Positions 1 to 64,000 of a stretch of 64,000 nucleotides of DNA are shown here, piece by piece. The first letter of the stretch is position 1, and every line of letters begins with the position of its first letter. The position numbers were made by a program, and so were the translations under genes. This DNA comes from Macrostomum hystrix (Eukaryota > Animalia > Platyhelminthes), in contig CATNEN010000005.1 of the NCBI GenBank assembly GCA_950097015.1, forward strand, positions 2,604,001 to 2,668,000, given 5' to 3'. A model generated the notes under the pieces. That model worked only from the letters and a program-made list of their open reading frames with translations, had not been told where the DNA came from and did not search any database.

Positions 1-57
1 TTTGTCAACTTGAAAGTGCTTCTAGTTGACTTGACAGCCAATCAGTTTTGAGCTAAC

Positions 58-3000
58 CTTGCCGCACCAGATGAATATGGCCTGCCTAGAGACTAGTACA
101 AAAGTGTCATTCGAATTTAGTGAGGCCGACTCAGTTGGCACCTGTTCTGCTTTGGTATTTAGCGCGTTTGTGCCACGAATGCGTAACAGATAAGTCTCGC
201 CGACTGCTTGATCCTTTTCGTCCTTGCTCCAACCGGCTTTGCCGCCCTGAGCGGACAAGGAAGAATTGAGGGGGGAGAGAAGATTGGATTCTCAATGTAC
301 TCTCTGGTCTGGACCGTGGACGAAAAGGCCGAATCGATCTGCCAAAAAAGAATGTAAATTTCTTTTCTATCCCTCACTGAGGTAGCCTCAGCGGGGCGAG
401 TGAATCGCCTGATATGGATAGAGAGCGGTTATTTATTCAGCCTAGAATGTACATACGGACTGTAAATGTACATAGTATTTTTTCTAACCCCCAAATAGCC
501 ACCCCGTAGACTCAGCCCAGAATAAGCCTTGGAATTAGCCTCAATTATTAGAAAGTAGTTTTATAAGCGAACCGGGGATGAAACTTCGAATAAGCATTTT
601 TGTTATTGTATAGAAGACTTTGATTAAATAAAGTGATTTTCGCACATTTTAAATTAAATAATGGGGCGGCGTTTGATTGGCCTTGAATGTACATATTTAG
701 GGGACTGGGGATGTACAAAGACTTTTTCAATACATTTTCCCAAGCCGTTACAATGAATAAGGTAAGTTGTGCATTTTCCCGACAGCACATGCTTTATATA
801 GAAAAAAAATAAAAGGACTCACGTCGAAAACAATCATGCGACCTTTGAATAGGGCCAGAAAGTGCTGCGGCTCCTTGCCCTGTACAATTCGCACCTGTAC
901 AGCAGCACCGCCCAACTGATCATCCAGAGCCGTGGCATGCAGAGCAGATGCTCCGCGCTCGTCCAACGAAGACTTTCGACCCTGAAATTACATTAAAAAT
1001 CGGTGCATTATTGCATCATGAGTGGCTGTATGAGTGGTTAGATCGCCGAGTGAACTAACCTGCCAGAAGTACACAATATAGCGCTCGCTGCCAGTGTCCT
1101 TAACTGCGTAGGTGTACAAAATAACGTACGAATCGCCGCCATAGAACTGTCCGTAGAGCACTTTTTCCTGCGGCACCAGTTCCAGGTTTTCGATGCGCCA
1201 GATCTGAAGAAAGGGAGGGAGAAGGGAGAGATGGAACCTGAAGAATGGGAGGTAGAAAAAAAGAGAACTTGTCAGTTCATCACAAACCTGAACCTTCCCG
1301 CTGCCGTCGTCTACCATGCGTGTTTCGGCGGCTAGCTTCGGGCTCTGGTGCATTGTTGAAGCGTCGAACTGGGTTTGCACAGTTTTAGCTGAAGAAATCA
1401 GCAACTGTATTCATTTTTTGTTTATTACAACTGCCTCTTGGTTTGAGAAATTCTAAGCAATACCTAGATAGAGAATTGCTGCAACAGAACTCACCGATTC
1501 GATTAAGTGAGGCCACTTTGCCAGAGTAAAGCGGTGCTGGCCAAGTTTGAAACAGCTGCTTAAACTGAGTAGTCTCGCAGCCCTCGTTGACGCGAGTCAC
1601 CTGCACGTGGCTGGCGTGTTTGCCCAACTTTTCTACGAAACTCTGCGGGTTTTTGGGACGGTTGGAGGCGGTTTGCGGAGCTGTGGTAGAGCAGCTGAAG
1701 GATTCAACGCACTCTGAAAACATTATTTAAAGATCACAAACCAGTGCGTTTGTCATGGCTGCTCGCTTCTCATTTTTATTGCTCAACTTGCCGCACCAGA
1801 TCCACACTCCGTGATTGGCGTTGTCAATAATAAACACGTCCTGGAGTTGTTTTAATTTGATTGGTCGAGAAGTGCGTGAGTCATAGCTATTTTTAGAAAA
1901 TAATTATGACTAAAATAGAGCACGTGACTAGACCTAGCCAATAGAAATTCAGAAGGTAAATTTTAAATCAGCGCCGATTGTGCTACCGTCCTTCAACCAT
2001 AGACAAATATAAAAATGTACTGTCTGGCTCTCTTTACCTTAGAGTCCAACATAGTGTAGTGCAATGGGCCACTGCTGATCTCCATAACTCGAAGTGTGCC
2101 ACCTTCGTCTGAGCATCTGAAAGGGTTTTATTTAAGCGTCGAATAAATTAAACATTTAAACTATAATGACGTCACTAGCAAACTTGAAAAAGGCGGTAAA
2201 TGTAACAATTATTTCAATAAAATAGGTATTTAGTCATGCCCACAATCAAGGTTATAATGTAGTAAGCATGAACAACATTAGTAAATACGTGACATGCGCA
2301 TGGTGCATCGGGGTTAGTCTGCAGTTTCAATCTTAACCCTATAGGGAAAGATTAAATTTTATCCCTTGGGCAAGATAATTAATTCTCGTTTCCTTCATTT
2401 CACCCAGCTGTAAAACTGCGTACTGGGGTAGAATTAGCTGGGGTAACAAGGGTGGGTTTGGCGCCCCTTACCCCTATAGTCTATGGTCTGAACAGCAGTA
2501 CGTGCCCTTTAGATGTACACCAGACCCAACTGGGTAATGTGTAATTGCTCTACCATCTTCGAGTTATTTACAGTATCAAATATATAAATTAACGTTAACT
2601 AAGCACAGAAGCTACACAGCATTTCACAATGTTACAGCACAAGCATAAAACACTGCACTGTCCAATGGCGTTATTGCATATCCGCTAAAACTCTAATATT
2701 GGAAAGCCATCAAGAAGAACCACAAGCTGAAACATTAAAAAAGCCACATTAATTGGAAATTAATCTGCAATCCGTTGATACCGGAAGAGTCTAATGCTGA
2801 CTGCGCTGGCTCGCTCGAAATCCTCATCGTCGGCTACTGAGTTGGCGGCGAGGATATTTCTAGTCGACATAGCCAACAAGCCGGATGACTCAAATGCCTA
2901 GGATGAGTGTGTTTTTTTAAAGTGCATGCGCTTTACCCATAGAGCATTTCGTGCGCTTCAAAAGTACAAAGATTAGTACAAAATATGGACTTTTATAGAT

Positions 3001-6000
3001 CACATCTGGACTCAAGGGAATTTGGCTCTATTGACTCTAAGTCTGAAAATCTAGATTCTAGATCCATGAGTTCCATGTCTGCAATAACTAGATTCTAGAT
3101 CTAGAGTTCCATGTTTGCAATACCTAGATTCTAGATCTAGAGTTCCATGTCTGCAATAACTAGATTCTAGATCTAGAGTTCCATGTTTGTAATACCTAGA
3201 TTCTAGATCTAGAGTTCCATGTCTGCAATAACTAGATTCTAGATCTAGAGTTCCATGTTTGCAATACCTAGATTCTAGATCTAGAGTTCCATGTCTGCAA
3301 TAACTAGATTCTAGATCTAGAGTTCCATGTTTGCAATACCTAGATTCTAGATCTAGAGTTCCATGTTTGCAATAACTAGATTCTAGATCTAGAGTTCCAT
3401 GTTTGCAATACCTAGATTCTAGATCTAGACTTCCATGTTTGCAATACCTAGATTCTAGATCTAGAGTTCCAAGTTTGCAATACCTAGATTCTAGATCTAG
3501 AGTTCCATGTTTGCAATACATAGATTCTAGATCTAGACTTCCATGTTTGCAATACCTAGATTCTAGATCTAGAGTTCCAAGTTTGCAATACCTAGATTCT
3601 AGATCTAGAGTTCCATGTTTGCAATAACTAGATTCTAGATCTAGAGTTCCATGTTTGCAATAACTAGATTCTAGATCTAGAGTTCCATGTCTGCAATACC
3701 TAGATTCTAGATCTAGAGTTCCATGTCTGCAATAACTAGATTCTAGATCTAGAGTTCCATGTCTGCAATACCTAGATTCTAGATCTAGAGTTCCATGTCT
3801 GCAATAACTAGATTCTAGATCTAGACTTCCATGTTTGCAATACCTAGATTCTAGATCTAGAGTTCCAAGTTTGCAATACCTAGATTCTAGATCTAGAGTT
3901 CCATGTCTGCAACAACTAGATTCTAGATCTAGAGTTCCATGTCTGCAATAACTAGATTCTAGATCTAGACTTCCATGTTTGCAATACCTAGATTCTAGAT
4001 CTAGAGTTCCATGTCTGCAATACCTAGATTCTAGATCTAGAGTTCCATGTCTGCAATACCTAGATTCTAGATCTAGAGTTCCATGTCTGCAATAACTAGA
4101 TTCTAGATCTAGAGTTCCATGTCTGCAATACCTAGATTCTAGATCTAGAGTTCCATGTCTGCAATACCTAGATTCTAGATCTAGAGTTCCATGTCTGCAA
4201 TAACTAGATTCTAGATCTAGAGTTCCATGTCTGCAATAACTAGATTCTAGATCTAGAGTTCCATGTCTGCAATAACTAGATTCTAGATCTAGACTTCCAT
4301 GTTTGCAATACCTAGATTCTAGATCTAGACTTTCATGTTTGCAATAACTAGATTCTAGATCTAGAGTTCCATGTTTGCAATACCTAGATTCTAGATCTAG
4401 AGTTCCATGTTTGCAATAACTAGATTCTAGATCTAGACTTCCATGTTTGCAATACCTAAATTCTAGATCTAGACTTCCATGTTTGCAATAACCAATTTTA
4501 ATATTTGTGCGAAGAATTGATAAATAAAAAAATAATAATAATTCAACCAGAACCGAGAAAAAGCCACGATGCAATTTAGTGCTCGATGATGACAATAAGA
4601 AAGTGAAAAGAACTTGCAAACACAAAACTCAGCTTTGCCTGCTCCATTAATGACACTGTGCTCATTGTGTGAGTAGACGCGCTGTCTTTGAATAACGAGA
4701 ACAAATTGTGACACCTCTTTGCCAAGTACAAATAAAACTTGCCAACACAGTTCTGCCGTCATATACCAAGGAAAGGAAATATACCTGCCATATTTTCCTG
4801 TCCACTAGCCTGTCTGTCTGTCCACCAGGATGTCTGTCTGTCCACTAGCCTGTCTGTCTGTCCACCAGGATGTCTGTCTGTCTGTCCACTAAAGGATGTC
4901 TGTCTGTCCACTAGCCTGTCTGTCTATCCACTAGCCTGTCTGTCTGTCTACCAGGATGTCTGTCTGTCCACTAGCCTGTCTGTCTGTCCACTAGGATGTC
5001 TGTCTGTCCACTAGCCTGTCTATCTGTCAGTCCACTAAAGAATGTCTGTCAGTCCACTAGCCTGTCTGTCTGTCCACCAGGATGTCTGTCTGTCCACTAG
5101 CCTGTCTGTCTGTCCACCAGGATGTCTGTCTGTCCACTAAAAGATGTCTGTCTGTCCACTAGCCTGCCTGTCTGCCTCCATGGCAGCCGCCGTAATACCT
5201 GTACAGGTGCAAGCTAGAGGCCTGGCTACGCTCAAAGGCTTCATCTGAGGTGTCAGTCTGGGCGGCGTCAATACTGATTGCGGCCAAGTCAAGCTGACCG
5301 TCGCATTCCCACCGCTGCAAAATTCGTTTTCAGGTGGATAATTCAGCAAAGTGTACGAGCGTATAGGGTCGTCGGACAGTGTGTTCACCTGTTAGACAGT
5401 GTGTTCACCTGTTAGACAGTGTGTTCACCTGTTAGACAGTGTGTTCACCTGTTAGACAGTGTGTTCACCTGCTAGACAGTTTGTTCACCTGTTAGACAGT
5501 GTGTTCACCTGTTAGACAGTGTGTTCACCTGTTAGACAGTGTGCTCACCTGTTAGACAGTGTGTTCACCTGTTAGACAGTGTGTTCACCTGTTAGACAGG
5601 CTATTAAACAGGCTAGATGTTTTATATAGACTAGCAATCACAGAAAATGACATTTTCAATTAAGATAGGAGCTTTGGTAAAGCTTTACAGTTTGGTAAAG
5701 CTAAAATTTCAAAAAAGTGAAAAAAGTGATTGCCTGCCTTAGTGACATTCAGAAATTAACAGATCAGAATTTTCATTAAAAAAAGAAAACGAAAAAACGA
5801 AAAAAACACAAAATTGTATTTGTAACGAATTTTATTGCCACTTAATTAAATGGAGCAAATTTAGTTTCAAAGCAACAGCGCATAACTAAAAAGCCAACTA
5901 ATTTCCTGCAGTTTTAATTGACAAAAATCTGCCTGTATTTGCCAAGGCGTTAATTAATTAACCCAACCTGTGATTTGTTCGCTTCAGTAGATTATTTAAT

Positions 6001-9000
6001 TTACTATTGGAGTACGTCAAATGATTGGGGCGAAAAAGGAATATTAATTATAAAAAAACCATGTCTACCTACTATTTTACCTGCCTACCTGCCTACCATT
6101 TTACCTGCCTACCTGTCTACTATTTTACCTGCCTACCTGCCTACCATTTTACCTGCCTACCTGTCTACTATTTTATCTGCCTACCTGTCTACTATTTTAC
6201 CTGCCTACCTGTCTACTATTTTACCTGCCTACCTGCCTACCATTTTACCTGCCTACCTGCCTACCATTTTACCTGCCTACCTGTCTACTATTTTACCTGC
6301 CTACCTGTCTACTATTTTACCTGCCTACCTGTCTACTATTTTACCTGCCTACCTGTCTACTATTTTACCTGACTACCTGTCTACTATTTTGCCTGCCTAC
6401 CGTCTATCAATCTATCTACCTGTTTACCTACCTACCTGTCTACCAGCCAACCTGTCTACCAGGGGGTCGATGGCGGAGCGGTTATCGCGTTTGCCTCTCG
6501 CACCAAGGTCCCTAAGTTCGATTCCACGGCGAGGCCACATTATTATTTGGGGCGCAGCCGAGGAGAGAAGGCTTGGGGGCTTGTCGTGCAATTTACGCCC
6601 TTAAGGGCCAACCTCCAAGGCACAGTGAGAGTGTACACTGCCTGACGATGAGAAAGTCAGGGCAGATGTACACACCTGTGTGAGCGTATGCCTGCGTACA
6701 GTATCTGTGTGCGTGTGTGCTCAGGAGTCAGCGAAATGGGCAGAATTGCCTCCTCGCTGGCTGCGGGTCTAGTGTCACCAAATTATGTGCCATTGCCCGC
6801 AGCCTTCCTGCAATTATTATTACTATTAACCTGTCTACCAGCCTAACTTTCTCTGTCTACGTACCTATTGTCCAACTCTTTCTCGTATTTACCTATTTAC
6901 CTTATCTACCCGTATCCCTTCAAGACATCAAGCGAACGCGGCACTGTATCCTAAAGCAGCCCCGAATCTGATCTCACCTCCTTCTGTTCGCCGCTGAGTC
7001 CGACCTCCTCGCCCTCCTCCAGCACCAGCAGCTCAGCCGTGGATCGCTCGTCTCGAAGGCTGCGCGCCATCTCCATAGCTTTGAGTCTCTCTCGCCTGCT
7101 GGACTGCGCCCCGTTCCACACAAATATTAGCCGGCCCTGGTCGTTGATAAACACGTCACCGGAGTTGATTGAGGACCATTCGATTGGCACCTATGGGAGA
7201 TGATTGTTCGGGTTAAGGATTTTTATATTTTCATTTTTAAGAGATTTTTCATTTCGAGAATAAGATTAGAGTGAGAGGGATAAAGGAGTAGTGGGAGAGG
7301 GAGAGTCATGTAGAGTGAGAGGGATAGAGAAGTAGAGTGAGAGGGATAGAGAAGTAGAAGGAGAGGGAGAGAGAAGTAGAAGGAGAGGGATAGAGAAGTA
7401 GAAGGAGAGGGAGAGAGAAGTAGAGTGAGAGGGATAAAGGAGTAGATTGAGAGGAAGAGAGAAGTAGAGTGACAGGGAGAGAGAAGTAGAGTGACAGGGA
7501 GAGAGAAGTAGAGTGAGAGGGATAGAGAAGTAGAGTGACAGAGATAGAGAAGTATAGTGAGAGGGAGAGAGAAGTGAATTGGGAGGGAGAGAGAATAAGG
7601 GCAGACGATTATGAATACAAATGTTCAATACTTGAAAGTTACAATTTAGGTTAAAATGCGACAAGCCTAAACAAAATTAGGTTTCTATTGTTAATCTATA
7701 ATCCATTATGATTAAATCCAGCTAGATCCAGTGGAAAAAGCCAAGAAAATCTCTATGCAGAAATGCTTATAGTTAGCTATTGATTGGGACGATTTGGTGA
7801 ATAAGACAATATAGATCGACTATTGGTAAGTTAAGCAATTGTACAGGGCATGCAGACTGCACTTTTGGTTCGTGAGAAATTGACAGAAATATAGTTATTA
7901 AAGATAGTGAAATTAAAAATTATTTCGCCATAAAGAACTGCCAGTGGCTGATATGTCTCCGACTAGCTGTTTGATTTCAAAGAGTGGGACAAAAGCTGAT
8001 GCTATTTTTAGAAACACGAGCTAGTGTTATGGATTTATGCAGTAGCTCAAAGTATCATATTTCGCGCGGTCTACTGCAAAGTGATTTAGCCAATTTATAT
8101 AACTGCGAATATTGTCACTGAAGATTTCTGCAATGAAGAATCAACTTTTCTTTTTCTTCTTTTTTACCTAATTAGGCTACCTATATTTTTTAACTTTCAA
8201 ATCGTTGCACAAAAATAAAATTGTGAAAGTCCCAGCTAAATAATTTATTTTATTATCGCTAACAATCTCTCCATTGAAATCCCATCTATTCGTTGAGATC
8301 CCATTTCCCTCTTGTAATCCCATCTCTTCATTGAGATCCCATCTCTCTCTTGTAATCCCATCTCTTTACTGAGATCCCATCTCTCTCTTGTAATCCCATC
8401 TATTCACTTAGATCCGATCTCTCTTGTAATCCCATCTCTTCATTGAGATCCCATCTCTCTCTTGTAATCCCATCTATTACTTAGATCCGATCTCTCTTGT
8501 AATCCCATCTCTTCATTGAGATCCCATCTCTCTCTTGTAATCCCATCTCTTCGTTGAGATCCCATCTCTCTCTTGTAATCCCATCTCTTCATTGAGATCC
8601 CATCTCTCTCTTGTAATCCCATCTCTTCGTTGAGATCCCATCTCTCTCTTGTAATCCCATCTATTACTTAGATCCGATCTCTCTTGTAATCCCATCTCTT
8701 TATTGAGATCCCATCTCTCTCTTGTAATCCCATCTATTCATTGAGATCCCATCTTTCTCTTGTAATCCCATCTCTTTATTGAGATCCCATCTCTCTCTTG
8801 TAATCCCATCTCTTTATTGAGATCCGATCTCTCTTGTAATCCCATCTATTCATTGAGATCCCATCTTTCTCTTGTAATCCCATCTCTTTATTGAGATCCC
8901 ATCTCTCTCTTGTAATCCCATCTATTCATTGAGATCCCATCTTTCTCTTGTAATCCCATCTCTTTATTGAGATCCCATCTCTCTCTTGTAATCCCATCTA

Positions 9001-12000
9001 TTCACTTAGATCCGATCTCTCTTGTAATCCCATCTATTTATTGAGAACCCATGTCTCTCTTGTAATCCCATCTCTTAATTGAGATCCCATCTCTCTCTTG
9101 TAATCCCATCTCTTCATTGAGATCCCATCTCTTCATTGAGATCCCATCTCTTCATTGTGATCCCATCAAGTCACTGAGATCCCGTCTATTAACTGTTATC
9201 CCATCGTTTCATGATTGGGATCCCATTATTTCATCCCACGTTAGTTATGTAGTAAATATAAAATGTTGTTTTTAATCTGATTGACTAAACAAGCACTGTC
9301 AATCATTAGAACAAAGAGAAGTTATTTTCCCCTATTCAATTTTTCTACATAGCTCGTATATCTACCCAATCAGGTCAAGCTGATTCACCGAAAATTTGCA
9401 CACACTAAATTTAACTCTATTCTCAGACTGAGGTTAAGCAAATAGCCAGACACTCATAACCTCCCCACGGAGCAATGACATGCCATGCAGAAGTAAAAAT
9501 AATGAACGAATATGGGTATATAAAGCAAATAAATGGGTTTGAACAAAGTGTGCTCCCAAATGGGTTGAAAATATATTTAAAAGGAAAGGGATCAGAATGT
9601 GTAACTGGGGTGTAGAAGACAGTGGGTAAGAAGACAGTGGGTAAGAAGACAGAGGGTAAGAAGACAATGGGTAAGAAGACAGTGGGTAAGAAGACAGAGG
9701 GTAAGAAGACAGAGAGGGGAAGAAGACAGAGAGGGGAAGAAGACAGAGAGGGGAAGAAGACAGAGAGGGGAAGAAGACAGAGGGTAAGAAGATAGTGGGT
9801 AAGAAGACAGAGGGTAAGAAGACAGAGAGGGGAAGAAGACAGAGAGGGGAAGAAGACAGAGGGTAAGAAGACAGAGAGGGGAAGAAGACAGAGAGGGGAA
9901 GAAGACAGAGAGGGGAAGAAGACAGAGAGGGGAAGAAGACAGAGAGGGGAAGAAGACAGAGAGGGGAAGAAGACAGAGAGGGGAAGAAGACAGAGAGGGG
10001 AAGAAGACAGAGAGGGGAAGAAGACAGAGAGGGGAAGAAGACAGAGAGGGGAAGAAGACAGAGAGGGGAAGAAGACAGAGAGGGGAAGAAGACAGAGGGT
10101 AAGAAGATAGTGGGTAAGAAGACAGAGGGTAAGAAGACAATGGATAATAAGACAGAGAGAGGAAGAAGACAGAGAGGGGAAGAAGACAGAGGGTAAGAAG
10201 ATAGTGGGTAAGAAGACAGAGGGTAAGAAGACAATGGATAATAAGACAGAGAGGGGAAGAAGACAGGGAGGGTAGGAATACAAACGTAAATGATGTAAGT
10301 TGAGCAGAAAAAAAGCAAAAAGTAAATGATCTTCAGCGCAACAGACCTGGCGGCACCTGGGGCTTCGTTTGCCCTTGACCTGGTAGAGCTTGGGCTCGTG
10401 ACTGCTCCTGTCGACGTGGCTAAGTCCTGACTTGACTCCGCCCTCATTGTACTTGATGCCCTTCTTGAAATAGGACAGAAACGCCAGGCTCTCGTTGCCT
10501 TCAACTTCGCGATGTTGAACCGGGGCGCCGCCGCACAGATCGTCCAGTTCGACTGTTTTGAAAGCGGCAATTGTGGATTCGTCCTGCGAACAGCCGGAAC
10601 CGAGCCAGAAGTGCACGTGTTGCTCGAGTCGACCTTTGGTCTCCAAGCAGCTGTAGACAATGTAGGCGTCACCGCGATAGAAATTTCCCCACTGAGGCTT
10701 GGGAACAGCGACTACCTTCATGTCCTGTTAATGAGGATTGATGATTAGCACCTGTAGATTGTTAATCCCAACTCCAATCTAATCAGGTAGATTGTCAAGT
10801 CCAATCTAATCTAATCAGGTCGATTGTCAATTCCAACCCCAATCTAATCAGGTAGATTGTCAATTCCAACCCCAATCTAATCAGGTAGATTGTCAAGTCC
10901 AATCCAATCTAATCAGGTAGATTGTCAATTCCAATCCAATCTAATCAGGTAGATTTTCGATTCCAACCCCAATCTAATCAGGTAGATTGTCAATTCCAAC
11001 CCCAATCTAATCAGGTAGATTGTCAATTCTAACCCAATCTAATCAGGTGGAGTGAGGTGAGAGGTAGAAATAGGTGAGAGGTAGAATGAGGTGAGAGGTA
11101 GAATGAGGTGAGAGGTAGAATGAGGTGAGAGGTAGAATGATGTGAGAGGTAGAGCGAGGTGAGAGGTAGAGCGAGGTGAGAGGTAGAATGAGGTGAGAGG
11201 TAGAATGAGGTGAGAGGTAGAATGAGGTGAGAGGTAGAATGAGGTGAGAGGTAGAATGAGGTGAGAGGTAGAATGATGTGAGAGGTAGAGCGAGGTGAGA
11301 GGTAGAGCGAGGTGAGAGGTAGAATGAGGTGAGAGGTAGAATGATGTGAGAGGTAGAATGATGTGAGAGGTAGAGCGAGGTGAGAGGTAGAGCGAGGTGA
11401 GAGGTAGAATGAGGTGAGAGGTAGAATGAGGTGAGAGGTAGAATGAGGTGAGAGGTAGAGTGAAGTAGAAAGTTTGTGAATTGATAAATAGAATGGAATG
11501 TAACATTAGATATGGAATTTTTCTAAACCCTAAAATGTCGGTCAAGGGATATTGATTCCCCAGTAACTAAATAACTCAGTAGACTCAAATGGATCAGTAT
11601 AGAAGACAAAGACACTATCAGCCAGGCTTTCGAGGCTGTAACAAATGATTCTATAATTATGAAATGTACTTTTCAACATGATTCCCGTTTCGGCTCCACC
11701 CAAAAATTGTGGAGCACGATCATGGCGACGAGAGTTAGGAGGCTGTGCATCGTATCGGGGTCATCCTTAACTGGGTGTGGCTGTTCAATCGATGCAGTAT
11801 TTACTCTCGTTAATTATGCACCACCTGCGTTTCATTTTCTAGCCCAAACAGAAGAAGAGAACATACTACTATGATTCACTCATGTACTCTATTAGTGTAA
11901 ATTGCTATAAAGAAGAGGTTGTAGCCTAGTGGTTAGGGCGTCGGACTAACGACTTGAAGGTCGGGGGTTCGATTCCCGACTCCACTGAAACAATTTGTGT

Positions 12001-14451
12001 CCTTTAGCAAGACACTTAACTCTGCATTGCTTCAGTTCACCCAGCTGTTAAATGGGTACCAGCATCAGCTGGGATAATTGAAGGTGGGTGTGGCGTCCCC
12101 CCAGTCCATGGACTGAACAGCTGTACGCAGCCTTCAGATGCGCCGCGCAATAGCTGCGGCTGTGCTGTCGACTGACCCGATTAGGGCAGGTGTAATCAAT
12201 TATTTTTTTTATTAACATAAAGAAAAACAGGGCCATTAGTGTATGCCAAAATTAGAAAAATATAAGAAGATGATATAAGAGAGACAGGGTACAGGGAATT
12301 ATGGTACAGGGCACAGGGTACAGAGTACAGGGAATTAGGGTACAGGGTACAGGGTACAGGGTACAGGGTACAGGGTACAGAGTACAGGGAATTAGGGTAC
12401 AGGGTACAGGGTACAGGGTACAGGGAATTAGGGTACAGAGTACAGGGTACATGGTACAGGGAATTAATGTGTCTAACAAATTCCTAGAATTCCTATGACA
12501 TGCACAGAGATAGATAAAACAAAACATTGAAACACAGGGAAAATTGAATTTGAAATAAGAATCGCGATTATAGACGAGAATGAGATTCTTGATTTACGCT
12601 TTTTTTCTCTTCAACTTCAAAACCGGGCTTCTAACAAAATGTGTCACCCCCCTAGCAGCTTATCGTATTCTAAGAAAGTTGTGGGTTAAGAAAATTAGTT
12701 GGTTTAATATAGTTTTCGCTGAAGAACAAGCGAAAGTAAGTTGAGCTAAGCAAACGACTTGGCTGTGAATTGCCCGGTCAGTTTTAGATGTGGACACAAC
12801 TCAACTCAAGTAAAATTATCCAAGGTAGCAAAAAATCTTCTGTGCGAAACGGAGGTGCACCTAGGGAGAGAGAGGGAGAGAGTGAGAACAGGCCAGCAAT
12901 TTATTGATCGAAAAAAAGAAGCAAATTTCAATCGATTTCGACATACGCAGAGAGAGGGGGAGAAATTGGAATAGACCGAATGGGGATCTAAATATCCTAT
13001 AGCGGTTAGCAACAAGGTCGGGAAAATTCTGGACCTCCCTCTTAACTACAGAAGCAGAAATGGTCAAAATAAATATATATTTTTTATATTATAACCCAGT
13101 ATCTACCCACAATGGGTTGGCGCCCTGCATTGTAAAATTTATATTGCTTTATTATGCTGCAATTTCACTTTCCCTTCCTTTCTGCTTCTTTATTGTTGTG
13201 TTCCGACTTCAAATCTCGCCGTATTACACCCCTAGGGCGAGAACAATTTGCCCATCTTAGAATTCTAAGGGTTTGGTCTTCGGAATAGCAGCACACTTGG
13301 CTGATATAATTTAGGTGCTTAGGTGAAGGCTGAGATTATGTTGACCAGGGGCCGGCGAACTCCAGCCCGCGGGCCAGCGGGCTCGAAACTCCCAAATCCG
13401 GCCCGTTGCCCCTTGCGACACCTACAGTATCCTGTTTCATCTCTACCGTGTCTCATCTCTCCCGTGTCTCATCTCTTCCTATCTCGTCGCTACCGTGTCT
13501 CATCTCTCCCTTTCTCATCTCTCCCGTGTCTCATCTCTCCCTTTCTCATCTCTCCCGTGTCTCATCTCTTCCTATCTCGTCGCTACCGTGTCTCATCTCT
13601 CCCTTTCTCATCTCTCATGTGTCTCATCTCTCCCGTGTCTCATCTCTACCGTGTCTCATCTCTCCCTTGTCTCATCTCTTCCTATCTCGTCGCTACCGTG
13701 TCTCATCTCTTCCTATCTCGTCGCTACCGTGTCTCATCTCTCCCTTTCTCATTTCTCACGTGTCTCATCTCTCCCGTGTCTCATCTCTACCGTGTCTCAT
13801 CTCTCCCTTGTCTCATCTCTTCCTATCTCGTCGCTACCGTGTCTCATCTCTCCCTTTCTCATCTCTCATGTGTCTCATCTCTCCCGTGTCTCATCTCTAC
13901 CGTGTCTCATCTCTCCCTTGTCTCATCTCTTCCTATCTCGTCGCTACCGTGTCTCATCTCTCCCTTTCTCATCTCTCATGTGTCTCATCTCTCCCGTGTC
14001 TCATCTCTACCGTGTCTCATCTCTACCGTGTCTCATCTCTTCCTTGTCTCATCTCTTCCTATCTCGTCGCTACCGTGTCTCATCTCTACCGTGTCTCATC
14101 TCTCCCGTGTTTCATATTTCAATGACCGCTGTCAATGCGGCCCGCAGTCGTTTTTTAAGTTCTCTCTTTGGTCCACTATCTAATAAGTTTGCCGACCTCT
14201 TACGTAGACCATGCGGTAGCTATAAGCATGTGAATTTTATACACTTGGTGTACAGAAGGGTGTACTTAATTGATTCTGTCAGAATCAATGAATATCGTAG
14301 AATACATTTTCCTATAGTTTTTATTTATAATAAAATGAAAAAAATAAAGGAAAGTTTATTTTACCTCAACTCGCCACACGGCAAAGTAGGGTTTGTTCAA
14401 CGGAATCGACTTGAAAGCGGGGTCGATTGCCCCCTGCGGCGGCTGCGACAT
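58..14451 (-). CDS. vil: Villin/gelsolin-family actin-binding protein, multi-exon, 3'-partial (continues past left edge)
   Basis: Manually spliced GT-AG exons in compatible phases: 14365-14451 ([13 protein letters not shown]...VWRVE), 10347-10724 ([52 protein letters not shown]), 6978-7190, 2782-2897, 2038-2116, 1742-1840, 1495-1642, 1288-1388, 1060-1203 ([21 protein letters not shown]), 823-981 ([23 protein letters not shown]), 58-246. These match gelsolin repeats G1-G5. The headpiece that would separate villin from gelsolin lies outside the window. Confidence 0.93.
2299..2555 (+). mobile_element. Diverged CORE-SINE copy
   Basis: TATCCCTTGGGCAAGATAATTAA..TTCACCCAGCTGTAAAA core plus a 3' segment GGTGGGTTTGGCG..AGTCTATGGTCTGAACAGCAGTACG..AGATG homologous to 12083-12140. 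The tRNA head is degenerate and boundaries are approximate. Confidence 0.7.
3051..4495. repeat. 36-bp minisatellite (~40 copies) in villin intron 3
   Basis: Unit CTAGATTCTAGATCTAGAGTTCCATGTTTGCAATAC with palindromic TCTAGATCTAGA core; source of the 524-aa [15 protein letters not shown]. Confidence 0.97.
4795..5172. repeat. ~20-bp TGTC-rich minisatellite
   Basis: Alternating TGTCTGTCTGTCCACTAGCC / TGTCTGTCTGTCCACCAGGA units. Confidence 0.92.
5375..5599. repeat. 20-bp minisatellite (~11 copies)
   Basis: Unit GACAGTGTGTTCACCTGTTA, near perfect. Confidence 0.95.
6060..6460. repeat. 24-bp minisatellite
   Basis: Unit CCTGCCTACCTGTCTACTATTTTA; SINE family A is inserted at its right edge. Confidence 0.93.
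6463..6827 (+). mobile_element. tRNA-derived SINE (family A), single copy in villin intron, antisense to gene
   Basis: A box TGGCGGAGCGG (6471-6481), B box GTTCGATTC (6516-6524), (ATT)n-like tail, 14-bp target-site duplication AACCTGTCTACCAG (6449-6462 and 6828-6841). Confidence 0.88.
7266..7575. repeat. ~22-bp purine-rich minisatellite
   Basis: Unit GTAGAGTGAGAGGGATAGAGAA. Confidence 0.9.
8275..9165. repeat. 36-38-bp minisatellite
   Basis: Unit GAGATCCCATCTCTCTCTTGTAATCCCATCTCTTCATT. Confidence 0.93.
9612..10270. repeat. 17-bp purine-rich minisatellite
   Basis: Unit AGAAGACAGAGAGGGGA; it spuriously extends the villin exon 2 ORF. Confidence 0.94.
10755..11460. repeat. Adjacent 33-bp and 17-bp minisatellites in villin intron 1
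   Basis: CCAATCTAATCAGGTAGATTGTCAATTCCAACC (~10755-11045) followed by GAGGTGAGAGGTAGAAT (~11050-11460). Confidence 0.92.
11915..12216 (+). mobile_element. tRNA-derived CORE-SINE
   Basis: A box TAGCCTAGTGG (11922-11932), B box GTTCGATTC (11967-11975). The segment GTGTCCTTTAGCAAGACACTTAAC..TTGCTTCAGTTCACCCAGCTGTTAAATGG (~11997-12056) aligns by eye to the MIR/CORE domain as I recall it (GTGACCTTGGGCAAGTCACTTAAC..TGCCTCAGTTTCCTCATCTGTAAAATGG). 8-bp TSD ATAAAGAA at 11907-11914 and 12217-12224. Confidence 0.85.
12285..12465. repeat. 7-bp-based repeat
   Basis: GGGTACA units with AGGGAATT interruptions. Confidence 0.9.
13346..14201. mobile_element. Non-autonomous hAT-type DNA transposon (MITE) with internal 16-bp-based minisatellite
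   Basis: Imperfect TIRs CAGGGGCCGGCGAACT (13346-13361) and AGTTTGCCGACCTCTT (14186-14201), subterminal GGCCCG motifs typical of hAT, and a degenerate 8-bp TSD ATGTTGAC / ACGTAGAC (6/8). Interior ~13430-14110 is a CGTGTCTCATCTCTCC-type repeat. Confidence 0.75.
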
Positions 14452-16430
14452 AGTGATCAGATGCTCCACTGGAATAGATTTTTTAATTCGTGCGTAAATT
14501 GTCTTATTTAGTTCAATTTTTTTACGTACTTGTAGCATCTAGAGTTTTGTAGAAGCAGGTGCGATATTGCGTCACAGCAAACAGAGATTGCAGGTGCATA
14601 CTCAAGTGTCAACAGAATTCAAAAACAATTTTTTAAGCAGAAAATACATTCAATGTGCAATGGAAAAAGAATCCAGTTACTAATGCCAAGGAATTTATTA
14701 TTTGCTTCGATAGATTCACTTCTCTAGGTGTATCCGATAAATGCTTTACGACAACAACAGCGCTTCATAAAAGGACACGATATATAGTGTTACAAATAAT
14801 ATATGTGCATCTACACAAGCTAGCACTCTATTATAATTATTTGCTGATTCTCCAACTTACTGTTGACGAATTAAATTTCTTTCTGGCAGTTCTTAAAAAG
14901 AAATAAGCAATTAACAGTTTTAAGCTACCTACTTTGTAAATAAGAACATAATCAAAGAGACTATTTGGAAAATCAATAATCCTAGATAAAATAATTTTCA
15001 AAAAATGCAGATACAATTAAATTGTCTGCTAGTGTATCTAAAGTGCAGAAAATTTAAACAATCAAGTTTCCAAATCAAGGCTGATACTTCGATACAATAC
15101 GAGAAACTCAAAACAAAAAGCTGGCACTCTAACCATGTAAATTTATTACATTTTAAACTTCACTATAAATATGGAAATAACAATACATAAATTTGTTAGT
15201 AAAATATAAACTAAATTTGTATAATGCCATTGAATACTAAAAATCGGATGTTGTACATATTCTATAGATCTAAAATATTTTTCAATTTACAGTTTTTTCA
15301 ATCCATCTCTTATCTAGATCTTATTTAATAATATGTATATTATGAGTCCTGTTTTCTAAAGACTTCATAAATCTGACTGGATGAATATTCAGCAAACGAT
15401 CCTGTCAATTACTTTTTTTCACGAAGTTTATTTCCATCACAAAGAAAATGCCTAGGGATTATAATATCGTGGAAATAGACAAACACTGTAAGCAAAAAAA
15501 ATAGTTTATAAATTTTGTTCTTTGACAGAAATCTTCACTTCAGTGCCTCAATCAATCAATGAGTCGAGTCGTAAGCAGTGAAGAACAAAATGAATATGAG
15601 CCAAGCCATTCTTTAAGTAATAACTTGAATAAGTCACAAAAAACTCTCTCTTGCTTAGAGTTGAAAATAAACTAAACTGGACTAGTGATAAAATTTATTT
15701 TGAATTTACTTTTAATTGTCTTTTATATGGATATGCTATGCGCGTCCATGTCCACGATAATTTTAAGCGGATGCAACCAGTTAAATTGTTGTCACTGTAA
15801 ACTATCGGCGTGAGTAGTCGTTTTTTACGACATTGGCTGCAATTATTTTTGGTACTTAAGTGAATGACATATTGAAGACAAGGTACTCTTACTACCGCAC
15901 TTGTGCGACCAGATGCAATCACGAGACAGCGGTCCTGCTTATTATCTAAAAAATCTTACAAATGGCACATTGAAAGAGTTGTATCAATTACATTAATTCA
16001 GTAACGAATTTAGAAACCGGTTCATCGAATATTTTACTTTATTAGCCTTTTCTTGCTTGCTGGGATAGAAGTAAAAACGTCTATTTTAATTGTTAAAGCG
16101 ACACAATTATACAATTTTCAATTGTTGTTTCCTGGGTCGCGAGAATTTAGTTTAATAGTGATGTATTAATAAATGGCTTTGAGTGCACGATCACTGACAT
16201 TGTATCATTTTGGTGCGTTTTTTGACCCAAAGGACCACTGTATAACTGTAGTAGAGGCGTCTGCATGAAACAATCATGCATTGGTGCACGCTTGAAATTT
16301 CTATGGTCAAAATCATACAGTTAAAAGTGGTAAGAGAATGGCGCCTAGAGATTGAAGCCTATTGATAGTAGAGACAGAAGCCTAGCCACCCTAAGTCTAC
16401 TTTGTTTTCTTAATTAAAATTTTTATCGAA

Positions 16431-17359
16431 ATGATCTACGAGGCTTCAACGGACGTGGCTATTGGTTTGCTGCATATGTCGCAAGGGGACGTCGTAGGCG
16501 CGTCTGCGTCTGAGATTGATGAACGTATCCTGCATCAGGCGACTATGCAAGGCATGTTAGACGATCTATGCAAGGCTCAGTTAGATTTGAATGAAATCGA
16601 AAAGCTGGTTACTCCGTCGGGATCCGGATATGTCGTTCACAGAGCAACAGAATTAGCTACTGGCCATAGACATTCAAGGCGTGCAACAATCAAGCTTCGT
16701 TGGTATAGACCCCGAAAAACCCCTTCCAAAATGATACGAAGGTACGTGTCGATTGCTAGTTAAAAGTAGCATTTAAAATATCTGACATTTGGCATATCCC
16801 CTTTTCAAGTGGAAGTTTTGTTCCAACTTTCAACGCTTATAAACAACTAAATAAATGCAAAGCTAGCTAAAATGCTCATAATTCATGTACAATAATGTAG
16901 CATTTCCATGCAAAATCGTTCCAGCGCAGAACAAATTAGTTTCGGCGGTATAATGTCAAGTTTGTCGCTTTTTGAAGTTACCCAATATGCAACTTAATTC
17001 AGATTTTGGCTACATGTGTACAGTTAAGTATCAGATTCAAAGGCTTCACTGCCAATCTGATACAATCAAAGGCAGTATAGAGTTATTATTGTTGGCCAAT
17101 TATCACTCACTCTAGCTGTTAACTGCATTTAGCTAAACGGCACATATTCACTAATAGTTTATACCCCGACATTTGTGCCTTACAATCGAAAGTTTAACTG
17201 AATGGGCAAGAAAAGCAAAAAACTAACCTAATTAGACCCCTTATAATAACCAGTGAGATAGAACGACAGTGATAGAAATAACTGATTTTATTAACCGCTT
17301 TAAAGTTTTCTTATGTTTTTTTTCTCAGCCTAAGTTCCCGACGAGCTGAATATCATTAG
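16431..17359 (+). CDS. Putative small orphan protein (~113 aa), 2 exons, divergent from villin
   Basis: GC-elevated ORF 16431-16741 in AT-rich flanks ends at a plausible donor (AG|gtacgt). Polypyrimidine acceptor ttttttctcag at 17328 gives an in-phase exon 17329-17359 (SLSSRRAEYH*), with AATAAA about 120 nt downstream. No recognisable domain. Confidence 0.4.
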
Positions 17360-17829
17360 TTAAGCAAAACTAAAGGAAGTTATATAGTGTGTTCCAAGCG
17401 GTCGAGTTTCTATGTATAATTTAGTTACATGTGTGATACAAGATCTACCATTGGCCACTACACAGTTCAGACCCAATAAATAAACAGCACACATTTTGAA
17501 AACTACAGTGCAAACTTCGTTAAATGAGCTCGGATTCGTGCATGCAGGTAAGCTTCGATATGAAATTACCAATGAATGCTTTGGCATAACTCTACAACTT
17601 AAACAGGCATGCATATAATGCACAACAAAACTAAACAAGAGCTCGCGATTGTTGTGCCAACATTTTGTTAATAGCTTCTTCAAGGTTAACCAAAATCACT
17701 TTGCAAATCTGGAGAAAATGTTGGGTAAGCTAAAAGCATTGTTCTTTTCGTCTGCCTTTGGAATTGTTAAAGACAAGCGTGATTTAGTATGCAGATAAAG
17801 TTTGTGCTTTTCCCATTGATCTATTCCCA

Positions 17830-19073
17830 TTCTCATCCCATTCTCTACCTGTTCTCATCCCATTCTCTACCTGTTCTCATCCCATTCTCTACCTGTTCTC
17901 ATCCCATTCTCTACCTGTTCTCATCCCATTCTCTACCTGTTCTCATCCCATTCTCTACCTGTTCTCATCCCATTCTCTACCTGTTCTCATCCCATTCTCT
18001 ACCTGTTCTCATCCCATTCTCTACCTGTTCTCATCCCATTCTCATCCCATTCTCATCCCATTCTCCTCCCATTCTAATCCGATTCTCATCCCATTCTCAT
18101 ATCCTATTCTCCTCCCATTCTCATCCGATTCTCATCCCATTCTCATATCCCATTCTCATCCCATTCTCCTCCCATTCTCATCCTATTCTCATCCCATTCT
18201 CATCCCCTTTCTCATCCCATTCTCATCGGATTCTATAAGCTGACAACCTCGGCTTTATAATCTGACACCCTCTGATTCTATAATCTGACACCCTCTGATT
18301 CTATAATCTGACACCCTCTGATTCTATAATCTGACACCCTCTGATTCTGAAATCTGACACCCTCTGATTCTGAAATCTGATACCCTCTGATTCTGAAATC
18401 TGACACCCTCTGATTCTGAAATCTGATACCCTCTGATTCTGAAATCTGACACCCTCTGATTCTGAAATCTGACACCCACGGATTCTATAATCTGACACCC
18501 TCGGATTCTGAAATCTGACACCCTCGGATTCTATAATCTGACACCCTCGGCTTTATAATCTGACACCCTCGGATTCTATAATCTGAAACCCTCGGTTTCT
18601 GAAATCTGACACACTCGGATTCTGAAATCTGACACCCTCGGATTCTGAAATCTGACACCCTCGGTTTCTGAAATCTGACACCCTCGGATTCTATAATCTG
18701 ACACCCTCGGATTCTATAATCTGACACCCTCGGTTTCTGAAATCTGACACCCTCGGATTCTATAATCTGACACCCTCGGATTCTATAATCTGACACCCTC
18801 GGATTCTATAATCTGACACCCTCGGATTCTGAAATCTGACACCCTCGGCTTTATAATCTGACACCCTCGGATTCTATAATCTGACACCCTCGGATTCTAT
18901 AATCTGACACCCTCGGATTCTATAATCTGACACCCTCGGATTCTATAATCTGACACCCTCGGATTCTATAATCTGACACCCTCGGATTCTATAATCTGAC
19001 ACCCTCGGATTCTATAATCTGACACCCTCGGATTCTATAATCTGACACCCTCGGATTCTATAATCTGACACCC
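17830..19073. repeat. Adjacent 22-bp and 23-bp minisatellites
   Basis: CTCATCCCATTCTCTACCTGTT (~17830-18230, degenerating rightwards) followed by CTGACACCCTCGGATTCTATAAT (~18244-19073). Confidence 0.94.
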
Positions 19074-19614
19074 TGCAATTTTTAACTTACTGTTTTTCAC
19101 ACTTTTTGAAAATAAAAAGTTAACGCTTTTAATTGACATAAGCAAGTGGCTTTTAATGTTAATTATAATAATATTATTATTAAATGAATCATGCTATTTA
19201 TAATAGAAGGCTGTCAATAATGTACAATTTCTCTATGTGATAAATGTGACATTTACACAATTCAAAATATAATTGTACTGCACTATTCAAAACTAGTTAA
19301 AAAGAATTATGCTTTAAACTTAGTGACTGCACTGAATCATTTTTTTGTTTTGTTGTAAAACAGATGCTTAAAATTTCAGAGTCAATTTTAAAAAATATTT
19401 GTGCGCTAAAAATATTATTTCTGAATCACAACTCAACGATGAAGACATAATTGAAAATAGAAAAAATATAGGTTTGTTTAGTACAACAGGGTACAGTATA
19501 ACTGCTTCAGTGGTTTTTGACAATTGGACGTTTCTTGGAGACAGGAAAATAAAATACACTTATTAGCAAACCGATCCCACCCGAGTAATTAATACCCGTT
19601 CAATAATCCCCTAC

Positions 19615-21880
19615 TCGATGATCCCTTGAATACTCAAATATAAACCGATTAGCGACTCGATAATCTGTCTCGACTTGATAATCTCTCATCGATAATGTCT
19701 ACTCGGCAATCTCTACTCGGCAATCTCTACTCGATAATCTCTACTCGATAATCTCTACTCGATAATCTCTACTCGATAATCTCTACTCGATAATCTCTAC
19801 TCGATTCTCTACTCTCTACTCTCTATTCTAATTCTAATCTCTACTCGATAATCTACTACTCGATAATCTCTACTCGATAATCTCTACTCGATAATCTACT
19901 ACTCGATAATCTCTACTCGATAATCTCTACTCGATGATCCCCTTGAATACTCAAATATAAACCGATTAGCGACTCGATAATCTGTCTCGACTCGATAATC
20001 TCTCATCGATAATCTCTACTCGACAATCTCTATTTGATAATGTCAACTCGGCAATCTCTACTCGATAATCTCTACTCGATAATGTCTACTCGATAATCTC
20101 TACTCGATAATGTCTACTCGATAATCTCAACTCGATAATCTCTACTCAATAATCTCTACTCGATAATCTCTACTCGATAATGTCTACTCGATAATCTCAA
20201 CTCGATAATCTCTACTCAATAATCTCTACTCGATAATCTCTACTCGATAATCTCAACTCGATAATCTCAACTCGATAATCTCTACTCAATAATCTCTACT
20301 CGATAATCTCTACTCGATAATGTCTACTCGATAATCTCAACTCGATAATGTCTACTCAATAATCTCTACTCGATAATCTCTACTCGATAATCTCCACTCA
20401 ATAATCTCTACTCGATAATCTCTACTCGATAATGTCTACTCGATAATCTCAACTCGATAATGTCTAATCGATAGTCTCAACTCGATAATCTCCACTCAAT
20501 AATCTCTACTCGATAATCTCTACTCGATAATGTCTACTCGATAATCTCAACTCGATAATGTCTAATCGATAGTCTCAACTCGATAATCTCCACTCAATAA
20601 TCTCTACTCGATAATCTCTACTCGATAATGTCTACTCGATAATCTCAACTCGATAATGTCTACTCGATAATGTCTACTCGATAATCTCTACTCGATAATG
20701 TCTACTCGATAATCTCTACTCGATAATGTCTACTCGATAATCTCAACTCGATAATGTCTACTCGATAATCTCTACTCGATAATCTCCACTCAATAATCTC
20801 TACTCGATAATCTCTACTCGATAATGTCTACTCGATAATCTCAACTCGATAATGTCTAATCGATAGTCTCAACTCGATAATCTCTACTCAATAATCTCTA
20901 CTCGATAATCTCTACTCGATAATGTCTACTCGATAATCTCAACTCGATAATCTCTACTCGATAATGTCTACTCGATAATCTCCACTCAATAATCTCTACT
21001 CGATAATCTCTACTCGATAATGTCTACTCGATAATGTCTACTCAATAATCTCAACTCGATAATCTCTACTCGATAATCTCAACTCGATAATGTCTAATCG
21101 ATAGTCTCAACTCAATAATCTCTACTCGATAATGTCTACTCGATAATCTCAACTCGATAATCTCTACTCGATAATGTCTACTCGATAATCTCTACTCAAT
21201 AATCTCTACTCGATAATGTCTACTCGATAATGTCTACTCGATAATCTCAACTCGATAATGTCTACTCGATAATGTCTACTCGATAATCTCTACTCGATAA
21301 TGTCTACTCGATAATCTCTACTCGATAATCTCAACTCGATAATGTCTACTCAATAATCTCTACTCGATAATCTCTACTCGATAATGTCTACTCGATAATC
21401 TCTACTCGATAATCTCCACTCAATAATCTCTACTCGATAATCTCTACTCGATAATGTCTACTCGATAATCTCAACTCGATAATGTCTAATCGATAGTCTC
21501 AACTCGATAATCTCCACTCAATAATCTCTACTCGATAATCTCTACTCGATAATGTCTACTCGATAATCTCAACTCGATAATGTCTAATCGATAGTCTCAA
21601 CTCGATAATCTCTACTCGATAATGTCTAATCGATAGTCTCAACTCGATAATCTCTACTCGATAATCTCTACTCAATAATCTCTACTTGATAATCTCTACT
21701 CGATAATCTCTACTCGATAATCTCTACTCGATAATCTCTACTCGATTCTCTACTCTCTACTCTCTATTCTAATTCTAATCTCTACTCGATAATCTACTAC
21801 TCGATAATCTCTACTCGATAATCTCTACTCGATAATCTACTACTCGATAATCTCTACTCGATAATCTCTACTCGATGATC
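19615..21880. repeat. 14-bp minisatellite with higher-order duplications
   Basis: Unit TACTCGATAATCTC. The block at ~19615-19700 recurs at ~19935-20010, and ~19800-19935 recurs at ~21745-21875. Confidence 0.95.
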
Positions 21881-22707
21881 TCCTGCTCAACAATCGCACA
21901 CTGATTGGTCCGCTACTCAAGGAACCCCATATAGATCCGTACTTTAAAAACTCTACTGGATTAACCTTTTTTAAAGATCCCTACTCAATGATCTCGAATA
22001 GCCAAGTGCACTAAGAAATCTAGCTATTTTTCGGCTTTTAATATTAGCCTGTCATTCTAAACTATTTTTAGAATTTAGAATCCATTAAACATTACTACAA
22101 TTAAAATACACAAAATTCCAGGAAATCTAAAAATTCTAAGAGTTTGTCACAAAAGTCGAACACGAAAGGAAAAAACTGTACTTATTCGCGTTTGCTATAC
22201 AAAAAAATTAGAATTGCGAAATTAGACGGCAATAAATAGTTAAATTTATCAATTTGTTAGCATTAAAATAATAATTTCGCCAGTCTTATTCCCTTTACCG
22301 TAAAGCTATGCATAGAAAATCTGCAAATAATTGGAGCGAATATGTACTCGTATTAGGCACATGTAGTAGCAAAGATATTTTATAAGTTTTTACTACTAAT
22401 TAAGGATGAAATTTATAACAACGGTGTCATAAAATCCGCAGATTTAGAAACCAAATTTGCAGTTTTATAAATTAACTTACGTAATTTCATTGGTTGGTGA
22501 AAGTCACTCTTAATTTGTTGAGGGCAAATCGATAAGGGTTCCCCGGAACAAGAGTTTCTAAAAATAGAAACAGTGATTATCTGATCGACCAATCAAATTT
22601 CGGTAGCTGATTCTGCACCAAAGTTTGAGAACCCAATTCGACCCTACACACAGATTTACATCACAGATTAAAAGAGCTATTGGTTGAATTAATCAGCAAA
22701 ATAATTG

Positions 22708-25700
22708 TTAATAAAAGCCCAATTTGACGACACCGTGACGATGTAGATTCTCGGGCTCTGATGAGCTGTGCCGGAGATGGCTCGCATCCTACAGTTTTAA
22801 CAAACATTTAGTCATTATAATATGTAAAATATGTTCAAAGGGCATAGTTTGGTGTACACTTACCCTGTTGTTAAGTGCTAGATTGATTTGGCTGAATTCT
22901 GGCCTGTACAAAGGATCGTGATTCCAGCAATCGCTGATGAGACTCTAAAGGATTTCGAGATCGTTTTAAGATAATTAGAATCTCATAAACTATTCGTAAG
23001 GATTGAAATTTGTGAGATAATATATTTTGTATTGTAATAATTATTCATTAAAACTACAGTTCTCAAAGTTCCCACGTCACAGAAATCCCAGTTCACAAAA
23101 ATCCCAGTTCACAGAAATCCCAGTTCACAGACATCCCAGTTCACAGAAATTCCAGTTCACAGACATCCCAGTTCACAGAAATCCCAGTTCACAGAAATCC
23201 CATTTCACAGAAATCCCAGTTCACAGAAATCCCAGTTCACAGACATCCCAGTTCACAGGAAACCCAGTTCACAGAAATCCCAGTTCACAGACATCCCAGT
23301 GAACTAGTGTTCAGTGTCTAGTGTTATCCCACTGGGATTCACAGAAACCCCAGTTCACAGACATCCCAGTGAACTAGTGTTCAGTGTCTAGTGTTATCCC
23401 ACTGGGATTCACAGAAACCCCAGTTCACAGACATCCCAGTGAACTAGTGTTCAGTGTCTAGTGTTATCCCACTGGGATTCACAGAAACCCCAGTTCACAG
23501 AAATCCCAGTTCACAGAAATCCCAGTTCACAGAAATCCCAGTTCACAGACATCCCAGTGAACTAGTGTTCAGTGTCTAGTGTTATCCCACTGGGATTCAC
23601 AGAAACCCCAGTTCAAGACATCCCAGTGAACTAGTGTTCTGTGTCTAGTGTTATCCCACTGGGATTCACAGAAACCCCAGTTCACAGAAATCCCAGTTCA
23701 CAGAAATCCCAGTTCACAGAAATCCCAGTTCACAGAAATCCCAGTTCACAGAAATCCCAGTTCACAGAAATCCCAGTTCATAGACATCCCAGTGAACTAT
23801 TGTTCAGTGTCTAGTGTTATCCCACTGGGATTCACAGAAACCCCAGTTCACAGACATCCCAGTGAGCTAGTGTTCAGTGTCTAGTGTTATCCCACTGGGA
23901 TTCACAGAAACCCCAGTTCACAGACATCCCAGTGAACTAGTGTTCAGTGTCTAGTGTTATCCCACTGGGATTCACAGAAATCCCAGTTCACAGACATCCC
24001 AGTGAACTAGTGTTCAGTGTCTAGTGTTATCCCACTGGGATTCACAGAAACCCCAGTTCACAGAAATCCCAGTTCACAGACATCCCAGTTCATAGACATC
24101 CCAGTTCACAGAAATCCCAGTTCACGAACATCCCAGTTCATAGACATCCCAGTTCACAGAAATCCCAGTTCACAGACATCCCAGTTCATAGAAATCCCAG
24201 TTCACAGAAATCCCAGTTCACGAACATCCCAGTTCATAGACATCCCAGTTCACAGAAATCCCAGTTCACAGACATCCCAGTTCACAGACATCCCAGTTCA
24301 CAGAAATCCCAGTTCACAGACATCCCAGTTCACAGAAATCCCAGTTCACAGACATCCCAGTTCACAGACATCCCAGTTCAGAGACATCCCAGTTCATAGA
24401 CATCCCAGTTCATAGACATCCCAGTTCATAGACATCCCAGTTCACAGAAATCCCAGTTCACGACATCCCAGTTCACAGAAATCCCAGTTCACAGACATCC
24501 CAGTTCACAGAAATCCCAGTTCACAGAAATACCAGTTCACAGAAATCCCAGTTCACAGATATATATTCACAGGTATCACTAACAACATAATTCGCACAGC
24601 TTAAAGCCATTTATTATTTTTTTTAGGAATAAAAAATAGTTTTATTCCAAAGCAACTCCAGCTAATCCTCACCTTTATTGAGTCTGAGGCGCGCAGGTCG
24701 CAAATCTGGTCCCTCTCGCCCCGGCAGACGTGCTCCATGTAGCGCAGACGGTCGCACTTGCCAAAGGGATAGCGGCCACTGCACACCTCGTACATGATGA
24801 TGCTGAATATTGAAAGGGTTTGATAAGTGGAAGGCTCAGGATTGTCCCAATGTTTGTCCTAGTATTAGGTGAATGGGTGTTAATTTTGCTCACCTAAATG
24901 CAAATATATCGGTGGCCACGGTGAAGGCCGAGTCCGGCACAAAGGTCGTCTTGCCAGTTAGCAGCGTGAGGATCTCCGGCGGTGTGTACCAGACTAGCGA
25001 TTCCGGTACAATCAGATAGCCAGGCCTGAAACGAAAAAGTTATTTATAGCTCAGTCACGTGACTACTTGTGGAGGGCTCGCGTGCACGACTTTCTGCCCA
25101 GCCAAGTTCAGCCGACTTATTTCATTCCCTGCTATCCAATGGGGGTCAAGCTTATGCTTATAGTCGTGAGGTGGGTTTCGGGTTTGTTAGATTGTATAAA
25201 ACGGTGCTGAAAATATTCTCGTTTCAAGCGATTGTTAATTGATAATAATTTATAATAGATAAAGCTAGTCTGAAGATGGATGGGCCGCGTATTATTTTGA
25301 AGGCACAAGGTGTCGTTGTTCAAGGTCAGTATAACTATAATGTTAAACATTTGCTGAGTTCATTTGAAAGCTTGCCAACAAGAAAGTGGTTTGAACTACC
25401 TGCTAACCTCCGCATTGTATAATTATACACTGTAATTGCATTTCTTCTATTAAGGAATGCTTGTTTTACTGATTAGGTTTTTTCTATATGAAACAGTTGA
25501 TTTCGTTTTTAGAAATATTTAGTTTCTCACTGTGTGTGAGCCTATTTAGAAAAAGCAATTTATTACGAGTGTGTTTGTAGTTATGTTTTAGAAAATTCCG
25601 ATATAGTTTTGCAAACTACAAGTATTAGCGGTGTTCCGATCGAAATATGTACAGAAAGAATGCAAACTACATGTACTTGTGAACTTCGGCGGGCAGTTTT

Positions 25701-28700
25701 CAAGTATAGTTTCAATTTACGAGTAGGTATATTTTTTAAGATAAATATTTCCACCTATTTCGTCCTATGTTGCAGATCAGCAATGTTACAATGTTCCAAG
25801 ACCTTGGAACGATCACGTTTGCAGTCCAATTTTTGTTGGCTAAAATCTATTTAGTTTGTCGTCAAACATAATCTAAACATTGCCAGTCTGCATGCGAAAG
25901 CTTTATCAATCTTATGGATTGAGGCTAAACTAGCACACCACAGTGGCTGACGGAAGCCTTATCTTTGACCAACTAAATCGCTGCATATGTAATGCACCCC
26001 ACAACCCTAAGCACCAACCTTTGGATCTTTGTACATTGCTTTTAAAGTCCCGCAAAACTTGACAGGAAAATGGCCACCCTGCTTTTTTCTAGCGACTGTT
26101 TTAACCAGTAACCAGTTACCCCCCACTCATCTTTCGCGGTTTGTCGTCACAGGCTATTGCAGCACCCACAGCCAACAGCAGTACTTCCGCTGCAGCAATA
26201 TGACAGCTAACGGTGCTCCAGCATCTTCAACAGTACCCGCTGCCACAGAATCATCAGCCTCAATGACTGCGCTAGTCAGCACTGAGCAGCATCAGAACGG
26301 CTGCTATAAGCACAATCCTGACACTGTAATCAATTTTGCCAATGGAAACTGTATGTCAGGTAAGCGAGCTTGCTGTCAGAACGGCGATGACAACAGGTCA
26401 ACAGTGATTTCTATGCCATCGGCTTGTCTGCACAGTTTCGACGCATCCGCGGACGAATCTGACGATAGTTTGTCATCGTCCCAGCCGGTGCTGTCAGACT
26501 TCTGCCGAGCCTTCTTATCCCTGCTGTTCATGCTTGGCGGCATGGGACTCACAGCTGTCAGCCTCATCTTCGTCCACGAACGCGTGCCATCCTCGCCGCC
26601 GCTGCCAGACGTCCTGCTGACTCGCGTCACTCATGTGCCTTGGGCTCTGGATGTGTGCGAGTACCTGCTGATAGTGACCATTGCCGCAACCTACAGCACG
26701 GCATTCTTGCACCGCTACCGTTGGATTGTACTGCGCAGAATCTTCTTCATGATTGGCGTCTTGTTCGCCTACCGCTCCGTGACCATCTTCGTCACAGCGC
26801 TGCCCAGCCCCAGTCCCACGTATTACTGCGAGCCCAAGCACAACGGAGGTCTCGGCTTCGACGACATTATCAGCAGGCTGCTGCGTCTAGCCCGCGGTGG
26901 CGGATTCAGCATCAATGGCAACCACGTCTACTGCGGTGACTACATATTCTCAGGCCACACGACCATCCTCACACTCGGCTATTTGGTCATCCAAGAGTAC
27001 ACCTCACCCAGGCTGACTGTGCTACACTGGACTAGCTGGGTGGTGTCAGTGACTGGCGTGGCGTTTCTAGTGTTATCCCACGGCCACTACACCATAGACA
27101 TACTGCTTGGCTACTGGGTGACAACCAGGCTCTGGTGGATGTACCACACGGCAGCGAATTTCTCTGGCCAGAGAAAGCACGGATATTTCCGCAGGGCCTG
27201 CTGGTGGCGGGCCTTTCTGTTCTTCGAGTCTGGCCGGCGCTGTCAAGGCCCGCTGCCGTACGAGTTCGACCTGCCCTGGCCCCGGATCGGTGCCTCAGTG
27301 GCGGCTTCCGTCCTATACCTGGCGCGTTGCTGGCACTCAGCAACGGAGCTGGCTGTGCAGGTGTGTCGCCGAATTAGACAGATATAGTTTTGTTATTCTT
27401 TTTGCCAGCTTTTTTAAGCATTGGCGGCAGATATTCTGTATTTGGTGTCCTTCATTCAAGCAGCAGCAGTAGAGCTGAATCAAGAAGTGCGTTCTTTTCT
27501 AGACAATGATCTAATATATAATTCAGGCCCGTTTTCACTGTTGCACTCTTATTATTCGGATATGTCCCAAAGAGAGATGGAACTCAGTAGTTATGACCGT
27601 ACTAAAATTACTTTTTTGTTGCCTTTTACGCTTTAACTCTAATTTACTTTTATTGGCTGGTGCTAGTATTGTGTATATGTACTTTAACTATATAAAAATG
27701 ATTCACCTTAATTAATTGATAACCAATCGCTTAAACAAGCTATCGACTCATATCACAATCTGATCTCAAAACCCCTAATATCTACAAGCCCCTTGCACTT
27801 GCCAAACTCCTCTCCCTTCAGACCCCTAACTTGCAAAACGCTCAGCATATAAAAAACCCCTAATTCCCTCACCCACGCCCTTAACCCCTTAACCCGCCAA
27901 ACCCCTCACCCCGCCAAACCCCTCACCCTGCTAAACCTCTCACCCCGACAAACCCCTCACCCCGCCAAACCCCTCACCCCGCCAAACCTCTCACCCTGCC
28001 AAACCTCTCACCCCGACAAATCCCTCACCCCGCCAAACCCTTCACCCCGCCAAACCCCTCACCCCGTCAAACCCCTCACCCCGCCAAACCCCTCACCCTG
28101 CTAAACCTCTCACCCCGACAAACCCCTCACCCCGCCAAACCTCTCACCCTGCCAAATCCCTCACCCCGCCAAACCCCTCACCCCGCCAAACCTCTCACCC
28201 TGCCAAACATCTCAACCCGACAAATCCCTCACCCCGCCAAACCCTTCACCCCGCCAAACCCCTCACCCCGTCAAACCCCTCACCCCGCCAAACCCCTCAC
28301 CCTGCTAAACCTCTCACCCCGACAAACCCCTCACCCCGCCAAACCTCTCACCCTGCCAAACCTCTCACCCCGACAAACCCCTCACCCTGCTAAACCTCTC
28401 ACCCCGACAAATCCGTCACCCCGCCAAACCCCTCACCCCGCCAAACCTCTCACCCTGCCAAACCTCTCACCCCGACAAATCCCTCACCCCGCCAAACCCT
28501 TCACCCCGCCAAACCCCTCACCCCGTCAAACCCCTCACCCCGCCAAACCCCTCACCCTGCTAAACCTCTCACCCCGACAAACCCCTCACCCCGCCAAACC
28601 TCTCACCCTGCCAAATCCCTCACCCCGCCAAACCCCTCACCCCGCCAAACCTCTCACCCTGCCAAACATCTCAACCCGACAAATCCCTCACCCCGCCAAA

Positions 28701-31700
28701 CCCTTCACCCCGCCAAACCCCTCACCCCGTCAAACCCCTCACCCCGCCAAACCCCTCACCCCGCCAAACCCCTCACCCTGCTAAACCTCTCACCCCGACA
28801 AACCCCTCACCCCGCCAAACCTCTCACCCTGCCAAACCTCTCACCCCGACAAACCCCTCACCCTGCTAAACCTCTCACCCCGACAAATCCCTCACCCCGC
28901 CAAACCCCTCACCCCGCCAAACCTCTCACCCTGCCAAACCTCTCACCCCGACAAATCCCTCACCCAGCCAAACCCCTTAACTAGCCAAGGTCCTCGCACC
29001 TCCAAAAACCTCCATTAAGTCTGGCCACTCACTCCTCTAAAACAATAGAGTCTATAATATATTTTTAAATCTACTAAAAACGCCCTTAAAATCATACAAA
29101 TCTCGATAGAGGTTTTACAAGGCGGTCGATTTACTCAACTAACCCGCTGAGAAGTGAATTTCCTTAGTTTTTCTATTTCAAAGCCTAATTAAAACTAAGT
29201 CTTTCATTAAATGAGAACTCGTTTAGAGCTACCATGCCCATGTGTTACAATCGGTAAAAAAATTCACACATCCACTGCGTTACCTGCCTCTTGCGTTGAA
29301 AGATGCCTTCGTTGCCTATAATAGCTTTTACCGCCTTGTGAGCCTAAAAACGCTAGTGGTTAGTAAATTCGATATAATTCCAATGTGAACCAAAGTTAAC
29401 TCGCATAAAAAGGGCCACAGCTGAAAATGTCACTTCTTTTGTTGTGTCTCTATTATTACTACTTATTGTTTTAAGCGTGTTTTCCATTTCGTGCTAAAGT
29501 ACTTGTTAGTAACAAGCCCACACAAGCTCATTGCTCATTTGCTTCTCCACTTTGTCAGTCACTCTACCCAATAACTAAAGCAGAACTATTTGTACTTGCT
29601 AATTTTTCATTTTTAATACACAGCACACTTGTTAAGACTGATCGTTGCTTCTATATAAATATTTAACAGTTGATTTCGTTGATTTAATCTACCTACTGAG
29701 CAAAGTTAATCAGTAGGCTGATAAGCATTTTGCTATTGAGATAAAAACCAGTAGAAAAGTGAAAAAATAAGCACTACTTCACCAAGATACTGGTGGGTCG
29801 AAATTTTCAAGGTTTGCCTAGTTTAATAGTGTTGGCTTGAACTTATTTTCAACTCTGCCTCGAAAAAAAGCAAAAAAAAATACGAAATTATCAGGGGCTT
29901 AGCGTGCCTCGATAATAAATACTTCACTTCGAATCATGATCGAGCTACCTATAAATAGCTATTTGAGAACGCCGCTGTATGGTCTTGTTTAATATCTATC
30001 CTATTATTTAGAAATTCGTTGGTGTCCTTAGGGTGTCTGAATAGGAGAGATGTGGCCTTTATTTCCACGGTTTTTCCATGGCAGTCTTTGTATGCCCATA
30101 GAATTTCCACCTGCATGATATTTCCAGCCAATGAGATCCCGTGAAAGTCTCCAGCCAATGGTAGTGCAGGATGGGGTCCAAACTGTCTATAAATACGAGA
30201 AACCCGAGAGCGAAGACCGTCTGCGTCTCCGCCACCGCGCGTCGGACAAGGCTCGGCGCACAGTACACGAGTTTGAGCTTGGAGGAACGAGGACGAGATC
30301 GACAAGTTACTCCTGAAGAAGAGTTTCTTATGAGACATCGAGAACACCTGGTTACGCTTGGATCAGCGTTTCCTTTGGCAGCCAGATCGACCAGGTTATG
30401 TTTCGATAAACGTTTCCTGCATCTAGGGACTTAAAGGACCGATCTTGGATAAGAGCATCCTTAAAAGTTAGGCTGCGAGAACTCTCTTGGATAAGAGCAA
30501 CCCTACCGTTTATTTAAGGAAGCTTATTTCAGGTGTTTTTTTCAGGAGCTTGTGTTCAGATTGGAGACGTCAACTGGAGACACAACTTAATTTTTAGCCA
30601 TCATTTAGGCCATTTTTTGGGATTCCCTATTAGTGAGATTTCTTCGGGATCTCCATTAATGTGTTTTTGGGATTCCTGATTTAAGAGATTTTTGGTATTT
30701 CCCTTTCATGGGATTTCCTAAGGATTCCCCTTTGATGGGATTTCCTAAGGATTCCCCTTTCATTTGATTTTCGAAGGACTCCCCTTTCATGGGATTTCCT
30801 TAGGACTCCCCTTACATGGGATTTCCTAAGGATTCCCCTTTCATTTGATTTTCGAAGGACTCCCCTTTCATGGGATTTCCTAAGAAGTCCACTTTGCATA
30901 ATTTCCATGATACTAATTTTTGGAATCTCGTCAGAATTCTCCTGTCGTGTTTAGTTGAGATTAAAAAATCTTGGTAGGATTTTTCCCGTAGAATTTCTGA
31001 GGAGTCATACTTGAAATTAGTATTGACCTTAACTGACTGACCTTAACTTTGAAAGTAGTATTTATTGATCAGCTAAGAAAGCTAGGCATAAATTTTCACA
31101 CCCAAAAAGTTGATAAACCGTTCTCTAGGCATGGTCAAATCAGGATTTTATAGCACCCTAACTACCACAGTGTTGAAAAAATCGAATCCACTTTTTCATT
31201 CTCTTAAAAAACTCTTCAGGATTTGTTAAGCCGCTTAAAATCGATTTTTATTTAGACAGTCATATATTATTGGATAGAGAATTTTTAAGCACCAAAGGTC
31301 ACAGGCAACTACCTAACGGTGCAAAGCCAACCCACGATAGTTGACTTGCCTGTCAAAAAAAACAAATTCTATTATTTTTTTAGTCCCTGCTTGGATACTA
31401 TTCTTCTGTACTATTACTGCACTGAACAAATCCCGCACTCCATATTTAGTGAAGAGTTGAAGAGTGAAGACAATGAATTTGTTTGCTTTTAACTTCTATT
31501 GAACTTCTTGGTTGGCTGTGGAACAATGGACGATCTTCATTGTACTGGTGATTGAGAAAGCAGGGATTGCATAATCTATTCTCATTGATTGAGAGAGCAT
31601 GGATTGCTAATCTATTCTCATTAATTGAGTGAGCATGGATTGCTAATCTATTCTCATTGATTGAGAGAGCATGGATTGCTAATCTATTCTCATTGATTGA

Positions 31701-34700
31701 GAGAGCATGGATTGCTAATCTATTCTCATTGATTGAGAGAGCATGGATTGCTAATATATTCTCATTGATTGAGAAAGCATGGATTGCTAATCTATTCTCA
31801 TTGATTGAGTGAGCATGGATTGCTAATCTATTCTCATTGATTGAGAGAGCATGGATTGCTAATCTATTCTCATTGATTGAGAGAGCATGGATTGCTAATC
31901 TATTCTCATTAATTGAGTGAGCATGGATTGCTAATCTATTCTCATTGATTGAGAAAGCATGGATTGCTAATCTATTCTCATTGATTGAGAGAGCATGGAT
32001 TGCTAATCTATTCTCATTGATTGAGAAAGCATGGATTGCTAATCTATTCTCATTGATTGAGAGAGCATGGATTGTTAATCTATTCTCATTGATTGAGAAA
32101 GCATGGATTGCTAATCTATTCTCATTGATTGAGAAAGCATGGATTGCTAATCTATTCTCATTGATTGAGAGAGCATGGATTGCTAATCTATTCTCATTAA
32201 TTGAGTGAGCATGGATTGCTAATCTATTATCATTGATTGAGAGAGCATGGATTGCTAATCTATTCTCATTAATTGAGTGAGCATGGATTGCTAATCTATT
32301 CTCATTGATTGAGAGAGCATGGATTGCTAATCTATTCTCATTAATTGAGTGAGCATGGATTGCTAATCTATTCTCATTAATTGAGTGAGCATGGATTGCT
32401 AATCTATTCTCATTGATTGAGAAAGCATGGATTGCTAATCTATTCTCATTGATTGAGAAAGCATGGATTGCTAATCTATTCTCATTGATTGAGTGAGCAT
32501 GGATTGCTAATCTATTCTCATTAATTGAGTGAGCATGGATTGCTAATCTATTCTCATTGATTGAGAAAGCATGGATTGCTAATCTATTCTCATTGATTGA
32601 GAGAGCATGGATTGCTAATCTATTCTCATTGATTGAGAAAGCATGGATTGCTAATCTATTCTCATTGATTGAGAGAGCATGGATTGTTAATCTATTCTCA
32701 TTGATTGAGAAAGCATGGATTGCTAATCTATTCTCATTGATTGAGAAAGCATGGATTGCTAATCTATTCTCATTGATTGAGAGAGCATGGATTGTTAATC
32801 TATTCTCATTGATTGAGAGAGCATGGATTGCTAATATATTCTCATTGATTGAGAAAGCATGGATTGCTAATCTATTCTCATTGATTGAGTGAGCATGGAT
32901 TGCTAATCTATTCTCATTGATTGAGAGAGCATGGATTGCTAATCTATTCTCATTGATTGAGAGAGCATGGATTGCTAATCTATTCTCATTAATTGAGTGA
33001 GCATGGATTGCTAATCTATTCTCATTGATTGAGAAAGCATTGATTGCTAATCTATTCTCATTGATTGAGAGAGCATGGATTGCTAATCTATTCTCATTGA
33101 TTGAGAGAGCATGGATTGTTAATCTATTCTCATTGATTGAGAGAGCATGGATTGCTAATATATTCTCATTGATTGAGAAAGCATGGATTGCTAATCTATT
33201 CTCATTGATTGAGTGAGCATGGATTGCTAATCTATTCTCATTGATTGAGAGAGCATGGATTGCTAATCTATTCTCATTGATTGAGAGAGCATGGATTGCT
33301 AATCTATTCTCATTAATTGAGTGAGCATGGATTGCTAATCTATTCTCATTGATTGAGAAAGCATGGATTGCTAATCTATTCTCATTGATTGAGAGAGCAT
33401 GGATTGCTAATCTATTCTCATTGATTGAGAAAGCATGGATTGCTAATCTATTCTCATTGATTGAGAGAGCATGGATTGTTAATCTATTCTCATTGATTGA
33501 GAAAGCATGGATTGCTAATCTATTCTCATTGATTGAGAAAGCATGGATTGCTAATCTATTCTCATTGATTGAGAGAGCATGGATTGCTAATCTATTCTCA
33601 TTAATTGAGTGAGCATGGATTGCTAATCTATTATCATTGATTGAGAGAGCATGGATTGCTAATCTATTCTCATTAATTGAGTGAGCATGGATTGCTAATC
33701 TATTCTCATTGATTGAGAGAGCATGGATTGTTAATCTATTCTCATTGATTGAGAAAGCATGGATTGCTAATCTATTCTCATTGATTGAGTGAGCATGGAT
33801 TGCTAATCTATTCTCTTTAATTGAGTGAGCATGGATTGCCAATCTATTCTCATTGATTGAGAAAGCATGGATTGCTAATCTATTCTCATTGATTGAGAGA
33901 GCATGGATTGCTAATCTATTCTCATTGATTGAGAAAGCATGGATTGCTAATCTATTCTCATTGATTGAGTGAGCATGGATTGCTAATCTATTCTCATTGA
34001 TTGAGAGAGCATGGATTGCTAATCTATTCTCATTGATTGAGAGAGCATGGATTGCTAATCTATTCTCATTGATTGAGAAAGCATGGATTGCTAATCTATT
34101 CTCATTGATTGAGAAAGCATGGATTGCTAATCTATTCTCATTGATTGAGAAAGCATGGATTGCTAATCTATTCTCATTGATTGAGAGAGCATGGATTGCT
34201 AATCTATTCTCATTGATTGAGAAAGCATGGATTGCTAATCTATTCTCATTGATTGAGAGAGCATGGATTGCTAATCTATTCTCATTAATTGAGTGAGCAT
34301 GGATTGCTAATCTATTCTCATTAATTGAGTGAGCATGGATTGCTAATCTATTCTCATTGATTGAGAGAGCATGGATTGCTAATCTATTCTCATTGATTGA
34401 GAAAGCATGGATTGCTAATCTATTCTCATTGATTGAGTGAGCATGGATTGCTAATCTATTCTCATTGATTGAGTGAGCATGGATTGCTAATCTATTCTCA
34501 TTGATTGAGAGAGCATGGATTGCTAATCTATTCTCATTGATTGAGAGAGCATGGATTGCTAATCTATTCTCATTGATTGAGAAAGCATGGATTGCTAATC
34601 TATTCTCATTAATTGAGTGAGCATGGATTGCTAATCTATTCTCATTAATTGAGTGAGCATGGATTGCTAATCTATTCTCATTAATTGAGTGAGCATGGAT

Positions 34701-37700
34701 TGCTAATCTATTCTCATTGATTGAGTGAGCATGGATTGCTAATCTATTCTCATTGATTGAGAAAGCATGGATTGCTAATCTATTCTCATTAATTGAGAAA
34801 GCATGGATTGCTAATCTATTCTCATTGATTGAGAAAGCATGGATTGCTAATCTATTCTCATTGATTGAGAAAGCATGGATTGCTAATCTATTCTCATTGA
34901 TTGAGAAAGCATGGATTGCTAATCTATTCTCATTGATTGAGAAAGCATGGATTGCTAATCTATTCTCATTGATTGAGAGAGCATGGATTGCTAATCTATT
35001 CTCATTAATTGAGTGAGCATGGATTGCTAATCTATTCTCATTGATTGAGAGAGCATGGATTGCTAATCTATTCTCATTAATTGAGTGAGCATGGATTGCT
35101 AATCTATTCTCATTGATTGAGAGAGCATGGATTGCTAATCTATTCTCATTAATTGAGTGAGCATGGATTGCTAATCTATTCTCATTAATTGAGTGAGCAT
35201 GGATTGCTAATCTATTCTCATTGATTGAGAAAGCATGGATTGCTAATCTATTCTCATTGATTGAGAGAGCATGGATTGCTAATCTATTCTCATTAATTGA
35301 GTGAGCATGGATTGCTAATCTATTCTCATTGATTGAGAAAGCATGGATTGCTAATCTATTCTCATTGATTGAGAAAGCATGGATTGCTAATCTATTCTCA
35401 TTGATTGAGAGAGCATGGATTGCTAATCTATTCTCATTGATTGAGAAAGCATGGATTGCTAATCTATTCTCATTGATTGAGAAAGCATGGATTGCTAATC
35501 TATTCTCATTGATTGAGAGAGCATGGATTGCTAATCTATTCTCATTAATTGAGTGAGCATGGATTGCTAATCTATTATCATTGATTGAGAGAGCATGGAT
35601 TGCTAATCTATTCTCATTAATTGAGTGAGCATGGATTGCTAATCTATTCTCATTGATTGAGAGAGCATGGATTGCTAATCTATTCTCATTAATTGAGTGA
35701 GCATGGATTGCTAATCTATTCTCATTAATTGAGTGAGCATGGATTGCTAATCTATTCTCATTGATTGAGAAAGCATGGATTGCTAATCTATTCTCATTGA
35801 TTGAGAGAGCATGGATTGCTAATCTATTCTCATTGATTGAGAAAGCATGGATTGCTAATCTATTCTCATTGATTGAGAGAGCATGGATTGTTAATCTATT
35901 CTCATTGATTGAGAAAGCATGGATTGCTAATCTATTCTCATTGATTGAGAAAGCATGGATTGCTAATCTATTCTCATTGATTGAGAGAGCATGGATTGCT
36001 AATCTATTCTCATTAATTGAGTGAGCATGGATTGCTAATCTATTATCATTGATTGAGAGAGCATGGATTGCTAATCTATTCTCATTAATTGAGAAAGCAT
36101 GGATTGCTAATCTATTCTCATTGATTGAGAAAGCATGGATTGCTAATCTATTCTCATTGATTGAGTGAGCATGGATTGCTAATCTATTCTCATTGATTGA
36201 GAGAGCATGGATTGCTAATCTATTCTCATTGATTGAGAGAGCATGGATTGCTAATCTATTCTCATTAATTGAGTGAGCATGGATTGCTAATCTATTCTCA
36301 TTAATTGAGTGAGCATGGATTGCTAATCTATTCTCATTAATTGAGTGAGCATGGATTGCTAATCTATTCTCATTGATTGAGTGAGCATGGATTGCTAATC
36401 TATTCTCATTGATTGAGAAAGCATGGATTGCTAATCTATTCTCATTAATTGAGAAAGCATGGATTGCTAATCTATTCTCATTGATTGAGAAAGCATGGAT
36501 TGCTAATCTATTCTCATTGATTGAGAAAGCATGGATTGCTAATCTATTCTCATTGATTGAGAAAGCATGGATTGCTAATCTATTCTCATTGATTGAGAAA
36601 GCATGGATTGCTAATCTATTCTCATTGATTGAGAGAGCATGGATTGCTAATCTATTCTCATTAATTGAGTGAGCATGGATTGCTAATCTATTATCATTGA
36701 TTGAGAGAGCATGGATTGCTAATCTATTCTCATTAATTGAGTGAGCATGGATTGCTAATCTATTCTCATTGATTGAGAGAGCATGGATTGCTAATCTATT
36801 CTCATTAATTGAGTGAGCATGGATTGCTAATCTATTCTCATTAATTGAGTGAGCATGGATTGCTAATCTATTCTCATTGATTGAGAAAGCATGGATTGCT
36901 AATCTATTCTCATTGATTGAGAAAGCATGGATTGCTAATCTATTCTCATTGATTGAGAGAGCATGGATTGCTAATCTATTCTCATTGATTGAGAAAGCAT
37001 GGATTGCTAATCTATTCTCATTGATTGAGTGAGCATGGATTGCTAATCTATTCTCATTAATTGAGTGAGCATGGATTGCTAATCTATTCTCATTGATTGA
37101 GAAAGCATGGATTGCTAATCTATTCTCATTGATTGAGTGAGCATGGATTGCTAATCTATTCTCATTGATTGAGAGAGCATGGATTGCTAATCTATTCTCA
37201 TTGATTGAGAGAGCATGGATTGCTAATCTATTCTCATTGATTGAGAAAGCATGGATTGCTAATCTATTCTCATTGATTGAGTGAGCATGGATTGCTAATC
37301 TATTCTCATTGATTGAGAGAGCATGGATTGCTAATCTATTCTCATTGATTGAGTGAGCATGGATTGCTAATCTATTCTCATTGATTGAGAGAGCATGGAT
37401 TGCTAATCTATTCTCATTGATTGAGAAAGCATGGATTGCTAATCTATTCTCATTGATTGAGAAAGCAGGGATTGCATAATCTATTCTCATTGATTGAGAG
37501 AGCATGGATTGCTAATCTATTCTCATTGATTGAGAGAGCATGGATTGCTAATCTATTCTCATTGATTGAGAAAGCATGGATTGCTAATCTATTCTCATTA
37601 ATTGAGTGAGCATGGATTGCTAATCTATTCTCATTGATTGAGTGAGCATGGATTGCTAATCTATTCTCATTAATTGAGAAAGCATGGATTGCTAATCTAT

Positions 37701-40700
37701 TCTCATTGATTGAGAAAGCATGGATTGCTAATCTATTCTCATTGATTGAGTGAGCATGGATTGCTAATCTATTCTCATTGATTGAGAGAGCATGGATTGC
37801 TAATCTATTCTCATTGATTGAGAGAGCATGGATTGCTAATCTATTCTCATTAATTGAGTGAGCATGGATTGCTTATCTATTCTCATTGATTGAGTGAGCG
37901 TGGATTGCTAATCTATTCTCATTGATTGAGAGAGCATGGATTGCTAATCTATTCTCATTGATTGAGAAAGCATGGATTGCTAATCTATTCTCATTGATTG
38001 AGAAAGCATGGATTGCTAATCTATTCTCATTGATTGAGAAAGCATGGATTGCTAATCTATTCTCATTGATTGAGAGAGCATGGATTGCTAATCTATTCTC
38101 ATTGATTGAGAAAGCATGGATTGCTAATCTATTCTCATTGATTGAGAGAGCATGGATTGCTAATCTATTCTCATTAATTGAGTGAGCATGGATTGCTAAT
38201 CTATTCTCATTAATTGAGTGAGCATGGATTGCTAATCTATTCTCATTGATTGAGAGAGCATGGATTGCTAATCTATTCTCATTGATTGAGAAAGCATGGA
38301 TTGCTAATCTATTCTCATTGATTGAGTGAGCATGGATTGCTAATCTATTCTCATTGATTGAGTGAGCATGGATTGCTAATCTATTCTCATTGATTGAGAG
38401 AGCATGGATTGCTAATCTATTCTCATTGATTGAGAGAGCATGGATTGCTAATCTATTCTCATTGATTGAGAGAGCATGGATTGCTAATCTATTCTCATTA
38501 ATTGAGTGAGCATGGATTGCTAATCTATTCTCATTGATTGAGTGAGCATGGATTGCTAATCTATTCTTATTGATTGAGAGAGCATGGATTGCTAATCTAT
38601 TCTCATTGATTGAGAAAGCATGGATTGCTAATCTATTCTCATTGATTGAGAAAGCATGGATTGCTAATCTATTCTCATTGATTGAGTGAGCATGGATTGC
38701 TAATCTATTCTCATTGATTGAGAAAGCATGGATTGCTAATCTATTCTCATTGATTGAGTGAGCATGGATTGCTAATCTATTCTCATTGATTGAGAGAGCA
38801 TGGATTGTTAATCTATTCTCATTGATTGAGAGAGCATGGATTGTTAATCTATTCTCATTGATTGAGAGAGCATGGATTGCTAATCTATTCTCATTGATTG
38901 AGAAAGCATGGATTGCTAATCTATTCTCATTGATTGAGAGAGCATGGATTGCTAATCTATTCTCATTGATTGAGAGAGCATGGATTGCTAATCTATTCTC
39001 ATTGATTGAGAGAGCATGGATTGTTAATCTATTCTCATTGATTGAGAGAGCATGGATTGCTAATCTATTCTCATTGATTGAGAGAGCATGGATTGCTAAT
39101 CTATTCTCATTGATTGAGTGAGCATGGATTGCTAATCTATTCTCATTGATTCTCATTGATCTATAGACAATCTACGCTTGTTCGTTGGTATATCTATAGA
39201 CAGTCCACACTTATTGATCTATCGATAGTTTATCAAGTAAACAGGTATCTATGGATAGATAATCTAACCTGTCCTCGTCTTCCTCGGCAATCACAGAATA
39301 ATCCTGCAGGGATAATTTCGCCCTAGGCTCCAGGAAGATGTTGCTGGAATTGAACCGCCTGATGACAATAGATTTGGCATGCAGGTAACCCGCTGCCTGA
39401 GCCAGGTCTCGAATGATTGACAGGCGCTGACCGCTGCCAAGCTTCTCCTTGCGCACGTGAATTGTCTCGTACAGTGAGACGCCCTTTCTCAGACAAGTGA
39501 CAACAGCGAAGCTCGACGTAGAAGGGTCCATAGAAGCGCCCATGAATAGGAAAATGTTCTCGTGACGGATTAGACTCAGCTTAGCGATCTCCTCCCAGAA
39601 CCTGCTTCGCTCCTGCGAATCCAGGTTCTCGTAGGCGTGGATGGTCACCTCGCCGTGCCAGTGACCCCTGCAGCACGAATTTGGGATTTTTTATGGAACT
39701 ACTATATGTGTATAGGATTGGGATTTTGCTTAGGATTAGTGTTCTATGGGTACTCTAGATCTATGGGATATTTTAGGATTAGCCCTCTAAAGCTATGGGA
39801 TATTTTAGGATTAGCCCTCTTGATCCATGGGATATTTTAGAATTAGTCCTATAGATATTTAGGTTCTTTTTGTATTCGGGCTCGGGCTCTTTGATATTAG
39901 ACCACAAATTCTACTCTATGTCTGTGTTCACGAACGACTGTGGGAGACGGGATAAAAGGTAGCGACATTCAACGTCAGCTCAATGAGCGAACTCACTTGC
40001 AGACTCTTCGCCTCTTGCCGCGCAGAATGCACTCGCGATACTCGATGTCCTCGTGCGGTATGTTGAACTCGAACTCCTTCACCTCGAAACTGCTCGGGCA
40101 TCAAATGGGTGGGATTTCGGTAGAAAAAATGGCTCGACAGTTAATTAGTTCTTGGCATTTTTTATTTTGCTTCAGATTTTTCTTATTTGAGTTTTAAGTT
40201 TTGGGATTTAAGTTTTAAGTTTTGAGATTTGAGTTTTACGTTTTGGGATTTGAGTTTTAAGTTTTGGGATTTGAGTTTTAAGTTTTGGGATTTGAGTTTT
40301 AAGTTTTGGGATTTGAGTTTTAAGTTTTGGGATTTGAGTTTCAGTTTTGGGATTTGAGTTTTATGTTTTGGGATTTGAGTTTTAAGTTTTGGGATTTGAG
40401 TTTTAAGTTTTGGGATTTGAGTTTCAAGTTTTGGGATTTGAGTTTTAAGTTTTGGGATTTGAGTTTTAAGTTTTGGGATTTGAGTTTTAAGTTTTGGGAT
40501 TTGAGTTTTAAGTTTTGGGATTTGAGTTTTAAGTTTTGGGATTTGAGTTTTAAGTTTTAAGATTTGAGTTTTACGTTTTGGGATTTCAGTTTTAAGTTTT
40601 GGGATTTGAGTTTTAAGTTTTGGGATTTGAGTTTCAAGTTTTGGGATTTGAGTTTTAAGTTTTGGGATTTGAGTTTTAAGTTTTGGGATTTGAGTTTTAA

Positions 40701-43700
40701 GTTTTGGGATTTGAGTTTTAAGTTTTGGGATTTGAGTTTTAAGTTTTGGGATTTGAGTTTTAAGTTTTGGGATTTGAGTTTCTTTTTTGGGATTTAAGTT
40801 CCAGTTTTGGGATTCGAGTTTCTATTTTGCGATTTGATTTTTAAGTTCTGGTATTTTAGTTTCAGTTTTAAGGACTTGAGAGTCAGTTTTCTGGGATTAA
40901 ATATTTTTTGGGATTTCAGTTTCGGTTTAGGGATTTAGAATTTTAGTCGGTTCGGGAATAGAAGAAATGAAAGAAGTGTTTTCATTGAAACTGAGGGTGT
41001 GCCCGTAACTTCGATCTCTAGCCTATGAGCTCCCATATCTAGCCTTATCCCAATGGTCTCCAGGGCAGCTACTGTTAATGTGCATATCTCATACTTTTAT
41101 GAAGATTATGCCAGTTCGCTGTTGCTGTTTATTATTAGAAATATATGCTTCGACATGGGGCATTGTGTGACGTAAATGCACGTCCCACTGCTTAAGAACT
41201 GACTATCTCTCTGTCTGCCCGTTTCGCCCATAATTTTGTTATTTCTTAAACTTGTATAGAAGTTTTGTAAGCATATATTCAGTAATGCGCATTTACCCAA
41301 TAAGTTCTAATATTAACTGAGATCTTCCGATCAGAAATTTATGCCGAGATCAGAACGGAAAAGTTCATACTCTGATACCAGCGAATGAACTGTTCATAAG
41401 TTAACTAACTGCTACTGATCAAGTAATCTGGTTAAACAAGATTTGAAAATTGACTCAGCAAGTTGGATCTCCATTGTGACTAAATCATGGTGGTTGAAAA
41501 AAACTCAAGTGGGTGTTCGGAGTTAACAGTACAGGAAAATAAACTAAGGAAAAATGTACGAGCCTAGGAACAGCCAATGAGCAATTTGGAAAGAGGATAG
41601 GATATTGGGGAGAGGAGATGGGATATTGGGGAGAGGAGATGGGATATTGGGGAGAGGAGATGGGATATTGGGGAGAGGAGATGGAATATTGGGGAGAGGA
41701 GATGGGATATTGGGGAGAGGAGATGGGATATTGGGGAGAAGAGATGGGATATTGGGGAGAGGAGATGGGATATTGGGGAGAGGAGATGGGATATTGGGGA
41801 GAGGGGATGGGATATTGGGGAGAGGAGATGGGATATTGGGGAGAGGAGATGGGATATTGGGGAGAGGGGATGGGATATTGGGGAGAGGGGATAGGATATT
41901 TGGGAAAGGGGATAGGAAATTACGAAAAGGGTATGGGATATTGGGGAGAGGGATGAGGAATTTGGGAAATGGGAATTTAGCTCATAGAAAAAAATAATGA
42001 AATGGGATGGGAAGTTAGTGACAAATGGAAGACCAGTACAGACCGGATGGACTCCTTAGCATTCCGTCTCACTCTGTCCCATATCAAAATTCGCTTTGTT
42101 GAAAATTTCCGTCTATGATTTTTATTAAGGTTAAAGTGCTACGATTTTATTTAAATCCTTCTGGTGAGCCTCTCTTTGAAGAATTTTTACCAAAAGCACG
42201 TGACTGAACTCAGCCAATCATATTAAATGATGGGGTTAACATGGGGCTACTTTTAAAACATCTTGTCCGGTGGCACGTGACTGACCACAGCCAATCAGAT
42301 TAAATTATGGGGTTAACATGGGGCTATTTTTAGAATTTTTAGTCCGGTGGCACGCGACTGACCTCAGCCAATCATATTAAATGATGGTGTTAACATCTGG
42401 CTATTTTTACAACATGTTGTCCAGTAACCCTCAATTTGATCGATCCAAATGCAAAAAAGTCAATCACACACCTGCCACGACTGTTGCGCAAGACGCTGTC
42501 AATAACGTGAAAACAGTTGACACCGCTTAGTAGAAAGTCGTCCTCTTCTGAAAGCAGATTAAAAAGCTTATAAAAACTATATAGTGCTTGTTTGTAGAAC
42601 AATTGGAATCGTAGAATTGTAGAACAAGCCATCTCCTGTCGCTCAAGATCTCACAGCTTGCTCAGATCCAAGTCTTAAAATCTCATGCTTAGATCCAAGT
42701 CTCAAAATCTCATGCTCAGATCCAAGTCTCAAAATCTCATGCTCAGATCCAAGTCGTAAAATCTCATGCTTAGATCCAAGTCTTAAAATCGCATGCTTAG
42801 ATCCAAGTCTCAAAATCTCATGCTTAGATACAAGTCTCAAAATCTCATGCTTAGATCCAAGTCTCAAAATCTCATGCTTAGATTCAAGTCTCAAAATCTC
42901 ATGCTTAGATCCAAGTCTCAAAATCTCATGCTCAGATCAAAGTCTCAAAATCTCATGTCTAGATCCAAGTCTCTAAATCTCATGCTCAGATCCAAGTCTC
43001 AAAATCTCATGCTTAGATCCAAGTCTCAAAATCTCATGCTTAGATCCAAGTCTCAAAATCTCATTCTTAGATCCAAGTCTCAAAATCTCATTCTTAGATC
43101 CAAGTCTCAAAATCTCATGCTTAGATCCAAGTCTCAAAATCTCATTCTTAGATCCAAGTCTCAAAATCTCATGCTCAGATCAAAGTCTCAAAATCTCATG
43201 TCTAGATCCAAGTCTCTAAATCTCATGCTTAGATCCAAGTCTCAAAATCTCATGCTCAGATCCAAGTCTCAAAATCTCATGCTTAGATCCAAGTCTCAAA
43301 ATCTCATGTCTAGATCCAAGTCTCTAAATCTCATGCTCAGATCCAAGTCTCAAAATCTCATGCTTAGATCCAAGTCTCAAAATCTCATGCTTAGATCCAA
43401 GTCTCAAAATCTCATGCTTAGATCCAAGTCTCAAAATCTCATTCTTAGATCCAAGTCTCAAAATCTTATTCTTAGATCCAAGTCTCAAAATCTCATTCTT
43501 AGATCCAAGTCTCAAAATCTCATGCTTAGATCCAAGTCTCAAAATCTCATGCTTAGATCCAAGTCTCAAAATCTCATGCTCAGATCCAAGTCTCAAAATC
43601 TCATTCTTAGATCCAGGTCTTAAAATCTCATGCTCAGATCCAAGTCTTAAAATCTCATTCTTAGATCCAAGTCTCAAAATCTCATGCTCAGATCCAAGTC

Positions 43701-44232
43701 TCAAAATTTCATGCTCAGATCCAAGTCTCAAAATCTCATTCTTTCTGGCATCAGAGATTGCAAAAAGGAAGACTTCAAAAGCACGTCAAACTCAGGCGGC
43801 CGAGACACTCACCCAGAGCAAACAGTCTCTTGCCACTGGGTGGCCAGGTTGAGCACAGTAAATCTTTCTGTTGTCGGGCAGTTTGAGACTGCAGACTCTT
43901 GCTCTTAGCCGGCGGTTGAGTCAGCGTGCTTTGATGATCCAATGAGCTGCGCATCCTGCTCACCACCTGCCTGGGATTGTGCCGCTGCAGCAGGTCATAA
44001 TCTACCTGAACATCCCATTGCACTGTAGGCTGCTGCTGCAACTGGTGCTGCTGCCTTTGCTGCTGCTGCTGCTGCTGCTGCTGCAGGGAGTCTTCATCGT
44101 ATTGCTGATAGGTGCAGTACCTTTGGACATGTTGCTGCTGCTGCTGCTGACTAAGCTGATGGTTTGGTTGCTGCACCTGATAAGGCTGCTGTCGAGACTG
44201 CTGCTGCTGACAGAACGAATGCTGCGACTGTT

Positions 44233-44269
<37 letters not shown>

Positions 44270-46117
44270 ATATCCAAAATCAGACAGGCCGTCTTCGTTT
44301 CCGCCCCGGCAGCTGCTGCCAGAGACAAAGAAGTCGCCATTCGTTGACGCGGTGGAGACGGAGCAAGCAGACGAAGGGCTCAGGCTTGTGTAATAGTGCA
44401 GCAGGTAGTCGCTATCGATGCTGCTGTTCATGCTCATGACGTTGCGCGCGTGCATGAGATCCGAGCTGCTGCATTCCTGTGGAAATTGCGGACAGGCGAT
44501 GTTCAAATAGGAGGCGCTGTCTCCGCCGCCAAAGTCGGAGCCGCCTTCGAAAGCGTCGGTAGTTGACGAGGCGCCGTCGTTGTCGCCCGTGCCGCCGCCG
44601 CCGCCGTTGCCGCCACCAGATGCCGCTGCCACCGACGCTTTCGACTCCAGCAGCCATTTGGTAAAGAAGCCTTTAAGATTGGCCAGTATGTTCGGCGATC
44701 CGGACGACGACGAGGCGGCCGACGGAGCGGCGACGGCTGCCACAGCAGCCGCTTCCAGCGCCGATTTTCGCAGCTCCCGACGAAGTCGCGAAGCGGCCGA
44801 CGAGCCGCCGGACGATTTTCGACTCTTTCTCGACGAGGATGCTGTGGACGCGGACGATGATACCGACGATCGGACAGCGCCCACGCCCTGCGCCTCGGAT
44901 GCGGACGGGTAGAACGGCGTGGTTGCTACGGCGTTGCTATGCACGATGCAGTACTCAGACTCGTCGAACAGCTCGTGCTGCTGATAGTCTATGGCATTCT
45001 GCCGCACAGCTGGCTGATGCCGTCCGGAATGAGCGCGACTTCTTGGCCGCCGCTGCTGCTGCTGATGCTGCTGGGCTAGGGGCAGACTCGATGGAGGCGG
45101 CAGCGGTGGCGACGAGACAGCACGCGGTTTTCCAGCGAGAGCTCCGGAACTGTTGATTTTAACAACATCAATATCCTGACATCACACTGCAAAGTTCTGT
45201 CAGCACTATCCTGACATCACACTGCAAAGTTCTGTCAGCACTATCCTGACATCACACTAATAAGTTCTGTCAGCAACATCCTGACATCACACTGCAAAGT
45301 TCTGTCAGCACTATCCTGACATCACACTAATAAGTTCTGTCAGCAATATCCTGACATCACACTGCAAAGTTCTGTCAGCACTATCCTGACATCACACTGC
45401 AAAGTTCAATCAGCACTATCCTGACATCACACTAATAAGTTCTGTCAGCACTATCCTGACATCACACTGCAAAGTTCTGTCAGCAATATCCTGACATCAC
45501 ACTGCAAAGTTCCATCAGCAACATCCTGACATCACACTGCAAAGTTCTGTCAGCACTATCTTGACATCACACTAATAAGTTCTGTCAGCAATATCCTGAC
45601 ATCACACTGCAAAGTTCTGTCAACACTATCCTGACATCACACTAATAAGTTCTGTCAGCAATATCCTGACATCACACTAATAAGTTCTGTCAGCAATATC
45701 CTGACATCACACTGCAAAGTTCTGTCAACACTATCCTGACATCACACTGCAAAGTTCTGTCAACACTATCCTGACATCACACTGCAAAGTTCTGTCAGCA
45801 ATATCCTGACATCACGCTGCAAAGTTCTGTCAGCACTATCCTGACATCACACTAATAAGTTCTGTCAGCAATATCCTGACATCACACTAATAAGTTCTGT
45901 CAGCACTATCCTGACATCACACTGCAAAGTTCTGTCAGCACTATCCTGACATCACACTGCAAAGTTCAATCAGCAATATCCTGACATCACACTGCAAAGT
46001 TCTGTCAGCACTATCAATAAGTGACAAAGCTTTGCACCTAAAAGTAAATTTTACTCACCAACCAGACGACGCAGATTCCGTTAGCTTAGAACCATTGCCA
46101 AGTCCAATAGCTGACAT
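22708..46117 (-). CDS. ksr3: KSR/RAF-family pseudokinase (KSR3-like), 9 exons, 795 aa, with Ser/Gln-rich low-complexity N-terminus
   Basis: Exons 46059-46117, 43813-45149, 42472-42547, 39997-40089, 39269-39667, 24894-25025, 24673-24802, 22864-22944, 22708-22788 splice in frame (2388 nt). Kinase fold matches KSR: EFNIPHEDI, GHWHGEVTI, IRHENIFLFMGA, GYLHAKSIV, WYTPPEI, TDIFAF, CWNHDP..RPEF, and a C-terminal HSSSEPENLH resembling the RAF RSxSEPxLH 14-3-3 site. Family call is strong; the KSR3 subfamily and the first exon are less certain. Confidence 0.8.
23060..24560. repeat. Compound 16-bp / 70-bp minisatellite in kinase intron 7
   Basis: CACAGAAATCCCAGTT units interspersed with a 70-bp unit containing AGTGAACTAGTGTTCAGTGTCTAGTGTTATCCCACTGGGATT. 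Confidence 0.94.
26200..27387 (+). CDS. sgms: Sphingomyelin synthase family protein (SMS/SGMS-like, no SAM domain), intronless CDS nested in kinase intron 5
   Basis: Uninterrupted ORF from ATG 26200 with SMS motifs D1 PPLPD, D2 RRIFF..G.L...R.VTIFVT.LP, D3 CGDYIFSGHT and D4 HGHYTIDILLGY (catalytic H/H/D intact), several hydrophobic TM segments and a C-terminal LPYEFDLPWP. Candidate splice acceptor (tttgtcgtcacag) at 26151-26152. Confidence 0.92.
   Translation: MTANGAPASSTVPAATESSASMTALVSTEQHQNGCYKHNPDTVINFANGNCMSGKRACCQNGDDNRSTVISMPSACLHSFDASADESDDSLSSSQPVLSDFCRAFLSLLFMLGGMGLTAVSLIFVHERVPSSPPLPDVLLTRVTHVPWALDVCEYLLIVTIAATYSTAFLHRYRWIVLRRIFFMIGVLFAYRSVTIFVTALPSPSPTYYCEPKHNGGLGFDDIISRLLRLARGGGFSINGNHVYCGDYIFSGHTTILTLGYLVIQEYTSPRLTVLHWTSWVVSVTGVAFLVLSHGHYTIDILLGYWVTTRLWWMYHTAANFSGQRKHGYFRRACWWRAFLFFESGRRCQGPLPYEFDLPWPRIGASVAASVLYLARCWHSATELAVQVCRRIRQI
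27893..28975. repeat. 17-bp C-rich minisatellite
   Basis: Unit CACCCCGCCAAACCCCT, with higher-order blocks. Confidence 0.94.
30124..30195 (+). promoter_or_regulatory. Candidate Pol II core promoter (2x CCAAT + TATA), possibly LTR-derived
   Basis: CCAGCCAATG at 30124 and 30151, TATAAATA at 30188-30195, followed by a GC-rich ~250-bp stretch. No downstream gene identified. Confidence 0.35.
30690..30890. repeat. 27-bp minisatellite
   Basis: Unit GGGATTTCCTAAGGATTCCCCTTTCAT. Confidence 0.88.
31549..39145. repeat. 36-bp satellite, ~7.6 kb (~210 copies), in kinase intron 5
   Basis: Unit TTGATTGAGAGAGCATGGATTGCTAATCTATTCTCA with GAGA/GAAA/GTGA and TGAT/TAAT variants. It is the source of the 2019-aa and 427-aa repeat ORFs. 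Confidence 0.97.
40200..41900. repeat. Two separate 21-bp minisatellites in kinase intron 3
   Basis: TTTTGGGATTTGAGTTTTAAG (~40200-40790) and GGGATATTGGGGAGAGGAGAT (~41600-41900). Confidence 0.92.
42197..42427. repeat. 77-bp triple repeat with E-box and CCAAT motifs
   Basis: Units begin at 42197, 42274 and 42351, each CAC[G]YGAC..AGCCAATCA..GTTAACAT..GGCTA. Confidence 0.85.
42645..43740. repeat. 27-bp minisatellite filling kinase intron 2
   Basis: Unit TTAGATCCAAGTCTCAAAATCTCATGC, ~40 copies. Confidence 0.95.
45172..46014. repeat. 35-bp minisatellite filling kinase intron 1
   Basis: Unit ATCCTGACATCACACTGCAAAGTTCTGTCAGCACT, ~24 copies. Confidence 0.95.
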
Positions 46118-47049
46118 TCCTTTCAATCGCTGCTTAACAAATGTTATTAAAGCTTATAGTGACGCACAATGCCCAACTTATACTAGCGGTGATTGAGAAA
46201 TGTCACGAATCGGTGTCAAAAATACAGCGATCGATTTACTGATTCCAACTGACTCAAACTAGAAGCCGTGTGCCAAATCAGTGCAAACGGCTTAGCCAAA
46301 TTTGGGTCCCGATAGAAAATGCCGAAGTGAAAGTGATTCGATAATCTATATATCGGACATGTCTAAAATAACTTTTGCGTCAAATGGATATCGAGTGTAG
46401 GGGAAGAATACACTATGGCTAACACCGACTTTTCCTCAATACTTGATACAATATCGAAGCCAATCTCCCTATAGTAGAGACCAGAAGCGATTTTTTAGCT
46501 TTTAAGTGTACATTCTCTGTGAAAATGTGGCCCTTGAACACTTCTCATTGCCTACTGGGGAGTCCTTGCTTATATACTAATACAGACTTACAAGTCTGTT
46601 TGCGAAAGCAGAAAAAAAAGAAAAGAGACGAAATATACTATTGAGAATTATTGGGAACGAGAATAAAAAAATCGATATTTGAAAGCAATCTATTTTTAAC
46701 ACTGCCGAGAACAGCTAGAGCATATAGCCAAACGGGCCTAAATCTAAAATTAGCAGCCTCATAAAATTGTTCGAGACCATTTAGACTGCCCTGCTTTGGC
46801 AGCATGCGTGCCTGTGTTTGCGCTGGGAGGAAAATAAAGTCTCCGGACCGTTTTTGCCTAATGCTCTTTCAGGGCTTCTAGGCTTGGTATTTAGCTGTCA
46901 ACTTTACTGAGTACTTCACTAAAGCTGCCATTCATAACCTGCACTCTGTTTGCTTTTCTGCTAAGCTCATTTGCACTACTCTCACTTCCCTTACTTCTAC
47001 TGTGGACTATTATTATGGCACACAAGCATGCTTCATCGATCCAACTACT

Positions 47050-50000
47050 GCCACCCTTATCCTCTGTGCTACATCATTATCCCCTGTGCTACATCTCTAT
47101 CCCCTGTGCCACATCTCTATCCCCTGTGCCACATCTCTATCCTCTGTGCCACATCTCTATCCCCTGTGCCACATCTCTATCCTCTGTGCCACATCTCTAT
47201 CCTTTGTGCTACATCTCTATCCTCTGTGCCATATCTCTATTCTCTATCCTCTGTGCCACATCATTATCCTCTGTGCTACATCATTATCCCCTGTGCTACA
47301 TCTCTATCCCCTGTGCTACATCTCTATCCCCTGTGCTACATCTCTATCCCCTGTGCCACATCTCTATCCTCTGTGCTACATCTCTATCCTCTGTGCCACA
47401 TCTCAGGGGCGAGTGGGGTCAGCGGCTAACGTCGCTGCCTCGCACTCCAAAGGACGCTAGTTCGATTCACCCTTCAAGTCACGATTAATTTCGGTACTTG
47501 TTCGGGGGGTTCGGACAGTAGCGACCGGCGGAGGTGCACCATATTTCGTGCAATCAAAGCTTGAAAAATAGCTTCGCTCCTACCTTCTGTGTGACTGTTC
47601 TGCGTTGTATGAGTTATGTGCGTTGGCGCTGGGGCGTTAGACCTTGCGGGGGGTGGCTGGGGGGCGGGTGTACACCGCCGCGTGCTCATCTGGATTTCCG
47701 TCAGCGCGATTGGATAAAGTGTACACTCGCCACCCGGCCCCCCCTGAGGACTGATTTCTATCAGCCTTCCGCCCCGGCTTGGTCTGCTCTGTGCGTGTGC
47801 GGGCCTGGGGTGAGAGGCACTCCGGCTGCCGCCCCCTTCCCCGCTTAGCTTGCTGCTGTGTGTGTGAGGTGCCTGCTCAGGGGAGGCGGCGCGATGGGCG
47901 GCTTTCGCCTAGTTCGCCGGCCTGGGGGCATGCCGTTCCTGTGTCTGTGCGTCAGGTGCCCCAGGCCCCCCTGCAAAGTAAGTAAGTAAGTAAGTGCCAC
48001 ATCTCTATCCTCTGTGCTACATCTCTATCCCCTGTGCCACATCTCTATCCTCTGTGCCACATCTCTATCCCCTGTGCTACATCTCTATCCTCTGTGCCAC
48101 ATCTCTATCCTCTGTGCTACATCTCAATCCTCTGTGCCACATCTCTATCCTCTGTGCCACATCTCTATCCTCTGTGCCACATCTCTATCCCCTGTGCTAC
48201 ATCTCTATCCTCTGTGCTACATCTCAATCCTCTGTGCCACATCTCTATCCTCTGTGCCACATCTCTATCCTCTGTGCCACATCTCTATCCCCTGTGCTAC
48301 ATCTCTATCCTCTGTGCTACATCTCAATCCTCTGTGCCACATAATTATCCCCTGTGCTACATCTCTATCCCCTGTGCTACATCTCTATCCCCTGTGCCAC
48401 ATCTCTATCCTCTGTGCCACATCTCTATCCTCTGTGCCACATCTCTATCCCCTGTGTCACATCTCTATCCTCTGTGCCACATCTCTATCCTGTGTGCTAC
48501 ATCTCTATCCCCTGTGCCACATCTCTATCCTCTGTGCCACATCTCTATCCCCTGTGCCACATCTCTATCCTCTGTGCCACATCTCTATCCTTTGTGCTAC
48601 ATCTCTATCCTCTGTGCCATATCTCTATTCTCTATCCTCTGTGCCACATCATTATCCTCTGTGCTACATCATTATCCCCTGTGCTACATCTCTATCCCCT
48701 GTGCTACATCTCTATCCCCTGTGCTACATCTCTATCCCCTGTGCCACATCTCTATCCTCTGTGCTACATCTCTATCCTCTGTGCCACATCTCAGGGGCGA
48801 GTGGGGTCAGCGGCTAACGTCGCTGCCTCGCACTCCAAAGGACGCTAGTTCGATTCACCCTTCAAGTCACGATTAATTTCGGTACTTGTTCGGGGGGTTC
48901 GGACAGTAGCGACCGGCGGAGGTGCACCATATTTCGTGCAATCAAAGCTTGAAAAATAGCTTCGCTCCTACCTTCTGTGTGACTGTTCTGCGTTGTATGA
49001 GTTATGTGCGTTGGCGCTGGGGCGTTAGACCTTGCGGGGGGTGGCTGGGGGGCGGGTGTACACCGCCGCGTGCTCATCTGGATTTCCGTCAGCGCGATTG
49101 GATAAAGTGTACACTCGCCACCCGGCCCCCCCTGAGGACTGATTTCTATCAGCCTTCCGCCCCGGCTTGGTCTGCTCTGTGCGTGTGCGGGCCTGGGGTG
49201 AGAGGCACTCCGGCTGCCGCCCCCTTCCCCGCTTAGCTTGCTGCTGTGTGTGTGAGGTGCCTGCTCAGGGGAGGCGGCGCGATGGGCGGCTTTCGCCTAG
49301 TTCGCCGGCCTGGGGGCATGCCGTTCCTGTGTCTGTGCGTCAGGTGCCCCAGGCCCCCCTGCAAAGTAAGTAAGTAAGTAAGTGCCACATCTCTATCCTC
49401 TGTGCTACATCTCTATCCCCTGTGCCACATCTCTATCCTCTGTGCCACATCTCTATCCCCTGTGCTACATCTCTATCCTCTGTGCCACATCTCTATCCTC
49501 TGTGCTACATCTCAATCCTCTGTGCCACATCTCTATCCTCTGTGCCACATCTCTATCCTCTGTGCCACATCTCTATCCCCTGTGCTACATCTCTATCCTC
49601 TGTGCTACATCTCAATCCTCTGTGCCACATCTCTATCCTCTGTGCCACATCTCTATCCTCTGTGCCACATCTCTATCCCCTGTGCTACATCTCTATCCTC
49701 TGTGCTACATCTCAATCCTCTGTGCCACATAATTATCCCCTGTGCTACATCTCTATCCCCTGTGCTACATCTCTATCCCCTGTGCCACATCTCTATCCTC
49801 TGTGCCACATCTCTATCCTCTGTGCCACATCTCTATCCCCTGTGTCACATCTCTATCCTCTGTGCCACATCTCTATCCTGTGTGCTACATCTCTATCCCC
49901 TGTGCTACATCTCTATCCCCTGTGCCACATCTCTATCCTCTGTGCCACATCTCTATCCTGTGTGCTACATCTCTATCCTCTGTGCCACATCTCAGGGGCG

Positions 50001-53000
50001 AGTGGGGTCAGCGGCTAACGTCGCTGCCTCGCACTCCAAAGGACGCTAGTTCGATTCACCCTTCAAGTCACGATTAATTTCGGTACTTGTTCGGGGGGTT
50101 CGGACAGTAGCGACCGGCGGAGGTGCACCATATTTCGTGCAATCAAAGCTTGAAAAATAGCTTCGCTCCTACCTTCTGTGTGACTGTTCTGCGTTGTATG
50201 AGTTATGTGCGTTGGCGCTGGGGCGTTAGACCTTGCGGGGGGTGGCTGGGGGGCGGGTGTACACCGCCGCGTGCTCATCTGGATTTCCGTCAGCGCGATT
50301 GGATAAAGTGTACACTCGCCACCCGGCCCCCCCTGAGGACTGATTTCTATCAGCCTTCCGCCCCGGCTTGGTCTGCTCTGTGCGTGTGCGGGCCTGGGGT
50401 GAGAGGCACTCCGGCTGCCGCCCCCTTCCCCGCTTAGCTTGCTGCTGTGTGTGTGAGGTGCCTGCTCAGGGGAGGCGGCGCGATGGGCGGCTTTCGCCTA
50501 GTTCGCCGGCCTGGGGGCATGCCGTTCCTGTGTCTGTGCGTCAGGTGCCCCAGGCCCCCCTGCAAAGTAAGTAAGTAAGTAAGTGCCACATCTCTATCCT
50601 CTGTGCTACATCTCTATCCCCTGTGCCACATCTCTATCCTCTGTGCCACATCTCTATCCCCTGTGCTACATCTCTATCCTCTGTGCCACATCTCTATCCT
50701 CTGTGCTACATCTCAATCCTCTGTGCCACATCTCTATCCTCTGTGCCACATCTCTATCCTCTGTGCCACATCTCTATCCCCTGTGCTACATCTCTATCCT
50801 CTGTGCTACATCTCAATCCTCTGTGCCACATCTCTATCCTCTGTGCCACATCTCTATCCTCTGTGCCACATCTCTATCCCCTGTGCTACATCTCTATCCT
50901 CTGTGCTACATCTCAATCCTCTGTGCCACATAATTATCCCCTGTGCTACATCTCTATCCCCTGTGCTACATCTCTATCCCCTGTGCCACATCTCTATCCT
51001 CTGTGCCACATCTCTATCCTCTGTGCCACATCTCTATCCCCTGTGTCACATCTCTATCCTCTGTGCCACATCTCTATCCTGTGTGCTACATCTCTATCCC
51101 CTGTGCCACATCTCTATCCTCTGTGCCACATCTCTATCCCCTGTGCCACATCTCTATCCTCTGTGCCACATCTCTATCCTTTGTGCTACATCTCTATCCT
51201 CTGTGCCATATCTCTATTCTCTATCCTCTGTGCCACATCATTATCCTCTGTGCTACATCATTATCCCCTGTGCTACATCTCTATCCCCTGTGCTACATCT
51301 CTATCCCCTGTGCTACATCTCTATCCCCTGTGCCACATCTCTATCCTCTGTGCTACATCTCTATCCTCTGTGCCACATCTCAGGGGCGAGTGGGGTCAGC
51401 GGCTAACGTCGCTGCCTCGCACTCCAAAGGACGCTAGTTCGATTCACCCTTCAAGTCACGATTAATTTCGGTACTTGTTCGGGGGGTTCGGACAGTAGCG
51501 ACCGGCGGAGGTGCACCATATTTCGTGCAATCAAAGCTTGAAAAATAGCTTCGCTCCTACCTTCTGTGTGACTGTTCTGCGTTGTATGAGTTATGTGCGT
51601 TGGCGCTGGGGCGTTAGACCTTGCGGGGGGTGGCTGGGGGGCGGGTGTACACCGCCGCGTGCTCATCTGGATTTCCGTCAGCGCGATTGGATAAAGTGTA
51701 CACTCGCCACCCGGCCCCCCCTGAGGACTGATTTCTATCAGCCTTCCGCCCCGGCTTGGTCTGCTCTGTGCGTGTGCGGGCCTGGGGTGAGAGGCACTCC
51801 GGCTGCCGCCCCCTTCCCCGCTTAGCTTGCTGCTGTGTGTGTGAGGTGCCTGCTCAGGGGAGGCGGCGCGATGGGCGGCTTTCGCCTAGTTCGCCGGCCT
51901 GGGGGCATGCCGTTCCTGTGTCTGTGCGTCAGGTGCCCCAGGCCCCCCTGCAAAGTAAGTAAGTAAGTAAGTGCCACATCTCTATCCTCTGTGCTACATC
52001 TCTATCCCCTGTGCCACATCTCTATCCTCTGTGCCACATCTCTATCCCCTGTGCTACATCTCTATCCTCTGTGCCACATCTCTATCCTCTGTGCTACATC
52101 TCAATCCTCTGTGCCACATCTCTATCCTCTGTGCCACATCTCTATCCTCTGTGCCACATCTCTATCCCCTGTGCTACATCTCTATCCTCTGTGCTACATC
52201 TCAATCCTCTGTGCCACATCTCTATCCTCTGTGCCACATCTCTATCCTCTGTGCCACATCTCTATCCCCTGTGCTACATCTCTATCCTCTGTGCTACATC
52301 TCAATCCTCTGTGCCACATAATTATCCCCTGTGCTACATCTCTATCCCCTGTGCTACATCTCTATCCCCTGTGCCACATCTCTATCCTCTGTGCCACATC
52401 TCTATCCTCTGTGCCACATCTCTATCCCCTGTGTCACATCTCTATCCTCTGTGCCACATCTCTATCCTGTGTGCTACATCTCTATCCCCTGTGCTACATC
52501 TCTATCCCCTGTGCCACATCTCTATCCTCTGTGCCACATCTCTATCCTGTGTGCTACATCTCTATCCTCTGTGCCACATCTCAGGGGCGAGTGGGGTCAG
52601 CGGCTAACGTCGCTGCCTCGCACTCCAAAGGACGCTAGTTCGATTCACCCTTCAAGTCACGATTAATTTCGGTACTTGTTCGGGGGGTTCGGACAGTAGC
52701 GACCGGCGGAGGTGCACCATATTTCGTGCAATCAAAGCTTGAAAAATAGCTTCGCTCCTACCTTCTGTGTGACTGTTCTGCGTTGTATGAGTTATGTGCG
52801 TTGGCGCTGGGGCGTTAGACCTTGCGGGGGGTGGCTGGGGGGCGGGTGTACACCGCCGCGTGCTCATCTGGATTTCCGTCAGCGCGATTGGATAAAGTGT
52901 ACACTCGCCACCCGGCCCCCCCTGAGGACTGATTTCTATCAGCCTTCCGCCCCGGCTTGGTCTGCTCTGTGCGTGTGCGGGCCTGGGGTGAGAGGCACTC

Positions 53001-56000
53001 CGGCTGCCGCCCCCTTCCCCGCTTAGCTTGCTGCTGTGTGTGTGAGGTGCCTGCTCAGGGGAGGCGGCGCGATGGGCGGCTTTCGCCTAGTTCGCCGGCC
53101 TGGGGGCATGCCGTTCCTGTGTCTGTGCGTCAGGTGCCCCAGGCCCCCCTGCAAAGTAAGTAAGTAAGTAAGTGCCACATCTCTATCCTCTGTGCTACAT
53201 CTCTATCCCCTGTGCCACATCTCTATCCTCTGTGCCACATCTCTATCCCCTGTGCTACATCTCTATCCTCTGTGCCACATCTCTATCCTCTGTGCTACAT
53301 CTCAATCCTCTGTGCCACATCTCTATCCTCTGTGCCACATCTCTATCCTCTGTGCCACATCTCTATCCCCTGTGCTACATCTCTATCCTCTGTGCTACAT
53401 CTCAATCCTCTGTGCCACATCTCTATCCTCTGTGCCACATCTCTATCCTCTGTGCCACATCTCTATCCCCTGTGCTACATCTCTATCCTCTGTGCTACAT
53501 CTCAATCCTCTGTGCCACATAATTATCCCCTGTGCTACATCTCTATCCCCTGTGCTACATCTCTATCCCCTGTGCCACATCTCTATCCTCTGTGCCACAT
53601 CTCTATCCTCTGTGCCACATCTCTATCCCCTGTGTCACATCTCTATCCTCTGTGCCACATCTCTATCCTGTGTGCTACATCTCTATCCCCTGTGCTACAT
53701 CTCTATCCCCTGTGCCACATCTCTATCCTCTGTGCCACATCTCTATCCTGTGTGCTACATCTCTATCCCCTGTGCCACATCTCTATCCTCTGTGCCACAT
53801 CTCTATCCCCTGTGCCACATCTCTATCCTCTGTGCCACATCTCTATCCTTTGTGCTACATCTCTATCCTCTGTGCCATATCTCTATTCTCTATCCTCTGT
53901 GCCACATCATTATCCTCTGTGCTACATCATTATCCCCTGTGCTACATCTCTATCCCCTGTGCCACATCTCTATCCTCTGTGCTACATCTCTATCCTCTGT
54001 GCCACATCTCAGGGGCGAGTGGGGTCAGCGGCTAACGTCGCTGCCTCGCACTCCAAAGGACGCTAGTTCGATTCACCCTTCAAGTCACGATTAATTTCGG
54101 TACTTGTTCGGGGGGTTCGGACAGTAGCGACCGGCGGAGGTGCACCATATTTCGTGCAATCAAAGCTTGAAAAATAGCTTCGCTCCTACCTTCTGTGTGA
54201 CTGTTCTGCGTTGTATGAGTTATGTGCGTTGGCGCTGGGGCGTTAGACCTTGCGGGGGGTGGCTGGGGGGCGGGTGTACACCGCCGCGTGCTCATCTGGA
54301 TTTCCGTCAGCGCGATTGGATAAAGTGTACACTCGCCACCCGGCCCCCCCTGAGGACTGATTTCTATCAGCCTTCCGCCCCGGCTTGGTCTGCTCTGTGC
54401 GTGTGCGGGCCTGGGGTGAGAGGCACTCCGGCTGCCGCCCCCTTCCCCGCTTAGCTTGCTGCTGTGTGTGTGAGGTGCCTGCTCAGGGGAGGCGGCGCGA
54501 TGGGCGGCTTTCGCCTAGTTCGCCGGCCTGGGGGCATGCCGTTCCTGTGTCTGTGCGTCAGGTGCCCCAGGCCCCCCTGCAAAGTAAGTAAGTAAGTAAG
54601 TGCCACATCTCTATCCTCTGTGCTACATCTCTATCCCCTGTGCCACATCTCTATCCTCTGTGCCACATCTCTATCCCCTGTGCTACATCTCTATCCTCTG
54701 TGCCACATCTCTATCCTCTGTGCTACATCTCAATCCTCTGTGCCACATCTCTATCCTCTGTGCCACATCTCTATCCTCTGTGCCACATCTCTATCCCCTG
54801 TGCTACATCTCTATCCTCTGTGCTACATCTCAATCCTCTGTGCCACATCTCTATCCTCTGTGCCACATCTCTATCCTCTGTGCCACATCTCTATCCCCTG
54901 TGCTACATCTCTATCCTCTGTGCTACATCTCAATCCTCTGTGCCACATAATTATCCCCTGTGCTACATCTCTATCCCCTGTGCTACATCTCTATCCCCTG
55001 TGCCACATCTCTATCCTCTGTGCCACATCTCTATCCTCTGTGCCACATCTCTATCCCCTGTGTCACATCTCTATCCTCTGTGCCACATCTCTATCCTGTG
55101 TGCTACATCTCTATCCCCTGTGCTACATCTCTATCCCCTGTGCCACATCTCTATCCTCTGTGCCACATCTCTATCCTGTGTGCTACATCTCTATCCCCTG
55201 TGCCACATCTCTATCCTCTGTGCCACATCTCTATCCCCTGTGCCACATCTCTATCCTCTGTGCCACATCTCTATCCTTTGTGCTACATCTCTATCCTCTG
55301 TGCCATATCTCTATTCTCTATCCTCTGTGCCACATCATTATCCTCTGTGCTACATCATTATCCCCTGTGCTACATCTCTATCCCCTGTGCTACATCTCTA
55401 TCCCCTGTGCTACATCTCTATCCCCTGTGCCACATCTCTATCCTCTGTGCTACATCTCTATCCTCTGTGCCACATCTCAGGGGCGAGTGGGGTCAGCGGC
55501 TAACGTCGCTGCCTCGCACTCCAAAGGACGCTAGTTCGATTCACCCTTCAAGTCACGATTAATTTCGGTACTTGTTCGGGGGGTTCGGACAGTAGCGACC
55601 GGCGGAGGTGCACCATATTTCGTGCAATCAAAGCTTGAAAAATAGCTTCGCTCCTACCTTCTGTGTGACTGTTCTGCGTTGTATGAGTTATGTGCGTTGG
55701 CGCTGGGGCGTTAGACCTTGCGGGGGGTGGCTGGGGGGCGGGTGTACACCGCCGCGTGCTCATCTGGATTTCCGTCAGCGCGATTGGATAAAGTGTACAC
55801 TCGCCACCCGGCCCCCCCTGAGGACTGATTTCTATCAGCCTTCCGCCCCGGCTTGGTCTGCTCTGTGCGTGTGCGGGCCTGGGGTGAGAGGCACTCCGGC
55901 TGCCGCCCCCTTCCCCGCTTAGCTTGCTGCTGTGTGTGTGAGGTGCCTGCTCAGGGGAGGCGGCGCGATGGGCGGCTTTCGCCTAGTTCGCCGGCCTGGG

Positions 56001-59000
56001 GGCATGCCGTTCCTGTGTCTGTGCGTCAGGTGCCCCAGGCCCCCCTGCAAAGTAAGTAAGTAAGTAAGTGCCACATCTCTATCCTCTGTGCTACATCTCT
56101 ATCCCCTGTGCCACATCTCTATCCTCTGTGCCACATCTCTATCCCCTGTGCTACATCTCTATCCTCTGTGCCACATCTCTATCCTCTGTGCTACATCTCA
56201 ATCCTCTGTGCCACATCTCTATCCTCTGTGCCACATCTCTATCCTCTGTGCCACATCTCTATCCCCTGTGCTACATCTCTATCCTCTGTGCTACATCTCA
56301 ATCCTCTGTGCCACATCTCTATCCTCTGTGCCACATCTCTATCCTCTGTGCCACATCTCTATCCCCTGTGCTACATCTCTATCCTCTGTGCTACATCTCA
56401 ATCCTCTGTGCCACATAATTATCCCCTGTGCTACATCTCTATCCCCTGTGCTACATCTCTATCCCCTGTGCCACATCTCTATCCTCTGTGCCACATCTCT
56501 ATCCTCTGTGCCACATCTCTATCCCCTGTGTCACATCTCTATCCTCTGTGCCACATCTCTATCCTGTGTGCTACATCTCTATCCCCTGTGCCACATCTCT
56601 ATCCTCTGTGCCACATCTCTATCCCCTGTGCCACATCTCTATCCTCTGTGCCACATCTCTATCCTTTGTGCTACATCTCTATCCTCTGTGCCATATCTCT
56701 ATTCTCTATCCTCTGTGCCACATCATTATCCTCTGTGCTACATCATTATCCCCTGTGCTACATCTCTATCCCCTGTGCTACATCTCTATCCCCTGTGCTA
56801 CATCTCTATCCCCTGTGCCACATCTCTATCCTCTGTGCTACATCTCTATCCTCTGTGCCACATCTCAGGGGCGAGTGGGGTCAGCGGCTAACGTCGCTGC
56901 CTCGCACTCCAAAGGACGCTAGTTCGATTCACCCTTCAAGTCACGATTAATTTCGGTACTTGTTCGGGGGGTTCGGACAGTAGCGACCGGCGGAGGTGCA
57001 CCATATTTCGTGCAATCAAAGCTTGAAAAATAGCTTCGCTCCTACCTTCTGTGTGACTGTTCTGCGTTGTATGAGTTATGTGCGTTGGCGCTGGGGCGTT
57101 AGACCTTGCGGGGGGTGGCTGGGGGGCGGGTGTACACCGCCGCGTGCTCATCTGGATTTCCGTCAGCGCGATTGGATAAAGTGTACACTCGCCACCCGGC
57201 CCCCCCTGAGGACTGATTTCTATCAGCCTTCCGCCCCGGCTTGGTCTGCTCTGTGCGTGTGCGGGCCTGGGGTGAGAGGCACTCCGGCTGCCGCCCCCTT
57301 CCCCGCTTAGCTTGCTGCTGTGTGTGTGAGGTGCCTGCTCAGGGGAGGCGGCGCGATGGGCGGCTTTCGCCTAGTTCGCCGGCCTGGGGGCATGCCGTTC
57401 CTGTGTCTGTGCGTCAGGTGCCCCAGGCCCCCCTGCAAAGTAAGTAAGTAAGTAAGTGCCACATCTCTATCCTCTGTGCTACATCTCTATCCCCTGTGCC
57501 ACATCTCTATCCTCTGTGCCACATCTCTATCCCCTGTGCTACATCTCTATCCTCTGTGCCACATCTCTATCCTCTGTGCTACATCTCAATCCTCTGTGCC
57601 ACATCTCTATCCTCTGTGCCACATCTCTATCCTCTGTGCCACATCTCTATCCCCTGTGCTACATCTCTATCCTCTGTGCTACATCTCAATCCTCTGTGCC
57701 ACATCTCTATCCTCTGTGCCACATCTCTATCCTCTGTGCCACATCTCTATCCCCTGTGCTACATCTCTATCCTCTGTGCTACATCTCAATCCTCTGTGCC
57801 ACATAATTATCCCCTGTGCTACATCTCTATCCCCTGTGCTACATCTCTATCCCCTGTGCCACATCTCTATCCTCTGTGCCACATCTCTATCCTCTGTGCC
57901 ACATCTCTATCCCCTGTGTCACATCTCTATCCTCTGTGCCACATCTCTATCCTGTGTGCTACATCTCTATCCCCTGTGCTACATCTCTATCCCCTGTGCC
58001 ACATCTCTATCCTCTGTGCCACATCTCTATCCTGTGTGCTACATCTCTATCCCCTGTGCCACATCTCTATCCTCTGTGCCACATCTCTATCCCCTGTGCC
58101 ACATCTCTATCCTCTGTGCCACATCTCTATCCTTTGTGCTACATCTCTATCCTCTGTGCCATATCTCTATTCTCTATCCTCTGTGCCACATCATTATCCT
58201 CTGTGCTACATCATTATCCCCTGTGCTACATCTCTATCCCCTGTGCTACATCTCTATCCCCTGTGCTACATCTCTATCCCCTGTGCCACATCTCTATCCT
58301 CTGTGCTACATCTCTATCCTCTGTGCCACATCTCAGGGGCGAGTGGGGTCAGCGGCTAACGTCGCTGCCTCGCACTCCAAAGGACGCTAGTTCGATTCAC
58401 CCTTCAAGTCACGATTAATTTCGGTACTTGTTCGGGGGGTTCGGACAGTAGCGACCGGCGGAGGTGCACCATATTTCGTGCAATCAAAGCTTGAAAAATA
58501 GCTTCGCTCCTACCTTCTGTGTGACTGTTCTGCGTTGTATGAGTTATGTGCGTTGGCGCTGGGGCGTTAGACCTTGCGGGGGGTGGCTGGGGGGCGGGTG
58601 TACACCGCCGCGTGCTCATCTGGATTTCCGTCAGCGCGATTGGATAAAGTGTACACTCGCCACCCGGCCCCCCCTGAGGACTGATTTCTATCAGCCTTCC
58701 GCCCCGGCTTGGTCTGCTCTGTGCGTGTGCGGGCCTGGGGTGAGAGGCACTCCGGCTGCCGCCCCCTTCCCCGCTTAGCTTGCTGCTGTGTGTGTGAGGT
58801 GCCTGCTCAGGGGAGGCGGCGCGATGGGCGGCTTTCGCCTAGTTCGCCGGCCTGGGGGCATGCCGTTCCTGTGTCTGTGCGTCAGGTGCCCCAGGCCCCC
58901 CTGCAAAGTAAGTAAGTAAGTAAGTGCCACATCTCTATCCTCTGTGCTACATCTCTATCCCCTGTGCCACATCTCTATCCTCTGTGCCACATCTCTATCC

Positions 59001-59950
59001 CCTGTGCTACATCTCTATCCTCTGTGCCACATCTCTATCCTCTGTGCTACATCTCAATCCTCTGTGCCACATCTCTATCCTCTGTGCCACATCTCTATCC
59101 TCTGTGCCACATCTCTATCCCCTGTGCTACATCTCTATCCTCTGTGCTACATCTCAATCCTCTGTGCCACATCTCTATCCTCTGTGCCACATCTCTATCC
59201 TCTGTGCCACATCTCTATCCCCTGTGCTACATCTCTATCCTCTGTGCTACATCTCAATCCTCTGTGCCACATAATTATCCCCTGTGCTACATCTCTATCC
59301 CCTGTGCTACATCTCTATCCCCTGTGCCACATCTCTATCCTCTGTGCCACATCTCTATCCTCTGTGCCACATCTCTATCCCCTGTGTCACATCTCTATCC
59401 TCTGTGCCACATCTCTATCCTGTGTGCTACATCTCTATCCCCTGTGCTACATCTCTATCCCCTGTGCCACATCTCTATCCTCTGTGCCACATCTCTATCC
59501 TCTGTGCCACATCTCTATCCCCTGTGTCACATCTCTATCCTCTGTGCCACATCTCTATCCTGTGTGCTACATCTCTATCCTCTGTGCCATATCTCTATTC
59601 TCTATCCTCTGTGCCACATCATTATCCTCTGTGCTACATCATTATCCCCTGTGCTACATCTCTATCCCCTGTGCTACATCTCTATCCCCTGTGCTACATC
59701 TCTATCCCCTGTGCCACATCTCTATCCTCTGTGCTACATCTCTATCCTCTGTGCCACATCTCTATCCTCTGTGCTACATCGCTATCCTCTGTGCCACATC
59801 TCTATCCTCTGTGCCACATCTCTATCCTCTGTGCCACATCTCTATCCTCTGTGCCACATCCCTATCCCCTGTGCCACATCTCTATCCTCTGTGCCACATC
59901 TCTATACCCTGTGCCACATCTTTATCCTCTGTGCCACATCTCTATCCCTC
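47050..59950. repeat. 20-bp minisatellite (ACATCTCTATCCTCTGTGCC) hosting the SINE array
   Basis: Direct reading. Diagnostic variant units (CTCAATCC, ATAATTATCC, GTGTCACA, +7-nt TCTCTAT) recur in each spacer. It grades into a related TCACATCTCTATCCATTCTT repeat at ~59950-60165. Confidence 0.97.
47405..58923 (+). mobile_element. Nine tandem copies of a 589-bp tRNA-derived SINE-like element (family B), separated by minisatellite
   Basis: Copies start at 47405, 48793, 49994, 51382, 52583, 54011, 55479, 56867 and 58335. Each has a tRNA-like head (GTGGGGTCAGCGGCTAA A-box-like, GTTCGATTC B box), an (AAGT)4 tail and an apparent 12-bp TSD GTGCCACATCTC. ORF-track translations are identical across all nine copies. 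Confidence 0.85.
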
Positions 59951-60547
59951 TCTTTCACATCTCTATCCCTCTTTTTCACATCTCTATTCTTTCTTTCACA
60001 TCTCTATCCATTCTTTCACATCTCTATCCTTTCTTTCACATCTCTATCCATTCTTTCACATCTCTATCCATTCTTTCACATCTCTATCCATTCTTTCACA
60101 TCTCTATCCTTTCTTTCACATCTCTATCCATTCTTTCACATCTCTATCCATTCTTTCACATCTCTTGACCTGTTTTGCAGCAACTCTTAATCAGTTCCGT
60201 ATGAATAGATACAATTACATGTGTTCAAATGCAGTATATAACACAGTTACGGCACAAGTAATCAGTTTTTAGTCACTATCTTAACCGGCGATAAAAGTAC
60301 ATTTACATTGCCTTATATTTCAAAAAGGTTTTTTGGCTGTTGAGAAAATATAAGTAACTTTATACAATGAACAGCCCACTATACTGTACTGGGATAAATC
60401 AATAAGTTTTTTCTTCAGAAATTTTCTGAACTTTAGTGAGCGGGCGGGGGAGGCACAGTACTTGATTATGTATACTGTATTATATTATAGTTAGATTCAT
60501 TACCTATTAGTATTGTTCAACGCATAGTATTTGGTTAAAGAAACCTA

Positions 60548-62594
60548 GTTCGTGAAGTTACTGGCTTGTGAAGTTACTAGTTTGTGAAGTTACTGGCTTG
60601 TGAAGTTACTAGTTTGTAAAGTACTGGCTTGTGAAGTTACTAGTTCGTGAAGTTACTGGCTTGTAACGTTACTAGTTTGTGAAGTTACTGGCTTGTAACG
60701 TTACTAGTTCGTGAAGTTACTGGCTTGTGAAGTTACTAGTTTGTGAAGTTACTGGCTTGTAACGTTACTAGCTCGTAAAGTTACTGGCTTGTGAGGTTAC
60801 TAGTTTGTGAAGTTACTGGCTTGTAAAGTTACTAGCTCGTAAAGTTACTGGCTTGTGAAGTTACTAGTTCGTGAAGTTACTGGCTTGTGAAGTTACTAGT
60901 TTTTTTAATAACTTGCTTGGAAAGTTACTAGCTCGTAAAGTTACTGGCTTGTGAAGTTACTAGTTTGTGAAGTTACTGGCTTGTGAAGTTACTAGTTTGT
61001 GAAGTTACTGGCTTGTAAAGTTACTAGTTCGTGAAGTTACTGGCTTGTGAAGTTACTAGTTCGTGAAGTTACTGGCTTGTGAAGTTACTAGTTTGTGAAG
61101 TTACTGGCTTGTGAAGTTACTAGTTCGTGAAGTTACTGGCTTGTGAAGTTACTAGTTTGTGAAGTTACTGGCTTGTGAAGTTACTAGTTCGTGAAGTTAC
61201 TGGCTTGTGAAGTTACTAGTTTGTGAAGTTACTGGCTTGTGAAGTTACTAGTTCGTGAAGTTACTGGCTTGTGAAGTTACTAGTTCGTGAAGTTACTGGC
61301 TTGTGAAGTTACTAGTTTGTGAAGTTACTGGCTTGTAAAGTTACTAGTTTGTAAAGTTACTGGCTTGTGAAGTTACTAGTTCGTGAAGTTACTGGCTTGT
61401 GAAGTTACTAGTTTGTGAAGTTACTGGCTTGTAAAGTTACTAGCTCGTAAAGTTACTGGCTTGTAAAGTTACTAGTTTGTGAAGTTACTGGCTTGTAAAG
61501 TTACTAGTTCGTAAAGTTACTGGCTTGTAAAGTTACTAGTTCGTAAAGTTACTGGCTTGTGAAGTTACTAGTTCGTGAAGTTACTGGCTTGTGAAGTTAC
61601 TAGTTTGTGAAGTTACTGGCTTGTGAAGTTACTAGTTCGTGAAGTTACTGGCTTGTGAAGTTACTAGTTTGTGAAGTTACTGGCTTGTGAAGTTACTAGT
61701 TTGTGAAGTTACTGGCTTGTGAAGTTACTAGTTTGTGAAGTTACTGGCTTGTGAAGTTACTAGTTCGTGAAGTTACTGGCTTGTGAAGTTACTAGTTCGT
61801 GAAGTTACTGGCTTGTGAAGTTACTAGTTTGTGAAGTTACTGGCTTGTAAAGTTACTAGTTTGTAAAGTTACTGGCTTGTGAAGTTACTAGTTCGTGAAG
61901 TTACTGGCTTGTGAAGTTACTAGTTTGTGAAGTTACTGGCTTGTAAAGTTACTAGCTCGTAAAGTTACTGGCTTGTAAAGTTACTAGTTTGTGAAGTTAC
62001 TGGCTTGTAAAGTTACTAGCTCGTAAAGTTACTGGCTTGTAAAGTTACTAGTTCGTAAAGTTACTGGCTTGTGAAGTTACTAGTTCGTGAAGTTACTGGC
62101 TTGTGAAGTTACTAGTTTGTGAAGTTACTGGCTTGTAACGTTACTAGTTCGTGAAGTTACTGGCTTGTGAAGTTACTAGTTTGTGAAGTTACTGGCTTGT
62201 AACGTTACTAGCTCGTAAAGTTACTGGCTTGTGAAGTTACTAGTTTGTGAAGTTACTGGCTTGTGAAGTTACTAGTACGTGAAGTTACTGGCTTGTGAAG
62301 TTACTAGTTCGTGAAGTTACTGGCTTGTGAAGTTACTAGTTTGTGAAGTTACTGGCTTGTAAAGTTACTAGTTTGTAAAGTTACTGGCTTGTGAAGTTAC
62401 TAGTTCGTGAAGTTACTGGCTTGTGAAGTTACTAGTTTGTGAAGTTACTGGCTTGTAAAGTTACTAGCTCGTAAAGTTACTGGCTTGTAAAGTTACTAGT
62501 TTGTGAAGTTACTGGCTTGTAAAGTTACTAGCTCGTAAAGTTACTGGCTTGTAAAGTTACTAGTTCGTAAAGTTACTGGCTTGTGAAGTTACTA
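60548..62594. repeat. 32-bp (2x16) minisatellite
   Basis: Alternating GTGAAGTTACTGGCTT / GTGAAGTTACTAGTTY units. Confidence 0.96.
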
Positions 62595-63534
62595 TCTTCT
62601 GTATTTACTAGCTTCAGAGGTTACCTGCCCGAGTAGACTTTACTAGATTTTAAAGTTTCTCGGTTTTGTTTCTTTTTTTGTTAGCTAACAATAAAAGCAA
62701 TATAATTGACCTGAACGTAACCAATATCAGTCATTGAATTTTAATCAGGATTGCTTTTTTTACTCTGAAAATAGTTAGCAAAACTTTTAAATATTCTTTT
62801 TCTGTCTCAAAGCAATGATTTATATAAGCAGTTAGAATCTAATTTTTATAGAATACCTAGTAAGCTATCTGTTCTATATTTTCAGATTCAATAATAATCT
62901 AAATCTATGGTATACGCATGTGACTACTATCGATAGTCAGAATAATTAGTAGTATAAGAGCTGTACTTACAAAAAAGCATTTCTGTATCTAAAAAATGTA
63001 AGGCATAAGTTTTTGTGGTCGTCAATGTAATTACAAGAAGTAATGTCTCGTAATCTCGCATAAAAAATATAAAAAGACAACACAATCAATAGCGCAAAAG
63101 ATTTGCTGCATAAATCTTCATCAGCTTCGATAATAAACTGTCTATTTAGATATAATATCCGGGTATTTGTATCGATTTTTTTGTCAGTGAATAGGTCAAT
63201 TATGAAGTATAAAATCAGTGTATATATATCAGAGCAATTTGTAAAACATAAACAACCAATAATATTTTGTTACAAAAAAACTAATACACATAAACAATAA
63301 TACGTCACAATATATGACCACCGAATAAAATATGCTAAAACAGAAAAAGTATTTGTTGACTGTTTCAGTGCTAGTAATATGTAAGACCAATCATTTGACT
63401 ACAGATAAAATCACAAGTACATCAATCTAGGAATGCGCTGTTTTCAACAGACTGAAATAATTCTATCTAACTTTAACTATATCCCTGGGGTTGGTGCAAC
63501 CTTCTTATCTAAACGCAATTATCTACGAGTATAT

Positions 63535-64000
63535 CAGGTGTCGGCAAACTTATTAGCTAGCGGGCCAAAAATAGTACCTAAAAGACGACAGTGGGCCGCG
63601 TTGACTGTAGAAATGTAAGAGAAATATATCAGAGATAGGGGAGAGATGAGACACGAAAGAGATGAGACACTGGATAGATGAGACACGGGAGAGACGAGAC
63701 AATGGATAGATGAGACACGGGAGAGATAAGACAGAGGAGAGGTGAGACAAAGGAGAGATAAGACACGGGAGAGACGAGACAATGGATAGATGAGACACGG
63801 GAGAGACGAGACAATGGATAGATGAGACACGGGAGAGACGAGACAATGGATAGATGAGACACGGGAGAGACGAGACAATGGATAGATGAGACACGGGAGA
63901 GACGAGACAATGGATAGATGAGACATGGGAGAGACGAGACAATGGATAGATGAGACACGGGAGAGACGAGACAATGGATAGATGAGACACGGGAGAGACG
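63535..64000 (-). mobile_element. Second copy of the same hAT-type MITE, truncated by window edge
   Basis: TIR CAGGTGTCGGCAAACT at 63535. Bases 63550-63615 are homologous to the reverse complement of 14121-14185, followed by a 32-bp (2x16) repeat GAGACGAGACAATGGATAGATGAGACACGGGA that is the reverse complement of the same 16-mer family. Confidence 0.78.

Follow-up and report, generated by a model that had tools for sequence, protein, structure and literature searches.

A young tandem array of a complete SINE in a locus-specific minisatellite of Macrostomum hystrix

In a window of 64,000 nucleotides from contig CATNEN010000005.1 of Macrostomum hystrix, the stretch of DNA analysed here, nine identical copies of a complete SINE follow each other in the same orientation, separated by spacers of a 20-bp minisatellite. 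The array derives from one SINE insertion, not from nine. Probably, this SINE was inserted into the minisatellite, which is specific to the locus, and was then amplified at the DNA level together with its flanks by unequal exchange or slippage. The special feature of the locus is this DNA-level duplication and not the RNA, and the array represents a clean but ordinary satellite birth, which reveals neither a new mechanism nor a new RNA gene.

The array, its spacers and its parent family

An exact string search of the window placed the unit head at the start of each of the nine copies listed in Table 1, all on the plus strand, and yielded no matches on the minus strand. The head-to-tail periods were 1388, 1201, 1388, 1201, 1428, 1468, 1388 and 1468 bp, which exactly reproduced the eight values reported in an earlier reading made from the sequence only. 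The nine head-to-tail copies without differences described in the same reading were confirmed as well, since the 587-bp cores showed 0 differences among the nine copies by string comparison and BLAST returned 100% identity for 9/9 copies. Its element size of 589 bp holds, or becomes 591 bp if the last GT is assigned to the tail instead of the target repeat, and its (AAGT)n tail is present but counts five units, not four. TRF confirmed that the spacers consist of the 20-bp minisatellite, as had been proposed. The complete tandem structure extends from position 47058 to about 60149, with its last member being a tenth unit without a SINE. The SINE unit is short and non-coding: no open reading frame of at least 150 aa is present inside it, and the open reading frames listed are read-throughs of the minisatellite. 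An intact open reading frame of the PAP2_C type is located in the region as well.

Table 1. Features of the SINE array and its flanks (positions refer to the window)
Feature	Position	Strand	Remarks
Left minisatellite edge	47058..47404	+	17 repeats, unique sequence to first SINE; TRF, variant-repeat map
Target-site duplication, 5' copy GTGCCACATCTC	47393-47404	+	last 12 bases of left minisatellite edge
SINE copy 1	47405..47995	+	591 bp including (AAGT)5; last GT common to target repeat
A-box-like motif TGGGGTCAGCGG	47414-47425	+	in copy 1; unit positions 10-21
B box GTTCGATTC	47460-47468	+	in copy 1; unit positions 56-64
Long hairpin	47647-47746	+	in copy 1
(AAGT)5 tail	47976-47995	+	in copy 1
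Target-site duplication, 3' copy	47994-48005	+	at SINE copy 1
Spacer type A	47996..48792	+	period 1388; identical after copies 1, 3 and 7
SINE copy 2	48793..49383	+	0 differences
Spacer type B	49384..49993	+	period 1201; identical after copies 2 and 4
SINE copy 3	49994..50584	+	
SINE copy 4	51382..51972	+	
SINE copy 5	52583..53173	+	
Spacer type C	53174..54010	+	period 1428
SINE copy 6	54011..54601	+	
Spacer type D	54602..55478	+	period 1468, longest; identical after copies 6 and 8
SINE copy 7	55479..56069	+	
SINE copy 8	56867..57457	+	
SINE copy 9	58335..58925	+	
Right-hand minisatellite	58926..60149	+	same 25-repeat map as each spacer, then degenerates toward unique DNA
SINE-free tenth unit	59584..59770	+	variant-repeat block starting with 27-bp variant; this block precedes 7/9 SINE copies
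Intact target repeat GTGCCACATCTC+TATCCTCT	59751-59770	+	after variant-repeat block; empty target site

The variant-repeat maps revealed that all eight spacers are chimeric, each starting with the shared 25-repeat map of the right flank and ending with the map of the left flank. Spacers of equal length are identical in sequence, and the different types vary by whole repeats only. Compared to type D, type A lacks one contiguous 80-bp block of whole repeats, type B one contiguous block of 267 bp, consisting of twelve 20-bp repeats and the 27-bp variant, and type C one contiguous block of 40 bp (two repeats), and none of the three shows any base substitutions. Because each of the other types can be derived from it by a single deletion, type D is probably the ancestral spacer. 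A pattern of two repeats of the minisatellite had 181 matches in the genome, and 181/181 were located in this window, which ruled out that the minisatellite is a piece of a larger dispersed element. Tandem repeats in general cover 21-56% of four stretches measured in this genome.

The array element is a real SINE-type retroposon. BLAST with the unit produced 560 candidates in the genome, and the 31 hits scored outside the array were full length, 96-98% identical and located on many contigs. A pattern search with a 31-mer from the head gave 339 matches in the 220-Mb genome (172 on the plus and 167 on the minus strand), compared to 0 for the control; among the 100 of the 339 matches listed, no same-strand periodic cluster other than the array was present. 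The 11 dispersed copies that we inspected were all full length and 97-98% identical to the array unit, carried target-site duplications of 10-15 bp that differed in sequence from copy to copy, and ended in (AAGT)n, with about 2.5 to 6 tail units among the copies. The array copies are ordinary members of this family, which comprises roughly 340 copies or more and shows a mean pairwise divergence of 1.7%. The SINE label chosen in the sequence-only reading stands: BLAST detected dispersed copies across the genome and not in the array only, its copies lie on both strands, and the element combines target-site duplications with a simple-repeat tail and lacks an internal T4 run. The search for a partner LINE covered a subset of the LINE families, represented by the best 30 RVT_1 loci with 1.5-kb flanks, which contained neither similarity to the SINE nor an (AAGT)3 run.

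One insertion and its amplification

All nine array copies directly follow the same target GTGCCACATCTC and have their flanks and tail length in common, and the flanking variant-repeat maps match for hundreds of bases on either side of each SINE copy. They also carry two array-private substitutions, an A at each of the unit positions 190 and 443, for which 31-mer searches returned exactly nine occurrences in the genome, all of them within the array. The joint between right-flank and left-flank sequence present in each spacer is impossible with a single insertion alone and reflects a duplication at the DNA level. In addition, an empty target site with an intact target repeat persists in the SINE-free tenth unit (Table 1).

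The array is very young, in agreement with the earlier reading. A comparison of nine units of 587 + 502 bp, corresponding to about 9,800 comparable site-lineages or about 10 kb of sequence, revealed 0 substitutions and implies a divergence of under about 0.03% per lineage at the 95% level. Both the private change in the progenitor (0.34%) and the mean pairwise divergence within the family (1.7%) lie above this value. Judged by these divergence values, the array is far younger than the founding SINE insertion.

In the course of events we propose, a young dispersed SINE would have retroposed into a single 20-bp repeat at the target GTGCCACATCTC, possibly primed via GT microhomology with its (AAGT)n tail. 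Out-of-register recombination or replication slippage between the repeats on either side would then have produced a second copy of the SINE and its flanks, and unequal exchange between whole units of 1.2-1.5 kb may have led to the nine copies and their shuffled order A-B-A-B-C-D-A-D, with some spacers losing complete 20-bp repeats by ordinary minisatellite slippage. The outcome would be a nascent higher-order repeat, or a satellite at birth, which carries a complete SINE. Expansion by unequal exchange is known for tandems of transposable elements (PMC5932611; PMC9659126). The role of the minisatellite as a recombination substrate, already suggested in the sequence-only reading, is evident from the spacer maps, the whole-repeat deletions and the empty site, and we infer that recombination was the mechanism and that the array is without a function of its own.

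The 20-bp repeats resemble each other too closely for the exact first breakpoint to be placed, and the maps of the left and right flanks join into type D only with one or two extra whole-repeat changes. The presence of the SINE-free tenth unit indicates that some higher-order structure predates the insertion; in an equally good variant of the proposed amplification, the SINE would therefore have spread by gene conversion between units that were already present. We also inspected a SINE of the same family inserted in another minisatellite (L014), which had no second copy in the 10 kb read on its upstream side and the 1.5 kb read on its downstream side. As this SINE is single over the stretch read, amplification is not the general fate of SINEs in minisatellites.

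Alternative explanations and the putative Pol III signals of the element

We regard it as unlikely that the array is an assembly artefact, in which fewer true SINE-bearing units (at least two) were inflated or reordered by the assembler because of their identical sequences over 1.2-1.5 kb. Such an error would be consistent with the 100% identity of the copies and the same-length spacers and with the A-B-A-B part, where 2,589 bp are duplicated exactly, and the array-private 31-mers occur on no second haplotype or contig that would provide an independent copy for comparison. However, the variation is structured, with four distinct spacer types each located between two SINEs, and the joint of right and left flank demands at least a real duplication. 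Moreover, as assembled, the same contig contains within this window much longer and more uniform arrays, e.g. 7.6 kb of a 36-bp repeat, although these may be imperfect themselves. Current long reads can be long enough to cross an array of 13 kb.

The sequence-only reading had further proposed a functional multi-copy Pol III unit or ncRNA locus, the identity of which would be kept by selection or active homogenisation. This claim was not supported by our analysis, and we consider it very unlikely. The unit does contain a B box GTTCGATTC and an A-box-like motif TGGGGTCAGCGG at a suitable spacing, the B box is conserved in 10/11 dispersed copies, all nine array copies have the same orientation, and 0/12 copies contain an internal T4 run, compared to about 2 expected from composition. 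However, the A-box-like motif fits the consensus only approximately, with its first base being T, G or A among subfamilies, and the head gave no sign of a known RNA. ARAGORN found no tRNA in it, no Rfam family reached the threshold at E<=1 over 20 kb, and a search at E<=10 on a 606-bp stretch yielded no match to tRNA, 5S or 7SL. The Rfam matches inside the unit were sub-threshold and miRNA-like only, and were caused by the long GC-rich hairpin. Alignment of the head with six distinct tRNAs of the same genome was no better than that of shuffled sequence, with a score of 23 compared to 19.3 +/- 3.2 for shuffles, and its predicted minimum-energy fold lacks a cloverleaf. ARAGORN, Rfam, tRNA alignment and folding thus lent no support to an origin of the head from tRNA or another RNA beyond the B box, and a tRNA origin is not demonstrable.

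The transcripts expected from such a locus present a further difficulty. There is no TTTT on the plus strand between 47050 and 59971, with the first one after 47050 occurring at 59972; therefore, no discrete Pol III product of ~590 nt is defined, and transcripts from upstream copies would run into the downstream units. With the array-private substitutions confined to the nine array copies, there are no retroposed offspring of the array, and the array sequence is ordinary in comparison with the dispersed copies. Furthermore, the non-SINE spacers are as identical as the SINEs, which argues for recent duplication rather than for selection on an RNA. It is very improbable that the nine co-oriented predicted internal Pol III promoters, located in 12.5 kb that lack a terminator, give rise to read-through SINE-sense transcripts and make the array either a SINE trap, through which the family with its roughly 340 copies would be silenced by small RNAs, or an unusually strong source locus just starting to retropose. 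If this were true, rapid expansion of the array would be favoured rather than neutral.

It appears very improbable that the array arose via a rolling-circle or extrachromosomal circle intermediate of SINE and minisatellite, whose concatemer was re-integrated at its own locus. Recombination between the repeats flanking the SINE would give exactly the spacer joint seen, and identical units would be expected as well, but the array consists of four interleaved unit types instead of one uniform unit, the original flanks continue in phase into the array at both ends, as for an in-place duplication, and array-type units are present nowhere else in the genome. Finally, the probability of nine independent site-specific insertions into the same repeat type is practically nil: although repeats of this type are numerous in the minisatellite and have a GT microhomology to the (AAGT)n tail, the explanation is refuted by the two substitutions present in 9/9 array copies and in no other genome copy, unless an unsampled source gene carries both, and the identical tail length and flanking variant-repeat maps of 9/9 copies, as well as the average difference of 1.7% among dispersed copies, also speak against it.

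Comparison with known tandem arrays

Tandem arrays of transposable elements have been described in Drosophila, namely the R1 array on the X chromosome, a hobo array of 13-19 copies and Bari1 (McGurk and Barbash 2018, PMC5932611). As in our case, they consist of complete mobile elements arranged head to tail, go back to one founding event followed by unequal exchange, and are recent and restricted to a single locus (PMC5932611). However, their founding dimer is a double insertion with units split only by the target-site duplication (PMC5932611), whereas the founding substrate here is a host minisatellite and the units are 610-880 bp apart. A double-insertion tandem of the R1 or hobo type is ruled out by these minisatellite spacers. 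The elements also differ, being a SINE here and not a LINE or DNA transposon.

The SINE-derived satellites of squamate reptiles (Vassetzky et al. 2023, PMC10702118) are similar in that a SINE family is tied to a tandem array, with few loci and modest copy numbers. They represent tandem duplications of SINE parts formed inside the element (PMC10702118), whereas the higher-order unit of the array described here carries an entire SINE as a passenger, including its target-site duplication and tail, and the repeated joint is located in the minisatellite DNA that flanks the SINE. There are few direct connections of SINEs to satellites, and the 2023 survey judged most older cases inconclusive, namely newt PolIII/TAN, Xenopus satellite 1 and the PolIII repeats of Rana and Hydromantes, for which no matching dispersed SINE is known (PMC10702118); in contrast to these cases, the dispersed family is documented here. 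In a single stretch of 13 kb, the locus preserves the target-site duplication and the empty repeat along with the chimeric joints, the one-step unit variants and the link to the parent family, and it provides a tidy worked example of a mobile element that, within an unstable minisatellite, becomes the building block of a new higher-order repeat. The locus could also serve as a fast-evolving recombination marker.

Co-duplication of a transposable element and a tandem repeat as a larger unit by recombination is also represented by the subtelomeric pSc200/pSc250 blocks of rye (PMC4857426), and a comparable co-duplication by recombination by the Rsp-Doc5-ProtoP units of Drosophila (PMC5411766). 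Both are large heterochromatic blocks with old, diverged copies (PMC4857426; PMC5411766), whereas the array of M. hystrix extends over 13 kb with zero divergence and a persisting empty site, in a region with an intact PAP2_C-type open reading frame.

The same genome also contains a tandem array of tRNA genes, i.e. a true Pol III gene cluster, with seven tRNA hits at G000:C38:20168238-20173388. Such arrays resemble the SINE array in their same-orientation units, their spacing of roughly 0.6-1.5 kb and their internal promoters of the box A/box B type, which are putative in the SINE, whereas the SINE units lack terminators, are not recognisable as members of a tRNA or other Rfam family, and represent a retroposon with target-site duplications.

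Structure of the array and identity of its unit

The sequence-only reading had described nine identical copies of a 589-bp element, arranged head-to-tail at defined periods and separated by 20-bp minisatellite spacers, which proved correct in all essentials. An exact search with the unit's initial 30 bases returned nine matches on the + strand of the window and none on the − strand, and the intervening DNA was identified by TRF as a 20-bp minisatellite. Comparison of the copies for SNPs, as that reading had proposed, revealed no differing position over the 587-bp cores, and a BLAST search of the whole assembly (220 Mb in 42 contigs, with the window at G000:C5:2,604,001-2,668,000 in a contig of 6.1 Mb) found the same nine places at 100% identity. 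Two details needed amendment: the unit measures 589 or 591 bp, depending on whether the final GT is assigned to the tail or to the next minisatellite repeat, and the tail is (AAGT)5 instead of (AAGT)4.

Features of the window and types of spacer
Feature	Position	Strand	Remarks
PAP2_C-domain ORF	26029-27387	+	452 aa, uninterrupted; E 1e-24; sphingomyelin-synthase or lipid-phosphatase type
Minisatellite, 36-bp unit	31549-39151		7.6 kb
Rfam isrG match	44045-44300	+	31 bits; gathering score 100
SINE array copies (starts)	47405, 48793, 49994, 51382, 52583, 54011, 55479, 56867, 58335	+	exact search; successive periods 1388, 1201, 1388, 1201, 1428, 1468, 1388, 1468 bp
Hairpin in SINE body	47647-47746		same place in each SINE copy
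(AAGT)5 tail of array copy 1	47976-47995	+	
Eighth 27-bp variant repeat	59584		same repeat series, no SINE after
Intact target repeat GTGCCACATCTC+TATCCTCT	59751-59770		no SINE; comes after series begun at 59584
Spacer type A			period 1388 bp; D minus contiguous 80 bp (four repeats)
Spacer type B			period 1201 bp; D minus contiguous 267 bp (twelve repeats and the 27-bp variant)
Spacer type C			period 1428 bp; D minus contiguous 40 bp (two repeats)
Spacer type D			period 1468 bp

The unit is dispersed through the genome and not confined to the array. BLAST yielded 560 candidate matches. Outside the array, 31 of them were scored, all full length, 96–98% identical and distributed over many contigs and both strands; a 31-mer of the head, allowing up to two mismatches, occurred 339 times (172 forward, 167 reverse; reversed control, 0). 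Eleven dispersed copies were inspected. All end with an (AAGT)n tail, which varies in length, and all are bracketed by direct repeats of 10–15 bp peculiar to the copy; AG, GT or AAG at the start of the repeat is often also part of the tail. These features are the signature of target-primed reverse transcription, and the earlier SINE label thus holds on the behaviour of the element. The dispersed copies differ by 1.7% in mean pairwise comparison, with visible subfamilies; no partner LINE was found among the 30 best reverse-transcriptase loci. One full-length copy (L014, G000:C39:18714487-18715073 of the same assembly) sits in an unrelated 20-bp minisatellite, and no second copy was found within 10 kb upstream and 1.5 kb downstream of it.

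The "tRNA-like head" of the sequence-only reading was less secure. The B box (GTTCGATTC, unit positions 56–64) is kept in 10 of the 11 dispersed copies, but the A-box-like motif (TGGGGTCAGCGG, positions 10–21) is approximate, its first base being T, G or A by subfamily. ARAGORN detected no tRNA in the unit, Rfam returned no tRNA, 5S or 7SL for the unit alone at E ≤ 10, and no cloverleaf was obtained on folding the head. Alignment of the head with six distinct tRNAs of the same genome gave a best score of 23 (shuffled heads, 19.3 ± 3.2).

The SINE body contains a long hairpin, rich in GC, whose stem comprises about 27 pairs (−68.8 kcal/mol, z-score −5.8 versus shuffles); this hairpin causes weak, sub-threshold miRNA-like Rfam hits. 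In all tails, (AAGT)n can also be read as (GTAA)n, a repeated GTAAGT matching the core of the consensus 5′ splice site; therefore, sense insertions in introns or exons could offer strong donor sites.

Amplification of a single insertion

Relative to the commonest base among the dispersed copies, the array sequence differs at ten positions. Most of these are subfamily markers also present in the comparison loci L010–L013; two are private, C being replaced by A at position 190 of the unit and G by A at position 443. For either private base, an exact search with a 31-mer that has this base at its centre gave nine matches in the 220-Mb genome, all nine in the array. Because these substitutions are shared by the nine copies together with identical tail length and flanks, independent insertions are excluded; because the 31-mers occur only there, the array has given no retroposed copy present in the assembly.

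We mapped the minisatellite by coding every 20-bp repeat by its exact sequence. To the left of copy 1, unique sequence gives way to 17 repeats, among them a distinctive 27-bp variant (type H), and the series ends with a repeat of which GTGCCACATCTC is left. After every one of the nine SINE copies comes the remainder of the interrupted repeat and then an identical map of 25 repeats. In every spacer, this right-flank map runs directly into the terminal portion of the left-flank map, of which types A and D contain 15 repeats and types B and C fewer; such a joint can arise only if the two sides of one insertion recombine out of register. An assembly error in copy number or unit order is improbable. 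Against it, the joint calls for one real duplication or more, and each of the four spacer types occurs with a SINE on both sides. A rolling-circle origin would yield the same joint but predicts uniform units, and we regard it as very improbable. Double insertion, as modelled for Drosophila R1 and hobo tandems, was rejected because there the target-site duplication alone separates the units (PMC5932611), whereas minisatellite spacers do so here.

Spacers that agree in length also agree at every base. Because removal of a single contiguous block turns D into A, B or C, and neither A to B nor C to A is possible in one step, type D is likely the ancestral unit and the others ordinary minisatellite deletions. 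The interleaved order A-B-A-B-C-D-A-D implies duplications spanning more than one unit at once, as produced by unequal exchange between misaligned arrays.

The 27-bp variant occurs eight times in the window and is followed by the SINE in seven cases, at a distance of 179 bp in six and of 139 bp in type C, where two repeats are missing; the two type-B units have lost it. The series begun by the eighth variant leads up to a paralogous empty target site, which confirms a target-site duplication of 10–12 bp. This site also shows that part of the minisatellite had undergone higher-order duplication before the SINE arrived. The SINE-bearing unit may have been duplicated afresh, or unequal exchange or conversion may have carried it across units that existed already; by either route, the array copies multiplied as DNA.

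No substitution separates the nine units over their 587-bp SINE part and the 502 bp of right-flank map that they share, in total about 9,800 site-lineages, which limits divergence per lineage to less than about 0.03% (95% level). The array's progenitor carries 0.34% private change, and the family mean is 1.7% in pairwise comparison. If the private substitutions post-date insertion, the insertion is at least ten times as old as the amplification; continuing homogenisation is the other possibility. The earlier view that the tandem array is very young and has a minisatellite as its substrate is supported by the lack of substitutions, the flank-chimeric spacers and the whole-repeat deletions.

Tandem expansion of transposable elements by unequal exchange and their co-amplification with tandem repeats are established (PMC5932611, PMC5411766, PMC4857426, PMC9659126). 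In squamates, SINE-derived satellites consist of repeated SINE segments, and the study that describes them judged older SINE-satellite claims inconclusive (PMC10702118). We found no report on SINEs of the flatworm genus Macrostomum in the literature. The process is a known one, of which the array is a new and unusually well-preserved case.

Transcription potential and genomic surroundings

The array had also been taken for a multi-copy ncRNA locus, a reading which is not supported. Because TTTT is absent from the + strand between 47050 and 59971, a Pol III transcript from any array copy would meet no canonical stop at the unit end; for dispersed copies, the nearest downstream TTTT lies at 15–741 bp. 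Internal TTTT runs are missing from all 12 SINE copies (about 2 expected from base composition), which is weak evidence because the copies are close relatives. The minisatellite is locus-specific, with all 181 genome matches of a two-repeat pattern falling in the window. Identity extends beyond the SINE copies into the spacers, which fits recent duplication rather than selection on an RNA, and nothing points to a dedicated RNA locus. A useful contrast is the true Pol III gene array at G000:C38:20168238-20173388 (L024–L030), where seven tRNA hits of equal score lie on one strand 0.6–1.1 kb apart; those seen by ARAGORN were called tRNA-Arg(TCG).

Tandem repeats with periods of at least 7 cover 56% of the window, with at least 25 unrelated minisatellite families side by side, 50% and 29% of the 10 kb flanking it on the left and right (L072, L073), and 21% of an unrelated 10-kb stretch (L071). 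This minisatellite load is extraordinary for a 220-Mb genome. Because the PAP2_C ORF stands between minisatellite arrays, the region is not gene-free heterochromatin. The match to the bacterial sRNA isrG overlaps short GCT/CTG trinucleotide repeats (44029-44084 and 44234-44269) and was taken for a chance match, its score being far under the gathering threshold. Elsewhere, at G000:C38:33133164-33145973, three reverse-transcriptase hits of equal score lie on one strand, spaced exactly 6,162 bp; this trio looks like a retroelement tandem array, and tandems of transposable elements may therefore be recurrent in the genome.
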